DNA of 64,000 nucleotides, taken from the NCBI GenBank assembly GCA_963706025.1, contig CAVPLM010000003.1:256001-320000 (forward strand). The letters are read 5' to 3'. How positions within the stretch are numbered: the first letter of the stretch is position 1; the number at the start of each line of letters is the position of its first letter. The position numbers were made by a program, and so were the translations under genes. This document shows, piece after piece, positions 1 to 64,000 of this stretch. This DNA comes from an uncultured Actinomycetes bacterium. Lineage in GTDB: Bacteria; Actinomycetota; Thermoleophilia; RBG-16-64-13. The notes under the pieces were generated by a model. That model searched no databases. It was given only the letters and a program-made list of their open reading frames with translations, and had not been told where the DNA came from.

Positions 1-208
1 TCGAGACGCTTGGCCAGCCGGATCTCGTGCCGGCACGTGCGGTCGCTCTTGGCGGTCACAGTGCAGGTGTTGATCACTCTGATTCGGCGGGTCGATCCCA
101 CTCCACGAGCCGGTAGCCCGAGGCAGACAGCAGCTCCTGCATCTGGGCGGTCTCACACTGGTTGAGCTTGCAGCCGATAGTTCGGAAAGCAACCGTGGTC
201 GGCGCCAT
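1..208 (-). CDS. mtaB: tRNA methylthiotransferase (MtaB/MiaB family), N-terminal part; runs off the window edge; one frameshift near 82
   Basis: Hand translation of the minus strand gives MAPTTVAFRTIGCKLNQCETAQMQELL...INTCTVTAKSDRTCRHEIRLAKRL, which has the TxGCxxN and INTCTVT motifs of the methylthiotransferase N-domain. Not in the ORF track. Confidence 0.8.
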
Positions 209-391
209 TCCGTGGAGGTAAAGAGCAGGCATCATCGGCCGATGGTCGCTTCTCCCACGCGCTACTCCGGGCCACTGGAGGACTGAGGGATGTTAGCATA
301 TAGACCGCTTGCCTCCGGCAGGCTAAACCACTCCAACGGTCAGGGGATCGTGAATCCTGTCTCCGCGCTTCCCGGTGAAGAACAGAGCCCA

Positions 392-865
392 ATGACGCAG
401 GAGCCCTGGTACCAACGCCTGGTACCTGCATTTCTGCGGCGCGATCGCATGGCCGGGCAGGCCGTCCGCTTCATCATGGTGGGCGTGCTCAACACGGCCG
501 TCGATCTGGTGGCCTTCTACCTTCTGGCGCTGATCCCCGGCATGCCCGAAGTGGCGGCCAAGACCATCTCGTACATGTTGGGGATCTGCAACAGCTTCGT
601 CTGGAACAAGTACTGGACGTTCAGCGCGCGCGGCTCGGGACGGGGCTGGCGCGAATTCGCGGTCTTCTTCGCCGTCAACATCCCTCCGTTACTCGTGAAC
701 GTGGTGGCCTTCACTCTGCTCGGACTGTGGATCGAGTCGGGGACGTGGTATGTGCGGATGGGCAAGGCCTTCGCCGCGGCCGTGGTATCCGTGGCCTGGA
801 ACTTCCTGGGCAGCCGCTATCTGGCCTTCCGGCACACGGCCCTGAAGCGAGGACCCGATGAATGA
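392..865 (+). CDS. GtrA family membrane protein (putative lipid-linked sugar flippase)
   Basis: RFIMVGVLNTAVD, SFVWNKYWTF and WNFLGSRYLAF motifs; four TM segments. Confidence 0.85.
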   Translation: MTQEPWYQRLVPAFLRRDRMAGQAVRFIMVGVLNTAVDLVAFYLLALIPGMPEVAAKTISYMLGICNSFVWNKYWTFSARGSGRGWREFAVFFAVNIPPLLVNVVAFTLLGLWIESGTWYVRMGKAFAAAVVSVAWNFLGSRYLAFRHTALKRGPDE

Positions 866-1677
866 GGCGGTGGGCGGCGACCGCGGCCGGGCAGGTGAGG
901 CGGCTGTGGAGCCTTTGTCTGGGGCCGCGCCCCCGCAGGCGGGCGCGGCGCCTCACGCGGGCGCGGCGCCCAACTACTCGATCGTCATCCCCATCCACAA
1001 CGAGGCCGAGTGTCTTGTCGGAGAGGTAACTGAGCTTGTGCGCGAATTGGAGGCCCGGGGGGTCGACTACGAACTGCTCCTGGCCGAGAACGGCAGCTCC
1101 GATGAGTGCCCGGCGATCGCCGAGGCACTCGCCCATCAGAACCCTCGCATCCGGGTCCTGCGCGTTCCCGTGCCCGACTACGGGGCCGCTATGAAGACCG
1201 GCATGCTCAGCGGTCGGGGCGAGCTAGATCGTCAATTTCGACATCGACTTTCACGACGTCGGCTTCATGCTGGCCGCCGGCGACCTGATCGCGGCCACTG
1301 GGGCCGGCGCAGTGGTGGGCAGCAAGCTCATAGAGGGGGCCGAAGACCGGCGTTCGCCCGCACGCCATCTGGTGTCGCTGGGTTTCACCAGCATTCTCAG
1401 ACTATTGTTCGACCCCCGCATGGACGATACTCATGGCATGAAAGTGCTCCGTCGCGAGGTGGTCGAGCGCTACGCGCCCCGAACGGTAAGGACGCGGGAT
1501 CTGTTCGATACCGAGCTCATCATCCGCGCCCGGCGCGGAGGGGTGACCGTCAAAGCCCTGCCGGTGAGGGTAGAGGAGAAAAGGAAACCGCGTTCGTCTA
1601 TAGTACGTCGCATACCGCGTACCATGTGGGGTCTGATGCAGTTGCGGCTGATCCTGTGGAGGGAGGGGAATGCTTGA
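858..1677 (+). CDS. Family 2 glycosyltransferase (polyprenol-phosphate glycosyl synthase-like); frameshift near 1228
   Basis: SIVIPIHNEA and ENGSSD motifs; the DID motif and C-terminal half (DTHGMK, FDTELIIRA) continue in ORF 1267..1677. Confidence 0.8.
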
Positions 1678-3940
1678 TCGCAAGCGGGAGGACCTAGTCG
1701 AGAGAGGAAGCATCTGGGACTGGGTCCCCACGCTGCTGGCCTTCCTGGCCATCTACACCACCCTCTTCATCTTCTACAGGCCCGACCTCCTCTTCAGTAT
1801 CACCACGACCGCAGGCGGCGATACCGGCGCCCATCATTACCCGGCGCAGTACCTCATCCAGGAGTTGCTGCCCAATTTCCGCCTGACCGGGTGGGCCCCG
1901 GGCTGGTACGCCGGTATGCCCATGCTCACGTTCTACTTCCCCTTCCCATTCTTGCTGATCGCCATCATGGATTGGTTCATGGCCTACGAGGTGGCCTTCA
2001 AGATCGGGACCGTGCTCGGCGTCTTCGCCCTGCCGGCCGCCGCCTACGCGATGGGCCGGCTCTGGCGGGTGCGGCGTCCTTTCCCCATCTTGGCCGCCGT
2101 CTTCGCCCTGGTCTTCCTGCTCATGGAGAGCTACTCCATCTATGGGGGGAACATCCTCAGCACGCTGGCGGGTGAATTCGGCTACATGCTGAGCTTCGCC
2201 CTGGTGTTCCTGTTCTTGGGCACCATGTACCGGGGGATGGAGAAACCGCACTTCAACATGCTCTTCGTACTGAACTGCCTCATCCTGATGGCCTTGGTCC
2301 TCTCGCACATAGTGACCACGATCGTGCTGGTCGGCATCATCCCCGGCCTGTTGCTCGTGAATCCCCGCTGGCGCTCTCTGGGCTATGTGGCGGCCGTGGC
2401 CGCGGTGGGATTCTGCTTGACTGCTTTCTGGTCACTACCGTTCGCCGCGAACCTGGAGTGGACGGCCCATATGGCCTGGGACCAGTTGAACTCCCTCGGT
2501 GATCTGTTGCCGGTGCAACTGCTGCCGGTCGCCACCCTGGGTCTGATCGGGATGGCCTATGCCGTGGCCCGCAAGGAGAAGAAGCTGCTCCCGCTCGCCT
2601 GGATCACCTTCATCACCCTGGTGCTTTTCTGGGTACTGCCCAACGGCCGCTTGTGGAACGCCCGCATCCTGCCCTTCTTCTACGTCTCCCTACACTTCTG
2701 GGCCGCCTACGGCGCCACCTGGCTGATCCGCCCCTTCACCGTGATGATGTGGGACCTCTTCCGGTTGCGGGGGGTCAATGCCCGGCGCGTCTACGTCCCG
2801 GTGGTGGCGATCGTGCTGGGAGCGGTAGTCATCGTCACCAGCACCACGGCGGCCGGATGGATCAGATGGAACTACTCCGGCTATGAGGGCAAGACCGCCT
2901 GGGAGCAGTACAACTCGATCAACGAGTTCATCGCAACGCTGGATCCCCCGGGCCGGGTGATGGTGGAACACGGGCAGAAGATCGATCAGTTCGGCACCCC
3001 CCGTGCTTTCGAGATCATCCCGTACTGGACCGGACTGCCCACCATGGAGGGCACCCTGATGGAGGCTTCCTACACGGCGCCCTTCCACTTCATCAACCAG
3101 GCGGAGCTTTCCAAGGAGGCGAGCAACGCCATCATCGGCGTCAACTACCCCTCACTCAACGTGCCCCAGGGGATAACCCATCTGCAGCTCATGAACATCC
3201 CTTATCTGCTCACGTTCTCCCCCGAGGTGACCGGCGGTGTCCAGGCCGACCCGCGGGCGGAGTTGCTGGCCACGTTCGGTGACTACAACGTCTTCCGCAT
3301 CTCGGGCACCACCGGTTACGTCGAGGTAATGAAGAACAAGCCGGTGCGGGTCGACGTTGAGGTGAGCGAGTGGCGCGACATCGCCGTCGAGTGGTATCTC
3401 ACCGACGCCGCCCTCGACACTCCGCTGGTGCTCGACAAAGGGGAGGAGGCACTTCAACAGTTCGCCGCCATCACCCCGGGCGAGGCTACGGTTCCCCCCG
3501 TGGAGCCCATCGTCACCGAGGACCGTGTGACAGGGGAGCTGATGGAGAACGAGAGCCTCTCCTTCGATACCACGGCCATCGGGCAGCCGCATTGGGTCAA
3601 GGTCTCGTATTTCCCAAACTGGCACGTGGAAGGAGCCGAAGGTCCGTATCTGGCGTCCCCGTCGTTCATGATGGTCATCCCCACCCAAAGCCACGTGACG
3701 CTCACCTACGGGCGCACTGCTGCCAATACCGTGGGTCAGACACTAGAGGTGGCTGCCTGGCTCTTGCTTCTGGGACTGGCCGTCTGGAGGGCCATCCTCT
3801 GGCGCCGGCGCAGACGGCTGGCCGGGGCGGTGCAGGACTCTGCACCGATCCTGGGCGTCGACTCGTACGCAGATGAAGATCCGATAAGTGGGCCGAACGA
3901 CCCCGACGACGGCGACTCAGGCGAGCGGACCAGGGTCTAG
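1670..3940 (+). CDS. Polytopic membrane protein, PTPS-related / GT-C-like glycosyltransferase
   Basis: 756 aa; GGDTGAH...GWAPGWYAGMP..FYFP N-terminal loop, many TM helices, extracytoplasmic domain, C-terminal TM. Confidence 0.7.
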   Translation: MLDRKREDLVERGSIWDWVPTLLAFLAIYTTLFIFYRPDLLFSITTTAGGDTGAHHYPAQYLIQELLPNFRLTGWAPGWYAGMPMLTFYFPFPFLLIAIMDWFMAYEVAFKIGTVLGVFALPAAAYAMGRLWRVRRPFPILAAVFALVFLLMESYSIYGGNILSTLAGEFGYMLSFALVFLFLGTMYRGMEKPHFNMLFVLNCLILMALVLSHIVTTIVLVGIIPGLLLVNPRWRSLGYVAAVAAVGFCLTAFWSLPFAANLEWTAHMAWDQLNSLGDLLPVQLLPVATLGLIGMAYAVARKEKKLLPLAWITFITLVLFWVLPNGRLWNARILPFFYVSLHFWAAYGATWLIRPFTVMMWDLFRLRGVNARRVYVPVVAIVLGAVVIVTSTTAAGWIRWNYSGYEGKTAWEQYNSINEFIATLDPPGRVMVEHGQKIDQFGTPRAFEIIPYWTGLPTMEGTLMEASYTAPFHFINQAELSKEASNAIIGVNYPSLNVPQGITHLQLMNIPYLLTFSPEVTGGVQADPRAELLATFGDYNVFRISGTTGYVEVMKNKPVRVDVEVSEWRDIAVEWYLTDAALDTPLVLDKGEEALQQFAAITPGEATVPPVEPIVTEDRVTGELMENESLSFDTTAIGQPHWVKVSYFPNWHVEGAEGPYLASPSFMMVIPTQSHVTLTYGRTAANTVGQTLEVAAWLLLLGLAVWRAILWRRRRRLAGAVQDSAPILGVDSYADEDPISGPNDPDDGDSGERTRV

Positions 3941-3941
3941 C

Positions 3942-4871
3942 CTACTCGCCCGCCGAGCCTCGAAGCGGTTTGGGGATACCGGATTCGCAGGGCACCTTGG
4001 TCTGGCACAGGCCGCAGCCATAGCCGTCGAAGCCATATTCCCGCTGAACGAAATCCGCGGTCACAGGTAGGAGGTGCCGGGCACAGGCAGCCTTGTCGCG
4101 GCCTTCTCCGCTGATGGAGCCCACCGGGCACCGGTCCGCGCAAGCGGCGCACGTGCCGCGGGCGAAGAAGAGGCAGTGCGCGAAGGGGTCGGTGTAGGGC
4201 CTTGGAGTGGCCGGGATCTGCGCGTGGATTACCACCGAGCCGAGTCTGACCGCCTGTCCTCGCTTCGTTATCAACCCGCCCGATAGTCCGAACGTTCCCA
4301 GCCCTGAGACATAGGCCACATGACGCTCAGACCAGGTGCACGCCCGTCCGAACTGGGGAGAGGACTCCTCGGTCCACTGGCGGAGCAGCCCAGGGGCTAC
4401 CGCCTCGTATCCGCGAGCGCTGAGGGCCTCTACCAAAGCCCAGTGCAGGCGGCGATTACAGTCCTGGCCGAAGATCCGGGCTCGAGCCCAAGGCTCGGAC
4501 GGCAGCCGGGTCTGCGCGCGATTGGCGGCCTTTGTACTTTCTGTCTGACAGAGGGCCCAACTGATCACCGTGAGCTCATCCGGCCGGGGGTGGGTGGGCT
4601 GGTCGGCATCGGATAGCGGCCGATGCGCAGTGGAGCCGAGGGCGAAAGCCTCGGCCGGTGTCCAGTGGAAGGCACCGATGTGTTCTTTGAGGAACTCGTA
4701 GAGCTCGTCGGCGCCGCTGGAGAACCCCACCAGGATGTCTTGCCAGGCTTCGCCGGTGGTGCCGGGACCGAGGTTGTTGTTCTCCGGCCGCTGGAGGTGA
4801 TCTCGGATGAAGTCCTCCACAGCCAGACCGAGCTCCGGCCCGGAACCGGTCCCGGGCTCGGACGCGCTCAC
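3942..4871 (-). CDS. Epoxyqueuosine reductase (QueG)-like 4Fe-4S protein
   Basis: SERHVAYVSGLGTFGLS motif plus CAACADRCP and CGLCQTKVPC clusters. Confidence 0.7.
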   Translation of the reverse strand: MSASEPGTGSGPELGLAVEDFIRDHLQRPENNNLGPGTTGEAWQDILVGFSSGADELYEFLKEHIGAFHWTPAEAFALGSTAHRPLSDADQPTHPRPDELTVISWALCQTESTKAANRAQTRLPSEPWARARIFGQDCNRRLHWALVEALSARGYEAVAPGLLRQWTEESSPQFGRACTWSERHVAYVSGLGTFGLSGGLITKRGQAVRLGSVVIHAQIPATPRPYTDPFAHCLFFARGTCAACADRCPVGSISGEGRDKAACARHLLPVTADFVQREYGFDGYGCGLCQTKVPCESGIPKPLRGSAGE

Positions 4872-5278
4872 GCCGGCGCGGGCACTATCAGTACCCGCCG
4901 GGTCCTGGGACCGTCGAACTCAGCCAGGTAGATGCTCTGCCAGGTGCCCAGCCGCAATTGGCCTTGTTCCACCGGGACAGCCACATGGCAGCCGATGAGA
5001 CTGGCCTTGATGTGAGCGTCGGAGTTTCCTTCGCTGTGGCGGTAGCCGGCCTCGCGGGGGACGAAGCGCGTGAGACCTTCGACGATGTCGCGGGCCACCG
5101 ATGGGTCAGCGCCCTCGTTGATGGTCACGCCGGCCGTGGTGTGAGGGACGAACAGGTTCACCATGCCGCTCAGCGTCGGATCGGACTCGACAACGGCGCG
5201 CTGGACCCTCTCGGTGATGTCCACCAGAGCTTCTCGCGAGGGAGAAGAGACTTTGAGCTCGATGAGAGGCATGGTCAT
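4868..5278 (-). CDS. yjbQ: YjbQ/UPF0047 family protein
   Basis: PHTTAGVTINE, NSDAHIKASL and LGTWQSIYLAEFDGPR motifs. Confidence 0.9.
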   Translation of the reverse strand: MTMPLIELKVSSPSREALVDITERVQRAVVESDPTLSGMVNLFVPHTTAGVTINEGADPSVARDIVEGLTRFVPREAGYRHSEGNSDAHIKASLIGCHVAVPVEQGQLRLGTWQSIYLAEFDGPRTRRVLIVPAPA

Positions 5279-5380
5279 CGCCCCCTCTTCATGTGCGTGT
5301 CACACCTGCCGCGGCCGGTCGATGGCGCAGCCGCCGAAAAGCGGCCGCATCCCGATGACGACAAGCGAAGGAAGGGAGAA

Positions 5381-5453
5381 TGGAGGTAAGGGGACTCGAA
5401 CCCCTGGCCTTCGCGATGCGAACGCGACGCTCTCCCAACTGAGCTATACCCCC
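5381..5453 (-). tRNA. tRNA-Ala (CGC), CCA not encoded
   Basis: GGGGGTATAGCTCAGTTGGGAGAGCGTCGCGTTCGCATCGCGAAGGCCAGGGGTTCGAGTCCCCTTACCTCCA folds as a cloverleaf with anticodon loop TTCGCAT and a G3:U70 pair. Confidence 0.95.
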
Positions 5454-5713
5454 AGTCGAACCAATGACCACCCCGTGCGCGGCGGACGCGTATTTATAGC
5501 ACACGGGTGGAATCACCATCATCCTCGCTCCAGCTGCGCTTAGCGACTCTTCCCCCGAGCATGATGGTGATTCCGAACTGAGCAGGCTGCGATCCCCGGC
5601 TGCCGGCGAGTCTTACGGCGGGCCGCATGGCGACGCGTAGAGGAACCCAGACGAGCGGTGACTGATCGCATCTCCGCGCGCCGGCGTCCGGCGGGACCAC
5701 GGGCAGCAAGGCG

Positions 5714-6481
5714 TTACTCGCTCGTTAGTTGCCTCTTCAGGAACGGCTCGATCAGATCGATTGGGATCGGGAAGATGGTGGTCGAGTTCTTCTCGACAGC
5801 GATCTCGGCCAGAGTCTGCAGGTAACGCAATTGGAGAGCGGCCGGGTTTCGTGACAACACCTCGGCGGCCTGAGCCAGTTTCTCCGAAGCCTGGAACTCG
5901 CCCTCGGCGGCGATGACCTTGGCCCGGCGTTCCCGTTCGGCTTCGGCCTGCCGGGCCATGGCCCGTTGCATAGTGCTGGGGATCTCCACGTCCTTGATCT
6001 CCACTATGCTGACCTTGATGCCCCAGGGGTCGGTCTGCTCATCGATGATCTCCTGCAGTCGGGTGTTGAGCTTGTCGCGCTCGGTCAGCAGGTGATCGAG
6101 GTCGGACTGGCCGAGCACGCTCCGCAAGGTGGTCTGGGCTATCTGCGAGGTCGCGGCCACGTAGTTCTGTACCTCCACTACCGATCGGGAGGGGTCGACG
6201 ACCCGGAAGTAGACCACGGCGTTCACCTTGGCCGGCACATTGTCCTTGGTGATGACCTCTTGCGCCGGCACGTCGAAGGTGACCGTACGCAGGTCGACCC
6301 TCACCACCTTGTCCACAATGGGGATGATGAGGAAGATGCCCGGTCCTTTGGGCGGGGACAGGCGTCCCAGGCGGAAGATCACACCGCGCTGATACTCGGG
6401 GAAGACCTTTATCGCCGACGCCAGTATGATGATCACCACGATCACCACGATCACGATCACTACCACTGTGCCTACATCCAT
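5714..6481 (-). CDS. SPFH/stomatin-like (slipin) protein
   Basis: [35 protein letters not shown] and [10 protein letters not shown] motifs. Confidence 0.95.
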
Positions 6482-6490
6482 GACGTCTCC

Positions 6491-7957
6491 TTACGTCCCT
6501 TGGTCCTGTTTCTCCGCAGCCTCGGCGCCCGACCGACCCGGCCGGCGCACGACGAGCGTGAGTCCCTCTGTTCTTAGTACCTCTATTTGCTCGTCTTTAA
6601 GCAGGTCCTCCCCCTCGGTGCGGGCTTTCCACGTCTCTCCGTGGAGCCGCACCTGGCCCTGGGGACTGAGCGGCGAGATCACGACGCCGGTGGCTCCCAC
6701 CAGGGTCTCCGCTCCCGTGGCAACGGGTCGGCGTCTCGCTCGAGCCACCGCCTGGATCACGAACATGAAGAAGGCGAGGGCGATGACCCCGGCCGCTATT
6801 ACGACCGGCCAGCTGACCTTGAGGAATGATGCCGAAGTGTCGAACAGGAGGAGGCCGCCCGCGATGAGCGCGGCGGCTCCCCCGATCCCCAGGACCCCGT
6901 GGCTTTGGATGAAGATCTCGGCTACGAAGAGGATCATGGCCAGCACCACCAGGGCTATCCCCACCAGGCTGACCGGGAGCACCTGGAACGAATAGAAAGC
7001 CAGAAGTAAGGCGATGACCCCGCCGATCCCCGCCCCCCCAAAGCCGGGAGTGCTGAGCTCCGTGATGATCCCCAGGATCCCGATGGTCATGAGGATGTAG
7101 GCGATGTCGGGGTTGGCGATGACATGGAGGAAACGCTGGATCCAACCCATGCTGACTTCTTCGACGGGGGCTCCGGCGGTCTGCAGGGTGAGGCCTTTGG
7201 GGACGGTAACGTAGCCGTCCATGGCCTGGAGGAGGGCGGGTAGGTCGGCGGCCACGAACTCGATGACGTTCTGCTGCAGGGCTTCTTCGGCAGTGAGCGA
7301 GACCGACTCCCGTACCGCCCGCTCGGCCCACACGGCGTTACGCTCGTGGGTGGTGGCCAGGCCGGAGATATAGGCGGCGGCGTCGTTGGTGACTTTGGCT
7401 TTCATGACCTCGTCCATCTCGCCGCCGATTGCCACCGGGGTCGCCGCGCCCAGATTGGTCTGGGGAGCCATCGCCGCCACGTCCGAACCCATGAGGATGT
7501 AGACTCCAGCCGATGCCGCTCTAGCTCCCTGGGGATAGACGTAGAACACGATAGGTATGGGGGCGCTGAGTTGGGCCTGGATGATGTCGCGCATGGCCGT
7601 GTCGAGTCCGCCGGGGGTGTCGAGCTCGACCACCAGCGCGGCCGCCTGGGCTTCGGCGGCGCGCTCCATCGTCTTGACCAGGTAGCTCGCCATGGCTGGA
7701 TCGACGATACCCTTGGCCCGAGTGACCCAGACGGGGGCCCTGCCCTCGGCAGTTTGCGGCTGCGCGGCGACCTGAGATCCGCCGGCGTCGGCAACCGCCC
7801 GGGGCAGTGCCGGCAGTGCCACCAAAGCGAATACCGCCAGGAAGACCAGCATCCCCGCAACAACGGCAACCGGCGCCAACAGAGCGTCGCAGGGTGAACT
7901 TCTCCGAGCGCCACGTGCCCCGCCACACTGGGAGCTGTTCTGGCGCCGCGAGCTCAC
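6491..7957 (-). CDS. nfeD: NfeD family membrane-bound serine protease (start uncertain)
   Basis: LDTPGG, AASAG and GAATPV ClpP-like motifs; TM region; C-terminal OB fold; typical pairing with stomatin. Confidence 0.9.
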   Translation of the reverse strand: MSSRRQNSSQCGGARGARRSSPCDALLAPVAVVAGMLVFLAVFALVALPALPRAVADAGGSQVAAQPQTAEGRAPVWVTRAKGIVDPAMASYLVKTMERAAEAQAAALVVELDTPGGLDTAMRDIIQAQLSAPIPIVFYVYPQGARAASAGVYILMGSDVAAMAPQTNLGAATPVAIGGEMDEVMKAKVTNDAAAYISGLATTHERNAVWAERAVRESVSLTAEEALQQNVIEFVAADLPALLQAMDGYVTVPKGLTLQTAGAPVEEVSMGWIQRFLHVIANPDIAYILMTIGILGIITELSTPGFGGAGIGGVIALLLAFYSFQVLPVSLVGIALVVLAMILFVAEIFIQSHGVLGIGGAAALIAGGLLLFDTSASFLKVSWPVVIAAGVIALAFFMFVIQAVARARRRPVATGAETLVGATGVVISPLSPQGQVRLHGETWKARTEGEDLLKDEQIEVLRTEGLTLVVRRPGRSGAEAAEKQDQGT

Positions 7958-8030
7958 GGTGGTGGTCGCCGTTCCCAGGTCCGGCGGCCCGGCCCAGGAT
8001 CGCGTCGCGCCCAGGATCGTTGCCGGCTCA

Positions 8031-8735
8031 TTACGTCCCTCGGCGCGTCCAGGCGGCGGGGCTCGGGGTGGGGTCGTTCCTCAGCACTCTCCGGACCGCC
8101 GTCTCTACCTGGTTGATGAGCGAAAGCAGGCCCCGCAGGTCGGCGCGCATGAGATAGATGTCCCCGTTGTCTCTGACCGGTTGGAAACCGTTGGACTCAA
8201 GGAAGTGGAGGGAGAAGAACTCACACCGCTCGTTGTCTTCAGGGCTGCCGACGAGACCGGCGAAGGCATACACTTCCTGGGCGCCTCGGTCTTTCAGTTG
8301 TCCGAGTGCCTTGTGCAGTATCCGTCTGGCCTGTGGTCCGGCGCGATTCTCCTCCGAGCGAAGGCAGAACAGGAGCACCGATCCGCGCTCGGGAGGAGCG
8401 AAGGGAAGACTCCGTAGCCGGGGGACCGCCGCCGCCGGAGCGTAATGGATGGAGGCGGCCGCCGTCAGGTCGGCCGACGAACCTCCCGGATCGTCCGGAT
8501 CCTCGGGCATTCCGCTGGACGCATAGGCGGGACGCGCTGATGCCTCGGTTCTCTCCAGGAGGAGTCCTGGGCTACCCCAGGTGGATTCGACCGCGATCAT
8601 CCACTGGCGGCGTTTCTCGCCGGCAGCGACCGTGCACTCTCGCCCACCACCAGGGATCTGCCACCACGCGCACGCGCGACAGACAGGCGGCAGCAGGTCC
8701 TGTCGAGAAGCGCAAAGAGGTAGGTAGTCGGGCAT
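8031..8735 (-). CDS. GNAT-like hypothetical protein with N-terminal CxxC
   Basis: LPPVCRACAWWQ, WGSPG and FLESNGF; resembles actinobacterial GNAT-fold hypotheticals. Confidence 0.5.
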   Translation of the reverse strand: MPDYLPLCASRQDLLPPVCRACAWWQIPGGGRECTVAAGEKRRQWMIAVESTWGSPGLLLERTEASARPAYASSGMPEDPDDPGGSSADLTAAASIHYAPAAAVPRLRSLPFAPPERGSVLLFCLRSEENRAGPQARRILHKALGQLKDRGAQEVYAFAGLVGSPEDNERCEFFSLHFLESNGFQPVRDNGDIYLMRADLRGLLSLINQVETAVRRVLRNDPTPSPAAWTRRGT

Positions 8736-8736
8736 G

Positions 8737-9153
8737 CTAGCCCTCCTGCGAGTCACCGCCCTCCGTCGGTCCGGCTATCTCATCGACGAAAAGCGTGACG
8801 TTCCCCAATTCGAGACTGAGAAGTCCGGTAACCCGGCTGCGCACAGCCTCCTCGACTTCACGAGCCAACTCCGGTATCACCACACCCCAGGCCACCTGGG
8901 CATGGATCTCCACGTCCACCGTCCCTGGCAGAGATTCCCGGATGAGCACACCGCCCGTGTGAGTCTCGCGCACGCGCGACGAAAGTCCCTTCCAGGCCGA
9001 GGTGTGGAGATCGACAATGCCGTGGACTGAGCGGGCCGCGTCGGCCACGTAGGTGGCCACCACCTCGTGGGAGACGGCGGGTCTCATCTCTTCGTAGGGT
9101 GTCGGACTGACCGGCAGGTCTCCAGACAGCCGCTCATCCTGCGACTGACTCAT
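8737..9153 (-). CDS. Asp23/Gls24 family envelope stress protein
   Basis: VSHEVVATYVADAARSVHGI...VAWGVVIPELAREVEEAVR...VTLFVDEI. Confidence 0.85.
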   Translation of the reverse strand: MSQSQDERLSGDLPVSPTPYEEMRPAVSHEVVATYVADAARSVHGIVDLHTSAWKGLSSRVRETHTGGVLIRESLPGTVDVEIHAQVAWGVVIPELAREVEEAVRSRVTGLLSLELGNVTLFVDEIAGPTEGGDSQEG

Positions 9154-9206
9154 GAATGCCCCCTGTTCAAGTGCACCATCCGATTTCCCTCGGTCTCGCT
9201 GCAATT

Positions 9207-10130
9207 CTATACCAATCGCCACAGGCTCGCCTCGGGCCGAGTCAGCAGGCGAAAAGGAAGGAAGCTGGTACCCACCCCGCGCGAAACGACCAGCAGGCTC
9301 TCTCCGCAGGTGTGTACTCCCCCCAGGTACTCGCCTTCTTCTCTGTGGATAGGCTTCAAACCGTGTCGGCAGGGCAATCGCAGCTGACCGCCGTGGGTAT
9401 GTCCGGCAAAAGCCAGCGGGAACAGACGGGTCAAAGGGGATCCTGCAGGCGGCGGCTCATGGATGAGGAGTATAGGGAAGTCGGAATCGGATCCGATCAG
9501 CGGACCAGTCACCGCCGCGCCCACCCCGTCATCGTCGATGAGCCCGAAGCCACCGCTCAGATAGTCGGCACCGCACAGGATGATATGGGAGCCCTCGCGC
9601 GCCGGCAGAGACACGCATCGGTCGACCAGCAGTGTGATCCCTGCTTGTGCCCACAGGTGGTCCGTCTCTCGGGGGCGCGCCAGAGGGTCTTTGCCGATCC
9701 CGTACTCGTGATTGCCGGTGACCGCGAAGGTCCCCAGCGGCGGTCGTAGCCGGGAGAGCAGCTCGAGAGACGGGCTGCTTCGACGGGGATCGCCGAGCAC
9801 GTCGCCGGTGAGGAGCACCAGATCCGGGGCGCGGGGCACGGCCCAGCGCACGGCCTTCTCGAGACTGCGTTCGTTCGTAGGGAAAAGGCCCGCGTGCACG
9901 TCGGAGAGATGCAGCACGCGCAGACCGGACCAGGCGGGCGGCAGACCGGGCACACTGAGTTCGGCCTCGCGGCACTGGACCCACTGGGCCTCGAAGACCA
10001 TGTAGGCCACGGTGGCCGCCCCTGCGGCCGCGGCCCAGTGGAGCGGCCGCGGCACGGTATCCGATACCGAGGCGCGAATCCTGGAGTCCTTGGTATCCGG
10101 CAGATGCCGGTAGTTTCGGCGGTCGATCAT
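9207..10130 (-). CDS. Calcineurin-like metallophosphoesterase (YkuE-like)
   Basis: DVH, GD, GNHE and GHTHGGQ motifs. Confidence 0.9.
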   Translation of the reverse strand: MIDRRNYRHLPDTKDSRIRASVSDTVPRPLHWAAAAGAATVAYMVFEAQWVQCREAELSVPGLPPAWSGLRVLHLSDVHAGLFPTNERSLEKAVRWAVPRAPDLVLLTGDVLGDPRRSSPSLELLSRLRPPLGTFAVTGNHEYGIGKDPLARPRETDHLWAQAGITLLVDRCVSLPAREGSHIILCGADYLSGGFGLIDDDGVGAAVTGPLIGSDSDFPILLIHEPPPAGSPLTRLFPLAFAGHTHGGQLRLPCRHGLKPIHREEGEYLGGVHTCGESLLVVSRGVGTSFLPFRLLTRPEASLWRLV

Positions 10131-10178
10131 CGTAGCTATGGTAACCCAGGGGGGCATAGGGGTGGTATTTTGGGCATC

Positions 10179-11102
10179 GTGATCTCCAGCACACCTGATC
10201 GATCTCAGTATGGCCCTTCCAGGACCCGGTCACTGCCCGCAATCGAGGCGCAGTGGCTGGCGTGCGTCGCTCAAATGGCCTCCGCGGGTAAGGAAGCGAT
10301 CCGGCCACATCTTGGTAGAGCCTCGGGTAGGGTGGTGCTCGGGCAGGGAGCCGGCGGGGATCGCACGCTGGAGGTCGACCGAGTCAGCGAGGAAGCTATC
10401 CGGCGCGCTCTGGATGCCCAGGCACCGTTTCCGCATCGTCTGGTATCGGAGGAATCCGGCATCAGCGGGCCCCTGGATGCCGGATGGCTGGTGGTGGTCG
10501 ATCCTGTGGATGGCAGCCTCAACGCCAAGCGCGGTCTTGCGCCCTTCTGCGTCTCGATCGCCGTAGCCGACGGCCCCACGATGGGCGACGTGCGCGTGGG
10601 ACACGTCGAGGACTGTCTGCGTCCCCACATCTTCAGCGCAGTCAAGGGCTTCGGAGTGATCGCGGCCGGGGAGCCTGGGGTGGCAGTCGAGCCCGAACGT
10701 TTCGAGAGCGACCTGGTGGAGGTGATCCTGCTCGAAGCCGGAAGGCCCGACCGTCATCACTTCCGGTTCCATGATCTGAGCGCCATGGGCGCTGTGGGCC
10801 GAAGCCAGGACATGCGCATCCGTCAGATCGGTTCGTTGGCCCTCGCGCTGTGCTATGTAGCCACCGGGGTCGCCGATATCCTGGTTGCGGCCGTCCGTTC
10901 CCGCTCGGTCGATGTCGCCGCGGGGATTCTGATCCTAGCTGAGGCAGGAGGCGGAGTCGCCACTCTGGCCGGCGGGGACGTGTGGGATCAACCTCTCGAC
11001 CTGGAGAAGCGATGCGCCTTCGTCGCCTGGCGCGCGGGACTCGACGGTGCCGAGATCGTGGCGCGCGCCCGAGGGCTGCGGGAGGCTCTACTCCACCCCT
11101 AA
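10179..11102 (+). CDS. Inositol monophosphatase / FBPase family protein
   Basis: SEE, VVDPVDGSLN, GSLALALCYVATG and DVAAGILI motifs. Confidence 0.85.
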   Translation: MISSTPDRSQYGPSRTRSLPAIEAQWLACVAQMASAGKEAIRPHLGRASGRVVLGQGAGGDRTLEVDRVSEEAIRRALDAQAPFPHRLVSEESGISGPLDAGWLVVVDPVDGSLNAKRGLAPFCVSIAVADGPTMGDVRVGHVEDCLRPHIFSAVKGFGVIAAGEPGVAVEPERFESDLVEVILLEAGRPDRHHFRFHDLSAMGAVGRSQDMRIRQIGSLALALCYVATGVADILVAAVRSRSVDVAAGILILAEAGGGVATLAGGDVWDQPLDLEKRCAFVAWRAGLDGAEIVARARGLREALLHP

Positions 11103-12606
11103 GAGGCGGTCGGCCGCATCTAGAGCGTAAACCTGTATTTCCGGGTCTGGATCGTCGAGGCAGCGGCGAAGCACGTCGAGAGACGAGGGGTTCCCCAGAT
11201 TCTCGAGCACGTCGATGACCGCCTTTTTCAGCTTACGGTCGTCACTGGCCTCGATGACCCGAGCGAGTTCAGGTGGTTCCAAGAAGGCCAGCATGTCGGC
11301 CTGATCGCCTGGGGGTAGGGCCAGGAGTTCGTCCGCGGTCCTGACCCTGACGTGGAGGCTGGAAAGCGAATCCTCGGGCGTCTGGACCTGTGCTGTCATG
11401 TCGTCGATCGACGATAGCTCTTCGGCATCCCCAAGGTCGACGGTCTCGGTGTCGGTGCCCCCCACGGCCGCGCCCACCACGCCCGCGGTCACCACGCCCG
11501 CGGTCGCGCCGTTGAGGCCATCCGGGTTTCCGGCCTCGATGCCGCGCGGTCTCCATATCGACGAGGAGCGTCTCCTCGGCCGGTTCGACCGCGACCTCCT
11601 CAGGGGCAGGTGCTTCGTGAATATCCCATCCGGCCGGCTCCTCTGACCACGGTGAGGGCGTGGCCGGCTCCGCCGGCTGCGACTCTTCGGGCCACGGTGA
11701 CGAGACGGCCGGCTCGACCGGCTGTGACTCCTCTGGCCACGGCGGTGACGCGAGCGGCTCGGACGACTGTGGCTCTCCACTCCCCTCGGCCGCGAGCTCT
11801 TCTCCGAGCTCCATCTCCAAGCTCTTGCGATCCTGGATCTGCTCGCTTCCGAAGGTGCCTGCCACGGCCGCGGCTGCCACACCCGCACCGGCCGCGCTCG
11901 CCTCCGGCAGCGGAGACCCCCAAAGCGGAGTCGAGCCGTCAGGCTTGACCTCGGTTGCCAGCGGGGCGGCCTCGCTCTGGATGGCCTCGGCCTCGACCAT
12001 CGACTCTGCTCCGGGAGGGGATGCGGTGTCAGGGGCCTTGTGCTCGAGTTGCTTGTCGGCTGCGTATTTCCTGATCTGCAGGAGACGGGTGCGGGCGTAG
12101 CCGCCGCCCGCGTCGTCCTTGGGAAGCTCGATCGTCTCGGCTACAGCCAACACCTTGTCCGGCCGAAAGAGAGCGAGCCGGTTGGTGTCCTCACTGGTGA
12201 GGTCGCCCCACCCGTGAACGATATCGACGACTACAGCCTTCAACGGGTCGTCGGCGAGCGCCCCGCTCTCTGCAGCCCCGCCTGCCGTGGTCGAGGGCTT
12301 GACGAAAGCGGGGGTCTCGCCCGGTACGGCAGGTTGAGGAGTGACTGCAGTGGTCTGAGTAGTGGGAACGAAGGGTGTAGGCGGCGCTTCGGGCGCTTCA
12401 GTCGGCGTGGGTCTGGCCGGCGGTGCGACCACTCGTTCCGCCGACCGGGCCTCGGTGGGACCGGTGCGCCGACGTTTCCGCGTCATCAGGATGAGCAGCA
12501 GCACCAGGAGCAAGACGACTACTATGACGACCGGCAGTATGTAGGCATTTCCAAAAAGCTCTGGCATCTCCATCCACCCTTCCTGGAGTCCGCGCAGCAC
12601 ATCCAT
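11088..12606 (-). CDS. Membrane-anchored Pro/Glu-rich protein with C-terminal HEAT-like repeat; frameshift near 11540
   Basis: N-terminal TM followed by RKRRR; low-complexity linker; C-terminus SLDVLRRCLDDPDPEIQVYALDAA lies in ORF 11088..11888. Confidence 0.6.
11638..11772. repeat. Three imperfect 45-bp coding tandem repeats (SQPxEPAxxSPWPEE)
   Basis: Units start at 11638, 11683 and 11728. Confidence 0.8.
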
Positions 12607-12765
12607 ATATACTATCCGCCAGCACGGAACCCTGGTAAAGGCGTGTTGTCCACGCTTCGGTCGCCTTAGCGCAGCAGGCGTGAGCCCACCCGGGTCCCTT
12701 CTAGTATTTTCGGCTTCACAGCCCTAGTAGTTGAGGCCGTATCTCAGGGAGGACGCGCCGAGAGG

Positions 12766-13539
12766 ATGATCGACACTCATTCCCACCTTCTGCCCGGAGT
12801 GGACGACGGCTCTCCCGACCTGGCGACCAGCCTGCGGATGGCCGCCGAAGCCGCGGAGGTCGGCACCACTGTCGTGGTGTGCACGCCCCACCTTAGGGAG
12901 CTGGACCTGGCGTTCGTCGAGAGGGCTCGAGAAGAGATCGAGTCGCTCAGGACCGCCTTGATGGAGGCGGGCATCGGACTGGATCTTCTCCTGGGCTTCG
13001 AGGTGGGTCTGGACGTGGTGGCGACTGCCGGAAGAAACGAGCTCGAGACCCTTACGATCGAAGGCAGTGCGGGCGCTCTTCTGATCGAGGTACCTCATTG
13101 GGGCTGGCCGGTCTATGCGCTGGAGGCGGTGTTTCGACTGCGGATGGAGGGTCTTCTACCGGTGCTTGCCCATCCCGAAAGGAACGATCGGATACAACGC
13201 TCCCCGGAACTACTGACAAAGTGCTTGGAAGCGGGGGCGGTCGCGCAAGGTACGGCCGCCAGTCTGAACGGGGACTTCGGTCGCGCGAGCAAGCAGGCGT
13301 TCTATCGCCAGCTCTTCCGAGGTGAGATGAGCCTGCTCGCCTCGGACGCCCATGCCCATCGCCGCTCGAGCTGGACCTTGGCTCCTGTCACCGCGACCCT
13401 GCGCGATCGGATACCGGCAGACGACCTTGACATGCTTGTCCGCGTGAACCCCGGCATCGTGCTCTCAGGAGGCCGGCCGGTGGCGGTCATGCCCTCGGAG
13501 AGACGCTCGTGGCGCAAACGGATGAGGATGGGGCCGTAG
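12766..13539 (+). CDS. CpsB/CapC (YwqE-like) PHP-family tyrosine phosphatase
   Basis: MIDTHSHLLPGVDDGS, TPH, AHPERN and ASDAH motifs. Confidence 0.9.
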   Translation: MIDTHSHLLPGVDDGSPDLATSLRMAAEAAEVGTTVVVCTPHLRELDLAFVERAREEIESLRTALMEAGIGLDLLLGFEVGLDVVATAGRNELETLTIEGSAGALLIEVPHWGWPVYALEAVFRLRMEGLLPVLAHPERNDRIQRSPELLTKCLEAGAVAQGTAASLNGDFGRASKQAFYRQLFRGEMSLLASDAHAHRRSSWTLAPVTATLRDRIPADDLDMLVRVNPGIVLSGGRPVAVMPSERRSWRKRMRMGP

Positions 13540-13651
13540 GGATCTCACCGGGACCCAGCACAGTCGGAGGCTTGGCTGTGCGCTAAGAACTCGTTTCAGA
13601 ATGGAGTCTTGGCCGCCTCGTCCGCGCTGGGCGGAGCGATCCATCTGTCCT

Positions 13652-15094
13652 TCAGTCGCGCCCGTAGCTATCCTCCAAGCGGACGATGTCGTCCTCGCCG
13701 AGGTAATCGCCCGACTGCACCTCGATGATCTCCAGAGGTTCCGGTCCCGGATTGGCCAGACGGTGGGGAGTGCCTACGGGCACGTAGGTGGATTCATCCG
13801 CTGTCAGCCGGAAGACCCGGTTCCCGCAGGTCACCTCGGCGATGCCGCGGACCACCACCCAGTGCTCCGCCCGGTGTTTGTGGAACTGAAGGCTCATGCT
13901 GGCCCCCGGGTCGACGACGATGTGCTTCACTTGGAAGCGCTCACCGCTGTCGATGGAGTCGAACCGCCCCCAGGGGCGCTGCACCCGGCGATGACTCTGC
14001 GTAAGGTCCGGGTCCGCGTCGTGGACGCGGGCCACGAGTCTCTTGAGGTCGGTGGTTTTCTCCCTGCCCGCCACCAGCACGGCGTCGGCGGTCTCGACCA
14101 CCACTAAGTCCTCGGCGCCCAACACCGCGACCAGGCGGGAATCGGCGTGCACCAGCGTGTCCCGGGTATCCTCGAGGATGACCTGCCCTCGGGCCACGTT
14201 GCCGGATTCATCTCTGGGGGAGACGGCCCAGATGGCCTCCCAACTGCCGACATCCGACCAACCGGCCTCGAGAGGCACAACCACCGCCTCAGTGATGGCG
14301 GAGGAGGTGCCGAGTTCTTCCATTACGGCGTAGTCGATGGATTCCGAGGGACAAGCTGCGAAGGCCTCCTTGTCCAGGCGCACCGAGAGACCGTCGATCT
14401 TGGCTCCGGCCATCGCCTGCCGGCAGGCCGCGCCGATGCCGGGGCGGTGCCGCTCGAGAGCCGCCAGCCACACCGAGCGCTTCATCATGAAGATACCGCT
14501 GTTCCAAAGGTGTTCGCCTCCCGCGACGTAGCTTTCGGCGGTCTCCAGGTCGGGCTTCTCCTCGAAACCGGCGAGAACGCGGGCCGTTGCCGCCCGGGAG
14601 ATCGGTTGCCCGACCCGGATGTAGCCGTAGCCCGTCTCGGGTCGCTGCGGGACGATGCCGAAGGTGACCAGCAGGCCCGCTTCGGCCTGCTCTGCGCCTT
14701 CACCGACGGCGGCGTGAAAAGCGGGGATGTTCTCGATGAGGTGGTCGGACGGCATTATCAGCAATACGGGGTCATCCTCCGAGTCGGCGGGTAGCAGCGC
14801 GGCCAGGGTCAGCGCCGGTGCCGTGTTCCGGCCCACCGGCTCCAAGACGACCCGCGGTGCGGTGACGCCGATGTCCCGAAGCTGGTCGAGCACGATGAAG
14901 CGGTATTCCTCGTTCGTAACAACCACCGGCTCGGCTACTGTCGCCCCTGCGAAGCCTTGCAGGCGCAAAGCAGTCTCCTGCAGCAAGGAATTCGGGCCGA
15001 CGAGGGCAAGCAGTTGCTTCGGATGCAACTGCCGCGATGCCGGCCACAATCTGGTGCCGGAACCTCCGGCCAGGATGACGGGTCGGATGATCAA
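13652..15094 (-). CDS. manC: Mannose-1-phosphate guanylyltransferase / mannose-6-phosphate isomerase
   Basis: LAGGSGTRLWP, EPVGRNTAPA and WSDVGSW; C-terminal cupin (RPWG, SLQFHKHRAEHW). Confidence 0.95.
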   Translation of the reverse strand: MIIRPVILAGGSGTRLWPASRQLHPKQLLALVGPNSLLQETALRLQGFAGATVAEPVVVTNEEYRFIVLDQLRDIGVTAPRVVLEPVGRNTAPALTLAALLPADSEDDPVLLIMPSDHLIENIPAFHAAVGEGAEQAEAGLLVTFGIVPQRPETGYGYIRVGQPISRAATARVLAGFEEKPDLETAESYVAGGEHLWNSGIFMMKRSVWLAALERHRPGIGAACRQAMAGAKIDGLSVRLDKEAFAACPSESIDYAVMEELGTSSAITEAVVVPLEAGWSDVGSWEAIWAVSPRDESGNVARGQVILEDTRDTLVHADSRLVAVLGAEDLVVVETADAVLVAGREKTTDLKRLVARVHDADPDLTQSHRRVQRPWGRFDSIDSGERFQVKHIVVDPGASMSLQFHKHRAEHWVVVRGIAEVTCGNRVFRLTADESTYVPVGTPHRLANPGPEPLEIIEVQSGDYLGEDDIVRLEDSYGRD

Positions 15095-15252
15095 ACCAGC
15101 CCCCCGGGTCCTTTCCGAATCGTGGATCTACAGGGCTCCATGATAGGACGATTGCCGTGACGCGGGCAACCTCTGTATCAGTGATCGACCCAAGCATGCC
15201 GATACCTCGTTTCGGGCTGCACCAAAGATAGCGGGATATACTTCTGGCCACT

Positions 15253-16194
15253 ATGGCGGATGACGTGGGAGACAACGCGGAGAAGACACCGGAAGCAGCA
15301 GGGCCGCCGGGGGACGCGGCGCCTCAGGGGCAAGACACGCCCCAGTTGGATGTGACGCACACGGGGGAGGTGACGCCAGGCGAGCCGACGGCGCGCCGCT
15401 CCCGCTGGAGGCGCCGGTCGTGGAAGCGCTGGTTGGCCGACCTCATGATCGTGGCCGGCGTGTTGTTGCTCGCCTATCCAGTGGGAACTTGGGGCTATAC
15501 CTGGTATCAGCAGCGAGAGCTCCGGCAGCAACTGGAAAGGGACAACCCGCAGATGGCTGCTACCGGTGCCGCTCTCTCGGCCGCCGATTTCGTTCCTATG
15601 GAGGTCGAGGCTGAGACCGCTGAGCAAGCCTCGGCAGGCGCAGTCGAGACAACTGAGACCACGGCCCCGCAGACTGCCGCGGAAATCGCGGCAGCCGCGG
15701 CCGAGGCCGAGCGACTGGCGGAGCTGGCTGCCTTTGAGGCGGCTGCCGACGACTTCGAGCGATCTGTCGGCGGCCGGCCCGGCGAGCCCATCGGCCGGAT
15801 CGTGATCCCCAGCATCGGCATGGACGTGGTCATGGTTGAGGGCACAGGGAAGGGCGACCTACGTGAAGGGCCTGGACATTGGCCGGAGACGCCCTTTCCA
15901 GGCCAGGGGGGCAATTTTGTCGTGTCGGGGCATCGCACTACCTACGGTGCTCCTTTCCTCAAGCTCAACAAGGTGGAGGTCGGCGACCAGATCAACTTGG
16001 TGCTGCCATACGCCGTCGCCCGCTACACCGTGACCCGGGTGATCATCGTCTACCCGGACGAGGTGGACGAGGTGGCCCAACTCGGCAAGGAACAGGTCTC
16101 GCTGGCCGCCTGCCATCCCATCTACAGCGCGAAGCAACGCATCGTGGTGCAAGGGGACATGATCGGCTTCAAGCTGATCGAGCAGCAAGGCTAG
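15253..16194 (+). CDS. Sortase, class E/D-like
   Basis: N-terminal TM; SGHRTTYGAPF; SLAAC (TLxTC variant) and QRIVV supply the His-Cys-Arg triad. Confidence 0.9.
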   Translation: MADDVGDNAEKTPEAAGPPGDAAPQGQDTPQLDVTHTGEVTPGEPTARRSRWRRRSWKRWLADLMIVAGVLLLAYPVGTWGYTWYQQRELRQQLERDNPQMAATGAALSAADFVPMEVEAETAEQASAGAVETTETTAPQTAAEIAAAAAEAERLAELAAFEAAADDFERSVGGRPGEPIGRIVIPSIGMDVVMVEGTGKGDLREGPGHWPETPFPGQGGNFVVSGHRTTYGAPFLKLNKVEVGDQINLVLPYAVARYTVTRVIIVYPDEVDEVAQLGKEQVSLAACHPIYSAKQRIVVQGDMIGFKLIEQQG

Positions 16195-16443
16195 GTGCGC
16201 GGAGGCCAACGCTCGGTGCGTGGGCGCACGTGTCGGCCGTCGACCATCCTCATGATCGTCGGCGCCTTGTTGTCCCTGGCTGTGCGCGGTGATATCAGGA
16301 AGAAGCGGCAATAGCCCTCGCTTGCGACGGGATGCGACCCTCCGTATGCTATGGTCGTCTGGGCGGACACCAGGCTCGACAGACACCAGGCTCGGCGGCC
16401 ACCCGGCCAATGCGGCATGAGCAAAAAACGGAGCGGGCAGTCC

Positions 16444-17466
16444 ATGGGTGTTGATCTCTTCATCGACTATCTCATCAAGGTCACCCCTGAGATCGACGAG
16501 AAGTTGCACGGGTACCTGGCCGGGGTCCCGGAGGGCAGCCCTCTCCACCAGTATCTGTACGGGATCCTGGACGAGTTCATCGTCCGCGGAGGCAAACGGG
16601 CGCGACCGGCTCTGGCCATGCTGGCGTGCGAGGCGGTGGGTGGCGAGCCGCGCAAGGCCCTGTCCGCCGGTTGTGCGATCGAGTTCTTCCATGCAGCGGC
16701 GCTTATCCACGACGACATCATGGATGCGAGCCTACTTCGCCGCGGTCAGAAGTGCGCGCACATCCTGCACGGCGCACCGCTGGCCATCAACGCCGGCGAC
16801 TACGCTCTGGGCCTGGTATGCACCATCGTGGTGCGCGATCCGTTGCTCGACGACGCCACCAAGTTGGCGGTCCTAGACGTCATCGGCGAGATGAGCGCCC
16901 GTACGGTCGAGGGTCAGGCGCTCGACGTGGGCTGGGTGCGCGACGACGTCTACGACCTTACTCTCGATGACTACCTGCAGATGGCTCTAGGCAAGACCGG
17001 GTACTACTCCGGCATTGCTCCGGTCAAGGTGGGATCGATCATCGGGGGGGCCACGAACGAGGAGAAAAAGGCGCTCGAAGGTTTTGGAAAGAGCTCTTCC
17101 ATCGCTTTTCAGATACAGGACGATCTTCTCAACATCCTGGGCGACGTCGACACCATGGGTAAGGACTACCTCACCGACGTGGTCGAGAGCAAGCGGACGC
17201 TCATGGTGATCCACTGCCTGACGGTAGCGGAGCCGGTGGATAGAGAGCGGCTTGTGGAGATCTTGCGTTTGGGACACGGCAAGAACCTGGAGCATGCGGC
17301 GGAGGTGTTGGAGCTGCTGCGGCGTTATGACTCCATCGGGTTCGCGCGCGCCCAAGCCCGCGATCTAATCAAGGAGGCGCGCGAGTGTCTCGGCGTTTTG
17401 CGGGCATCACCTGCCCGTGACGTGCTGGAGTCGATGGCGGACTTCTTCCTGGAGCGGGAGAAGTAG
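16444..17466 (+). CDS. Polyprenyl diphosphate synthase
   Basis: GGKRARP, FARM DDIMD..RRG, GQALD, KT, and SARM FQIQDDLLN. Confidence 0.9.
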   Translation: MGVDLFIDYLIKVTPEIDEKLHGYLAGVPEGSPLHQYLYGILDEFIVRGGKRARPALAMLACEAVGGEPRKALSAGCAIEFFHAAALIHDDIMDASLLRRGQKCAHILHGAPLAINAGDYALGLVCTIVVRDPLLDDATKLAVLDVIGEMSARTVEGQALDVGWVRDDVYDLTLDDYLQMALGKTGYYSGIAPVKVGSIIGGATNEEKKALEGFGKSSSIAFQIQDDLLNILGDVDTMGKDYLTDVVESKRTLMVIHCLTVAEPVDRERLVEILRLGHGKNLEHAAEVLELLRRYDSIGFARAQARDLIKEARECLGVLRASPARDVLESMADFFLEREK

Positions 17467-17467
17467 G

Positions 17468-19131
17468 GTGGACGACGCGAGACTGAAGGCGCTGCGCGGA
17501 CTCCCGTCGGTGGAGGAACTGGTAAGCCACTCGGCTGCGGCAGCCCTCCTGGAACGCTACCCGCGGGTTCAGGTGGTCGAAGCGGCCCGGGTGGCGGTGG
17601 AGGCGGTGAGGCAGGCGATCGTGACCGATGGCCCGACGAGCGGCGGAGACACCCGGACCGTCGGCGCTGTGGCGGCTGCGCGAGCCGACGCTTCCTCGGA
17701 GACGCTTCTCGCCCAAATGGCCGTCATCTTGGAGTCGTGGGCGCGGCCGGGCCTGCGGCGGGTCTTCGACCTGAGCGGAGTAGTGGTCCACACGAACCTG
17801 GGTCGCGCTTGCCTGGCCGAAAGCGCGGTGGAGCGGGTGACGGAAATCGCTCGTTCTTACAGCAACCTGGAATACGATCTGGAAGCGGGAGTCCGCGGCC
17901 GGCGTGAGGTCCACGTTGAAGCCCTGCTCACTCGGCTGACCGGTGCAGAGGCCGCCTTCGTGGTCAACAACAACGCGGGCGCGATGCTGCTCCTCTTGAT
18001 GGGACTGGCCTCCGGGCGCGAGGTCCTGGTCTCGCGGGGACAATTGGTGGAGATCGGCGGTTCTTTCCGGCTGCCGGAGATCATGCGTGCAGGAGGCGTT
18101 CGGCTGGTGGAGGTGGGGACGACCAACCGGACCCGGATCTCGGACTACGAAGCTGCCATCACTGCCGAGACCGCGCTGTTGCTGCGGGTGCACACCTCCA
18201 ACTACCGGATCCTCGGCTTCGTCGAGGAAGCCGATTTGGCCGAGCTGGTCGATCTGGGCTGCCGGCGAGGTCTGCCGGTCGCCGACGACCTGGGTAGCGG
18301 CGCCCTGTACGAGCTCGACGCGTTCCTCGGGGAGCCGGCGGTGATGGCGTCGTTGCGGGCGGGCGTGGATGTGGTCTGCTTCAGCGGGGACAAGCTGCTG
18401 GGCGGTCCGCAGGCCGGGATCCTCCTCGGCCGGGCCGAGTTGATCGACAGACTCCGCGGGCACCCGGTAGCCCGTGCTCTACGCCTGGACAAGATGACGC
18501 TGGCCGCGCTGGAGGCGACCCTTCGTCTGTATCAGGACCCGGACCGGGCCCGTCGGGAGATCCCCACGTTGCGCTATCTCAGCCGCACTTCGGCGGAGAC
18601 GAGCGCGCTGGCCTCGGCTCTGCAGGCGGCCATCGAGCGGCGCTGCGGGGACGGTTTCATCCTGGAAGTGGAGGAGTCGAGCGCTCGGGCCGGCGGTGGC
18701 TCGATGCCGCTGGTGGAATTGCCGTCGCATGCCGTACGCATAAGGTTCCCGGAACAACCGGTACAGAGCGGAGCGCAGGGCGGGTCTGCCCGGCCCGCGG
18801 GAGCGGCCGGGGGTCCCGGAGGTTCGGCCGCCACGGACGCGGGGACCTTGCGGGCTTCCGGGCCCACGGTCTCGGCGCTGGAAGCGCAACTGCGCCGGGC
18901 GCCGATCCCCGTGGTGGCGCGGGTATCGCAGGACAGCCTCCACTTGGACGTGCTGGCTCTCGCTGAGAGCGAGGTGGAGGCCGCGGCCGAGAGCGTCGCC
19001 TGGGCGATCGAGCAGCTGGTGGGTCCGCCTACCGGGACGCCGACGGGGCCCTCGACCGGCCCTCCGGCCGGGGCGCCGGCTGCGGCCCCACCCGGGGCCT
19101 CGGCGGGTCTTCGACCGGGGCGGGGCCGTGA
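17468..19131 (+). CDS. selA: L-seryl-tRNA(Sec) selenium transferase; true 3' end probably the TGA of the GTGA overlap at 19128-19131 (as given, the ORF runs to 19399)
   Basis: HTNLGRA, VNNNAGA, SRGQLVEIGGSFR, VHTSNY and FSGDKLLGGPQAG motifs. Confidence 0.92.
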
Positions 19132-21197
19132 CCAAGGGGTCGACGCCCGCGGCGGGTGCGGGCTTGGAGGCGGCGCCCGGCCCCCGGGCGCCCGGGAACC
19201 GGGAGGCTGGGGGTCGGGGGTCCGGAGCAGCGCGTCCCCTGACCTTGGGGACCGCAGGTCACATCGACCACGGCAAGACCACCCTCATCAAGGCCCTTAC
19301 CGGTCGGGACACCGACCGGCTCAAAGAGGAGAAGGAGCGGGGCATCAGCATCGAGCTTGGCTTCGCCGAGCTGGTATTGCCCAGCGGCCGGCATCTTAGT
19401 GTGGTCGACGTTCCTGGGCACGAGCGTTTCGTCAAGACCATGGTGGCCGGGGCCACGGGGATCGACCTCTTCCTGTTGGTGGTGGCCGCCGACGACGGGG
19501 TCATGCCTCAGACCCGAGAGCACCTGCGCATCATCGAACTGCTCGACATCCCTACCGGCATGGTGGCCCTCACCAAGGTCGATGTCGTCGAGCGCGATCT
19601 GGCCGAGTTGGCGCGCGCCGACGCGGAGGAGTTCCTTGCCTCCACCCGTTACGCGGGGGCGCCGATCGTGGCGGTCAGCGGCGTGACGGGGGAGGGACTG
19701 CCCGAGCTGCTGGCCGCGCTCGACCGGTTGGGGGAACAGGTACCGCCGCGCCCCGCGTATCCCGCGACCCGCATGCCGGTCGACCGGGTCTTCTCCCTGA
19801 AGGGGATCGGGACCGTGATCACCGGCACCCTGTGGTCGGGGAACCTCAGCGCCGAAGACACGGTAGCTATTCTCCCGCCCCGGGCCGCTCGAAGCTCCGC
19901 CGGACTTCGCGACATACGGGTGCGGAGCGTGCAGGTGCACGACCAGGAAGTGGCTGTGGCCACCGGCGGCCAACGAGTAGCGCTGAACCTCACGGGCGTC
20001 GACCGAGATGAAGTCGACCGCGGGCAGTGGGTGGTGAAGGATCCCGCCATCAATCCCACCTTCCTGGCCGACGTGCACCTGATGTTGCTGGCCGACGCGC
20101 CCGGCGGGCTGTCCAGGGTGTCCCGGGCGCGGGTGGACCACGGGACCGCCGAGATACTGGCCAAGGTCGTGCTTGCCGACCGCGAATCCCTCGAGCCGGG
20201 AGAGTCCTGCTACGCCCAAGTACGTTTCGAAAGACGGGCCTTGGTGTATCCGGGCGACCAGTTCATCCTCCGCTCGGTCACGCCCGTTACCACTATCGGT
20301 GGGGGCCGGGTGATCGATCCCGCGCCGCATAAACACAGCACCGGGCCGCGGTGGCACGAGCGTCTCGCCTTGCTGGAGCAGGGACCGCCGGACGGGATCG
20401 CCGCCCTATTGCTCGAAGAATCGTTCCCGCGTTTCCTGGTCCGCGGGAGACTGGAAGCCAGTCCTTACCTCTGGCGTTTTGCCACCACTGATGTGGGCGC
20501 GGCCGTCGCCCGCCTGCTGGCGGACGGCCGCGCCCTACCGGTCCTCGGCGTCGGGACTACGGGCGCCGCGAGTGCCCGGCTTCTCCATGGGCCGCGGCTT
20601 CTGTCGCTGACCGAGACCACTCTGGGCACCCTGCGGGCCCAGGCCGAAGACGACGGATTGAACCCATATCTCACCCTCGGCGAGTTGCGGCGGCGCTTGG
20701 CAGGGGGCAAGGAGTGGCCGGCGCTCGACGCCGCGCTCGAGCGACTCCAGGCCGCCGACGAAGTCCTCCGTAGTGAGCATGGCTATCGCTGGGCGGGAGC
20801 TGTCGTCGCGCCGGATACCGCCGAGAGCCTGGTGATCGAGCGCCTGTTGGAGCAATTCACGGCGCCAGGCGCCGCCGAGACGCCGAGCGTGGTCGTGGCC
20901 GCGACGGCCGCCGGGCTCGTGCCTCGCGAGGCGCAGAAGATGGTTGACGCCTTGGTCCGTCAGGGCCGGTTGATCAAGGTAGGCGAAGACCTCTACTACC
21001 CGCAGGACCGGCTGCAGTCGCTCATGGATCGCCTGTCAGCCGCCATGGAGGCGGCCGGGCAACTGACCCTGGCGGAAGCCCGCGATCTGCTTGGCACGTC
21101 GCGGCGTTATGCCCAGGCCCTTCTCGAGCACATGGATTCTGAAGGCCTGACCCTCCGGGTGGGTGAGGCGCGGCGCCTGCGGCGCCGCCGCCGGTGA
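19128..21197 (+). CDS. selB: Selenocysteine-specific elongation factor
   Basis: [11 protein letters not shown] and [10 protein letters not shown]; C-terminal winged helix [20 protein letters not shown]. Confidence 0.95.
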
Positions 21198-21449
21198 CGA
21201 GGGACCCATCGCCAGCGTGGACGATGCTCGCCAGATAGCCCTGGGACGAGTCGAAGCTACGTGAGGCGATCGACCGCCGAAGCGCGCGCTTGGGGGGTGT
21301 CAACCTACTCACGGGACCTCCGCGATGGTAATGTAAGCGGACTGCCCCCAGGTATCGGCTGCTTGAGCCCAGGGGCCTGCGAGGGCCTGAGGGCGCCCGA
21401 CCCCACAGAGTAAGCACGGAATAGAGCCACGACGAGAAGGGGAAAGCAC

Positions 21450-22559
21450 GTGAAGATCAAAGCGGCTGTCCTACGGGAAGTCAAGAAAGGCTACAGTATC
21501 GAGGAACTTGAGCTCGAACCGCCACGTGCGGGTGAGGCCCTTATCAAGTATGCCTACACCGGCTACTGCCACAGCGATCTGAGCAACCTCATGGGCCGGA
21601 TCGAGATGGCCTTGCCGATGGTGGCCGGCCACGAATGCGCCGGCGTCGTCGAGGCCGTTGGCCCGGGCGTGACCCGCGTGAAGGTGGGCGATCACGTTGC
21701 CAGCGCGTGGATGGTCCCCTGCGGGGACTGCCCCGAGTGTCGCCGCGGGCTAGGCAATGTCTGCTCGGGCAACTTCCAGCACTTCGTCGGGGGCACCATG
21801 CTCGACGGTACCACCCGCATCAGGGACGCCAAGGGCAAGCCGGTTCTGCACGGCAACTTCGTATCCGGCTTCTCCGACTATACGGTGGCCCCCGAGGGCG
21901 CACTCGTGCCCATCCGCAAGGACATGCCTCTCGACTGGGCCTCCCTGATGAGTTGCTGCGTTCCCACAGGTTGGGGGACGGTAACCAAGCTGGCCAATGT
22001 CCAGCCTGGGGACAAGGTCGCCGTATGGGGCCTGGGAGGCGTGGGTCAGAACACGCTCCGCGCGGCCAAGATGCGGCAGGCCAACCCCCTCATCGCAGTG
22101 GATCTCGAGGAGTCCCGACGCGACCTCGCCCTCGAGTTGGGCGCCACGCACTTCATCTGCAATTCGCAGGAGGACCCTGTCCCGATCATCCAGGGGCTGA
22201 CAGGCGGGGGCGCGAACTTTATCTTCGAGTGCAGCGGAGACCCGGGCGCCCTGGTGCAGGCCTGGTGGGCACTGGGAGCGGCCGGTCGCCTTATGGTCAT
22301 CGGGATCATGGCCCAAGACCAGGTGGCGCCCATGCCCCTGACCTTCATGGCCCTGCAGCAGAAGGCGATGATCGGCGGGCTCTACGGTTCCATCTCGACA
22401 AAAGACGACATCCCGAAATTGGTCGATCTCGCGATGACCGGGGAGCTGAAACTGGACAAGATAGTAGAGGGCAAGTTCAAGCTCGAACAGATAAATGAGA
22501 TCGCCGAGAAGATGGAGAAGCGGCAGCTCGGCGGGCGCTGGGTCTGCGAATGGGACTGA
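21450..22559 (+). CDS. Zn-dependent alcohol dehydrogenase (MDR), mycofactocin-associated nicotinoprotein-like
   Basis: CHSD, GHE, CGDCPEC...C, CCVPTGWG and GLGGVG; lies directly upstream of mftA. Confidence 0.88.
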   Translation: MKIKAAVLREVKKGYSIEELELEPPRAGEALIKYAYTGYCHSDLSNLMGRIEMALPMVAGHECAGVVEAVGPGVTRVKVGDHVASAWMVPCGDCPECRRGLGNVCSGNFQHFVGGTMLDGTTRIRDAKGKPVLHGNFVSGFSDYTVAPEGALVPIRKDMPLDWASLMSCCVPTGWGTVTKLANVQPGDKVAVWGLGGVGQNTLRAAKMRQANPLIAVDLEESRRDLALELGATHFICNSQEDPVPIIQGLTGGGANFIFECSGDPGALVQAWWALGAAGRLMVIGIMAQDQVAPMPLTFMALQQKAMIGGLYGSISTKDDIPKLVDLAMTGELKLDKIVEGKFKLEQINEIAEKMEKRQLGGRWVCEWD

Positions 22560-22593
22560 GAGGCTGACGCGCTCTTCCTGACGGAGGGAATAC

Positions 22594-22719
22594 ATGGATA
22601 CGACGTTCGACGACGCCCTGGCCAATGTCCCCAGCCCCGCTTGTGCCGAGGAGCCGGCGATCCTCGAGGAAATCGAGGTCGAGGATCTGGCCGTAGACGG
22701 CATCTGCGGTGTCTACTGA
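22594..22719 (+). CDS. mftA: Mycofactocin precursor peptide, 41 aa (variant type)
   Basis: MDTTFDDALANVPSPACAEEPAILEEIEVEDLAVDGICGVY*; GGAGG RBS; C-terminus matches the IDGxCGVY signature. Not in the ORF track. Confidence 0.95.
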   Translation: MDTTFDDALANVPSPACAEEPAILEEIEVEDLAVDGICGVY

Positions 22720-22972
22720 GCGAACGAGCGAGTATCTCGTGCCGGACTGGGTCCGCGTGCGGCGCGAGAGCTTCGGGCTGCTCTTCTACGATACCCGTTC
22801 CACTAGGCTGACGTTCGTGCGCTCCGGTGACAGCCTGGCGCCTCCGCCCTTCACCGGCCCCCTTCGCGCCCTCCGCGTGAACCCGGTCGACGAGGGGCGG
22901 CGTCCGGCGGTGTCGCGACTCCTGCAGAGCCTTGTAGCCAAAGGCCTCATCGTTGCCGCCGAGCCTCAGTAG
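22709..22972 (+). CDS. mftB: Mycofactocin RRE chaperone
   Basis: VRVRRESFGLLFYDTRSTRLTFV...LQSLVAKGLI; sits between mftA and mftC. Confidence 0.88.
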   Translation: MSTERTSEYLVPDWVRVRRESFGLLFYDTRSTRLTFVRSGDSLAPPPFTGPLRALRVNPVDEGRRPAVSRLLQSLVAKGLIVAAEPQ

Positions 22973-24018
22973 CACCCGGCTCCGCGCGCCGGTCAACGTC
23001 ACCTGGGAGATCACCGAGGCGTGTAACCTCCGCTGCACCCATTGCTTGTCCGCCGATCTGTGGGCGGGGGGGCGGGGCGAGCTCGACCTGGGCCAGTGCC
23101 GGGCTCTCATCGACGAACTGGCGCGCATGGAGGTCTTCCAGGTGAACTTCGGAGGCGGAGAGCCCTTCCTACGGGACGATTTCCTCGACATCCTCCGCTA
23201 CGCGCATTCCCGGGGCATTACCAACTGCGTCAGCACCAACGGGACGTTGCTCGAACGACGCTCTTGTCGATGAGCTACTGCGAGTGGCGCCCGTCTACCT
23301 ACAGGTGAGCCTTGACGGCGCGTGCGCCGATACCAACGACGCCATCCGAGGCCGGGGGACCTTCGCCCGCATCCTCGCGGGTATCGAGCTTCTCTCCGAG
23401 CGCGGCTATCCCGACTTCAGCCTCAACCTGGTGGTCACCCGCCTGAACGTGGCCGAGATCGCGGACTTCGACCGGCTCGCCCGGCGCTACGGCGCCAAGA
23501 CCCGTCTCTCCCGTTTCCGCCCCTCTGGAGCGGGGTGCAGCATCTGGGAGGACTACCGGCTGACCCGGGACCAGCTCCTGGCGCTCTCGGCCTTTCTGGG
23601 GGACCACTCGGAGATCCTGACCGGCGATTCGTTCTTCGCCCTTACCCCGGAGAGTCGCCGGGCCCTGGGGCTGAACATGTGCGGCGCGGCGAAGATGACC
23701 TGCGCCGTGGCGCCCGACGGCAGCGTCTATCCCTGCGCTTTCCTCTGTCACCCCGACTTTCTCGCCGGCAACGTCACCGCCGAGCCGTTCGCGGCCATCT
23801 TCCGCTCCTCGCCGGTGCTCGAACGGTTCCGGGAGCTCGAGGTAGATACGTGCCGCACCTGCGACCGCTTCTCCGTCTGCCACGGTGGCTGTCCGGCGGT
23901 GGCGTGTTTCCTCACTGAGTCGCTGGACCATCCCGACCCGGAGTGCCTGCGTGCTGTGTTGCCCGTCACGGAAGCGGTGCCCGTCAGGGAGGCGATACCC
24001 GCCAAGGAGGTGGCCTAG
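22953..24018 (+). CDS. mftC: Mycofactocin radical SAM/SPASM maturase; frameshift near 23255
   Basis: APVNVTWEITEACNLRCTHCLS, VFQVNFGGGEP and LGLNMCGAAKMTC; SPASM CRTC..CHGGC..PDPEC. Confidence 0.92.
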
Positions 24019-24021
24019 GCC

Positions 24022-25972
24022 ATGCAGTTCCCCAACCTCTTCAGCCCTTTGCGGATCGGTCGGGTGACCGTGCCCAACCGCATCTCCTTCTCCGCCCATC
24101 TGACGAACCTCGCGGATGACGCACTGCCCACCGACCGGCTCACACACTACCTGGCGGCCCGCGCCCGGGGCGGGACCGGCCTGATCATTACCGAAGAGCA
24201 GTCCGTCCACCCCACCGACCGGGCCTACGAGCGACTTATCGAGGCCTTCCGTCCGGAGGTCATCCCCGGCTACAGGCGGCTCACTCAGGCGGTCCACGCC
24301 TACGACACCCGCATCTTCGCCCAGCTCAACCACAACGGGCAGCAGTGCAGCGGCAGCCTTTCCCGGCTTCCCGTGTGGGCGCCCTCCCCCGTTCCGGACG
24401 TGCTCTACCGGGAGACGCCCAAGGCCATGGAGATCGAGGACATCCAGGAAATGATCGATCACTTCGCGCTTTCCGCGGTCCATGTCCGCGAAGGCGGGTT
24501 CGACGGGGTGGAGCTGCAGTTCGGTCACAGCTCGCTGGTGCGCCAGTTCATGTCGCCGCTCACGAACTATCCGGGGCGACGAGTACGGCGGCGACTTCGA
24601 GAACCGGATCCGGTTCGCCCTGCAGGTGATCGCCGCGGTCCGTGAGGCGGTGGGCGCCGACTTCACCCTGGGCGTACGCCTCTGCGCCGACGAGCTGATC
24701 CCCGGGGGACTCACCCTCGACGACGCCAAGCAGATCGCGCAGCGGCTCGAAGCGACCGGCCACCTGGACTACTTCAACCTCACTCTGGCCACCTTCTACA
24801 ACCTCTATCTGGTCGGGGGCCCCATGCATCTGCCTCTGGGCTACGCGGTCCCCTTGGCGGCCGGTATCAAGGAGGTGGCGACGCTCCCGGTGTTCGCCAC
24901 CGGGCGCATCAACGACCCGGCGATGGCCGAGCGGGTGCTGGCCGAAGGACAGGCCGACATGATCGGGGTGGTGCGGGGCCAGATCGCCGACCCCGACTTC
25001 GCCCGCAAGGCCCGCGAGGGCCGGACCGAGGAGATACGCTACTGCATAGCCTGCAACCAGAATTGCTACGGACGGGTGGGGCTCAACAAGACGATCGGGT
25101 GCGTCCAGAACCCCTTCGTAGGTCACGAAGACACCGAGGGAGAGTCGCATCTCCGGCCTGCGCTACGCAAGAAGCGGGTAATGGTCGTGGGCGGGGGCCC
25201 AGCGGGCATGTGGGCGGCCAAGATCGCCACCCTGCGGGGACACCAGGTGACCCTGTACGAGAAGGCCGAGGAGCTCGGCGGCCAGGTGCTCCTGGCCGCG
25301 AAGGGAGCAGGCAGGGACGAGTTCGGGGTGATCGTGCGTAACGAGCGCAACCAGTTGGCCCATCTGGGGGTGCCCGTGGAGCTTGGCGTGGAGGTCACGC
25401 CGGAGCTCGTTCTCGAACAGCAGCCGGACGCGGTGATCGTGGCCACCGGGTCGCGTCCCAAGGCCAGCCCGGTCGCCGGCGCCGACGGCCCCCATATCTT
25501 CAACGTGTGGCAGGTCCTGAGCGGGGAGGCAGAGCTGGGCGAGAAGGTGCTCTTGATCGACTACGACGGCCACCACCAGGCGACGGCCACGGCGGAGTTC
25601 CTCGCCGAGCTCGGCAAGACCGTGCACGTGGTGACCTCGAGCCTCTTCGTGGGAGCTGAGCTGGGTCCGTCGCAGGATCTCTATCTCACCCGGCAGCGAC
25701 TGCTCCAGAAAGGGGTCACCTTCACCCCCGACTTCGCGGTCATGGAGATCAAGGGCACGGAGGTCCACGGTTTCAACGTCTACTCCAATGTCTGGGACGT
25801 GTTCTCGGGTCACGACAGCATCGTCACCGCCATGGGCAACGACGCCTACGACGGTCTCTACTTCGCCCTCAAGGGGAAGGTACCCGAGCTCTACCGTATC
25901 GGCGACTGCGTGGCGCCGCGGAAGGTGGACATGGCCATCCACGAAGGCTACATGGCCGGCAAGCGCGTGTGA
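24022..25972 (+). CDS. FadH/old-yellow-enzyme family oxidoreductase (mycofactocin-system type); frameshift near 24571
   Basis: NRISFSAHLTN, GFDGVELQFGHSSLVRQF, CIACNQNC, GGGPAG and IGDCVAPR motifs. Confidence 0.88.
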
Positions 25973-27060
25973 GTACCAGTGGCGACAACGCGACGCCCGC
26001 GGTGGCTGCCGGCCCTAGCAGCGGCGGCGCGCGCGCCCTCCTCGTGGTCGTCGAGCCGCCGAGCGGAGGGAGCGAAGCGGTCGGAATGGTCGGCGCGGCG
26101 GGGGCCGTTCTCCTCACCGAAGGCGCCCGGCTCGCTCGCGATCTGGGGGTAGACCCGCACTTTGTCACCTGGCCGGCCGGGGCGGAAGTCGACCCCGAGC
26201 TGCTGGCCGCGGCGCTGGCCGATCTCGTCGAGCACACGCGGGCGAGGGCCGTCGTACTGGCCGACACCGATGTCGGCCGCCAGCTCGCGCCCATGGTGGC
26301 CCACCGACTGGGCTCCGGGGCCGTAGTAGGCTGCAGCGACGTGCTGCTGCGCGAGGAAGCCGAGGGGGGCGGCCGGGCGGGCCGGCGGGCGGACGGTGGA
26401 CCGGGCTCCTGCGCGGAAGGTGGACGGGGACCGCGGACCCTTGCGTTCGTGAAGCCGGTCTACGGGGGCTGGTTGGAACGGGAGATCGAACCCGGGGCCG
26501 GCGTCGTACCGGTCGCGACCCTGGACCTCACCGGGATGGAGGCGCCGGACTCTCCTTCGGACGGGTTGCCGACCCCAGAGGTCCTGCAGATCGAGGTCGG
26601 CGCGCCCGGCGCGCAACCGCACGTCCAGCACCTCGAGACCATCCCCCCGGACCCTCGGTCCGTGGACCTGGTCCATGCCAGACGCATCGTGGCCGCTGGG
26701 GCGGGAAGTGCGAGCGAAGATCTCCTGGCCGCGGTGCGGGAGCTGGCCGAGCTTCTCGAGGGTTCGGTGGGAGCTACTAGGCCGGTGGTCGACGACGGGC
26801 GCCTCCCCAAGGAGCGGCTTATCGGTCAGACGGGTAGGACGGTGACCCCTGAGTTGTACCTCGCGCTTGGGATCTCGGGTTCCCCTCACCACGTGGCGGG
26901 GGTGCGGAAGGCCGATCGGATCCTCTCTATCAACCGGGATGTACGTGCCCCCATCTTCCAGTTCTCCGACGTCGGCTATGTCGCAGACCTGGAGGTGGTG
27001 CTGCCCGGCCTCGTGCAGAGGATCAAGGAGTGGCGGGATGCCCCCGGCAGTCCCGACTAG
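25969..27060 (+). CDS. fixB: Electron transfer flavoprotein alpha subunit
   Basis: VGATRPVVD, IGQTGRTVTPELYLALGISGSPHH and INRDVRAPIF motifs. Confidence 0.88.
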   Translation: MSTSGDNATPAVAAGPSSGGARALLVVVEPPSGGSEAVGMVGAAGAVLLTEGARLARDLGVDPHFVTWPAGAEVDPELLAAALADLVEHTRARAVVLADTDVGRQLAPMVAHRLGSGAVVGCSDVLLREEAEGGGRAGRRADGGPGSCAEGGRGPRTLAFVKPVYGGWLEREIEPGAGVVPVATLDLTGMEAPDSPSDGLPTPEVLQIEVGAPGAQPHVQHLETIPPDPRSVDLVHARRIVAAGAGSASEDLLAAVRELAELLEGSVGATRPVVDDGRLPKERLIGQTGRTVTPELYLALGISGSPHHVAGVRKADRILSINRDVRAPIFQFSDVGYVADLEVVLPGLVQRIKEWRDAPGSPD

Positions 27061-28483
27061 CCCCGTTGGCGCATCCACCGGTAGCGGCGCAGGCGTTCGC
27101 GGAGGCTCCGCCCCGGGTGCGCCCACTCCCGGCGCCTCCGTCCGCGGCTCCTCCGGAGGGTTCGATGCCATAGTCGTCGGCGCGGGCCCGGCCGGCACGA
27201 GCGCGGCGCTCGGCCTAGCACAGAAAGGGGCCAAGGTCCTCCTCCTGGAGCGAGGCGAGTACCCCGGGGCCAAGAACATGTTCGGCGGGATGACGGCCTA
27301 CTGCCCGGCTCCAGAGCAGCTGGTACCCGACTTCTGGGAGCGTGCTCCTTGGGAGCGAGCGGTGACCAAGCGGGTGCTCTCCGTGGTGGGCGAGGCTTCC
27401 TCCACCTCGCTGGTCTTCCATGCCAACTCCGACTCCGATCGACCCTCGGCGGGCGCCGGCTCGACCTCCGACCGGACCCTGACCGGGTTCACCCTCTTCC
27501 GCCCTCTCTTCGACCGCTGGTACGCGGAGCAGGCGGTCGCCCAGGGAGTGACCCTGCTCACCGGCTGCCGCGCGGAGGGTCTGCTGATGCGCGATGGAGC
27601 CGTCCGGGGAGTGCGTGTGACTGGGGTCGACGACATCGTGGAGGCTCCTCTGGTCATCGCCTGCGACGGGACCCTGTCCTTCCTGGCCCAAGAAGCCGGG
27701 CTGCATGGAGGCTTCAAGCCGGAACAGGTGGCGCTCGGAGTCCGAGCTCTTTACCGGCTGACCGAGGAGGAGATCAACGACCGCTTCGGCCTCACCGGCC
27801 GCGAGGGCGCTACCCACGAGTTCCTGGGCTGCACAGAAGGGATCCGTGGAGGCGGCTTCATCTACACCCAGACCGAGACCCTCTCGGTGGGCCTGGTGAT
27901 GCACCTCGACTCGCTGAAATCACGGGGGATACCGCCCTACGAGATGATGGAGCGTTTCATCGTCTCCAGCCCGGTGGCTTCGATGCTTCGGGGGGCCCGG
28001 CTGGTTGAGTACTCGGCCCACCTGCTGCCGGAGGCCGGCATGCGCATGGTACCTCGCTTGTCCACCGAGGGATTGCTGGTCGCCGGGGACGCCGCCGGGT
28101 TCTGCTACACGAACGGACTCACCCAGGAAGGGATGAACCTGGCCATGACCTCGGGCCTCGTGGCAGGCCGGGTGGCCGCGGAAGCCCTGGCCGAGGGCGA
28201 CTTCTCCGCGGCCCGTCTCGCGCGCTACGCGGAAGAACTCAAGCAGAGCTTCGTCCTGCGCGACCTGACCACGTTCGGTCGGGCCATCGATTTCCTGCAC
28301 CATGACCGGCTGTTCACGGTCTACCCGCGGGTGGTGAGCGCGCTCATGGAGGACGTCTACCGCTCCGACGGCAGCCCCAAGGAGAAGATCGGCCGCCTGG
28401 GCCGCAGGGCGGTGAAGGACGAGGTACCGTTACGTCAGCTGATCGCGGACCTGTTCGGAGGAGGGAGGGCGTTCCTGTGGTAG
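27038..28483 (+). CDS. fixC: FixC-like FAD oxidoreductase (ETF:quinone oxidoreductase)
   Basis: VGAGPAG, LERGEYPGAKNMFGG, GGGFIYT, EYSAHLLPE and GDAAG motifs. Confidence 0.9.
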   Translation: MPPAVPTSPVGASTGSGAGVRGGSAPGAPTPGASVRGSSGGFDAIVVGAGPAGTSAALGLAQKGAKVLLLERGEYPGAKNMFGGMTAYCPAPEQLVPDFWERAPWERAVTKRVLSVVGEASSTSLVFHANSDSDRPSAGAGSTSDRTLTGFTLFRPLFDRWYAEQAVAQGVTLLTGCRAEGLLMRDGAVRGVRVTGVDDIVEAPLVIACDGTLSFLAQEAGLHGGFKPEQVALGVRALYRLTEEEINDRFGLTGREGATHEFLGCTEGIRGGGFIYTQTETLSVGLVMHLDSLKSRGIPPYEMMERFIVSSPVASMLRGARLVEYSAHLLPEAGMRMVPRLSTEGLLVAGDAAGFCYTNGLTQEGMNLAMTSGLVAGRVAAEALAEGDFSAARLARYAEELKQSFVLRDLTTFGRAIDFLHHDRLFTVYPRVVSALMEDVYRSDGSPKEKIGRLGRRAVKDEVPLRQLIADLFGGGRAFLW

Positions 28484-28752
28484 TCGATGAACTGTTCGAC
28501 CTGGTGAGCTACCGGATCCACCCCGAGGCACACATCCTCCTAAACCAGGACGTCTGCCAGGACTGCACCCATCGCGCGTGCACCTTTGCCTGCCCCGCGC
28601 GCTGCTACACCTGGAGCGAGGAGCGAGCCCGGGTGGAGTTCGCCTACGAGGCATGTCTGGAATGCGGCACCTGCCTGCTCCTTTGCGACCGCGAAGCTCT
28701 TGACTGGCATTACCCCCATGGAGGGTATGGTGTGCGCTTCCGACTCACATAG
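28477..28752 (+). CDS. fixX: FixX ferredoxin-like protein
   Basis: CQDC...CTFACPARCY, CLECGTC and YPHGGYGV motifs. Confidence 0.9.
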   Translation: MVVDELFDLVSYRIHPEAHILLNQDVCQDCTHRACTFACPARCYTWSEERARVEFAYEACLECGTCLLLCDREALDWHYPHGGYGVRFRLT

Positions 28753-28888
28753 TTTCCAAGCGGCCACTCCGATTGCCGGTGGGATTCCGCCGTGGCGTCC
28801 GCGCCGTCGGCGACCGCGCGCGGCGGCGAGGCCCGCTCTCGCCGCGCGGACTCGCCGGCATGTGGGCGCCCCCATGGGGAGTCTACCG

Positions 28889-29863
28889 ATGAAGCTGCTC
28901 GTCTTCCTGGAGCTGGGCGCCGACGTGCGCATCCCGCCGGAGCGCGATTCGCGCAGCGGACGTGTCCGCGAGGATTGGCTCGTGCGGGAGATCGATCCGG
29001 CCGGCGCTCGTGCCCTCGACCTTGCGTTGGGCGTGAAGGCGGCCCGACCGGGTACCGAAGTGACCCTTTTCCACCTCGGGCCGCCGAACAACGAACCCTG
29101 GCTCCGTCAAGCCCTGGCCCGGGGCTGCGACCGGGCGGTGCGCGTCTGGGATGACGAGGTCGCCGAGGTCCGAGCCGCGGGCAAGGCGGTCGTCCTGGCC
29201 GCCGCCGCGGAGGCAGCCGGCTTCGACCTTGCTCTTGCTGGAGCCGCAGGCGTCATCAACAACAGCGGTCAGTTCGGTGTGCTTCTCGCCGCTCATCTGG
29301 GCTTGCCCTGCGTGACCCAGGTGATCGACATCGTGCTCTCGGACGGCACAGGTAGCGTGGAGATGAGCCGCGGTCTGGACAAGGGCTTTCGCGAGCGGGT
29401 GGAGGTGCCCCTGCCCGCCGTGGTGACCGTAGCGGCCGGCGGGCCCACTTCAGATGGCGCGCCGCCGCCCGATGTCTCTGCCGCCGCCTTCCTGGCTGCC
29501 CATGACTACGAGATCACGGTGTGGGACCTGGCCGACCTGGGAGTGCCCCGCGAGAGGGTCCGGCGCGCCGACCAGCCCCTCAGATACGGCCGTCCCCGTC
29601 CTCGTCAGCCCCGGCTTCATAATCTCGCGGCGCCCGACCCAGCTCTGCCGGCTTTCGACCGTATCCTGGAGCTTGTCCGAGGATCGGTGCAGACGCGTCA
29701 GGGCCGCGTCGTTCAGCAGCCCGCGGAAGCGATCGTAGAGGAGATCTTCAAGACTCTGAGGGATGAGGGCTGGCTCGATCACCTCCGTGCCGGCGAGGGC
29801 CGCGGTGCCGATGGCTCGATCCCCGCCGCCGGCCCGACCCCGGAGGCCGGTGAGCCTCTTTGA
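28889..29863 (+). CDS. fixA: Electron transfer flavoprotein beta subunit (divergent)
   Basis: LRQALARGCDRAVRV, GVLLAAHLGLPCVTQV and EVPLPAVVTV motifs. Confidence 0.8.
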   Translation: MKLLVFLELGADVRIPPERDSRSGRVREDWLVREIDPAGARALDLALGVKAARPGTEVTLFHLGPPNNEPWLRQALARGCDRAVRVWDDEVAEVRAAGKAVVLAAAAEAAGFDLALAGAAGVINNSGQFGVLLAAHLGLPCVTQVIDIVLSDGTGSVEMSRGLDKGFRERVEVPLPAVVTVAAGGPTSDGAPPPDVSAAAFLAAHDYEITVWDLADLGVPRERVRRADQPLRYGRPRPRQPRLHNLAAPDPALPAFDRILELVRGSVQTRQGRVVQQPAEAIVEEIFKTLRDEGWLDHLRAGEGRGADGSIPAAGPTPEAGEPL

Positions 29864-31404
29864 TACCCTTGGAGTACCGGCTTCGTGAGTCGGTGCGGTT
29901 CGAACAGAATACCGACGGTACCTGGTGCGTAGTATCCGAGCTGCCTCTCAGCGTGGTGACGGTCAACGCGTCCGCCGTCCGGCTCTTGGAACGTACCCGT
30001 GACGGCGCCTCGATCACCGATATCGCTGCCGAGCTCCGCATTCCTGAAGAACGGATCTTCACCCTATGCGAGTACTTTCGCGGCCGGGGGATCCTCGAAG
30101 TCGGCCGGTCGAGTCCCGATCCCGACTTCGCGCCGTCGGCAACGGTGATCGTCCCCACCCGCGACCGCGCGAACGATCTGGACGACTGTCTGGGCGCTCT
30201 TGCTCACCTGGACTACCCGCGCGACCGGCTCGAAGTGATCGTCGTCGACGATGGCTCCGCCGACCCGGACGCGGTCGCGGAAGTCGTCGCTCGCCACGGT
30301 TGCCGCCTGCTGGTCAACGAGCGCAACCGAGGCCCCTCCTACTCGCGCAACCGAGCCGCCCGCGAAGCGGCGGGCGAGATACTCGCGCTGGTCGACAGCG
30401 ACTGCGTGACCGGCCCGGGCTGGCTCCGGGAACTCACGCCCTACTTCTCCTGGGAACGCGTGGGAGCGGTAGGAGGCCGTACGCTCGGCTACTACACCGA
30501 GTCGCGGCTCGACCGATACGAGGAGGTCGCTTCTCCTCTCGACATGGGCAGGCATCTGGTCCTGAAGACGCGAGGAAGCGACACGTTCTACGTTCCCACG
30601 TGCAATCTCCTGGTGCGCCGGTCCGTGTACCTCGATCTGGGGGGCTTACGCGAAGACCTGCTTGTGGGTGAGGACGTGGACTTCTGCTGGCGTCTCCGGG
30701 CATCCGGGGCCTATCTCGTATACGCCCCCGAAGGGACGGTGCGCCATAAGCACCGCAACCACCTGGGTTCGATGCTCCAGCGGCGGGCGGACTACGGGAC
30801 CTCCGAAGCCACGCTCCACGCGCTCCATCGCGACAAGCGCAAGCGCTTCCCGCTGGCCCCGGCTCCCTTGGCGACCGTAACCATGTTCTCAGCGGCTCTG
30901 GTCGGGATGCAGCCAGGGTTGCTGCCTATCTGCTTGGCGCCGCCGCTGTGGGACGGGGCGCGTCGTTCACTTCATCTGCGGCGCAGCGGGATCGATCTGC
31001 CCGCCGGGCGCGTGTGGTCTTCCGTGTTCCGTGGACACCTCTCCATGCTCTACTTCGTCTACTTCCATCTTGTGCGGTACTACCTGGTGCCTTTGGCCAC
31101 GGCGGGTCTCTTTGCCCCGGGTGTTCGGCTGCTCACTGCCTTCGCCGTCCTGTACTCCTCGGCCGTCGACTACTCCACCAAAGGGCCTCGGATCGGTTAC
31201 CCCACGTACCTCGGCTACTACCTGGCGGAGCACACGGCATATCAGATGGGTGTCATCGCGGGCTGCGTCCGCGCGCGGACCTTCCGGTCGTATCTACCGG
31301 CGGTCCAGCGGGACCGGTCGTCCGGAGACTGGCAGGCCGCGCGGGAAGAGCCCCAGGGCCACGCTGCCAGGATGCGCGGTGCCAGAACCCGTGTTTCTGG
31401 GTAA
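29860..31404 (+). CDS. mftF: Mycofactocin glycosyltransferase
   Basis: GT2 motifs (VVDDGS, GPSYSRN, DSDC) plus RYEEVASPLDMG, YVPTCNLLVRR, GEDVDFCWRL and YGTSEATL. Confidence 0.9.
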   Translation: MIPLEYRLRESVRFEQNTDGTWCVVSELPLSVVTVNASAVRLLERTRDGASITDIAAELRIPEERIFTLCEYFRGRGILEVGRSSPDPDFAPSATVIVPTRDRANDLDDCLGALAHLDYPRDRLEVIVVDDGSADPDAVAEVVARHGCRLLVNERNRGPSYSRNRAAREAAGEILALVDSDCVTGPGWLRELTPYFSWERVGAVGGRTLGYYTESRLDRYEEVASPLDMGRHLVLKTRGSDTFYVPTCNLLVRRSVYLDLGGLREDLLVGEDVDFCWRLRASGAYLVYAPEGTVRHKHRNHLGSMLQRRADYGTSEATLHALHRDKRKRFPLAPAPLATVTMFSAALVGMQPGLLPICLAPPLWDGARRSLHLRRSGIDLPAGRVWSSVFRGHLSMLYFVYFHLVRYYLVPLATAGLFAPGVRLLTAFAVLYSSAVDYSTKGPRIGYPTYLGYYLAEHTAYQMGVIAGCVRARTFRSYLPAVQRDRSSGDWQAAREEPQGHAARMRGARTRVSG

Positions 31405-31480
31405 GAGATGACCATAGGGCCGAAATGGGCTTGATGTCGGAGGACCTGGAGAAACGGTTGACCTGGCTGGGAGGAAGAAG

Positions 31481-31834
31481 ATGGGTCGCTTGGTGGATGT
31501 CGGAGCAGCGGGGGACTTCGCAGACGGGACGATGCGGGCGGTGACCGTCGAGGGGCGCGAGCTGCTGGTCGCCCGGGTGGGCGACGCGTACTACGCAGCC
31601 GACGAACGGTGCCCTCACATGGGGGGAAGGCTGTCCCAGGGCAAGTTGGAGGGCACGATCGTCACCTGTCCTCGGCACGGATCTCGCTTCGACCTGGCCG
31701 ACGGGCGCATGGTCCGGTGGACCGACTGGTCGGGTCTCACCCTCACTCTGGCGAAGACATTCAAGTCGCCGCGGCCCATCAGAACCTATGCCACACAGGT
31801 ACAGGCTGACCGTTTGACGGTGGAGCTCGAGTAA
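31481..31834 (+). CDS. Rieske [2Fe-2S] ferredoxin
   Basis: CPHMGG...CPRHGSRFDL motifs. Confidence 0.9.
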   Translation: MGRLVDVGAAGDFADGTMRAVTVEGRELLVARVGDAYYAADERCPHMGGRLSQGKLEGTIVTCPRHGSRFDLADGRMVRWTDWSGLTLTLAKTFKSPRPIRTYATQVQADRLTVELE

Positions 31835-31979
31835 GGGGCGGGAACCGGTTGCGACCCGGGCGGCGGTCGTCGACCCGGGCGTCGGTGGCCGCGTTCGCGG
31901 CCTGGCCCGGGTGCTGGCGACGGCCGGGTATCAGCGGGGGCGTTCTTGGTCTGACCCGGGGTATCATTGACCAAGCTGC

Positions 31980-32076
31980 GGAGCGGCGCTCGGTCTGGTG
32001 GCCGGCCCGGTCTTCAAAACCGGTGTTGGGCGGTAGTCCCGTCCAGGGTGGGTTCGATTCCCATGCCGCTCCGCCA
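31980..32076 (+). tRNA. selC: tRNA-Sec (UCA)
   Basis: 8-bp acceptor stem GGAGCGGC/GCCGCTCC, 6-bp D stem, anticodon loop CTTCAAA, long variable arm, GCCA end. Confidence 0.95.
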
Positions 32077-32160
32077 ACTCCCTGGTCATCGGCGTACCAG
32101 CTTGATAATGTCGCTCACACGACCATTTCTCTTACCCGATAGCCAATAAAGGAGGACGGT

Positions 32161-32391
32161 ATGCAGCTGACATTGGGCGACGACGAGGCCCAAGTACTTG
32201 CAGAGACGGTCAAGGGTCGCATAAACGCGCTGCTCATGAGCATAGCCAGGGCGGATTCACGTTCCTACAAGGACCAGCTCATCGCGGAAGGCAGTCTTCT
32301 CGAAGGCATCTACGAGAAGCTCGGATGCGCGCACGACGAGTGGAGCGAAGCCAAGAGCTGCGGCTTCGAGGCGGCGAAAAAAGCGGAATAG
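32161..32391 (+). CDS. Small hypothetical protein (76 aa)
   Basis: Strong AAAGGAGG RBS before the ATG; helical-looking sequence. Confidence 0.65.
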   Translation: MQLTLGDDEAQVLAETVKGRINALLMSIARADSRSYKDQLIAEGSLLEGIYEKLGCAHDEWSEAKSCGFEAAKKAE

Positions 32392-32460
32392 GCTTCGCTG
32401 GCTCAGTTGTCGAGCCCGCCTCCAGTGGGAGGGCGGCGTTACTCTACGAGGACGGAACGA

Positions 32461-32910
32461 GTGCGGGCCATCACGTTTCACTACAGTATGCCGCGGTGCG
32501 CATGCGCCCGGCTGGCGGGACTTGTGACGCCGCGTGCTTATGTGGGCCGCTTGGCCCCCACGCAGCTGGAGGACATCCCTCAGACCTCTCTGCCCGCCGA
32601 GGACTGGGTGCTTCTGCGCGTTATCAGGTGCGGCATCTGCGGCAGCGACGTCAAGCAGGTGTTCATGGAGGCCCACTTCGACAACCCCCTCACCTCCCTC
32701 ATCAGTTTCCCTCAGGTGTTGGGGCACGAGGCCGTGGGGGTGATCGAGCAAGTAGGTCCAGGCGTGAGGCGGCGGCAGGTGGCTGAGCGGGTCGTCCTCA
32801 ACCCATGGCTGGCCTGCACAGCGGACGGGGTGGTCGGGCGGGAATCCTCGCTCTCAGACCTCTTAGGACGGGCCGCCAGGGCTGGGTTGGCGGCCTCGCC
32901 TTCTGGGTAA
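32461..32910 (+). pseudogene. Truncated Zn-dependent dehydrogenase (N-terminal GroES domain only)
   Basis: CGICGSD, LGHE and VVLNPWLAC present; homology stops near 32820 with no Rossmann domain in the remaining space. Confidence 0.75.
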
Positions 32911-32951
32911 CTTTGGCTTGATTCAGTAGCGAATCCAGCAAGGAGCGGCCC

Positions 32952-35117
32952 GTGGCCGGACTTGCCCGGTGGTGCTACCGGCACCGCGTCATCGTCGTTG
33001 TCGCCTGGCTGGTAGTTCTCGTGTCCGTCATCGGCATCGCACGAGCGGTCGGCAGTGCCTACACCGACTCCTTCAGCTTGCCCGGAACCGAGTCCTCGCG
33101 TGGCCTTCAGCTCCTCCGTTCCGAACTTCCCCAGCAATCGAGCGACTCCGGCACGATCGTCTGGCACACCCCGGATGCCTCCGTGAACGACCCGGCGGTC
33201 AAGGCGAGCATCCAATCTCTGCTCGAGCAAGTCGCGGCAGCGTCGTCGGTCGCCTCAGTGAATGGCCCCTACGATCCGGCGGGGGCAGGACAGATCAGCA
33301 AGGACGCCAAGACCGCCTACGCGACCGTGACGTTTGTCGGACGGGGTTCGTCGCTGCCCAAGCAGGACGTTCTTCACGTTGTAGACCTCGTTCGCGCTGC
33401 CCGTGCCCCAGGCCTGCAGGTCGAGGCGGGTGGCCACGCCATCGAGCACGCCACCGAGGGCTCTCTGTCGAGCAGCATGGCCGTCGGGCTGATCGCGGCC
33501 GCCGTGATCATTCTGGTCGCTTTCGGCTCGTTCTTCGGCATGCTGCTGCCGCTCATCACGGCCGGGGTAGCGCTCGGCATGACGATATTCGGCATCGAAC
33601 TGGTCTCCCATGCGGTCGGGATCAACTCCGTCGCTCCAACCATGGCCATCGTCATCGGGCTGGGTGTGGGCATCGACTACGCGCTCTTCATAGTCACCAG
33701 GTACCGTCACGGTCTCAAGATCGGGATGCCGCCAGAAGGGGCGGCCATGGAAGCGCTGAATACGGCCGGCCGCGCAGTGCTTGTCGCCGGCGGAACGGTC
33801 TGCATCGCACTACTAGGCCTGCTGGTGCTCCGCATGAGCTTGCTCGACGGCCTGGCCTACTCATCGGTCTTTGCTGTGGCGCTCACCATGGCTACCGCCA
33901 TCACGCTCTTGCCTGCGCTCCTGGGCTTCATGGGCCCGCGGGTGCTCAGTCGTCGCGAGCGAGCACGACTGGCCAAGACGGGACCGCAGGAAGGCCACGG
34001 GGGCGGCTTCTGGCCACGCCTGGGAGGCTTTGTCTCCCGCCGCCCCGTGATCCTCGCGGTGAGCGCATCGATCCTGATGCTCGTTCTCGCCAGCCCCTTC
34101 CTTTCGCTGCGGCTGGGCCTGTCCGACGCCGGGAACGACCCTGCCTCCTCGACCACGCGCAAGGCTTACGACCTGCTGACCCAGGGCTTCGGCCCGGGCT
34201 TCAACGGTCCGCTGCTCCTGGTGGCGCAGTTGGGTTCGTCGGCCGACGCGGCCGCGCTTGAACGATTGACCCAGGCCCTCGAGGGCGAGGACGGCGTGGC
34301 TGCCGTCGTCCCCTTTCCCACCCAGCCGGGGGCGAAGGTGGCTATCGTCCAGCTCATCCCCACGACTTCATCTCAGGACGCGCGCACCGGTGACCTGATA
34401 ACCCGTCTACGGAGCGACGTGATCCCGGCAGCCGAAAAGGGGAGCGATCTCCAGGTGCTCGTCAGTGGAGGCCCAGCGATCGCTCACGACTTCGCCGCCG
34501 CCGTCACCTCCAAACTGCCGCTCTTCGTCGGCGTCATCGTCGCGCTCGGTTTCCTTCTCCTGTTCGTCGCCTTCCGTAGCTTCGTGGTCCCCGCTACCGC
34601 CGCTCTTATGAATCTCCTCGCGGCCGCGGCCGCGTTCGGCGTCGTCATCGCCTTCTTTCAGTTCGGCTGGGGATCGGACCGACTGGGGCTGGGGCGGGCC
34701 GGGCCGCTGGAGGCGTTTCTGCCGGTGATCATGTTGGCCGTGCTTTTCGGCCTCTCCATGGACTATCAGGTGTTCCTCGTGAGCCGCATACACGAAGAGT
34801 GGGTCCATACGCACGACAACCGCCGTTCGGTCATCGCAGGGCAGGCCGCCACAGGACGCGTGATAACCGCGGCGGCCGCCATCATGATCTGTGTCTTTGT
34901 GGCTTTTGTCCTGGGCGGCCAGCGGGTCATCGCCGAGTTTGGCGTCGGACTCGCCGCCGCCGTTCTTCTCGACGCCTTCGTATTGCGGACCTTTCTCGTG
35001 CCGTCCCTGATGCATCTTTTCGGCAAAGCGAACTGGTGGCTTCCCCGCTCGGTCGATCGTCGCCTGCCCCATCTAGCAGTGGAGCCGGCCGAGGACACGA
35101 GGAAACACGAGAGATGA
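32952..35117 (+). CDS. MMPL (RND superfamily) transporter
   Basis: GLGVGIDYALFIVTRYR, GFGPGFNGPL and LFGLSMDYQVFLVSRIHEE motifs. Confidence 0.93.
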   Translation: MAGLARWCYRHRVIVVVAWLVVLVSVIGIARAVGSAYTDSFSLPGTESSRGLQLLRSELPQQSSDSGTIVWHTPDASVNDPAVKASIQSLLEQVAAASSVASVNGPYDPAGAGQISKDAKTAYATVTFVGRGSSLPKQDVLHVVDLVRAARAPGLQVEAGGHAIEHATEGSLSSSMAVGLIAAAVIILVAFGSFFGMLLPLITAGVALGMTIFGIELVSHAVGINSVAPTMAIVIGLGVGIDYALFIVTRYRHGLKIGMPPEGAAMEALNTAGRAVLVAGGTVCIALLGLLVLRMSLLDGLAYSSVFAVALTMATAITLLPALLGFMGPRVLSRRERARLAKTGPQEGHGGGFWPRLGGFVSRRPVILAVSASILMLVLASPFLSLRLGLSDAGNDPASSTTRKAYDLLTQGFGPGFNGPLLLVAQLGSSADAAALERLTQALEGEDGVAAVVPFPTQPGAKVAIVQLIPTTSSQDARTGDLITRLRSDVIPAAEKGSDLQVLVSGGPAIAHDFAAAVTSKLPLFVGVIVALGFLLLFVAFRSFVVPATAALMNLLAAAAAFGVVIAFFQFGWGSDRLGLGRAGPLEAFLPVIMLAVLFGLSMDYQVFLVSRIHEEWVHTHDNRRSVIAGQAATGRVITAAAAIMICVFVAFVLGGQRVIAEFGVGLAAAVLLDAFVLRTFLVPSLMHLFGKANWWLPRSVDRRLPHLAVEPAEDTRKHER

Positions 35118-35155
35118 CGTTCGCCTCAGCTTCGGCCTGCCAAAGGGGACGATCT

Positions 35156-35199
35156 GGTAGTCCCGTCCAGGGTGGGTTCGATTCCCATGCCGCTCCGCC
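35156..35199 (+). repeat. Duplicated 3' 44 bp of tRNA-Sec (att site)
   Basis: GGTAGTCCCGTCCAGGGTGGGTTCGATTCCCATGCCGCTCCGCC, an exact copy. Confidence 0.95.
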
Positions 35200-35297
35200 G
35201 GGCCATTTGCGGGGATTTCTGCTTCCGCCGCCGGGTGCCAGAAGGACAAGAGCTGACTGTATGCGGCGGATTTGTCGTCATTTTGACGTGATTGAAT

Positions 35298-35321
35298 CAC
35301 ATTCACATTCACATTCACATT
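35298..35321 (+). repeat. (CACATT)x4 hexamer tandem repeat
   Basis: Seen directly between the att copy and the integrase remnant. Confidence 0.9.
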
Positions 35322-35331
35322 CGGAAGTCAG

Positions 35332-35448
35332 CTATTTGGCTGTCGGACCGAGCTGCGCAAACGCCTTCTTCATCACTTCATCCAGCACAGTCGCAGTAAG
35401 CCTGTCCTGGCCTTCAAGAATGTGTCCGTACAGGTCTGCAGTAATCGA
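35332..35448 (-). pseudogene. C-terminal remnant of a tyrosine recombinase (integrase)
   Basis: SITADLYGHILEGQDRLTATVLDEVMKKAFAQLGPTAK* resembles the (S)ITxDxYxH catalytic-Tyr box; lower GC; points toward the att copy. Confidence 0.7.
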
Positions 35449-35621
35449 CCCGCGAGGAGGTGACACGGTTGACTCCTTGTCTCTAAGCGAGCTCGAACAA
35501 CTCTGCTCCCTCTCCCCGCCCGGGCGAGATAGTAAGATGGAAGGAGGAGCACGCGATTCCTCCGCGAGAAAGGAGATTCCTCAAGCGCGGAAGAGGTATA
35601 GGTGGCCCGGGCCGCCGAGCG

Positions 35622-35794
35622 ATGAGGCGACGTGTCCGACGCAAAGTTCGACGGAGACGATCCTCGTCGGTGGAGCCGTGGTCCTGGCGGCCAGCGCCGG
35701 ATCCAAGGCCGTCAAACTGAGCCAGCAGGATGCCCAGAAGATCGAAGAAGCGACCGGCATGCCCCCGGAGGACGAAGCGGCGCTCGCCGAATAG
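35622..35794 (+). CDS. Small Arg-rich membrane peptide, frameshifted or remnant
   Basis: MRRRVRRKVRRR / ILVGGAVVLAASAGSKAVKLSQQDAQKIEEATGMPPED read across one frameshift. Confidence 0.35.
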
Positions 35795-35887
35795 CGGGGC
35801 GACACCGAGGGCGATAGGCTCGATCCTGGTTGCCGATACTTGGCCGAGGTTGGGCGGGGCCCTCTTCCAACGAAGCGGAGGTGCGGA

Positions 35888-37363
35888 GTGAACGGAAAGA
35901 AGACTCAGAACCAGCCCAAGGTTTCGATGGGAGAAATAGCAGCCGAGGTGATCCAGGCCGCGCCCCCCAAGGTCGAGCACTTCACGGCCGAGGCGCGCGC
36001 GTCGATGGGGAAGGCGGCCCGTCAGCGGGCGCCCCTTGACAGCCACGCCGGGTGGACCCCTTCGAAGTACCGGGTCGACCCTATCTCCCTGCTCGAAGAG
36101 CAGGCCGAGACTCGGTTGCCCGAGCTGGTGCCCATCCGCTACGGCCGGATGATGGTATCGCCCTTCACGTTCTACCGAGGCGCGGCCTACATCATGGCTT
36201 CCGACCTAGCTTCTACTCCCCGTTCGGGCCTTCGGGTGCAGGCCTGCGGCGACGCCCACCTCATGAACTTCGGCGTGTTCGCGTCTCCCGAACGGGAACT
36301 CATGTTCGATATGAACGACTTCGACGAGACCCTTCCCGCCGCATGGGAGTGGGACGTGAAGCGCCTGGCGGCCAGCTTCGTAGTGGCGGCAAGGGACCGC
36401 GGCTTCGACACCAAACTGCGGCGCACGATCGTGCTCGTTGCGGTCCGCAGCTACCGGGAGGCCATGCGCAGTTTCGCTGCCATGAAGAACCTCGAGGTCT
36501 GGTACTCCAAGCTGGATATGAACTCGGTAGTGACGCGCTTGCGCGAAAACGTCGACCCGAAGATGGCGGCCCGACTCGAGGCCCAGCTGGACAAGATCCG
36601 CGGCAAGAACAACCTGCGCGCCTTTGAGAAGCTGACTATCGCCACCGACGGTGAGCCCCGCATCGTAAGCGATCCCCCGCTGCTCGTCCCCCTTGCGGAG
36701 CTCATGCCCGATCTGCAGCGAGACGAATTCATTCAGCTTATCCGCGCCGTGCTCCGTTCCTACCGCCGCACACTGCAGGGGGATCGACGCCGCCTACTCG
36801 AGAGCTACCGCGTGGTGGACGCGGCGCGCAAGGTGGTCGGTGTCGGGAGCGTTGGCACCCGCGCGAACGTGGGCCTCTTGCTCGGCCGGGATGACCAAGA
36901 CCCTCTCTTCTTGCAGATGAAAGAAGCCCAGGACTCGGTCCTTGCCCCCTTCGCAGGCAAGAGCCTTCACTCAAACCAGGGTCAGCGCGTGGTCGAAGGC
37001 CAGCGTCTCATGCAGGCGACCAGCGACATCTTTCTCGGCTGGGTACGGCAGATCGGGATGGACGGGAAGCAGCACGACTACTACGTCCGCCAGTTGTGGG
37101 ACGCCAAGGGCTCGGCCGACCCGGCGGTCATGTTGCCGAAGGGCTTCGAGGTCTATGCGCGCGTGTGCGGCTGGACGCTCGCCCGAGCCCATGCCCGCTC
37201 GGGGGACAGAATCGCTATTGGGGCGTACCTAGGCAAGAAGGACACCTTCGACCAGGCCGTCGCCGACTTCTCCGAGGCTTACGCCGACCAGAACGAGGCC
37301 GACTACCAGAGCCTCGTCGAGGCCGTGCGTAGCGGTCGGATCATCGCCCAGGAAGGGGTGTAG
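35888..37363 (+). CDS. DUF2252 family protein (kinase-like fold)
   Basis: IRYGRMMVSPFTFYRGAA, CGDAHLMNFG, KVVGVGSVGTR and LARAHARSGD motifs. Confidence 0.92.
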   Translation: MNGKKTQNQPKVSMGEIAAEVIQAAPPKVEHFTAEARASMGKAARQRAPLDSHAGWTPSKYRVDPISLLEEQAETRLPELVPIRYGRMMVSPFTFYRGAAYIMASDLASTPRSGLRVQACGDAHLMNFGVFASPERELMFDMNDFDETLPAAWEWDVKRLAASFVVAARDRGFDTKLRRTIVLVAVRSYREAMRSFAAMKNLEVWYSKLDMNSVVTRLRENVDPKMAARLEAQLDKIRGKNNLRAFEKLTIATDGEPRIVSDPPLLVPLAELMPDLQRDEFIQLIRAVLRSYRRTLQGDRRRLLESYRVVDAARKVVGVGSVGTRANVGLLLGRDDQDPLFLQMKEAQDSVLAPFAGKSLHSNQGQRVVEGQRLMQATSDIFLGWVRQIGMDGKQHDYYVRQLWDAKGSADPAVMLPKGFEVYARVCGWTLARAHARSGDRIAIGAYLGKKDTFDQAVADFSEAYADQNEADYQSLVEAVRSGRIIAQEGV

Positions 37364-37560
37364 CCGACGGACCAACCGACTGCGAACCCTTGGCCAACTG
37401 TGCCCCGAGGGTCGCAGGCGTTATGCCGACAGGAGAGCGGCGGCGGCCTACGCTGAGGCCGAGCTGCCGCCACGAGGGAGCCTTTCGCGCATGGCCTGCG
37501 TCAGATAACCTGTTCGAGGGGGAGCCCTGCTAGGCAGGGCTGAGACCAGGGGGACCGGCG

Positions 37561-38205
37561 ATGAGGGGAACCAGAACTGGTAGCCCAGCACTGCTGCTCG
37601 TCATCGGCATCTCACTTCTTACGATGCTTTTTCTCTTCGGCTGCGGATCCGGCGGTTCAGAAAGGTTGGGAACTGCCTCCACCGTAACCACGTCCGGAGT
37701 GCCGTCTACCTCCTCTTCGCCCTCCCCGACCTCGACCTCACTCTCAGAGGCCCCGCCCCTACCAGATGTCATGCCGGCCGATTTCGGCTTCGTGGCCGCC
37801 TACGGAGTGACAGCCAAGAATGTGCTCGACACCTTCGCCGGGACCTTCACCAAGGACATCATCAGCCCCAAACCAAACCCGACGGCGGAACTTCGCTTGA
37901 CCCCAGAGGAGCTCGCCACCCTTTACCAGGACCTCGTCGATATGGGCATCCTCGACTACCCGTCTGTATTTCGGCCTGAGCTGGAGAACCAGTCGGGCAC
38001 CATGATGATGGTGCAGCCCTATAAGACCTACCTGCTGACGATCCGGGCGGGCGGCAACGAGAAGCACATTTCCTGGGAGGACGCCAACCAGATGAGCACC
38101 CCGAGGGCGGAAGCCCTGCGCGACTGGTTCACGAAGCTCCAGCAACTGATCGAGGCCACGCCTGAGTACCAGGCCATGCCGCCGGCGGAGGGTGGTTACC
38201 TGTAG
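37561..38205 (+). CDS. Putative lipoprotein
   Basis: Signal peptide with LFGC lipobox followed by a Ser/Thr-rich linker. Confidence 0.7.
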   Translation: MRGTRTGSPALLLVIGISLLTMLFLFGCGSGGSERLGTASTVTTSGVPSTSSSPSPTSTSLSEAPPLPDVMPADFGFVAAYGVTAKNVLDTFAGTFTKDIISPKPNPTAELRLTPEELATLYQDLVDMGILDYPSVFRPELENQSGTMMMVQPYKTYLLTIRAGGNEKHISWEDANQMSTPRAEALRDWFTKLQQLIEATPEYQAMPPAEGGYL

Positions 38206-38434
38206 CTGCTGGGTGCGGCGGAGTATTTCGGCGACGTGGACGGCTATCTCTACGCGTGAAGTAGGTTCAGCTCTGCCTGATTACCGGCGGAAGCTGCGGC
38301 CGTGGCAAAGGGAGGGCCTGTGGCGGTCCCGGACGATGCCCCCACCTGGCCCTCGCCTCCCGGAAGTGACACCCGCCCCGCCGGACTCGCTGGATCAGCG
38401 GCTACTTCCGCCCTCCGTTTGCAGCCGTGCAGTT

Positions 38435-38941
38435 CTACGCTGGAGGTTCTTCGCCAGCCGGCTGGAGCGTCTTCTCGATCTTGGTCAGGTCGTAGCCCTT
38501 GTCGGCGATGAGCTTGAGGAGGTCCCCGTACAGCACGTCATCCATCTGGGGCGTGCGGCTCAGTATCCAGAGATAGTTCCGGCCTGGATGTCCGACGATC
38601 GCCCATCGGTAGTCCTCATCGAGCCCGATGATCCAGTAGCTCCCCCAGAAGGGCCAGAAGAAGGTGACCTTGAGCTTGGCGTTGGTTGTCCTATCGACGA
38701 CCCGGGCCTTGCCGCTCGCCTTGCGGATCTTCCCGTCCAGCGTTCCCTCCAGGCAGGTGTTGACCACCTGGATATCCCCATCTTTGCGGAGCGAGTACTC
38801 GGCCGTCGATCCGACACACCCCTTCTGAAAGCGTTGCGGGATGGCCGCGATCTCGTACCAGGTCCCGAGGTATCTCTGCAGGTCCACATAGCGGACGGCC
38901 TCCAGCGGTTTCATCTTCTGGGCGCCCCCCGTCGACGCCAT
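38435..38941 (-). CDS. blc: Bacterial lipocalin (Blc family), no evident signal peptide
   Basis: VDLQRYLGTWYEIA, LKVTFFWPF..YWII and YLWILSRTP motifs. Confidence 0.9.
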   Translation of the reverse strand: MASTGGAQKMKPLEAVRYVDLQRYLGTWYEIAAIPQRFQKGCVGSTAEYSLRKDGDIQVVNTCLEGTLDGKIRKASGKARVVDRTTNAKLKVTFFWPFWGSYWIIGLDEDYRWAIVGHPGRNYLWILSRTPQMDDVLYGDLLKLIADKGYDLTKIEKTLQPAGEEPPA

Positions 38942-38942
38942 C

Positions 38943-39833
38943 TCAGGCCCGAACCTCGGCCGATCCCTGGATCAACGCCACAATGGCCTCTACCATGTCT
39001 TCGGGGGTGCGCCCGACAGCGACTCCGGCCTCTTCCAAAGCCTTGATCTTCTCTGCAGCGGTGCCGTAGCCACCGGAGACGATGGCCCCGGCGTGTCCCA
39101 TCCGTTTGCCCGCAGGCGCCGTCTTGCCCGCGACGAAAGCGACCACCGGCTTCGTGAACTCTCTGGCGATGAAGCCGGCCGCTTCCTCCTCGTCCGTCCC
39201 GCCGATCTCCCCTATGAGGGCGACGACCCTGGTCTCGGGGTCTTTCTCGAACAAAGTAAGGATCTCGACGAAAGACGATCCGACGATGGGATCGCCGCCG
39301 ATACCGACGGAGGTGGACTGGCCGATCCCTCGTTTGGTGAGCTCGCTCACCAATTCGTAGGAGAGGGTGCCGCTTCTGGAGACCACACCCACCGGACCGG
39401 GGGTGTAGAAATCATACGGGGTGATCCCCACGTTTGACTGCCCAGGCGTTATCAGCCCGGGACAGTTGGGACCGAGGAGAAGGCAGCCCTTCAGTCGCGC
39501 GTAGTGATAGGCCTTGACCACGTCCAGGGCGGGTATGCCCTCCGTTATGCAGACGACCAGATGAATGCCGGCGTCGACCGCCTCCACGATGGCATCCACG
39601 GCAAACGCGGCCGGCACGAAGATGGTCGAGGTGGTAGCACCGGTGGCTGCGACAGCCTCACTGACGGAATCGAAGACCGGGATCCCTGCGACGTTCTCCC
39701 CGCCCCGAAGCGGCGTCACCCCGGCGACAACCTTGGTGCCGCACGCGAGCATCTGACGGGCCTGGAAGGCGCCTTCTCGCCCGGTGATGCCCTGGACAAG
39801 GACGCGCGTGTCGGAGTCGATCAGGATGCTCAC
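38943..39833 (-). CDS. sucD: Succinyl-CoA synthetase alpha subunit
   Basis: VQGITG, GPNCPG, SRSGTL and RMGHAGA motifs. Confidence 0.95.
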
Positions 39834-40981
39834 GTGGCCGCCTTCTCGAACTGGTCGGCCAAGCGGATGGCCATCTCCGCGGCCTGCGAGGTGTTCTCGG
39901 CCAACTGCACGTTCGCCTCCTCCAGGATCCTCCTGCCTTCCTTCTCGTTCGTCCCCACGAGACGGACGACGATGGGTACGGTCGGCTGGAGCTCCGCCAG
40001 ACCGGCGACTAGGCCCTGCGCGAAGACGTCACACCGCGTGATTCCACCGAAGATATTGAAGAGGATGACGCGTACGTTTCTATCTGCGAGCACGATCCGC
40101 AGGGCTGGCGTGACCTCCGCCGCTTTGATCCCACCACCGAAATCAAGGAAATTGGCCGCCGCGCCGCCGTGGGCTTGTATCACGTCCATGGTGGCCATCG
40201 CCAGACCGGCACCGTTCACTACGCAGCCAATGGTCCCGTCCAGCCTGACATAGTTCACGCCGAACTGCCTGGCCCTTGCTTCCAGAGGCTCCTCCTCCCC
40301 CGAGTCCCGCATTTTGGCCAGTATCGGATGCCGGAAGAGAGCGTTGTCATCTATGACCATCTTGGCGTCAAGCCCCACGAGGAGCCCGTCCGTGGTCAGA
40401 GCCAAGGGGTTGATCTCTACGAGCGAGCAATCATTGTCCAGAAAGGCAGCGAGCAAAGACTTGGAGATCGAGGCGAAAGAGCGGGCCTGGTCTCCTCTCA
40501 GCCCGACACCGGTGGCCAGCTGGAGCGCCTGGTAGTCGGCCAGACCCATGAACGGATCGGCTGTGACCCGGACGATGCTGTCGGGAGAGTCCCGCGCTGC
40601 CTGCTCGATGTCGATGCCGCCTTCGCAGGCGCCCATGAGGGTCACGCCCTTCTTGGGGCGATCGAGGGTGGCGCCGAGATAGAACTCCTTGGCTACGGCG
40701 ACCGTCTCGGTCAGGAGGACTTTGCGGACCTTGTGCCCGCTGATGGTCGTCCCCAAAAGAGCCTCGGCGCACTCCAACACCTGTTCGGGCGTATCGGCCA
40801 GTGTCACCCCGCCGGCTTTGCCGCGGCCACCGAGGTGCACTTGGGCCTTCACCGCGACTCTGCCCCCGAGGCGGCGGGCTATGGCTTCAGCTTCTTGGGG
40901 AGAGTAGGCGACAGTGCCCGGCGGGAAGACCAGCCCGTAGGGGGCCAAGATCTCCCGTGCCTGGTACTCGTGGAGGTTCAT
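39830..40981 (-). CDS. sucC: Succinyl-CoA synthetase beta subunit
   Basis: [33 protein letters not shown] and [10 protein letters not shown] motifs. Confidence 0.95.
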
Positions 40982-41137
40982 CCTCTAGCGAGCTCCGGTT
41001 CCAGGCTCGGAGGAGCCAATATCAGCGGCGCCGTCAGCGGCGCTGGCTACCACGGGCGTCACCTCGATCGAAGGGGCCTAGCTTTGCTTGCTTGTAGTAT
41101 AAACCACCGAGTGGCCGCGGCCACTCCCTTCCGCCGA

Positions 41138-41944
41138 TCACGAGCGGTGTCCCGCGCGTCCTGCCCAGAGACGCACGTCCGGATGCCGCTTGAAGTGCTC
41201 CACCATCTCCCTGAGGTCCGTGCCGGTCACTTTGACGCGGGGGATGTGCAAGGGGCGAAAATCCGGCGAGAACGGGGAAGGACACGGTCCACCTCCTACC
41301 TCGACCACCGCGCGGTAGTCGTACGCGGCGCCCTGGTAGGCGCCTGTGAAGATACTGTCGCTTTCCGGGTAGGCGCCGTACGGGGGCGCCAGGCTTTCCA
41401 CCTCATATCCGCCGCCGATCATGTCCTCCAGCATCACCTTCGACAGCGCCAGTTGCCTACGTGCTTCTTCGGCCGTGATCTCGTTCAACCGCAGGTGCGA
41501 GATAGTGTGGCTTCCCACCTCGTAGCCCCACTCGACCAAGTTCCTCAGCTTCTCTGACTTCTGCTCGGGTTGGCCGAAGACGACACGTTCGGAAGCCTCG
41601 GTGTCCAACAGAGGGAAGAACGTCGCGCGGGAGGCCCAGTCCCCCTCAGCCACCGCGGTCTGCATGATCCCCACTGCACACTCGGGATCTAGACTGCCGT
41701 CGGACAACAGCCGGTACTGCCCCGGGGTAGAGTCGTCGAAGGTGAGGACAACAGGGGATCTCCCGGCGGGCACGTCCACACGACCGTGGGCCAGATCGCG
41801 CAGGTTGATGGGGTAGTAGCCCTTGCTCTTGAGCAGCGCGATGTCCTCGCGGAACTCCGCCGGAGTGCGCGTCCACTCCGGCCGCGTGACATCCGCGGCG
41901 ATGATGTGGTACATGAGCACCATGATCCGGCCGGTTTCGCGCAT
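41138..41944 (-). CDS. Polysaccharide deacetylase (CE4-like)
   Basis: LMYH, VLTFDDS, GSHTISH and PYG motifs. Confidence 0.8.
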   Translation of the reverse strand: MRETGRIMVLMYHIIAADVTRPEWTRTPAEFREDIALLKSKGYYPINLRDLAHGRVDVPAGRSPVVLTFDDSTPGQYRLLSDGSLDPECAVGIMQTAVAEGDWASRATFFPLLDTEASERVVFGQPEQKSEKLRNLVEWGYEVGSHTISHLRLNEITAEEARRQLALSKVMLEDMIGGGYEVESLAPPYGAYPESDSIFTGAYQGAAYDYRAVVEVGGGPCPSPFSPDFRPLHIPRVKVTGTDLREMVEHFKRHPDVRLWAGRAGHRS

Positions 41945-42152
41945 GTCCGGGTCCGTTTCCTCGCCTGTGCTCGCCGGGTAGGTGCCGGTCCACCGCGCAT
42001 GGCCCCATCGGGAGCTGCAGCGAGCGTGGCGAGACCCTGGGTTTCGCGTAGCCCACGGAATACTCTTGAAGGCATGCTTCGGGCCGAGGCAACGCCCAGA
42101 CCGTCGCGTCGCGACGCTGTCAAGGTGATTCGCGAGGGCGCAGAAGAGGAAT

Positions 42153-42482
42153 CTAGAGCGTCGACCCGGGGCGGACGTGCACGATAGGGGAGGACCGGGG
42201 TGACTCCCCCCATTCCTCCAGGATCGCTTCGTTCGGTATGGGGAGAGGCTGAGCTCCCATGATCTGGCAACTACGCTCGTACACGCAATCCACTTCATGC
42301 CTGCAATCGCCGGTGGCAACATCAAAGGGCGCATGGCAGAAGTAGCAGCAGAGGGTCCGGAGATCCCACCACTCCATCTTGGCCACGCGCTCTACCACGT
42401 TGCGCATACGGCGCCAATCCCAGGCCAGGTTCTCCACTTCCGCGGACAGCTTCTCAACATCTCGAGGGCTAGGGCGTTCCAT
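42153..42482 (-). CDS. Small Cys-rich hypothetical protein
   Basis: GGAG-like RBS; CCYFCH...CRHEVDC. Confidence 0.55.
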   Translation of the reverse strand: MERPSPRDVEKLSAEVENLAWDWRRMRNVVERVAKMEWWDLRTLCCYFCHAPFDVATGDCRHEVDCVYERSCQIMGAQPLPIPNEAILEEWGESPRSSPIVHVRPGSTL

Positions 42483-42710
42483 TCCCGTTCTCCGTGGCCG
42501 AGATACTTCCAGGACGACCGATGCGTCGTTCGTCCTTGCGATTCATATCGGCAGAAATGGCCGCGAGGAAAAGACGGACGCCGAAAAGAACGGCTCAAGG
42601 CGGCCAAGACTCCATTTCGAAACGAGTTCCAAGCGGTATGGGGCGAGGGGAGTGGTGCCCGGAGACCTCTTCCTCCGCCGGAATCGTCGACGTGAGGCGG
42701 CTATTCCATA

Positions 42711-43191
42711 TCAGATGAACAGGTTGACGTTCGCCTCGTCGGCTTCGCCGAGATAGGCGGCAACGCCCTCGTATTCGACGCCGTCGAGCAACTCTTCTTT
42801 TTTGAAGCCCATCATGTCCATGGTCATGGTGCATGCCACCAACTTGACGCCTTGCTCCCTGGCGCTCGCGAGCAGGTCTTCGAGCGGCATGGCGCCTTCC
42901 GCCTTCATGACTATCTTCATCATGGGGACGCCCATGCCGGCAGAAGTTCATCTTCGAAAGCTTCAACTTGCCGACGCCGCGAGGCATCATCTTGCCGAAC
43001 ATGACCTGCAGGAAGCTCTTTCCGGAGACCTTGATCTTCTCCGGCTTGCGGAGGAGGTTGAGGCCCCAGAAGGTGCAGAAGATGGTCACGTCGTCACCCA
43101 TGGCGGCGGCGCCATTGGCGATGATAAGGGCCGCCATCGCTTTGTCGAAGTCGCCGCTGAAAAGGATGATGGTCTTCTTGGTGGTGTCCAC
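42711..43191 (-). CDS. DsrE2-like sulfurtransferase (DsrE/DsrF/DrsH family); frameshift near 42940
   Basis: IILFSGDFDKAMAALIIANGAAAMG..TFWGL, LSKMNF and VACTMTMDMMG motifs. Confidence 0.88.
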
Positions 43192-43239
43192 TTCTCTTTC
43201 CTCCTCCTATACGGTTCTTCGACGTGTGATCCTGCGGAT

Positions 43240-44404
43240 CTAGGCGACCGGTTCGGTCTGGGTGTCGCCCGGCATACCCTCGGTCGCTGGCAGCGGCGCG
43301 ATCTGCTCACGCAGCACCGAGAAATACATGGCCAACGGGCGATAGGCCATGTGCGACCACTTGCTGAACGGGCACTTCCAGCCCAAGCATTGGGACCACC
43401 GCCATGAGATGCACGACATACGAGACGTTTGCGGCCACGTCGGCGCCCCACGGTGCAGCACGTGCTGTAGGATGCCCGTCGCCGCCACGATGATCAGGAG
43501 AACGAGGAACATCCAGTCGCTCTCGTGCGAGTGCCTGTAGTGCTCCTCCACCTTCTTGATCCGGCCGCGCAGCGCATAGATGGTCGCGCCCAGCAGCCCG
43601 ACGCTCGCCAGATAGCCAAACGCGTGCACACGCCAGTCGATCTCGGGACCGGACCACATGCGATCGAGGAAGAACATGATGAGCATGAGCATGGTCACGT
43701 AGCTGAGCATAAGCATCAGGTGCAGGATCCACGGCCGTTTCTGTTGCACTGCGCGTAGCGCTTCTGAGTCATGAAGTGGAGCGGGAAGAGATAGAGAGCC
43801 CTTGACGTACGCCAAGGGCGGTAGCCGCCCCGTGCGGGACCCGCCCACCGTGTCGCGCCCCAGCGTGAACCACCACATGCGGGCGCAGTTGGGAAGCAGA
43901 AAGGCAAGGAGAAAAGCCGCCAGGAGCCAGTCGAAGATGTGGATGGTGCTCGCCGGCAGGAAAGCGTCGGGCCCGTGTACTGGTGGATGTCGCCCTGGAG
44001 GAGGCCGAAAAGGTGAAACCAAGGCCGGTGAGGAGCGCCACCACCACCACGGCGATGATCTCGGTCTACGGGCGCCGGTAGAACATCCGGCCGATGCCGG
44101 TGAAGTCGTAGCGCGAGGTCAACCAGCGGCGCAGGCTCATCATGGTCTCGCCCGGTTGGGCCTCCCGCGGGCACTCCGTCGAGCACTCGCCGCAGTAGTA
44201 GCAGAGCCAGGGCTCGAGGCTGCTCTCGAGCTTCTTCTCCATGCCCATCTGGAGGGCGTGCATGCACTTGCGCGGGAAGTTGTACGACTGGTCGATGAGC
44301 GAGCAGGTCGCCGTGCAGTTACCGCAGTTGTAGCACTTCTGCACATCCTCGGCTCCGTAGAGAGCCAAGTCGTCGATGAAGCCGGGATTCACCCTGGTGG
44401 TCAT
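43240..44404 (-). CDS. QmoC-like protein (HdrC-type 2x4Fe-4S plus membrane cytochrome b-like domain); several frameshifts
   Basis: CYNCGNCTATC and WLCYYCGECSTECP; TM parts with WILHLMLM, DWMFL and PFSKWSHMAYRPLA. Confidence 0.75.
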
Positions 44405-44685
44405 GGTTCGTCTCTCTCGATCGCCTGGTATCGGAAGTAGCCCTCGTCGGTGACCTCTTTGACCTCGCGCCACGTAGCCGTATTTGCGCATGCCCATCAC
44501 CCAGAAGGTCACCTCGAAGGTGGGCCTACCTAGGCCTTCCGCGATCTCGGGGATGGTAAGGGGCTCGGTCGGCGAGCAGCCTCAGGATGCGGCCCCGCAT
44601 GAGGTGCTCGTCACGGATGACCTCGCGGACCTCGCGGTTCTGGGAGCGGCTCATGCCGGCGACGCCTGGCATCGGTAGCGCTCAT
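44401..44685 (-). CDS. Small winged-helix protein, frameshifted
   Basis: Reconstructed as REVIRDEHLMRGRILRLL..PLTIPEIAEGLGRPTFEVTFWVMGMRKYGYV..EVTDEGYFRY. Confidence 0.6.
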
Positions 44686-46543
44686 GCCGGTACCTCCGCC
44701 GGCTCCTCCGTCCAGCAGGCCGTCGATCATGGCCCGGATCTGCGCGTCGGTGTAGCCCTCCAGGTCGATGGCGTCCTTGGGGCAGACCGGCACGCAGCCC
44801 CCGCAGCCCTTGCAGGCGGTCTTGTCGATGAAGGCGACGGCCTTGCCGTTCTCGTCGATCTGCCGCGGCGCTTCGTAGGGGCAGGCCTCCAGACAGAGGC
44901 CGCACCAGGTGCAGTCGTCGGTGTCGACCATGGCGACCAGCGGGTCCAGTTCCGCATAACCGCGCTTGAGGATGGAGGCGCTCTGGGTCACCGCGGCTAG
45001 GCCCGAGGCCACGGCTTCGGCGGAGTTCCTCGGGCCTGGCAGGCGCCGCAGATGTACACGCCGTCGACCACGGTCTCGACCGGGCGCAGCTTCGGATGGA
45101 TCTCGTTGAAGAAACCGCCTCTACCCACCGGCAGCTTGAGGGTCTTGATCAGCTCCGTCGTTGGCCCGCGGCACCATGCCGGTGACCAGGACCACGAGGT
45201 CGGCCGGGATCTCCACCTCTTCGCCCTCGCTCGAGAAGGTCGCGGGTGGTCACGAGCAGCTTTCCGCTCTCCGGGTCGCGCGCGCACCGCCGGCGGCTCG
45301 TCGTCGGGCACCTTGACGATAGACAGAGCCCTTGTTCAGGGACTCGTCGTAGAGCAACTCGTACTTGCCGTAGGTCCGTACGTCGCGGTGCAGGTGGTAT
45401 TGGTGCACCTTTCCCGGTTTGGCCGCCACCTGAGTGAGGCGTGCACGGCCGCGGTGCAGCAGTAGCGGGAGCAGTACTCGTTGGGCGCTCTCCACGTCGG
45501 CATCCTGCCGGCTCCCGACGCAGTAGATGTAGGCCATGGTCCCGACCGGCTTCCCGCCGATACTGAAGGGACCCTCTCTCTACGTCGACGAGCCGCTTGA
45601 ACTCGGGGAGCGTGACCACGCCATCGAGGCCGTAGCCGAACTCATCCTCGGCTACCTGGTAGGCGTCGAAGCCCGTGGCCACGATGATCGAGCCCGACCT
45701 GCACCGTGATGGTCTCGGGTCGCCGGCGTTCTCCGCCGGCTTCTCGCGGCTCACCTGTATAGGCGACCTCGTAATTGCCGAAACTGCCCGGCCTTGCCGA
45801 CCACCTCGGCATTCGTGAACACGGTGATGTCGGGGTGCTCGCGGACCTTGTCCATCAACCGGCCGATCAGCTCTCGGCCGTTCTTGCCGTGCGGGTACAT
45901 CTCTCCGAAGCCGCCCGCCCAGCCGCCGAGCTGCTCTTCCTTCTCCACGAGAAAGACGGCCAGCCCGATCTCGGCCAAACCCAGGGCGGCCCTCAGACCG
46001 GCTATGCCGCCCCCGATCACCACCGCCTTCGGGACCGTCTCGACGACGATCGGCTCGAGAGGAACGGTGAGGCGGGTGCGGCCGATGCCGGCCTTCACCA
46101 GCTGGGAGGCCTTGCGGGTGGCGCCTTGGTAGTCGTCGGTATGCGTCCAGGAGCATTGCTCCCGGACGTTCACCTGGGTGTATTGGTAGGGGCTGAGCCC
46201 GGCCCGCTTCGCGACTTCCCGGAAGGTGAAGGTGTGCAGCTTTGGCGAGCACGAAGCCACCACGATGCCATCGAGGTTCTGCTCCTTGATGTCCTTGATG
46301 ATCTCCTGCTGGCTGGCGTCGGAGCAGGTGAACATGGCCGTCTTGGCCACGACCACGTCGGGATCGGACTGGACGGAGGCCACCACTTTGTCCACGTCCA
46401 CATAGTCGGAGATGTTGCCCCCGCAGTGGCAGACGTAGACCCCGATGCGCCGCTTGCCGCCGGTCGTCGCTTGGCCTGCTGCGTCGCCGGCCATCGCGGT
46501 GTCGCTCGCGCTCATCGCGCCGTTGGTGCTCGGCGTCGGTCAT
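44682..46543 (-). CDS. hdrA: HdrA/QmoB-like flavoprotein; multiple frameshifts
   Basis: IGVYVCHCGGNI, ASCSP, NVREQCSW, GGGIAG, YCVGSR and HPKLRPVET; C-terminal CTWCGLC/CKGCGGC ferredoxin. Confidence 0.85.
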
Positions 46544-49229
46544 GGCGCCACCCTCGCCTTCTCGAGGTGAGCCGCGGCTTGAGCCACTGCGGCGCCCGCG
46601 TGAAGGATGGAGTCGGGGATGTCCTTGACCCCGGAAGCGGAGCCCGCGACGTAGACGCCGGGGATGTTAGTCGCCCCGGGGTTCAGGTCCTCCTCCGGCT
46701 CTCCCACGTAGAAGTAGTCGTCCAACTCCAGCTCGCCATCGGGGAAGAGCCGACGCAAGCCGTCGCTGGGGCGGACGCCGACCGCAAGCACGACGAGGTC
46801 GTGCTCGGCCTCGACTGAGCGCCCCGTTTTCGATGTCCTCGTAGCGCAGGACCAGGTTCCCATCCTCCTTCTCCGTGATCTCGGCCACGCGACCCTTAAC
46901 GAAGTTGGCCCCCATGGCCTTGGCCTGCTCGTAGAACTCGTTGTAGCCCTTGCCGACCGCGCGGATATCCATGTAGTACACGGTGACGTCTGCCAGCGGT
47001 AGGGCCCCCATGATCAATTGGTTCTGCTTGATCGAGTACATGCAGCAGATGCGCGAGCAGAGCGGGTTGTCCACCGTCTCGTCGCGGGAGCCGGTGCAGA
47101 GGATGTAGGCTATGCTGTCGGGCACTTTGCCGTCCCCCGGTCGCAGGACGCCGTTGTAGGGGCGGGTGGGAGCCAGGAGTCGGTCCATCTGCATCCCGGT
47201 GATGACGTTCTTGTACTTGCCATAGCCGTATTGCGGCTTCAGGTCGGCCGGGAAGAGCGTGTAGCCGGTGGCCACGATGACCGTGTCCACCTCGGCCTCC
47301 GATCTCGCTTCCCTGCATGTCCAGATGGATACACTCGGGCGGGCAGATCTTGACGCACTGCTGGCATTCGGAGCACACCCCGCAGTCCAGGCAGCGGCTC
47401 GCGCTCTGGAGCGCCTCTTCTTCGGTCATGGTCTGCTCGTCCGGGTAGAACTCGCCCGGCGACCAGTTTCCCGGTCTCGCGTTGGAGCCGGCGGCTCGAT
47501 CCGGCTGTAGGTCGATTGCCTCGCCAGAACTGTCTCCTTGTCCACGGTCGGGAGCGTGCCGTCGAACAGGGCAGGGTCGAAGAGCCTGTCCTTGGAGCCA
47601 GCGATCGAGCATGAAAGCCGCCCGGCGGCCTTGCCCCGCGGCTGATGTGATCATCGAGGGCCCCAGAACGACGTCACCTGCCGCGAACACGTAAGGCACG
47701 CTGGTTTGCAGCGTCCCTTCGTCAGCTTGAATGGTGCCGCTGCTGTTCACGGGCAGCCCGAATGCGCCGGAATCCGGCCTCATGCCGGCGGCGACGATCA
47801 CCGCGTCACAGGTCAAGCTCCCCGCGGTGCCGTCAGCGTACTTCGGGCTGAACCGTCCTTTGTCGTCGTAGACCGATACGCAACGCATGAGATCGACGCT
47901 GCGCACTGAATCCTCGCCCCCGAAGGCGCGCACTCCGCACGAGTTCTTGAAGGTGACTCCTTCGGCTCGTGCCTCTTCGACCTCTTGCGGGTGAGCAGGC
48001 ATCTCCTGGAGCGATTCGAGACTGAGCTGCTGGACAGATCGAGCGCCATGTCGTAGCGCAGTACGGGCGACGTCGATGGCGACGTTGCCGCCGCCGATCA
48101 CCACGACCCGCTTGTCCTGCACGTCGAGTTCTTCGCCGAGTTTGGCGGCCTTCAGGAAATCGGCGGCGCGCATGACGCCGGGCAGATCCTCCCCGGGGAC
48201 CCGCAGCCTGGTGGCCTGATGGGTGCCTATGGCAAGGAGCACGGCATCGTAGCCCTCAGCCTTCAGGGCCTCGAGGTCGTCCACACGGGAATCGGTCAGG
48301 ATAGTCACGCCAAGGTCGGTGACGTTGGCCACGTCTTCGTCCACGACTTCGTTCGGTAGGCGATAGGGAGGCAGAGCCAAGCGCAGCATGCCGCCGGGCT
48401 GGGATGCCGCCTCGAGTATCGTGACCTCGTACCCCTTGCGCGCCAGATGCCAAGCCGCCGTCAGACCGGCCGGTCCGGATCCCACTATCGCCACCTTCTT
48501 GCCGTTGGGAGGAGCGACCTCCACCGGAGTTCTGTCTTTGGCGTAGTGGGTGTCGGCGATGAATCGCTTCAGCCTGCGGATGGAGAGCGAGCCTTCCAAG
48601 CTGCCGCGGGTGCACTCCTCTTCACACGGCGCGTAGCAGGCTCGACCCAGGCTGCCGACCAGCGGCGTGGCCTCACATACGAGTTCGAAAGCCTTCTCAT
48701 ATTGACCGCTGCGGATAAGCGCTATGTAGCCGTGAGGTTTGATCCCTGCCGGACAGGAGGCCACGCAGGGTGACGTCCCCGCTCGTTCGATCACGGCCTT
48801 CTTCGGCACCGCTTGTGGGAAGGCGATGTAGGCCGCTCGCCGAGAGACCATATCGGCGTTGAACTCGTCCGGCACCGCCACGTTGCAGACCATCTCGCAC
48901 ATGCGGCACCCCGTGCACGCGACAATGTCGACAAACCGGGGCTTCTGACGGATCTTCGCCCGGAAACCGCCGTTCTCCCGCCGGATACCGTCGACCTCCG
49001 CGTACGTGAGGACCGTTACATTCGGATGGTGGATCGTGGCCCCCATCTTGGGAGTGGAGATGCAACTGGCGCAGTCGAGCGTGGGAAAGACCTTGCTGAG
49101 CAAGATCATCCTCCCCCCGACGCTCGCTTCCTTCTCGACGACCAGCACCTGGTAGCCCATGTCACCCAACTTCAGGGCCGACTCCATGCCACCGATGCCG
49201 CTACCGACCACCAAAGCGTCGTACTTCAT
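46540..49229 (-). CDS. HdrL/QmoA-like flavoprotein with inserted GltD-like NAD(P)H oxidoreductase module; frameshifts
   Basis: GSGIGG, KVFPTLDCASC, CTGCRMC, SPCVASCP, GRAC..PCE..C, GSGPAG, GGGNVA, CLDCGVCSEC, CTGSRD..CSRICC. Confidence 0.85.
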
Positions 49230-49661
49230 GCCGCCTCCACTCCGGACGGCTTCCCTGAGGGGCCAAGTCCCGCGAGAGCAGCCGAGAACTCGCGCATGTA
49301 GTTGGTGAACGGCTCGGCGCAGACGGAGCAGATGGCCGCCATCTTCACACGCCTTGCGTCGTGACCCTGCTCCACGAGCAACGTCTGGGCGTCGGTCATG
49401 ATCTTGGCCGTCCGCTCGCTGCAGTCAGGGAGATAGGCGCACTCCTCGCCATCCGCGGCGATGAACACCCCGTCGAATCCCTGCTGGACGGCATAGAGTA
49501 TCCAGCCGGGCTTGATTCCACTCGTGCAGGGGACACTGATGACTACCACGGTAGGTGAGTAGTGCATGTGCGAGCTGCCGGCCAGGTCGATGCCCGGGTC
49601 GGAGATGTTGTTGGTCGAGAAGACCAGTATTTTCGGCGTGAAGCCCTCGCCTTCGGACCAC
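49226..49661 (-). CDS. mvhD: MvhD/FlpD-like iron-sulfur subunit (variant; start region probably frameshifted)
   Basis: PKILVFSTNNISDPGIDLAGSSHMHY..VPCTSGI..GFDGVFIAADGEECAY..AICSVCAEPF. Confidence 0.8.
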
Positions 49662-49678
49662 TTCGGGGTCCCCGATGC

Positions 49679-49951
49679 CTACTTCATTTTCCTGACGAAC
49701 AGCTTCATATAGCCGGGCTCTTCAACGAAACCCAGATACTCGTGCCCCACCTTCTTGGCCCAGGCAGGCAGGTCCTTCTGGGTGCCCGAGTCGGTGGCGA
49801 GGACTTCCATGATCTCCCCTACCTTGACATCGGCCATGCCCTTTTTGGCCGCCAAGATCGGGCCGGGGCAGGAGGTGCCTCGAGCGTCCACGACCTTCTG
49901 GCCCTGAAGTGAGCTGAGGTCGGTTGCTGCGGCGCCGGGCTCTGTGGTCAT
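49679..49951 (-). CDS. tusA: TusA family sulfur carrier
   Basis: VDARGTSCPGPIL and ATDSG motifs. Confidence 0.9.
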   Translation of the reverse strand: MTTEPGAAATDLSSLQGQKVVDARGTSCPGPILAAKKGMADVKVGEIMEVLATDSGTQKDLPAWAKKVGHEYLGFVEEPGYMKLFVRKMK

Positions 49952-49991
49952 TTCTTCTCTCCTTTGCGAGACGAGTTTTGTTCTGGATGCG

Positions 49992-50420
49992 CTAGTGCTG
50001 ACTGCGATCTCCCGGGCGCTCTGAGCTGGGAGCGTCCAGCAGTTCTGCGGCGAGAAGGGATTGGCCCTCCTCGCGATGCTGCTCGAACAAGGCCTGGCGG
50101 ATGAGCGTGCACGCCTGGATGAACTTCGGGTTCGCGATCGAGTAGTAGACTGTCTGGCCATCCTTGCGCGAGCGGACAAGCTGCCGCTGCCTCAGGATGC
50201 GCAAGTGCTGGGAGGCATTGTGTACTGAGATGTCGAGGCCCACCGCGATCTCACCCACGGACCTTTCACCCTCTCTGAGCGCGTACATGATCGCCAAGCG
50301 ATGCTCGTTAGCCAGCGCTTTGCAGAGTTCGGCATGCATGGCAAAGAAGGATCGGGGATCGGGAGACGACGTCCCGCCGTTGTCACCGCCGTAGTTATTG
50401 CTGTCATCCTGTATTTGCAT
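49992..50420 (-). CDS. ArsR/SmtB family regulator
   Basis: CKALANEHRLAI, SVGEIA, ASQHLRILR and GQTVYYSI motifs. Confidence 0.92.
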   Translation of the reverse strand: MQIQDDSNNYGGDNGGTSSPDPRSFFAMHAELCKALANEHRLAIMYALREGERSVGEIAVGLDISVHNASQHLRILRQRQLVRSRKDGQTVYYSIANPKFIQACTLIRQALFEQHREEGQSLLAAELLDAPSSERPGDRSQH

Positions 50421-50427
50421 GTTTGCT

Positions 50428-50456
50428 TATATACTTGATCAGAAGCCTGGTGTCAA
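50428..50456 (-). promoter_or_regulatory. Sigma-70 promoter of the arsR-tusA-hdr operon
   Basis: TTGACA-17 nt-TATATA, 7 nt before the ATG at 50420. Confidence 0.7.
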
Positions 50457-50544
50457 GTTCAGGTGTCTCTCATAGGATTCTGGTTATCGCATGAGCCCCT
50501 CGATTCGTCCCGACGACAACGGGCTCGAGGCTCGGTTGAGTCTA

Positions 50545-50573
50545 TTGACAAGCGAGCCTCTGCGTCCTAGTGT
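50545..50573 (+). promoter_or_regulatory. Sigma-70 promoter upstream of the M6 protease
   Basis: TTGACA-17 nt-TAGTGT; the -35 is flanked by the inverted repeat GAGGCTCG (50527) / CGAGCCTC (50553). Confidence 0.6.
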
Positions 50574-50795
50574 TGGGCGCGCTGACTATGCAGCTTTCTG
50601 ATGCATGTCGGTAGGGAGCCGAGTCCTGAGGGGGCGAGGTACTTTGTGCTGCGGCTGGATGGGCCTGCTTTCGGCGAACCGCCGGATCACAGGAACAGCG
50701 AGCGAGCCGCAGCTTGAGTATCGAACGATCGTTCCGCCGCCTGACCGGCTTTCATACCTTATGCGGGCGCGCCCGAGACTGGAGAGGAGACAGGG

Positions 50796-53729
50796 ATGGG
50801 TAGTAGGACGTTACGCTTGCTGCTGATCATCAGTGTGCTGGCCGCGCTGCTGGTGCTGGTGGTCGGAGGGGCAGCCATCGCAGTGCAGAAGGCCGGTGGC
50901 GGCGGGGCGGCCCCGACGGATATCGCCCAGGCGGTCAGATCCCTCGGTATGTTCAGCGATTCAAAGTGGACCGCTCACTACCGGGCGCCGCGGGAGGAAC
51001 AGATCGAGCTGCTCCTCAAGCTTGAGGGCATCTCCCTGGCCGGTCCGGAGATGAAAGCTGCTGCCGTCCAGGTGTTCCGGCAGGAATGGGCTAAGCGCAA
51101 TCCCACGACCCCGAACCCCAAGAAACTACGGCAGTTGCTGGAAGGCGAGTGCTCGCACAAGCCCGCCCCGTGGACTGGGCCTCAGATCATGAGCCTGGCA
51201 GTACCGGTGGAGTTCCCCAACAGCGAGACATTCGATTGGTACGGGACGCCTATCACCGGCGTAGGCCCACTTCACAACCAGATCCCGGCTCCCGGCCCGC
51301 GTGACAACAACACCGTCTGGTATGACAATGCGACGCCGAAGCTGTACAACGAACTGTATTTCGGCGTAGGACCGAAAGCCGGCGTGATCATCAAGCACCC
51401 GAATCTGGGCACGGTAGACCTGCGCGGCAGCACCATGGCCAACTACTACCTCGAGCAATCCGAGGGTAGGTTCGTGCCCAAGGGCGAGGTTTATCCCAAG
51501 TGGCTGCAGGCCGCGCACCCCGAAGCCTGGTACGGCGCCGACAACGAGAGCGGGAGCAACAACAACATTCGCGCTGCGGACCTGGTGCGGGAGGCCGTGG
51601 ATGCGATAAATGCGGACGACCCGAACTTCCCGTGGCAGAACTACGATGGCAACGCTGACGGCGTCGTGGACAACTTCACCGTCATCCATGCCGGCATGGG
51701 CCAGGAGGGGGGCGGTGGCCAGCAGGGTGAGTTCGCCATCTGGTCGCACGCGTCTGCCATCGACTACCCGAGCGGCAAGCTTGCCTGCGCCGCTGGGACG
51801 CACGGCGCCACCCGCGATATCTACGTGCGCGAATACAGCATGGACCCGGAGAACCTGGACGTGGGCGTCATCGCCGAGGAGTTCGGCCATGCGGCCTTCG
51901 GCCTGCCCGACATCTACACCACCGATGCCCAGGCCTCGCCTTCCAACTGGGCGATCTTCGAGTCCGGCTCGTGGAACGGCCCGCTGGGCGGCATGCAGCC
52001 CGCGCCGTTCCCGCTTGTCTTCCGCTATCTCATCGGCTGGGCCAAACCGGTCGAGCTTGACTACACCACCAGAGCGACCACCGCCAAGGTCGGCCAGCTC
52101 TCGCTCCGTCCGAGCAACACCCAGCAGGGGATCAAGATCAACCTGCCGGACCAGGTGCTCGATACGCCCAATCCGTTGGGCACAGGACAGGCCTGGTGGT
52201 CCGACCAGGCCGACCTGGCGGACTTCTACCTGGCCCACGACTTCGACCTGACGGCAGCCACAGCGCCGGTCTTCTCCTTCGCCAGCTCCTGGAGTTTTGA
52301 GCAGGATTATGACTACGGCTATTTCGAGGTCTCTGACGATGGCGGAGCCAACTGGACCAAGCTGCCGGACATGGACGGGGTCTTTGTGGACGATGGCATG
52401 GGCAATCTGGGTGTGAATGGCGAGGGCCAGGGCACCCTGTACTTCGACCTGAGTGCCTACGCCGGCAAGACGATCACGCTGCGCCTGCATTACACCAGCG
52501 ACGTCGGCGTGCAGTGGGCCGGCTGGTTTGCGGACGACTTCTCGCTTGTAGACGGCGCAGCCACGCTGTTCTCCGACGACGTGGAGAACCCACCCAACGG
52601 CTGGACGACCAATCACTTCGTGATCGTGCCGCTGACCCGGATCTACCCGCTCTACTACATGGCGGAATGGCGGAACAGCAGTGGCTTCGACCGCGGCCTG
52701 AAGTATCCCTATACGACGATCTACAGCAACGATGCGACGACCGAGTGGCAGGTCGATCGCTGCCCGTACACGGTGCCAGGCATGCTGCTGTGGCTGAGGA
52801 ACGCGGCTCAGGGTTACGACTACACTCTCTACAACTCCTTGTACGATCCGCCCAGCTTCGGCCCGAAACACGCTCTGCTGATCGTCGACAGCCACTATTG
52901 GCCCCTGGAGTGGGAAGACATGGGCACGACCGGCGTGCACCTGCGGTTGAACTCTCGGGCCCAACCGGGCAACGCCACGTTCACCCTGCAGAACACCACA
53001 CCGTTCACCGCGCGCCGGGCAGACGCGGAAGGCAATATCTTGGAGACCAAGACGTTCTCACCTTTGCCACCCGTGTCGCAATTCCACGACTCGCTGGGCT
53101 ACTACCCCGGCCTGAGGTATCACTTCGACCCTGATCCCGACAACGAAGGCCTGTACTTCTGGGATGCCGTCGCGGGCCTCGTGGTGCCGGCCCAGGATAG
53201 CTACACGACCGGGATCACGTGGGATGACAAGACCCCGGCGACGGATTTCTACGGGATTGACCTAGGCGACACGATTCTCGGCTCGGGCAACCCCGGCGAT
53301 GATGGGGTGCAGTACGGCGTGAACATCGCGCTGCTCGACAAGGCCAACGACGGAAGCTGGGGCAAAATAGCGGTCTGGAATGCGACCAAGCTGGTTAGTC
53401 TGAATATGAAGGCGAACAAGGCCAGGGTTTCGGCCGGGCAGACGCTGACCTACCAGCTCAGGGTGTGGAACCTCGGTCCCGCCCACCAGCCCTTCAGCGT
53501 CAGCGACGTGCTCCCCAAGAACACCACCTTCGTGAGTGGGAAGTACTACAATCCGGCGACTAAGAGCATCGAATGGACGGGGACAGTCGACCCGAACAAG
53601 TCGAAGACGATCGAGTTCACGGTCAAGGTGAACGCCGGAACGCTGCGTGGAACCGTTATCAAGAACGAAGCGACACTCTACGACGACATCTCTGCATCGA
53701 CCGCCTCGGCGAAAACTACGGTGAAGTGA
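50796..53729 (+). CDS. Secreted immune-inhibitor-A-like M6 metallopeptidase with C-terminal DUF11-like Ig domain
   Basis: Signal peptide; MANYYLEQS, IHAGMGQE, IWSH, EEFGH..GLPDIY, EQDYDY and YYMAEWRN motifs. Confidence 0.85.
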   Translation: MGSRTLRLLLIISVLAALLVLVVGGAAIAVQKAGGGGAAPTDIAQAVRSLGMFSDSKWTAHYRAPREEQIELLLKLEGISLAGPEMKAAAVQVFRQEWAKRNPTTPNPKKLRQLLEGECSHKPAPWTGPQIMSLAVPVEFPNSETFDWYGTPITGVGPLHNQIPAPGPRDNNTVWYDNATPKLYNELYFGVGPKAGVIIKHPNLGTVDLRGSTMANYYLEQSEGRFVPKGEVYPKWLQAAHPEAWYGADNESGSNNNIRAADLVREAVDAINADDPNFPWQNYDGNADGVVDNFTVIHAGMGQEGGGGQQGEFAIWSHASAIDYPSGKLACAAGTHGATRDIYVREYSMDPENLDVGVIAEEFGHAAFGLPDIYTTDAQASPSNWAIFESGSWNGPLGGMQPAPFPLVFRYLIGWAKPVELDYTTRATTAKVGQLSLRPSNTQQGIKINLPDQVLDTPNPLGTGQAWWSDQADLADFYLAHDFDLTAATAPVFSFASSWSFEQDYDYGYFEVSDDGGANWTKLPDMDGVFVDDGMGNLGVNGEGQGTLYFDLSAYAGKTITLRLHYTSDVGVQWAGWFADDFSLVDGAATLFSDDVENPPNGWTTNHFVIVPLTRIYPLYYMAEWRNSSGFDRGLKYPYTTIYSNDATTEWQVDRCPYTVPGMLLWLRNAAQGYDYTLYNSLYDPPSFGPKHALLIVDSHYWPLEWEDMGTTGVHLRLNSRAQPGNATFTLQNTTPFTARRADAEGNILETKTFSPLPPVSQFHDSLGYYPGLRYHFDPDPDNEGLYFWDAVAGLVVPAQDSYTTGITWDDKTPATDFYGIDLGDTILGSGNPGDDGVQYGVNIALLDKANDGSWGKIAVWNATKLVSLNMKANKARVSAGQTLTYQLRVWNLGPAHQPFSVSDVLPKNTTFVSGKYYNPATKSIEWTGTVDPNKSKTIEFTVKVNAGTLRGTVIKNEATLYDDISASTASAKTTVK

Positions 53730-53782
53730 TGTTCCTACGTGCGGGGTGAACCGCAGTAGGTAACGAAAGCTCTGGTCTGCAT

Positions 53783-53812
53783 GAGTGGCCGGCACCTAGG
53801 TGCCGGCCACTC
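53783..53812. terminator. Perfect 30-bp palindrome between convergent genes (probable terminator)
   Basis: GAGTGGCCGGCACCTAGGTGCCGGCCACTC. Confidence 0.65.
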
Positions 53813-53862
53813 CCTTGTGTGCGATGAAGCGTGGCCCGGTTCCGCACCGTTGGGCTCGGGCG

Positions 53863-55108
53863 TCAGCCTAAGTTCTCCGCTCCCGACGCCGCGCGCGACT
53901 CCTCCAAGGCCACGCGTGCGGCGCAGCGCTGCTTGACCGGGTCGAGCCGCAGGGTGACGAAGAAGGTGATGATCGCGAACACGCAGGCGATGAGGAACGG
54001 GACCTGATAGCCCACGAAATTGAGGATGAAGCCTGCCGCTACCGGCACCACGATGGCGGTGGCGTGCAGGACGGTCACGCCCATGGCTAGGGTGGGGGCG
54101 ATGTCCTTGGGGACGGCGATCTTGCGCATGTAGGTCGCCGCGGCGATCGGTGAGACGGGGGTGATGAGGGCGTAGATAACGTAGAAGAAACAGGCGACCC
54201 ACACGTTCCCGGCCACGGCGTAGCCGGCCAGGGCCACCACGTAGGCGAGGTTGACGATGGTGAGGATGCGGCGCTCCCCATGCCGGTCGATCCTCCGGCC
54301 CACCCAAGAAGACACGGACCATGCTCGCGAACGTCACGACCATGAGCAGTATCGAGATCCCGGATACTCCGAGCCCGAAATGATTGACGAGCACCCACAA
54401 GCCGAAAGAGAAGAACACCTGCTGGCGGGCCCCATCGAGTAAGTTGAGCAGGTAGTAGAAGCGGTATTCCCGCCGGAACACTATCGGTTCCCTTTTGGGC
54501 GCCGCCGCCCTCAACTCCCCCTCGTGAAGGTGGGGGAAGCGGAAGATGGCGATCGCGCCTATCAAAGCGGCCACGCCCAGGATCACGAACGTGGGCTGGA
54601 ACGACAGCAGGTCGAACTGGAAGACGATGAAGATGAATGCAAAAGCGGCGAAGGTGCCGGCCTGGCCGAAGGCCGCCATGCGCCCAAGAACGGCGCCGCT
54701 CCTGTCCTCGGTCGTCAGGTCCATGCCGAGGGAGTACTGAGTCTGAAGGACGGTGTGGAAGCCGAAGCTTGTGATGAGAACCCAGGGGATGACCGTCCAA
54801 AAACCGGTCGACAGCGAGAACAAGGCGTAGCCGATACCAAGAGCCACAAGCGCCCCCGCCGTGACGTGCTGCAAGGACACCCGGTAGAGCATGGCAGTCA
54901 GGAAGATGAGGACGAAGCCGCCCACCTCGCGGATGGCCGTGATGTAGCCGAACTGGGGCCCTGAGAAGTGGAGCACTTCTTCGAAGTAGTTGGTGACGAT
55001 GCTGTTGTGCCCGTTCACGGCGAAGCCGAAGGCGGCGGACATCACCCCGAGCATGATGAAGCCCCGCCCCAAGGGGCTGCTCCACATCTCCCGGATTCGA
55101 CTTCTCAT
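53863..55108 (-). CDS. MFS transporter; frameshift near 54315
   Basis: About 12 TM segments across ORFs 53735..55144 and 53863..54315; GRRIDRHGERR loop motif. Confidence 0.85.
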
Positions 55109-55289
55109 GGACGGTACGCCAGCATTCGCTTTCCTCCGCGTCAACGGGCACTGTTCCCTGTGGGATAAGCAGGCCGGGGGCGACCGTCGGCCGGGTCCGC
55201 TCGGGTGGCCTCGCCGCGGCCCCGCAGTGGCCCCGCCGTATTGTACCCCCGTGTGGTTTGCCTGCGACTGCGTGGCGCTGTACCTTCAT

Positions 55290-56228
55290 ATGATGCGACC
55301 CGATCCCGACAACGCCCCGACCCCGCCCGCCTCGACGTCACCGGCGCCCCCGACCTCATCGGCCCCGCCGGCGGTTCCCGCGGCCGGGGCGCGGCGGGAC
55401 TCCGTGACCGCCGCGCTCTTGGTCGTCGCGGTCGGAGTGCTCATGCAGGCAGGATCGGCGCTGGCGGTCTTGGTCATCGACTCGGTGGGGGTGGTCCAGG
55501 CCCTCTGGCTGCGCACGGCTCTGGCCGCCATGCTACTGGCCGCGGTGAGGCCTCGTTCGGTACGTCTGCCCGCGAAGGGCGATAGGATGCTTCTGGCGGC
55601 GCTGACCCTGAGCCTGGTGGCGATGAACTTCAGCTTCTACCAGGCCATAAGCCGCGCGCCGGTTGGGATCGTGGTGGCGGTTGAGTTCCTGGGGCCTCTG
55701 GCCGTGGCAGTGGCCGGCTCTCGTCGGCTGCTGGATCTCGTCTGGGTCGTATTCGCCGGGGCTGGAGTGGCGCTGCTGGCCGGTCCCGGCGGTTCGGTCG
55801 GGCTCGCCGGTCTTCTGTTCGCGCTCCTGGCAGCCGCCTGCTGGGCCGCGTTCATCCTCCTGGCCAAGCGGGCGGTGACCCGCATGGAGCCCCTGCAGGT
55901 GAGCGTGATGATGCTGGTGGGAGCTTCTATCGTGTTGACCCCCATCTGGCTGATCACGGGGGTGAAGATCAGCGGGTACGGCCACGCCCTGCTCCTGGGT
56001 CTGGCGGTGGCCGTTCTATCATCGGCGCTGCCCTACTTCCTCGAACTGGCCGCCATCAAGCGCGTGCGTGCCTCGACCTATGGGGTGCTGCTCAGCATCG
56101 AGCCGGCGATCGCCGCGCTGATGGGGTTCATCATACTGTCGCAAGAACTGCGGGCGCGAGAGATCGTGGGCATCGTCGCCATAGTGGTGGCGGCCGCAGG
56201 AGCCAGTTACACCAGCAGTTCGGGATGA
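55290..56228 (+). CDS. EamA/RhtA-like DMT transporter
   Basis: MQAGSALA, AVEFLGPL, SSALPYFLE and LLSIEPAIAAL motifs. Confidence 0.88.
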   Translation: MMRPDPDNAPTPPASTSPAPPTSSAPPAVPAAGARRDSVTAALLVVAVGVLMQAGSALAVLVIDSVGVVQALWLRTALAAMLLAAVRPRSVRLPAKGDRMLLAALTLSLVAMNFSFYQAISRAPVGIVVAVEFLGPLAVAVAGSRRLLDLVWVVFAGAGVALLAGPGGSVGLAGLLFALLAAACWAAFILLAKRAVTRMEPLQVSVMMLVGASIVLTPIWLITGVKISGYGHALLLGLAVAVLSSALPYFLELAAIKRVRASTYGVLLSIEPAIAALMGFIILSQELRAREIVGIVAIVVAAAGASYTSSSG

Positions 56229-56276
56229 TGGGGGCACAGCATCCGGCCAAGGAGGAGCGGACAGCAGGGTGGGGAA

Positions 56277-57425
56277 GTGGGCGCTGACGCGGGCCGTGAC
56301 GCCGGTCCCCGCCACGCCCGCGACGCCGGCCGTGACGGTGCCGGCGAGGCTCCCCAAGCCGGCCCCGAAGCCGGCCGCAGCCTCCAAGCCGGCCCCGAAG
56401 CCGGCCGCAGCCCGAGGGCCACGAAACTGGCCGTAGCGGCACTTGCCGGCCAGTCGATCTTCCTCGGCTACAACTGGGTGGTCATGAAGGTGGCCCTCCA
56501 GTACTCCGATCCCTGGCCCTTCACCGCCCTTCGTACCGGACTGGGGGCCCTCTCCCTGTTCGTACTGCTGGCCGTCTTGCGCCGGGATCTACGCCCTCGG
56601 CAGCCTCTCCTCACCGTGCTGCTCGGCGTGCTCCAGACGACGCTCGGTATCGGACTCCTCATGTGGGCGCTTCAGACGGGCGCCGCCGGCCGGGTATCCG
56701 CGCTCGTCTATACCATGCCGTTCTGGGCGCTTCTGCTCGCGTGGATCTTCCTGGGTGAGCGCATTCACGGCCTGCAATGGTTGGCCGCCATCCTTTCCTT
56801 CGCCGGCCTGGTGCTGGTGCTGGACCCGGCGAATCTTGCGGCGACCCTGCAAAGCAAACTCCTGGCGATCGGAGCCGGGATCGCCTGGGCGGCGAGCACC
56901 ATAGTGGCGAAGAAGATCCGCCGGCGTGAGCCGGTGGACGTGATCAACCTCACGGCGTGGCAGATGCTGTTCGGCAGCATCCCGATAATCATCGTCGCGC
57001 TGATCATCCCTTGGAATCCGATCGTATGGTCCGACACCTTCATCGCGGCCCTGATCTACAACGTGATCCCGGCGACGGCCGTCGCCTGGGCCCTCTGGCT
57101 CTACGTTCTGCAGGTGCTGCCCGCGGGCGTGGCGGGCATCGGAACGTTGGCAACTCCTGTTATCGGGATCACCGCCGCGGCGATACAACTGGGGGAGCGG
57201 GTCACAGTCACAGAGGCTGCCGGTATGGCCGCGATCATCGCGGCTCTTCTGGTGCTGACGCTCCGAGGTCTGCTTTCAGGCCGCGCCGCTCGCAGGGCCC
57301 GCTCCGGTCCGACTGTGCCCGCGCTCGTCGGACCGGAGCCTCCGGCACCGGATCCGGTTAGCCGAGCGGGGGCTGCGACCGCCGCGCGGGACACGGTCCC
57401 TGGAGAAGAAAGGGCGCCCGATTAG
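56277..57425 (+). CDS. EamA/DMT family transporter
   Basis: GYNWVVMKVAL, LVYTMPFW, LGER and TAWQML motifs. Confidence 0.88.
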   Translation: MGADAGRDAGPRHARDAGRDGAGEAPQAGPEAGRSLQAGPEAGRSPRATKLAVAALAGQSIFLGYNWVVMKVALQYSDPWPFTALRTGLGALSLFVLLAVLRRDLRPRQPLLTVLLGVLQTTLGIGLLMWALQTGAAGRVSALVYTMPFWALLLAWIFLGERIHGLQWLAAILSFAGLVLVLDPANLAATLQSKLLAIGAGIAWAASTIVAKKIRRREPVDVINLTAWQMLFGSIPIIIVALIIPWNPIVWSDTFIAALIYNVIPATAVAWALWLYVLQVLPAGVAGIGTLATPVIGITAAAIQLGERVTVTEAAGMAAIIAALLVLTLRGLLSGRAARRARSGPTVPALVGPEPPAPDPVSRAGAATAARDTVPGEERAPD

Positions 57426-57432
57426 ACCGCGA

Positions 57433-57636
57433 TCAGATCTTCCCCTTCTCCACCAGCTTCGCGAAATGGGTGAACGAGCGATCGTACGTGCGTTCCGCCT
57501 CGGGCGGGAAGGCACAGGCGGGAAGCTCCCGGCTTCTGAGGTGGTAGGCGATGCAGTCGCAGCAGACCCCCTTGCGGGAACAGCCTTGCCACGTGCAGTT
57601 GCAGCAGCCCAGATTCGCTTCCTTCTTGCACTCCAT
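57433..57636 (-). CDS. Small Cys-rich protein (DUF6485-like)
   Basis: [36 protein letters not shown]. Confidence 0.75.
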
Positions 57637-57796
57637 CGTCGCTCCTTGTCGAGGTATCGCGGGCCGCGCCAGGTCGGGGTGCCCGGTATCGCCTTCCTCC
57701 ATTATGCAGTGTCCAGTGGCCCCGCTGTGATTCCAGGGTATCTAGCTGTGAACGTCCCTCGATCGATGTGGACCGCGCAGTGGGTCACTATAGGAT

Positions 57797-57824
57797 TTGA
57801 CATGTAGATAACAAATAGTAAACT
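57797..57824 (+). promoter_or_regulatory. Promoter of the MerR-TetR regulator with a putative operator
   Basis: TTGACA-16 nt-TAAACT; the spacer contains ATAACAAATAGTAAA. Confidence 0.55.
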
Positions 57825-57841
57825 AACCGTGTGACCCGCGC

Positions 57842-58778
57842 ATGCGATCTTTGACCATCACCGAACTCGAAGAAGCGACCGGCGTCCCCCGTAGCACCAT
57901 CTACTTCTACGTGCGGGAGGGTCTGCTGCCCACGGCGCAGAAAGCGGCGGCGAGCCGGGCCATCTACGCGGAGTCACACGTCGATCTGCTCAAGGAGATC
58001 GCCCGGCTGAAAGCTGAAGGGTGGCCCCTGCGGATCATCAAGGAGCGATTGGCGCCTCAAGTCGCATCGGTCCGCGCTCTCGACGTCGACTTGGTGGCCG
58101 AACAGGCCGAACAGACTCGGCAGTCGATCCTGGTGGCCGCGGCCCGCCTTTTTGCGCGCAAAGGGTACAAACGCACCCGCGTCGCCGATATCATCAAGGA
58201 GGTCGGCGTCACGCCGCCGGTCTTCTACAGCCACTTCCCCTCCAAGAGGGAACTCTTCGTGGAATCCTTCGGGGTCTTCGTGGGTTGGATGCGTGGGTTC
58301 GTCGAACCTCAACTTGACGCCGAACCCGACGCCGCCGCCCGGGACTTGCGGCGAGTACACGGTTACTTCGGCGTGCAGGCCTTGAGTCCCGATCTGATGT
58401 CCCTGGTACGTTCCGAGGCCCTCCACGAAGACGGCGATATTCGCAAGGTGGTGGAGAGGTCTTACAAGGACATGACCGAGGGCACCCTCGGCGATTTGGT
58501 CCGGCTTCGGGAAGAGCGGGGAACGATACTGCCTGCGGCGGACGAACTCGTCGCTTTCGGGTTGCTGGGTGGAGTGGAGAACATCGTGATGCGGGCCTCG
58601 TGGGACGAGCGCTACTCTAACGCGTGACGTCTTGTGGACGACTCTCTGCATGTTCCTCGCCGTCGAAGCGCTCTACACCGGTCGTTTGGATCTCGGGCAC
58701 GAGCTTGCAGGATACGCTGAGCTGGTCGACCGGTTGGCGACGGCTGCCCCGCCGGTGCCGCCCGCGGCACTCGCCTAG
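57842..58778 (+). CDS. MerR-HTH plus TetR fusion regulator; frameshift near 58620
   Basis: TITELEEATGVPRSTIYFYVREGLLP (MerR) and ILVAAARLFARKGY..FYSHFPSKRELF (TetR); alternative frame continues to TAG 58778. Confidence 0.85.
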
Positions 58779-58785
58779 GCTCCGA

Positions 58786-58824
58786 TTGACAATCGCCTGA
58801 TCTGACTTTAGTATTTGTAATACT
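58786..58824 (+). promoter_or_regulatory. Sigma-70 promoter with overlapping palindromic operator
   Basis: TTGACA-17 nt-TAGTAT; AGTATT-tgt-AATACT at 58810..58824. Confidence 0.75.
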
Positions 58825-58877
58825 GGGAACAAGTCCTATAGCCACAGTCCCGTAGTCACCCGCCTAGGAGGTGCTCA

Positions 58878-59669
58878 GTGCCCATCAAACTCATGGCGGC
58901 TTCCCGTCGTCGCCCCGGCCTGACTCGAGCGGAGTACTTCCGCTACCTCGAGCATTATCACGGCACCGTCGCCCGACTGGAGCGCTTCAAGATCGACCGG
59001 TACATCCAGAACCACGTGATCGACGGCGCCTTCGGAGTACTCTCCGATACCAGCCACAAGAACAAGGCCGTGGACCGCGAAGGTGTGGTCGAGCTCTACT
59101 TCAGCGAGTTCCGGGACATGCTCGACACCCTTGAGCCCCAGGGGGTGGAGCAATCGCGGGCCAACCAGGACGGCAAGTTCTTCGCCGACGAGCCGACGAA
59201 CATCATCGTCATGGCGGAAGAAGTGGAGTTGCCGGTGTCGAATCCCCGGCCCAAGTTCAACCCGGGATTGGGAGAATCCGGTTGCGGCGCGGTCAAGGTC
59301 CTGCACTACATCATGCGCAAGCCTGAGGTATTCCCCAACGACTACCACAAGCTCTGGCGCCAGGCGCACGACGAAGCCATGGCCAAGTCCCCGTACGCCC
59401 AGGAGATGTTCCGCAAGATCGTTCTGAGCAAGCGCGCCCGGGTGAACGACAACGATGCCGCCGCCCGGGCCCACTTCCGCATGGTCGATCCGCCCGTCTA
59501 TGACCTGGTGGTGTCGGTCACCCTGGACAGCATGGAGCAGGTGGGGGCCTTCAGGCAGTACCTCGAGGCCATGCAGGAAAGCCCGCTCGACTTCGCCGAT
59601 TGGTCGGAGTCGTTCTTCCTCTACGTGCGGCCGGTGCGCATCATCGACGACGCGCCGCCGAAGGACTGA
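58878..59669 (+). CDS. Tandem EthD-like (dimeric alpha-beta barrel) domain protein
   Basis: RRRPGLTRAEYFRYLEHYHG..YIQNH..EGVVELYF, and a second repeat MRKPEV..YHKLWRQAH. Confidence 0.7.
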   Translation: MPIKLMAASRRRPGLTRAEYFRYLEHYHGTVARLERFKIDRYIQNHVIDGAFGVLSDTSHKNKAVDREGVVELYFSEFRDMLDTLEPQGVEQSRANQDGKFFADEPTNIIVMAEEVELPVSNPRPKFNPGLGESGCGAVKVLHYIMRKPEVFPNDYHKLWRQAHDEAMAKSPYAQEMFRKIVLSKRARVNDNDAAARAHFRMVDPPVYDLVVSVTLDSMEQVGAFRQYLEAMQESPLDFADWSESFFLYVRPVRIIDDAPPKD

Positions 59670-59704
59670 CCAAGCGTTCCTCTCGATCTAGTGAAGGGAT
59701 CGTC

Positions 59705-60616
59705 ATGACTCAAGACAAGAACACGCCCGAGTGGAAGGCGCAGAAGACCTACACTCAGAACCGGGCCGACAGCGAGCTCAAGGCCACTCTGCCCCCGCTC
59801 ACTCCGGAGGAAGAGGCCCGGCCTTTCGCCAAGTACTACTACGAACCCCTCAAGCAGCCGGATCCCGCCCACTACGCCGCGATGGAAGTGCCCATCGACC
59901 CGGCCAGGGCCTTCGGTCCTGAAGAGCTCGATCGGATGCTCGACCCTAAGCGTCTGGAGACCCAAGAGGTCGAGGTGGGCTGGTGCAACCTCCCCAATGG
60001 CGCCGGCTTCATCGCCAACACCATCGTCTACCCCGACGTGACCGCGGAGATGATCGACTGGTGGTTCGTCTGGCACACGCTGGAAGACCTGCGCTACCGC
60101 ATCTGGTATCCCCCGCAGCACGCCGGCATCATGCTCAGCCCCATCGACCGGGCCCGCATCCTCGATCCGGACATCCCCATGCGCGAGAAGAACTGGGGCG
60201 TTACCCACTACGTGACCGAGAACTGCGACTGCGGTATGGAGAACGTCGACATCAGCTTCCGTTCGCCGCAGGACATGGGCTTCGACATGGACCGGTTCGA
60301 CAAGGTAGCGGCCACGTTCGCAGGCGGCGGTGGCTGGGCGGTCACCGTCTGCAAGTGCGACACGTCGATCACCGCGCCGGCCATCATGTGCCACATGTTC
60401 TACGAGGTGCCCGGCGGTCTGCGGCACCGCACCCGCTTCTGGATGGGCTACCGATTCACCGAGGACGGCAAGCCGGAGCTATGCCTGCCTCCTGGAGTAG
60501 CGGTCCCCGCGGATGCGGTACAGGGCTTGGCCCGGCACAACGTCAAGGAGTTCACGCGTTTCGGCGATTTCCTGCCCCGGATCTACAAGGAGTTGGGTCC
60601 CAGCCTGTACTGCTAG
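59705..60616 (+). CDS. PhlG/phloretin hydrolase-like C-C hydrolase 1
   Basis: EVGWCNLPNG, VTAEMIDWWFVWH, RYRIWYPPQH, HYVTE, RTRFWMG and HNVKEF motifs. Confidence 0.85.
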   Translation: MTQDKNTPEWKAQKTYTQNRADSELKATLPPLTPEEEARPFAKYYYEPLKQPDPAHYAAMEVPIDPARAFGPEELDRMLDPKRLETQEVEVGWCNLPNGAGFIANTIVYPDVTAEMIDWWFVWHTLEDLRYRIWYPPQHAGIMLSPIDRARILDPDIPMREKNWGVTHYVTENCDCGMENVDISFRSPQDMGFDMDRFDKVAATFAGGGGWAVTVCKCDTSITAPAIMCHMFYEVPGGLRHRTRFWMGYRFTEDGKPELCLPPGVAVPADAVQGLARHNVKEFTRFGDFLPRIYKELGPSLYC

Positions 60617-60733
60617 GGAGTCCGCACGGCGGCCGCCCTGCCGATGCGGCCGCTCCGTCGGGTGCAGCTGCTCTGTCGGGCATGACCGCTCCGTCCTGCG
60701 CGCAGGACCTGTCGACGAAGGAGGAGAACGAAA

Positions 60734-61517
60734 GTGATCAAGTCGATCGTGCTGATGAGTCTCCCGATAGACGACATCGCGGAGATGGAACGGTGGTACT
60801 ACCGAGAGCACTCCTCGGAGATCTCGCGTCGCTATGGGCCTTGGCTGGAGCGGCACGAGAGCTTCGCGGCCCTCGAGCGCCCCGGCCGATGCCCGCGAAT
60901 ACGGCTTCTACGACTGGCGTTTGACCGAGTGCTTCTGGCGCGAGGTACCGCTGCCCGGCCCCCGGGGGGCCTATTGTTTCACCCCGGCGCCGGTGTGGAA
61001 CCCCATCGTAGCCTGCGCGGTGCCGGCGCAACCCAGCGAGGATTTCCTGGGCTGGGACGGCTTCGCAACCGACCGGGCCTGCATTCGCTGGTATCAGATC
61101 TTCCGCTACCCGCTGGGCGTGCGCTTGAACGACGGGGAAGACTGGTACCTGAACGTGCATGCGCCCGAGGTGATGAAACAGCCGGGCCTGCGCCGCTTCT
61201 TCAGCTACCGAGCGGTCAAGCCCCCTGTCCCCCTGCCGGGCATGTGGCATCCGGACGCGACGCCCCCCGAAGACATGCAGTTGGTGCAGTGGGACCGGGT
61301 CACCGAGCTGTGGTACGAGAGTTTCGCAGCGTGGCGGAACGCGGTCATCAGCAACCCGCCGCAGTACACCCTGCCGGATTGGGCTACCGATCCGTTCTAT
61401 CCCGAGACCACCGACAAGTTCCCGTTCTTCAAGCCGGGGGTCGACTTCGTGAGCACCTTCTTGCTCGAGCGGCCCACCGACGAATTCAAACGCGACACCC
61501 GCTACTACCTGCCGTAG
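60734..61517 (+). CDS. Bacterial chalcone-isomerase-like protein; frameshift near 60875
   Basis: ERWYYREH, YGFYDWRLTECFW, YPLGV..GEDW, VTELWYE and PDWA..FPFFKP resemble my recollection of Eubacterium ramulus CHI. Confidence 0.65.
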
Positions 61518-61584
61518 GTCGGAGTGCAGGTCGAGGCAGACGCAGCGGGGCGGAGCGACGTGAGCCGAATGGAGGCGATCCCTA

Positions 61585-62421
61585 ATGGCTGAGGCGAAGA
61601 TACGAGAACTGACCGCCGAGGAGAAGGCGAAACCCTACTCCAAGTACTACTACCGGCCGGTGGACGATCCCGACCCGGTGCTGCTCGAGCTGGTGCGGCC
61701 GGACCGACCCATGGATTCGGCCAAGGCCCTCTATCCCGAAGACATCAACCGCCTGCTCGACCCCGGCTACATGGAGGTCGAGACCGGCTGGTGCAGCCTG
61801 CCCAATGGAGCCGGCTACATCTGCGTCAACAACAAGATGCCCGGCGTCACCGTTGACATGCTCGATTGGTGGTTCGCCTGGCACTCGCTGGCCGGCATGC
61901 ACTATGGCATCTGGTATCCGCCGGGCCACTTCGGCATCTCCATCAGCGAGAAGGACCGCAAGAAGGTGCTCGACCCGACCGTTCCCATCAAAGAGAAGAT
62001 CTACGGCCGCACCGATCACGTCGTCGAAGACGTGGGCACGGGAGCCGAGGACATCTTCATCTTCTTCTGTCACCCCTCGGAGTTGGGATTTGACATGGAC
62101 CGGTTCCGTCCACCCGCCGTGGCCGCGGTCTACGGTGGCTATGGCTTGGATATGCCGCAAAACGCGCAGCCCTGGACCATCCGAGCCCCGGCCATCATGT
62201 GCCACTTCATCCGCGAGATCCCCGGCGGTGTCGAGTTCCGGACCCGGTTCTGGATGGGATACACGCTGATTGATGGCAAGCCGCTGTACATGCTGCCTTA
62301 CGGGGTGAAGGTGCCGGTCGAGGCCATCCAGGGGCTCGCGGAGCACAATGTGCGGGAGTATACGAACCTGCGCAATGTGCTTCCCGAGATCTACACGGAA
62401 CTCGGGGGGCGTATCCCCTGA
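61585..62421 (+). CDS. PhlG/phloretin hydrolase-like C-C hydrolase 2
   Basis: ETGWCSLPNG, MLDWWFAWH, IWYPPGH, HVVED, RTRFWMG and HNVREY motifs. Confidence 0.85.
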   Translation: MAEAKIRELTAEEKAKPYSKYYYRPVDDPDPVLLELVRPDRPMDSAKALYPEDINRLLDPGYMEVETGWCSLPNGAGYICVNNKMPGVTVDMLDWWFAWHSLAGMHYGIWYPPGHFGISISEKDRKKVLDPTVPIKEKIYGRTDHVVEDVGTGAEDIFIFFCHPSELGFDMDRFRPPAVAAVYGGYGLDMPQNAQPWTIRAPAIMCHFIREIPGGVEFRTRFWMGYTLIDGKPLYMLPYGVKVPVEAIQGLAEHNVREYTNLRNVLPEIYTELGGRIP

Positions 62422-62438
62422 GCCCGTCGGGGCGGGGC

Positions 62439-63338
62439 CTACTGCAGTTCGGCCTCAAAATGGCCGGCGACGCTCGCCCGGATGTGGATCATGAGCGCCC
62501 GCGCCGCGGTCGAGACAGGGTGTTCGCGGAGATGGATGAGGTCGAGCGACCGGACGGGGCGCTCCAGCAAGGAGATGGCGACGAGCCCCTCCAGGGTCTC
62601 GGGAACAATGAGCATCTTGGGGACAAGGGCGACCCCCAGCCCTTGCCTGGCGAGAGCCTTGGTGAGTTCTACGTAGTTAGCTCGATACGGGACTCGAGGC
62701 TCAAAGCCAGCCCGCCGGCAGACGTCCATCAGCAGATTGGACATGTTCATCGAATGGCCGGGAAGCAGAATGGGTTCGTCGGCCAGACAACTCAGCGAAA
62801 CCGGCAAGCCGCTTGCCAAGCGGTGGTCACTAGGGACCACCAGAAGTATCTCCTCGGTCAGGATGCGAGTGGTCGCGGCTCGGGGGGATCCCCATGCAGT
62901 CACGATGGCGCAGTCAAGCTCCCCGTTCATGACTGCTTCCTCCAGGAGTACGTCCTCTCGCTCGATGAGATCGAGATGGACCCGGGGGTATGTCTTGATG
63001 AAGGAAGCAAGGATCGGGGCCAAGAGATGAGCGAAGACCGTCCCGGTGGACCCCAGGCTGACCTTGCTGGAGAGCGTTCCCACGTGTTCCCGGATCATTC
63101 GGGAGGCGTCGTCGGCGCGCGCGATTATGTTCCTGGCCAGGGGAAGCAAGAGCCTGCCGTCGGCCGTGCACTCGACGCGGCGACCGTACCGCTCGAAGAG
63201 CTGAGCCCCCAACTCCGTCTCCAGCCGGGCGATCTGGCGGCTGATGGCCGGCTGGGAGAGATGTACGAGCGAGGCCGCTCGGGTGAAGCTGCGGGCCTCG
63301 GCCACGGCGACGAACGATCTGAGCTGATCGAGTTCCAT
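62439..63338 (-). CDS. LysR family regulator
   Basis: SFTRAA..LSQPAISRQIARLETELGAQLFER HTH. Confidence 0.95.
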   Translation of the reverse strand: MELDQLRSFVAVAEARSFTRAASLVHLSQPAISRQIARLETELGAQLFERYGRRVECTADGRLLLPLARNIIARADDASRMIREHVGTLSSKVSLGSTGTVFAHLLAPILASFIKTYPRVHLDLIEREDVLLEEAVMNGELDCAIVTAWGSPRAATTRILTEEILLVVPSDHRLASGLPVSLSCLADEPILLPGHSMNMSNLLMDVCRRAGFEPRVPYRANYVELTKALARQGLGVALVPKMLIVPETLEGLVAISLLERPVRSLDLIHLREHPVSTAARALMIHIRASVAGHFEAELQ

Positions 63339-63545
63339 CTATGCACGATTGTAATGGCAACGGCTACCTATGCAAAGGGGACGGGGAGACCCCCCTTCTG
63401 CCGGTGCGGGACTATATTGGGACGGTGACTGTGCCACCTCTGACCCACGGTGCGGCGCAGAACCTTGAATTGGCGGCAGACGGCCTGATGGGAATGGTAC
63501 CCTCCGCCAATAGTGTGGAATCAACGTTAGAAAGAGGTGAGTCCT

Positions 63546-64000
63546 TTGCTCGGTTACATGGGAAAGCTACTGCGGGCAGACCTGACCGCCCGGACGCTCA
63601 AGGACGAACCGCTCGATCCGGAAACGGCCGGGGCCTTCATCGGCGGCTCCGGATACGCCGCCCGGATCATTAACGACGAGGTACCCGGAGACACCGATCC
63701 GTTGAGCCCAGCCAACAAGCTGGTCTTCATGACCGGTCCGGCTACCGCGACCAGCCTGCCCACCACTGCTCGCTACGAGGTCTGCACCAAGTCGCCGCTC
63801 ACCAACATGTGGCTGGACGCCAGCTCCTCCGGCTGGTGGGCACGGGATTTGAAGCTCGCGGGGTATGACGGGCTGATCGTGGAAGGCGCGGCCGATGCCC
63901 CTGTCTACCTATGGATCAAGGACGGCAAGGCAGAGATCCGGGACGCATCGGCCTTCTGGGGAATGGACTCCGACCAGACTCAAGAAGCGATCCGCGCCGA
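63546..64000 (+). CDS. Aldehyde:ferredoxin oxidoreductase (W/Mo AOR family), N-terminal part; runs off the window edge
   Basis: MLGYMGKLLRADLT..FIGGSG..DPLSPANKLVFMTGP..KSPLT..LKLAGYDGLIVEG; AGAGG RBS. Not in the ORF track. Confidence 0.9.
   Translation, partial: MLGYMGKLLRADLTARTLKDEPLDPETAGAFIGGSGYAARIINDEVPGDTDPLSPANKLVFMTGPATATSLPTTARYEVCTKSPLTNMWLDASSSGWWARDLKLAGYDGLIVEGAADAPVYLWIKDGKAEIRDASAFWGMDSDQTQEAIRA

Follow-up and report, generated by a model that had tools for sequence, protein, structure and literature searches.

The gene cluster at positions 21450 to 31834 of the window (the whole analysed stretch of 64,000 nucleotides, from an uncultured Actinomycetes bacterium) is supported as a variant mycofactocin system, in which a FadH/OYE-family flavoenzyme, an electron transfer flavoprotein (ETF) and a FixCX module would take electrons off the reduced cofactor and pass them on to quinone, replacing MftG and perhaps MftD. 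We put the probability of this reading as a whole, which is the best explanation of the sequence evidence, at roughly 0.6.

All eleven genes of the cluster lie on the plus strand, with ends that overlap or nearly abut. The first-pass annotation had listed them as a Zn-dependent alcohol dehydrogenase (ADH), mftA, mftB, mftC, OYE, fixB, fixC, fixX, fixA, mftF and a Rieske protein, and every gene was found as placed; what it had missed is a one-base insertion in mftC and another in the OYE gene. The cluster is flanked by selA/selB upstream and by an ADH remnant and an MMPL transporter downstream. The mftA gene (22594 to 22719) encodes a variant-type precursor of 41 amino acids that ends in VDGICGVY, scores 40.9 bits against NF040489 (cut-off, 30) and also passes TIGR03969 (27 bits; cut-off, 25). 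It is followed by mftB (22709 to 22972; precursor-binding chaperone; TIGR03967, 46.7 bits; cut-off, 33), whose 5' end overlaps mftA and whose 3' end overlaps mftC. The mycofactocin glycosyltransferase gene mftF (29860 to 31404; GT2, Pfam Glycos_transf_2) scores 355.8 bits against TIGR03965 (cut-off, 280). MftA, MftB and MftF thus exceed their curated cut-offs, and MftC and OYE do so only when their two pieces are summed, or as whole proteins in the orthologues of genome G003. The gene of the radical SAM/SPASM maturase MftC (22953 to 24018) is split into frames 22953 to 23273 and 23284 to 24018, whose products match TIGR03962 with 103.4 bits (model positions 7 to 100) and 231.7 bits (112 to 334), each below the cut-off of 265; the intact G003 orthologue reaches 326.9 bits. 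The gene of the OYE, a FadH/OYE-family flavoenzyme with FMN, [4Fe-4S] and FAD domains (24022 to 25972; frames 24022 to 24645 and 24482 to 25972), yields 308.7 bits (model positions 1 to 179) and 636.3 bits (179 to 644) against TIGR03997, for which the cut-off is 793.15 and the G003 orthologue scores 952.7 bits. Homology identifies MftF as the glycosyltransferase, and MftB and MftC as the pair that works on the Val-Tyr at the C-terminus of MftA. MftA, MftB, MftC and MftF reportedly always occur together, as the mycofactocin core that Haft is said to have described in 2011.

Like the canonical Mycobacterium system (mftR, mftA to mftG), the cluster combines an MftA ending in GVY with MftB, a radical SAM/SPASM MftC, MftF and an adjacent alcohol dehydrogenase. 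It differs from that system in having no MftD, MftE, MftG or nearby TetR regulator and in the OYE/ETF/FixCX module inserted among its genes. The tail of MftA follows the pattern DG[IV]CGVY, which 69 of 80 related loci share, compared to DGMCGVY in the canonical system, including the locus of the canonical control genome, G038. Against the family model, MftC of the variant type reaches about 325 bits, compared to 600 to 650 for canonical MftC.

No MftD, MftE or TetR-type gene is encoded within 21450 to 31834, in agreement with the initial claim that the cluster lacks MftD, MftE and MftR. The genome-wide profile search that the first-pass annotation had proposed likewise recovered no canonical copy: the best matches are 31.1 bits for MftD (TIGR03966; cut-off, 470.85) and, for MftE (TIGR03964; cut-off, 172), 65.6 bits in six-frame translation or 88.6 bits as a protein. 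The best MftE match belongs to the creatininase family and lies on contig C17; similar genes are found in 10 of the 14 family genomes that carry the cluster and in 5 of the 11 that lack it. The best matches to MftG (TIGR03970) and OYE_1 (TIGR03996) in the same genome are 20.3 bits (cut-off, 387.45) and 257.9 bits (cut-off, 627.9). The assembly is a draft, 92.29% complete with 7.31% contamination, and so does not prove these absences. MftD and MftE are also absent above cut-off from all 25 genomes of the same family (MftD even at E<=1e-10) and from the five cassette-bearing genomes of other phyla, and neither has a match in any of the 80 loci. The canonical cluster of G038, as a positive control, gives 671 bits for MftD and 290.8 bits for MftE. 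With both proteins missing from the cluster and far below cut-off genome-wide, the designation as a variant mycofactocin cluster stands.

No protein of the cassette is better conserved than the OYE. Its closest solved structures are 2-naphthoyl-CoA reductase (NCR; 6qkg) and FadH (1ps9), with 318 and 287 bits, respectively. As in these enzymes, a C-x2-C-x3-C...C cluster motif and an FAD-type GxGxxG in the second domain are kept, but the genomic context is a RiPP cofactor operon instead of acyl-CoA metabolism. Unlike the 2,4-dienoyl-CoA reductase FadH, the OYE is without the NADPH loop: at the position of the FadH GxGxxG loop it reads 'llidydghhqata', resembling trimethylamine and histamine dehydrogenases and NCR. 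For this reason, we infer that its partner is an ETF rather than NAD(P)H. The trimethylamine and histamine dehydrogenases are likewise built of three domains (FMN/[4Fe-4S]/ADP-type), the third without GxGxxG, and the trimethylamine dehydrogenase of Methylophilus methylotrophus (1o94) also has a dedicated ETF encoded beside the flavoenzyme. ETF is the physiological acceptor of trimethylamine dehydrogenase, and the complex of the two is the structure 1o94. These amine dehydrogenases are more distant from the OYE (199 to 207 bits), and their cysteine that links the flavin as 6-S-cysteinyl FMN is replaced by leucine (H-L, compared to H-C in histamine dehydrogenase). The nearest solved relatives are C=C and aryl reductases, and neither cofactor oxidation nor deamination can be derived from homology for the OYE.

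The ETF genes enclose those of the FixCX pair. The large subunit is encoded by etfA (fixB; 25969 to 27060), followed by fixC (27038 to 28483) for an ETF:quinone oxidoreductase-type flavoprotein, fixX (28477 to 28752) for a ferredoxin-like 4Fe-4S protein and etfB (fixA; 28889 to 29863) for the small subunit. The start of fixC is uncertain, at the ATG at 27038 or later, with conserved residues from 27158 onward, and that of etfB was set at MKLL by comparison with the G003 orthologue. All four proteins score under the cut-offs of their families: 140.2 bits for EtfA and 74.3 bits for EtfB against the mycofactocin-associated ETF models of NCBIfam (NF038209, mft_etfA, cut-off 240; TIGR04503, mft_etfB, cut-off 200), 316.3 bits for FixC (NF007542; cut-off, 610) and 48.4 bits for FixX (NF011993; cut-off, 166). 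The ETF subunits fall short to the same degree here, in G003, in a Geobacteraceae locus (etfA only) and in a Dehalococcoidaceae locus, with 140 to 157 bits for EtfA and 74 to 81 bits for EtfB. These sub-cut-off scores, together with that of the ADH, weigh against the OYE/ETF reading. Among solved structures, the best relatives of EtfA and FixC belong to Thermotoga maritima EtfABCX (alpha subunit, 7koe_B, 118.8 bits; 7koe_C, 219.3 bits), and those of EtfB are CarD (6fah_B, 76.6 bits), followed by the ETF beta subunit of M. methylotrophus (1o94_C, 60.2 bits). As in EtfABCX (7koe) and FixABCX, FixX is present and menaquinone is the likely acceptor, but the gene order here is etfA-fixC-fixX-etfB. 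The stretch of EtfB aligned to GRQAIDGDTAQVG of CarD, a motif that we take to be a mark of NADH use and of a second (bifurcating) FAD site, is GAAGVINNSGQFG in this cluster and differs from locus to locus in 66 related loci; an NADH-using, bifurcating mode, though possible, is thus not supported. The E0' of premycofactocin is quoted as -255 mV in PMC11778925, and PMC10734219 places menaquinone at -74 mV, so that on these two values electron transfer to quinone would be downhill.

In the electron-transfer reading that we prefer, the OYE would pass electrons to the dedicated EtfAB, and EtfAB would deliver them through FixC and FixX to menaquinone. The chain would substitute for MftG in re-oxidising the reduced cofactor, possibly also for MftD in forming the keto redox centre, and would work without O2. 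The adjacent Zn-dependent ADH is the probable client dehydrogenase, whose oxidation of alcohols would be coupled to the quinone pool. One point that weighs against the reading is that, without MftE, we know of no route to the free amine needed by MftD-type chemistry. The product might then stay tethered to its peptide, as the first-pass annotation had suggested.

The first-pass annotation had preferred a mainly biosynthetic OYE, an O2-independent MftD substitute for building the keto redox centre; ETF and FixCX would then serve only for electron disposal, and the working cofactor would be re-oxidised elsewhere. This alternative has some basis, in that MftD is missing from all searched cassette genomes (0/25 in the family, 0/5 in other phyla and 0/5 of the two-OYE type), the OYE gene lies immediately 3' of mftC, and C-N bonds are oxidised by other members of the superfamily, the trimethylamine and histamine dehydrogenases. 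We nevertheless consider it unlikely. Five proteins leading to the quinone pool would be a large outlay for a reaction needed once per cofactor molecule, and with MftG missing too, recycling of the cofactor requires some other component. The OYE, moreover, is without the flavin-linking cysteine of the amine dehydrogenases and closer to C=C reductases. Two-OYE clusters of other Actinomycetota (TIGR03996 and TIGR03997) bear on the same question. Five other actinobacterial genomes with OYE_2 above cut-off all encode MftC, MftE and OYE_1, and none encodes MftD or MftG, suggesting that the OYE/ETF module goes with the loss of the latter two proteins. The cluster described here shares with that type the OYE_2 family and the missing MftD and MftG, but the two-OYE clusters hold OYE_1, MftE and a canonical-scoring MftC. 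The joint presence of OYE_1 and MftE there (5/5 each) and their joint absence here fit a pairing of the MftE step with OYE_1 rather than OYE_2, in a comparison that covers two lineages only.

A one-base insertion breaks the frame of mftC and another that of the OYE gene, as would be seen if both were true pseudogenes in a decaying cluster. One extra base is located near 23252 to 23256 in mftC and one near 24569 to 24571 in the OYE gene, each seen as a one-base gap in alignments with four relatives. At the mftC site, every covering contig from four public runs (four studies), including one of 134 bases with a single other mismatch, is without one base; at the OYE site, the same holds for contigs from three runs, the fourth giving no coverage there. 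These contigs are 90 to 99% alike to the assembly and stem from relatives or strains rather than from the very sample that was assembled. Clean frame switches occur in this genome in the orthologues of 25 of 146 G003 open reading frames, with 27 events in 166 kb (0.16 per kb), 7 of which fall in this window, and the two within the 10.4 kb of the cluster correspond to this background rate. Both frameshifts therefore look like assembly errors. Outside the breaks, mftC and the OYE gene are 82 to 93% identical at the protein level to the intact G003 genes and show no further damage, which makes decay very improbable; the cluster is probably intact and represents one functional copy of the variant-type system.

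Comparison of gene neighbourhoods, another check proposed at the outset, showed that the OYE and fix genes stay beside the mft genes in relatives. The order mftABC-OYE-etfA-fixC-fixX-etfB-mftF is kept in 12 of the 13 family loci, and in each of these 12, which contain the module, FixX is 49 to 94% identical. A wider set of 80 loci was collected with the OYE alone as query; etfA-fixC-fixX-etfB-mftF is present in 54 of the 55 loci with at least 6.5 kb downstream, and mftB and mftC are present in 66 of the 70 with at least 1.7 kb upstream. Labelled taxa among the 80 loci are Gaiellales/Thermoleophilia, Syntrophorhabdales, Geobacteraceae, Dehalococcoidia, Acidobacteriota and Goldiibacteriota. Because the order recurs in the relatives' loci and in several phyla, the arrangement is far beyond chance. 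In G021, too, the OYE, ETF and FixCX genes hold together as one unit, which speaks for the module. The idea that OYE, ETF and FixCX form an unrelated operon, for instance of enoyl- or aryl-CoA metabolism, that merely sits inside the mft cluster draws on the acyl-CoA-type reductases nearest to the OYE, on the ETF scores below the mycofactocin-specific cut-offs and on G021, where OYE-etfA-fixC-fixX-etfB is still grouped but on a separate contig from ADH-mftABCF, yet it is hardly credible given a module whose gene order and place between mftC and mftF are shared by at least five labelled phylum-level groups, in nearly all testable loci, with start and stop codons that overlap at the OYE/etfA and etfB/mftF junctions.

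The ADH (21450 to 22559; Pfam ADH_N and ADH_zinc_N) has as its best NCBIfam family TIGR03989, the NDMA-dependent, mycofactocin-linked nicotinoprotein ADHs, and its score of 317.9 bits is below the cut-off of 440, so calling it a nicotinoprotein went too far. In 8 of the 13 family loci and 36 of the 80 wider loci, mftA is immediately preceded by a homologue of this ADH gene; genes adjoining the cassette in the wider set encode Zn-dependent ADHs (36), Fe-dependent ADHs (14) and aldehyde-oxidoreductase-like proteins (17). The small Rieske [2Fe-2S] protein encoded at 31481 to 31834 (Pfam PF00355, 62.3 bits) had been counted as a member of the system, which is doubtful: its gene follows mftF only in three genomes of the same genus (3 of the 13 family loci) and in 2 of the 80 wider loci.

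The novelty of the cluster had also been overstated and is limited, as both characteristic families are already in NCBIfam, NF040489 as 'variant-type mycofactocin precursor' and TIGR03997 as 'mycofactocin system FadH/OYE family oxidoreductase 2'. Our literature search for mycofactocin combined with 'electron transfer flavoprotein' or 'Etf' found no paper. The cluster thus belongs to a widespread variant of the mycofactocin system, named in databases and experimentally uncharacterised, where genes for a flavoenzyme and for a chain of electron carriers would stand in place of three or four of the standard genes.

The gene cluster at 21450-31834 is a real and probably intact case of a widespread mycofactocin variant already named in databases. 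All eleven genes described by the first-pass annotation are present on the + strand with ends overlapping or nearly abutting, which together with the family scans confirms the reported gene run. It comprises a Zn-dependent alcohol dehydrogenase (ADH) whose best family, TIGR03989, scores 317.9 bits, below the cut-off of 440; mftA, encoding a 41-aa precursor with the C terminus VDGICGVY (NF040489, "variant-type mycofactocin precursor," 40.9 bits, cut-off 30); mftB (TIGR03967, 46.7, cut-off 33); mftC, read in two frames (22953-23273 and 23284-24018; TIGR03962); a FadH/OYE-family flavoenzyme, also in two frames (24022-24645 and 24482-25972), with TIGR03997, "mycofactocin system FadH/OYE family oxidoreductase 2" (OYE_2), as best family; etfA/fixB, fixC, fixX, and etfB/fixA, recognized by family scans between the OYE gene and mftF; mftF itself (TIGR03965, 355.8, cut-off 280); and a gene for a 117-aa Rieske protein, also found by family scan.

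The split reading of mftC and OYE, absent from the earlier account, comes from one extra base per site, near 23252-23256 in mftC and near 24569-24571 in OYE, as located by DNA alignment with four relatives. Taken at face value, these bases would make both genes true pseudogenes; both are intact in G003, a relative of the same genus. To put a rate on such events, long high-GC3 ORFs from 340 kb of G003 were mapped onto the source genome under strict rules (orthologues of at least 70% identity). A clean frame switch was found for 25 of 146 ORFs, amounting to 27 events in 166 kb (0.16 per kb), seven of them inside the window (83; 23215-23252; 24572-24576; ~43974-44009; ~46811-46830; 54318-54320; 58620-58621); under less strict counting, the figure was 40 of 165 ORFs. 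Two frame switches in the 10.4 kb of the cluster equal this background rate. We also compared 22900-25900 with contigs from four public runs of four studies. At the mftC site, every covering contig (four runs) has one base fewer, one of them being a 134-base contig with a single other mismatch, and the same holds at the OYE site for contigs of three runs, the fourth (X7) having no cover there. Because these contigs are 90-99% alike, they represent relatives or strains rather than the assembly's own reads. The background rate and the contig comparison together make pseudogenization very improbable; the two broken genes should not be taken as biology, and the rate should be borne in mind for any "split" or "truncated" gene of this genome.

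The flanks of the cluster are unrelated to it, with polyprenyl diphosphate synthase, selA, and selB upstream and an N-terminal piece of an ADH gene and an MMPL transporter downstream. Only residues 42-463 of the 676-codon selA open frame (17369-19399) match TIGR00474 (527.4 bits), and the frame continues into that of selB (TIGR00475, 323.8 bits; 18744-21197), perhaps through a further frame error or the loss of a stop codon. For the ORF at 32407-32910, the match to Zn-ADH family models is confined to their first ~130 positions, the N-terminal domain; the ORF stops 42 bases short of the MMPL transporter gene (32952-35117) and is either what is left of a gene or the product of a break in the assembly. 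Opposite etfA runs an antisense open frame of 449 codons (25948-27297, - strand) whose third-position GC is high, and the + strand etfA frame falls below the GC3 filter; homology supports the + strand frame as the likely true gene. Scanning 20900-33000 for promoter and terminator consensus sites gave one of each, not above shuffles, and 0.05-0.06 of the sampled words were present in RNA runs X19 and X20.

The absence of MftD and MftE from the cluster was borne out genome-wide by six-frame HMM searches, within the limits of a draft that is 92.29% complete and 7.31% contaminated. The best scores in this genome were 31.1 bits for MftD (cut-off 470.85), 65.6 for MftE (172), 20.3 for MftG (387.45), and 257.9 for OYE_1 (627.9). 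Among the source genome and 40 relatives, the MftD and MftE cut-offs were passed only by G038 (671 and 290.8 bits), whose canonical cluster serves as a positive control, and no MftD match at an E value of ≤1e-10 was found in any of 25 genomes of the window's family. The 65.6-bit MftE match, the nearest to MftE in the genome, is a 286-aa member of the creatininase family on contig C17 (45982-46791; locus L001, 1462-2322), with 167.9 bits to Pfam Creatininase and MftE as its best NCBIfam family (88.6 bits against 172). Comparable genes are present in 10 of 14 family genomes that carry the cluster and also in 5 of the 11 that lack it, indicating that this creatininase gene is not tied to the mycofactocin system; as it scores below the cut-off as well, its reading as a hidden MftE is not supported.

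The cassette is conserved far beyond this genome. MftC was found at or near the cut-off in 13 relatives of the same family, and the order mftB-mftC-OYE-etfA-fixC-fixX-etfB-mftF is identical in 12 of them, with an adjacent ADH in 8. The expected co-occurrence therefore stands for OYE and the Fix genes, which are kept beside the mft genes, but not for the Rieske gene, which is found only in three same-genus genomes among the 13 and is a genus-level neighbor with no wider support. When species-representative genomes were searched with nine aligned OYE proteins, 477 stretches encoding relatives came up. The best 80 of these loci are labeled Gaiellales/Thermoleophilia, other Actinomycetota, Syntrophorhabdales, other "delta" groups, Geobacteraceae, Dehalococcoidia, Acidobacteriota, and Goldiibacteriota. 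Among these 80, etfA, fixC, fixX, etfB, and mftF are all present in 54 of the 55 loci that extend at least 6.5 kb downstream, mftB and mftC in 66 of the 70 that extend at least 1.7 kb upstream, and the MftA tail DG[IV]CGVY in 69 (DGMCGVY in G038). tblastn with the MftD and MftE of G038 matched none of the 80, and neither protein exceeded its cut-off in five whole genomes behind cassette loci (two Geobacteraceae and one each of Dehalococcoidaceae, Syntrophorhabdales, and Acidobacteriota). Clustering of flank ORFs from the same best 80 loci yielded ADHs, an aldehyde-oxidoreductase-like gene, and regulators, several top clusters being antisense artifacts; no peptidase family emerged as a conserved stand-in for MftE. 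A putative aldehyde:ferredoxin-oxidoreductase-like gene lies downstream of mftF in 17 of these 80 loci, 12 of them Geobacter type (L108-L148), and 14 loci, mostly Dehalococcoidia, have a putative Fe-type ADH upstream of the cassette. In one Geobacteraceae locus (L142, 14631-15560), etfB carries an in-frame stop.

OYE is the most conserved cassette protein between the window and four loci of other groups (~64-77% identity); the ranges for the others are 45-59% for FixC, 44-72% for MftC, 39-47% for MftF, 34-41% for EtfA, and 27-39% for EtfB. In the family member G021, a divergent OYE-etfA-fixC-fixX-etfB module (OYE 59-61% identical) stays intact as a group (L152, 8107-13642, contig C1), with ADH-mftABCF elsewhere (L028, contig C3), suggesting that the five genes form a unit able to act in trans.

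Among solved structures, OYE is closest to 2-naphthoyl-CoA reductase (318 bits), with FadH next (287 bits) and histamine dehydrogenase (207 bits) and trimethylamine dehydrogenase (199 bits) further off. OYE retains the cluster cysteines and the FAD-type glycine loop, but where FadH has its NADPH loop, it carries "llidydghhqata," resembling amine dehydrogenases and 2-naphthoyl-CoA reductase. This replacement suggests that the partner is a protein and not NAD(P)H, the obvious candidate being the ETF encoded beside it, by analogy with the trimethylamine dehydrogenase-ETF pair (PDB 1o94). The T. maritima EtfABCX complex supplies the best solved match for both FixC and EtfA; a single EtfB motif proved too variable to decide between a bifurcating and a nonbifurcating ETF. 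EtfA and EtfB fall below the NCBIfam mycofactocin-ETF cut-offs in the window and three other lineages (etfA only in the Geobacteraceae locus), and automatic annotation probably names these subunits only generically.

The chemistry of MftC, MftE, MftD, and MftF comes from the mycobacterial literature. By homology, MftB/MftC would cross-link the C-terminal Val-Tyr of the precursor and MftF would glycosylate it; electrons would then pass from the reduced cofactor through OYE, EtfAB, and FixCX to quinone. We put at roughly 0.6 the probability that OYE-EtfAB-FixCX would provide the electron outlet supplied by MftG in mycobacteria. The mechanism first proposed, an O2-independent cofactor with an ETF-FixCX electron route, is plausible. 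Two papers give -255 mV for premycofactocin (PMC11778925) and -74 mV for menaquinone (PMC10734219), so electron flow from cofactor to quinone would be downhill.

Toward a phylum-wide contingency table, OYE_2 was present at an E value of ≤1e-200 in only 7 of 301 sampled genomes. Five of these, all actinobacterial and with OYE_2 above its cut-off, were tested; each also exceeds the cut-offs for canonical-scoring MftC, OYE_1, and MftE, and none does so for MftD or MftG. In the two-OYE and the single-OYE layout alike, OYE_2 thus accompanies the loss of both MftD and MftG, whereas OYE_1 and MftE are present in the two-OYE genomes and absent from the window's genome. This pattern, from two lineages only, hints that OYE_1 acts after MftE in an MftD-like step and OYE_2 with ETF. 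The joint absence of OYE_1 and MftE leaves the single-OYE type without a known route to release or deamination of the core, and such systems, also lacking MftD, may not make mycofactocin as in mycobacteria. Tentatively, and as the less likely case, they could make a chemically different cofactor, perhaps peptide bound or never deaminated, with OYE_2-EtfAB-FixCX coupling it to the quinone pool; if true, this would let anaerobes of several phyla link alcohols to respiration without O2.

The variant precursor and OYE already have NCBIfam names, and the novelty first assigned to the cluster was too high. M18 is named among the carriers in PMC3023750, and the 2025 MftG paper reports mftG in 234 of 311 mftC genomes (PMC11778925). 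Literature searches for mycofactocin with electron transfer flavoprotein found nothing, and with old yellow enzyme only a paper whose title concerns an unrelated subject; within this literature, the OYE/ETF module seems untested in print. What is known of mycofactocin biology comes almost entirely from aerobic mycobacteria, where MftD requires an oxidant and MftG passes electrons to respiration. The window's cluster is a routine member of the variant, and the cassette illustrates how MftD, MftE, and MftG may be dispensable in many anaerobic or sediment lineages, those labeled being Gaiellales, Geobacteraceae, Syntrophorhabdales, and Dehalococcoidia, and it points to one highly conserved flavoenzyme and its ETF as the candidate key proteins.

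Follow-up and report, generated by a model that had tools for sequence, protein, structure and literature searches.

At its downstream end, the window (the whole 64-kb stretch of DNA that we analysed) carries what we take, with moderate confidence, to be an operon for the inducible breakdown of flavonoid-type acylphloroglucinols, built from two pairs of genes that each encode a barrel protein and a hydrolase. This reading is supported by the homologies of the encoded proteins, by catalytic and ligand positions that are kept, by the pairing of the genes and by a predicted complex. We infer the substrates, the products and anaerobiosis, as well as the order of the steps and any reduction of a chalcone to a dihydrochalcone before hydrolysis. 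The operon would encode a variant that departs from the known form of the CHI/Phy (chalcone isomerase/phloretin hydrolase) flavonoid pathway, with predicted substrates. The initial annotation of this stretch, which had proposed such an operon, is partly supported in its interpretation; all parts of it that can be checked in silico have held.

Organisation of the locus

Positions 57842-64000 hold genes for a MerR-TetR regulator, a tandem-EthD protein, two hydrolases of the PhlG/Phy type, a split CHI-like protein and a LysR regulator, followed by the start of a gene for an aldehyde:ferredoxin oxidoreductase (AOR). Every gene named in the initial annotation was found in its place, and the observation is confirmed. 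The features are as follows:

57433..57702, minus strand: small Cys-rich DUF6485 protein (PF20095, 4.5e-11), divergent from the regulator; context only
57797..57824, plus strand: promoter-like site 5' of the regulator gene, TTGACA-16-TAAACT, 10/12 matches; consensus match only
57842..58627, plus strand: MerR-TetR fusion regulator, 261 aa; MerR_1 3.5e-13 (residues 5-70), TetR_N 1.9e-20 (residues 96-141)
58786..58814, plus strand: promoter-like site 5' of the four enzyme genes, TTGACA-17-TAGTAT, 10/12 matches
58832-58841 and 58846-58855, plus strand: conserved box AGTCCTATAG and a similar copy, AGTCCCGTAG; candidate operator
58878..59669, plus strand: tandem-EthD protein EthD2, 263 aa; EthD 2.5e-11; GTG start behind AGGAGG
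59705..60616, plus strand: hydrolase 1, 303 aa, DAPG-hydrolase family (PF18089, 6.4e-68)
60734..61517, plus strand: lidless CHI homologue, 260 aa when read through; two frames (read-through P0121)
61585..62421, plus strand: hydrolase 2, 278 aa, DAPG-hydrolase family (PF18089, 1.9e-73)
62439..63338, minus strand: LysR-type regulator; HTH_1 7.2e-24, LysR_substrate 9.5e-41
63537..64000, plus strand: N-terminal part of the AOR; AFOR_N 2.3e-50; continues past the window end

The four enzyme genes are separated by gaps of 35, 117 and 67 nt. The LysR gene is convergent with the gene of hydrolase 2 and divergent from that of the AOR, which is complete in relatives (617 aa in L007).

A lidless homologue of chalcone isomerase

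The CHI-like gene is a true homologue of the Eubacterium ramulus chalcone isomerase. Its family profile matches the E. ramulus enzyme (3zph) with an E value of 2e-32 over profile positions 3-237 of 253, and 106 of the 120 homologues listed carry the Chalcone_N domain (PF18232). In a Foldseek search with the predicted model (pLDDT 93.1), the 11 best listed matches were CHI chains (TM 0.74-0.80) and the next match had a TM of 0.49. The structural match to bacterial CHI, on which the annotation had staked its claim in advance, was thus found in both profile and fold.

Residue H26, the equivalent of the catalytic base His33 of E. ramulus CHI (named as such in PMC9694015, excerpt), and E29, at the position of Asp36, are invariant in 71 aligned sequences. 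At the positions of Thr71-Glu72 the window protein has Thr-Glu, and E65 is nearly invariant. The lid (residues 106-130) is deleted together with neighbouring residues, the position of His73 is a Cys in the window protein, and the substrate contacts Asp79, Glu91 and Gln101 fall in a deleted or poorly aligned stretch, that is, they are not demonstrably kept. A CHI variant without the lid stays active, with a five-fold reduction (PMC9694015, excerpt).

Proteins of the lidless subfamily are about 250-260 aa long, and in at least 5 of 80 loci a canonical, lid-bearing CHI lies within 10 kb of the lidless one. An assignment as orthologue of the characterised CHI was rejected, since the lidless proteins form a separate subfamily that neighbours canonical CHI. 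For the same reason their reaction may differ from that of canonical CHI, a point that speaks against the flavonoid reading.

With respect to six of six relatives, the CHI-like gene has a 1-nt insertion near 60874. As this extra base breaks the frame, the gene could be a true pseudogene in a decaying operon, and the cluster no longer functional. We regard this as highly improbable: both halves of the gene are still open reading frames and are conserved (over 94% of its length, the C-terminal piece is 85% identical to the best of its homologues listed), and other genes of the window are split too, namely an MFS gene (53878-55108), an OYE-type reductase gene (about 24019-25972) and probably a radical-SAM/SPASM gene. 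Because several window genes and related, long-read-style MAG loci are split alike, the pattern agrees with assembly indel errors, and the frameshift is probably a sequencing error. P0013 and P0200 are frame-error chimeras.

Two hydrolases related to phloretin hydrolase and PhlG

Both hydrolases match the structures of Phy and PhlG, as had been proposed; in a sequence search, phloretin hydrolase 5xe5 (7.8e-34 for hydrolase 1, 1.1e-35 for hydrolase 2) and PhlG 3hwp (1.5e-26 and 1.8e-29, respectively) were their best matches among solved structures. H139, E172, H278 and E282 of hydrolase 1, and H115, E148, H254 and E258 of hydrolase 2, align with H137, E168, H278 and E282 of 3hwp_A. All four positions named earlier as candidates for zinc ligands (His, Glu and His-x3-Glu) are therefore kept in both proteins. 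We take the zinc ligands of PhlG to be His129, Glu160, His270 and Glu274, matching these four positions of 3hwp_A, which presumably carries an 8-residue tag (a chain of 302 residues versus 294 aa in the native protein).

The two hydrolases are 49% identical to each other, and hydrolase 1 has about 23 additional N-terminal residues. Judged by sequence, hydrolase 2 is closest to Phy-type proteins; among the matches listed, it is 52-59% identical to named clostridial members of the DAPG-hydrolase family, with 54% for the protein of C. scatologenes, which degrades phloroglucinol.

Maybe the substrates are not flavonoids at all: the operon could act on other acylphloroglucinols of microbial (DAPG, monoacetylphloroglucinol) or plant origin, with the barrel proteins serving as tautomerases or as specificity or chaperone-like subunits. 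The hydrolase family takes its name from DAPG hydrolase and matches PhlG, the substrate contacts of CHI are in doubt as described above, and EthD2 is predicted to be bound to a hydrolase rather than to act alone. We still find this improbable. Phloretin hydrolase outscores PhlG for both proteins (120.6 vs 96.7 bits for hydrolase 1, 126.5 vs 106.0 bits for hydrolase 2), and both fall far under the cut-off of the NCBIfam PhlG equivalog model (91.8 and 106.6 bits vs 600). In addition, the catalytic His and the polarising acid position of CHI are invariant, and elsewhere the lidless CHI occurs with canonical CHI and phloroglucinol-pathway genes.

EthD2 and its predicted complex with hydrolase 1

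The Pfam EthD domain covers only the first half of EthD2, while the AF2 model (pLDDT 79.5) has two ferredoxin-like halves. Foldseek returned generic tandem-barrel matches, with CHI at TM 0.48-0.56. A comparison of the EthD2 and CHI families with hhalign gave no sequence relation (probability 1.2%), and no solved structure matched the EthD2 profile in sequence with an E value of 0.1 or less. The 37 homologues selected for alignment A2 share 64-93% identity with the window protein, and Thermoleophilia, Holophaga and Terriglobales are among the source names of the EthD2 homologues listed.

The predicted complex of EthD2 and hydrolase 1 scored 0.86, and the best control 0.17. Of 157 solved complexes, 116 reach the mark for a complex, as do 2 of 215 mismatched pairs; these rates are only rough here because our own alignments were used. 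At least 90% of the contacts agree between runs, and the pLDDT of the partner is at least 79. Since EthD2 has no such relative among the solved structures, a solved complex is an unlikely source of the score. On this model and the gene pairing described below, EthD2 would be bound to hydrolase 1 as its partner. Of the extra EthD-fold enzyme that had been postulated, the fold stands, but a free-standing enzyme is less likely than such a partner.

Conservation of the hydrolase pairs

Of the 80 related loci that we fetched, 20 have the four enzyme genes next to one another; the arrangement is therefore not a chance juxtaposition. Twelve of these loci have the order EthD2-Hyd1-CHI-Hyd2 (same-order loci) and eight the order CHI-Hyd2-EthD2-Hyd1 (permuted loci), one of the latter with a divergent EthD/hydrolase pair.

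A quick tree divides the hydrolases into three orthogroups according to their upstream partner, which is EthD2, the lidless CHI or an FrdA-like flavoprotein. All 22 CHI-adjacent hydrolases fall in one clade (support 93), as do 21 of 22 EthD2-adjacent (support 99) and 8 of 9 flavoprotein-adjacent ones (support 100) in theirs. Hydrolase 1 of the window belongs to the EthD2-adjacent and hydrolase 2 to the CHI-adjacent orthogroup. The lidless CHI gene is directly followed by a hydrolase gene in the window and in 22 loci with the cassette or part of it; the EthD2 gene immediately precedes a hydrolase gene of one orthogroup in the window and in all 22 loci in which a hydrolase with EthD2 upstream was scored. 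The flavoprotein-hydrolase pair is known from relatives only, without a copy in the window.

Promoters and regulators

From the sequence, a single promoter for all four enzyme genes is plausible. In nine aligned upstream regions, its -35 element is readable in six, and a TAG-containing -10-like element as well as the first box, AGTCCTATAG, are found in eight each. A terminator scan returned three sites, each within a gene (shuffled expectation 3.1).

The MerR-TetR regulator would probably act on the promoter at 58786-58814. Its gene precedes the cassette in 11 of 12 same-order loci, and the DUF6485 gene keeps its position in equally many. In four of the eight permuted loci the MerR-TetR gene lies immediately upstream of the CHI gene and divergent from it, and in the other four further upstream (42-56% protein identity). 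In L027, L034, L046 and L052, too, it is found no more than 10 kb from a lidless CHI gene. LysR is present in 9 of 12 same-order and 0 of 8 permuted loci, and the AOR in 8 of 12 same-order loci; being conserved in the window's own clade alone, both are only putatively tied to the pathway.

The expected reductase and the fate of phloroglucinol

In the known flavonoid pathway, a reductase is required before Phy (PMC10470551 and PMC11868195, excerpts). As had been remarked before, it is missing from the block: we found none there, nor any homologue of the FrdA-like flavoprotein within the 64-kb window. Near the cassette in ten loci of relatives (L010, L014, L015, L017-L021, L045 and L063), this flavoprotein is encoded directly upstream of a further hydrolase copy, and we regard it as a candidate reductase of a non-Fcr type. 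An Fcr-class architecture (Oxidored_FMN plus Pyr_redox_2) is present in the window in the frameshifted OYE-type gene.

The operon could then be the gut pathway in incomplete form, following the canonical three steps with the reductase elsewhere: the CHI homologue opens the flavanone, a distant Fcr- or FrdA-type enzyme reduces the product to the dihydrochalcone, and plain phloretin-type hydrolases act last. The need for a reductase, the ten flavoprotein loci and the Fcr-class gene all favour this route, and we consider it possible, although unlikely. The OYE-type gene is 34 kb distant and from a very common family, only 1 of 12 same-order loci (L063) has the FrdA-like gene within 10 kb, and each hydrolase retains a non-reductase upstream partner across the rearrangement.

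Queries with SDR, VOC, 3HCDH (TfD-like) and BKACE (TAL-like) proteins gave no window homologue at E 1e-3 or better, and Pfam scans of the 56 window ORFs found neither adh_short (SDR) nor a cyclase-family domain. Thus no gene for the further metabolism of phloroglucinol lies close by. In related loci, the lidless CHI is within 10 kb of a TAL-like BKACE in 8 of 80 and of a TfD-like 3HCDH in 8 of 80; BKACE-type TAL and 3HCDH-type TfD belong to the phloroglucinol pathway (PMC10470551, excerpt).

Proposed pathway

In the inducible two-pair operon that we favour, each pair would consist of a ferredoxin-like-barrel protein and a zinc-dependent retro-Friedel-Crafts C-C hydrolase. In the first pair, the lidless CHI homologue, with His26 as general base, would open or rearrange a flavanone- or flavanonol-like O-heterocycle to a chalcone-type acylphloroglucinol, and the Phy-like hydrolase 2 would split the acyl carbon from the phloroglucinol ring, giving phloroglucinol and an aryl-C3 acid. 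In the second pair, the tandem-EthD protein would bind hydrolase 1 at its extra N-terminal segment and at loops that are near two metal ligands in the sequence; it may tune the substrate pocket, or perform a second isomerisation for another subclass of substrates. If a reduction precedes hydrolysis, the reductase would be encoded elsewhere.

Comparison with known systems

With E. ramulus CHI (PDB 3ZPH, 4C9S, 4D06 and 8B7U), the window homologue has in common the two-domain ferredoxin-like fold and the catalytic positions, but it is only ~20% identical, lacks the lid and His73, and belongs to a separate subfamily whose gene is followed directly by that of a hydrolase. The E. ramulus CHI gene presumably adjoins its reductase gene. 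In the gut bacterial pathway, CHI acts before an enoate reductase (PMC10470551, excerpt).

Phy (E. ramulus; M. abscessus 5XE5) and PhlG (3HWP) share with the window hydrolases the Pfam family over the full domain, the four ligand positions and a similar length. Phy and PhlG act as homo-oligomers, whereas hydrolase 1 is extended at its N-terminus and is predicted to pair with a different protein; furthermore, the window has two paralogues, and some relatives three, each with a different upstream partner. EthD2 resembles the EthD/dimeric alpha-beta-barrel superfamily (PF07110) in the Pfam match of its first half and in its two ferredoxin-like halves; it differs in having no characterised close relative and in being tied upstream to one hydrolase orthogroup. 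We found no pairing of EthD with phloretin hydrolase in the literature searched.

Parallels from environmental or gut anaerobes are the CHI/FCR/PHY sets of Holophaga and Sporomusales MAGs in anoxic wetland soil (PMC8084988, excerpt) and the FLR-Fcr-Phy operon of C. butyricum (PMC11868195, excerpt). CTSoil-series MAGs from anoxic soil (CTSoil_80 and 81 are named) are reported with CHI, FCR and PHY (PMC8084988, excerpt), and two CTSoil-series loci (L068 and L070) are among the relatives of our CHI homologue. In contrast to these sets, the cassette lacks a gene of the Fcr or FLR type and includes an additional EthD partner and two hydrolase copies, and its host is an uncultured soil lineage of Actinomycetota. 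The route proposed in the excerpts, from a flavonoid via an acylphloroglucinol to phloroglucinol, is the one that we propose here.

Gene content and conservation of the operon

We are inclined, with some reservation, to read the block at 57842-64000 as a putative catabolic operon for flavonoid-type acylphloroglucinols, made up of two pairs of a barrel protein and a hydrolase. The gene set that the initial annotation had placed here was recovered by ORF listing and Pfam scans.

Genes of the block, with their Pfam matches
57842-58627, + strand: MerR-TetR fusion regulator, 261 aa (MerR_1 3.5e-13 in the N-terminal part, then TetR_N 1.9e-20)
58878-59669, + strand: EthD2, a tandem-EthD protein, 263 aa (EthD 2.5e-11)
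59705-60616, + strand: hydrolase 1, 303 aa (DAPG_hydrolase 6.4e-68)
60734-61517, + strand: gene similar to chalcone isomerase (CHI), split over two frames (homology by family profile and fold)
61585-62421, + strand: hydrolase 2, 278 aa (DAPG_hydrolase 1.9e-73)
62439-63338, - strand: LysR regulator (HTH_1 7.2e-24, LysR_substrate 9.5e-41)
63537-64000, + strand: aldehyde:ferredoxin oxidoreductase (AOR), N-terminal start only (AFOR_N 2.3e-50)

The gaps within the run of four enzyme genes are 35, 117 and 67 nt long. A promoter scan found a sigma-70-like site, TTGACA-17-TAGTAT, at 58786-58814 ahead of EthD2. When nine upstream regions were aligned, the -35 element was readable in six and a TAG-containing -10-like element in eight, while the core of the ribosome-binding site and the GTG start were invariant. 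A scan for terminators gave three terminator-like sites (3.1 expected in shuffled sequence), each of them intragenic. Because of the promoter-like site, the upstream conservation and the intragenic position of all terminator-like sites, it is plausible, as far as the sequence can tell, that a single regulated promoter serves all four enzyme genes. The box AGTCCTATAG is found in eight of the nine upstream regions and may act as operator of the MerR-TetR regulator. It lies 3' of the -10 element, and a similar second copy follows 14 nt further (window 58832-58855). A search for inverted repeats 5' of the regulator and of EthD2 returned a short palindrome overlapping the ribosome-binding site as its sole find.

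Next, we asked how far this arrangement is shared. A scan of species-representative genomes yielded 177 relatives, from which 80 loci were kept; the closest relatives are all uncultured Actinomycetota MAGs. A tblastn search of the 80 loci with the window proteins found the order EthD2, hydrolase 1, CHI homologue, hydrolase 2 in 12 loci (L001-L009, L011, L012, L063) and the permuted order CHI homologue, hydrolase 2, EthD2, hydrolase 1 in eight (L013, L015-L021; the EthD/hydrolase pair of L021 is divergent). In the remaining 60 the CHI homologue stands beside other neighbours. The MerR-TetR gene lies 5' of the four-gene cassette in 11 of the 12 loci with the same order; in the eight permuted loci it is on the opposite strand 5' of the CHI gene, immediately so in four and further away in four. 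LysR and AOR accompany 9 and 8 of the 12 same-order loci, respectively, and neither is seen outside the clade of the window, so that shared synteny is all that supports a link to the pathway.

A lidless chalcone isomerase homologue

A single-sequence search of solved structures with a piece of the CHI-like protein placed CHI (E 0.015-0.13) below an unrelated xylanase (0.0026), so that a family profile was needed. The 227-aa C-terminal piece finds 128 proteins at E <= 0.001; among the 120 homologues listed, 106 carry PF18232, the chalcone isomerase N-terminal domain, and five of six rescanned homologues pass its Pfam cut-off. A profile of 71 sequences matches the CHI of Eubacterium ramulus (3zph, 4d06) at E 2e-32 over profile positions 3-237 of 253. 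For a full-length product we read through the frame break with a four-letter step (CGAT read as R, used once in the gene), comparing 21 candidate words; the resulting protein, P0121, has 260 aa, of which three residues at the break are arbitrary. The AlphaFold model of the CHI homologue (pLDDT 93.1, pTM 0.90) has CHI chains as all 11 of its best Foldseek matches listed, with E 7e-19 to 4e-18 and TM 0.74-0.80, followed by 5f9p at TM 0.49. Profile and fold thus bear out the likeness to bacterial CHI that had been proposed.

All 71 sequences share His26 and Glu29, which correspond in the alignment to His33 and Asp36 of E. ramulus CHI, so that a Glu stands in place of Asp36. According to passages of PMC9694015, His33 is the general base and is polarised by Asp36 through a water. 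The two proteins differ in further respects. The lid, residues 106-130 of E. ramulus CHI, is absent from the homologue, and the profile alignment skips CHI residues ~91-127; members of the family are mostly 250-260 aa long, compared with 282 for the E. ramulus enzyme; and the window protein has a Cys at the position of His73, a residue that contacts the substrate. The other substrate contacts, Asp79, Glu91 and Gln101, fall in a poorly aligned or deleted stretch and have no placeable counterpart. Since a lid-less CHI variant stays active, with five-fold reduced activity (PMC9694015, in part of its text), the missing lid does not exclude isomerase activity.

Some relatives carry both forms. In locus L022 there is a 274-aa protein whose match to E. 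ramulus CHI (2.3e-61) runs from end to end and takes in the lid region; in the stretch 996-3098 of this locus the lidless paralogue follows this canonical CHI by ~500 bp on the 3' side. In five of the 80 loci (L022, L033, L049, L060, L076) a canonical CHI at least 58% identical to that of L022 is found no more than 10 kb from the lidless gene, and weaker copies occur in L036 and L066. The window protein therefore belongs to the CHI superfamily and is not an orthologue of the characterised enzyme; the operon defines a lidless CHI subfamily.

The CHI gene has one extra base near 60874 compared with six relatives, all of which are in frame there. Decay of the operon would be one way to account for such a break, and we consider it hardly probable at all. 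Most likely the frameshift is an assembly error, since frame breaks of this kind also divide at least two more genes of the window, and both MAG records of relatives and database proteins show similar frame errors. The other split genes in the window suggest an indel-prone assembly: an MFS transporter (53878-55108, - strand) changes frame near 54318, an OYE-type enoate reductase (~24019-25972, + strand) does so within 24455-24645, where two frames overlap, and a radical-SAM/SPASM gene (22953-24018, + strand) is probably split too. Database proteins P0013, a lidless CHI with an out-of-frame tail, and P0200, the C-terminus of a hydrolase read into EthD2, could be mistaken for fusions. As a natural fusion, P0200 (EthD plus DAPG_hydrolase, 406 aa) was ruled out; a frame error joins the C-terminal part of the hydrolase to the next gene.

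Two hydrolases and their partners

Both hydrolases cover the DAPG_hydrolase profile (PF18089) almost completely, hydrolase 1 at positions 5-223 and hydrolase 2 at 5-222 of 223. Near full length, they match the phloretin hydrolase of M. abscessus (5xe5; 7.8e-34 for hydrolase 1, 1.1e-35 for hydrolase 2) and PhlG of P. fluorescens (3hwp; 1.5e-26 and 1.8e-29). Zinc-ligand candidates of the pattern His, Glu and His-x3-Glu had been noticed in both, and the four positions agree with a residue-level alignment in which H137, E168, H278 and E282 of 3hwp_A face H115, E148, H254 and E258 of hydrolase 2; the counterparts in hydrolase 1 are H139, E172, H278 and E282. The 3hwp_A chain has 302 residues and PhlG, we assume, 294, implying an 8-residue tag; corrected for it, the aligned positions are presumably the PhlG zinc ligands His129, Glu160, His270 and Glu274.

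The two hydrolases are 49% identical to each other. They reach only 91.8 and 106.6 bits against the PhlG equivalog NF047887, compared with its cut-off of 600 bits, and neither is therefore PhlG proper (2,4-diacetylphloroglucinol hydrolase). Compared with the named clostridial members of the DAPG-hydrolase family among the matches listed, hydrolase 2 shows 52-59% identity, with 54% for that of Clostridium scatologenes. Passages of PMC11868195 give 53-57% identity between the characterised Phy of E. ramulus and the proteins proposed as Phy in clostridia. The kinship of the window hydrolases to phloretin hydrolase (EC 3.7.1.4) is one of overall similarity. It is distinctly unlikely, in our judgement, that the substrates are non-flavonoid acylphloroglucinols; any such reading has to be set beside the near full-length matches to both PhlG and phloretin hydrolase and the bit scores against the PhlG equivalog.

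To see how the hydrolases relate to their neighbours, we built a tree of 55 sequences with a quick method, including a third paralogue that occurs in relatives only, beside a flavoprotein similar to FrdA. Its clades follow the upstream neighbour: all 22 CHI-adjacent hydrolases group together (support 93), as do 21 of the 22 EthD2-adjacent (99) and eight of the nine flavoprotein-adjacent ones (100), and the two exceptions are long branches. Kinship inflates these counts, and the independent information is that each pair has outlasted at least one rearrangement, plus a Desulfobacteraceae MAG (L030) which also has the pair of EthD2 and hydrolase 1.

An alignment of 37 selected EthD2 homologues, 64-93% identical to the window protein, contains many invariant charged residues; Thermoleophilia, Holophaga and Terriglobales are among the source names of the homologues listed. 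At E 0.1 or better, the EthD2 profile has zero sequence matches among solved structures in the PDB. Modelled (pLDDT 79.5), EthD2 folds as a tandem ferredoxin-like barrel, for which Foldseek gives generic matches, namely 3f44, CHI (TM 0.48-0.56), chlorite dismutases and coproheme decarboxylases; the ESM Atlas matches are clusters named 'EthD domain-containing protein' only. We also considered EthD2 as a distant CHI paralogue, which we reject at the level of sequence (hhalign probability 1.2% against the CHI family).

Since the pairing is so constant, EthD2 and hydrolase 1 were chosen for complex prediction. The predicted complex scores 0.86, and the best of three controls 0.17; 116 out of 157 solved complexes, but just 2 out of 215 mismatched pairs, attain the mark for this score, counts that apply only roughly here because our own alignments were the input. 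At least 90% of contacts are common to the runs, and partner pLDDT is at least 79. On the side of hydrolase 1, the predicted interface includes residues 15-18, within an N-terminal extension of ~23 residues that hydrolase 2 lacks, as well as 145-148, 167 and 169, near the ligands H139 and E172 in sequence; on the side of EthD2 it includes 191-192 of an invariant D191-N192-D193 run. To our knowledge, members of the two families have not been solved together in a complex. The model supports, as a prediction, a binding of EthD2 to hydrolase 1, and the operon as a whole would predict that hydrolase 1 needs its EthD-fold partner.

The reductase step and the downstream pathway

As the initial annotation had said, there is no reductase among the genes of the block. 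Its suggestion that an Fcr or enoate reductase might follow beyond 64000 was not borne out in two relatives used as a proxy, L009 and L007, where ~8 kb past the AOR gene hold no OYE-type enzyme. An Fcr-class architecture (Oxidored_FMN plus Pyr_redox_2) is present in the window in the frameshifted gene at ~24019-25972, 34 kb away. A canonical route whose reductase is encoded at a distance would fit such a gene, and we regard this route as rather unlikely.

The third hydrolase of the relatives is directly preceded by the gene of a ~533-aa flavoprotein (FAD_binding_2 plus Succ_DH_flav_C). Among solved structures this flavoprotein is closest to flavoprotein subunits of fumarate reductase (1.5e-26). 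We see it as a candidate enzyme for the absent reduction, and no homologue of it occurs in the window. The flavoprotein-hydrolase pair is found at ~7470-9990 in most of L014, L015, L017-L021 and L045. The third hydrolase is directly 5' of the CHI gene in L014, L017, L019-L021 and L045, whereas in L015 and L018 the two are separated by a divergent regulator gene. Similar pairs occur in L010 (4272-6802, directly 5' of the lidless CHI) and L063 (4816-7004, 5' of the regulator, frameshifted), and related flavoproteins near the lidless CHI in L022, L026, L027, L034, L049 and L052. Flavoprotein and hydrolase form one ORF in two of nine loci (L019, and L015, which is cut by the contig end) and separate ORFs in seven; the single ORF could be a genuine fusion or could stem from a frame error.

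For the later steps, the queried SDR, VOC, 3HCDH and BKACE proteins have no homologues in the window, and Pfam scans of its ORFs gave neither adh_short nor a cyclase-family domain. Within 10 kb of lidless CHI genes of other lineages we see BKACE (8/80), 3HCDH (8/80), SDR (23/80) and VOC/glyoxalase genes (21/80). Three of these families also have members in the anaerobic phloroglucinol pathway as described in passages of PMC10470551: TAL is a BKACE protein, TfD a 3HCDH protein and phloroglucinol reductase an SDR. A VOC/glyoxalase gene is often found alongside a canonical plus a lidless CHI (L022, L033, L049, L060, L076).

Several loci have further neighbours. In Lachnospiraceae bacterium ZAX-1 (L072, 7902-13072) the lidless CHI lies between phosphate acyltransferase/acyl-kinase genes and VOC/3HCDH/BKACE genes. 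A cyclase-family gene is not among the six neighbours scanned there (7319-13072), out of 13 ORFs within ~6 kb around the CHI gene, and the dihydrophloroglucinol step may therefore be solved differently. In another locus, L016, genes for a B12-binding corrinoid protein, a URO-D-type methyltransferase, DUF1638 and CobW flank the cassette (3057-8842, 13877-16658); in this one locus the flanks resemble a system for the O-demethylation of aromatics, as would suit methoxylated flavonoids. The window itself encodes the selenocysteine elongation factor SelB and a cluster of MvhD/FlpD-like, ferredoxin and NAD(P)H-flavoprotein genes (19128-21197, 44066-49567), and these, together with AOR and the radical-SAM genes, fit an anaerobic or facultative lifestyle.

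Implications and comparison with known pathways

The characterised enzymes of anaerobic flavonoid breakdown come from a few Bacillota, and the operon shows that uncultured Actinomycetota (related records carry the labels Thermoleophilia or Gaiellales) have Phy-like hydrolases together with a CHI homologue. Such breakdown matters for the persistence of polyphenol carbon in anoxic soils, the subject of the 'enzyme latch' debate, and for the metabolites that gut microbes make. CHI/FCR/PHY sets in anoxic-soil MAGs have already been published, according to part of PMC8084988. In the literature we searched, we found no paper joining EthD with phloretin hydrolase and none joining chalcone isomerase, phloretin hydrolase and Thermoleophilia. 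If the pairing holds, such modules would be overlooked or wrongly assigned by annotation pipelines in which CHI and Phy are scored one by one. A cofactor-free pair of isomerase and hydrolase could also serve in biocatalytic C-C cleavage.

The gut-type pathway consists of CHI, Fcr, Phy, phloroglucinol reductase, cyclohydrolase, TfD and TAL; here, in contrast, the reductase and the phloroglucinol genes do not adjoin the operon. We put forward, tentatively and as an unlikely proposal, that the PhlG-type hydrolases of these bacteria may be heteromeric two-enzyme machines. The barrel partner, either the lidless CHI or the EthD protein, would open the flavonoid heterocycle and pass the unstable chalcone to the bound hydrolase, and flavanones would be converted to phloroglucinol and hydroxycinnamate in a redox-neutral manner. 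If true, this reductase-free route would be a second solution for anaerobic cleavage of the flavonoid C-ring, beside CHI/Fcr/Phy.
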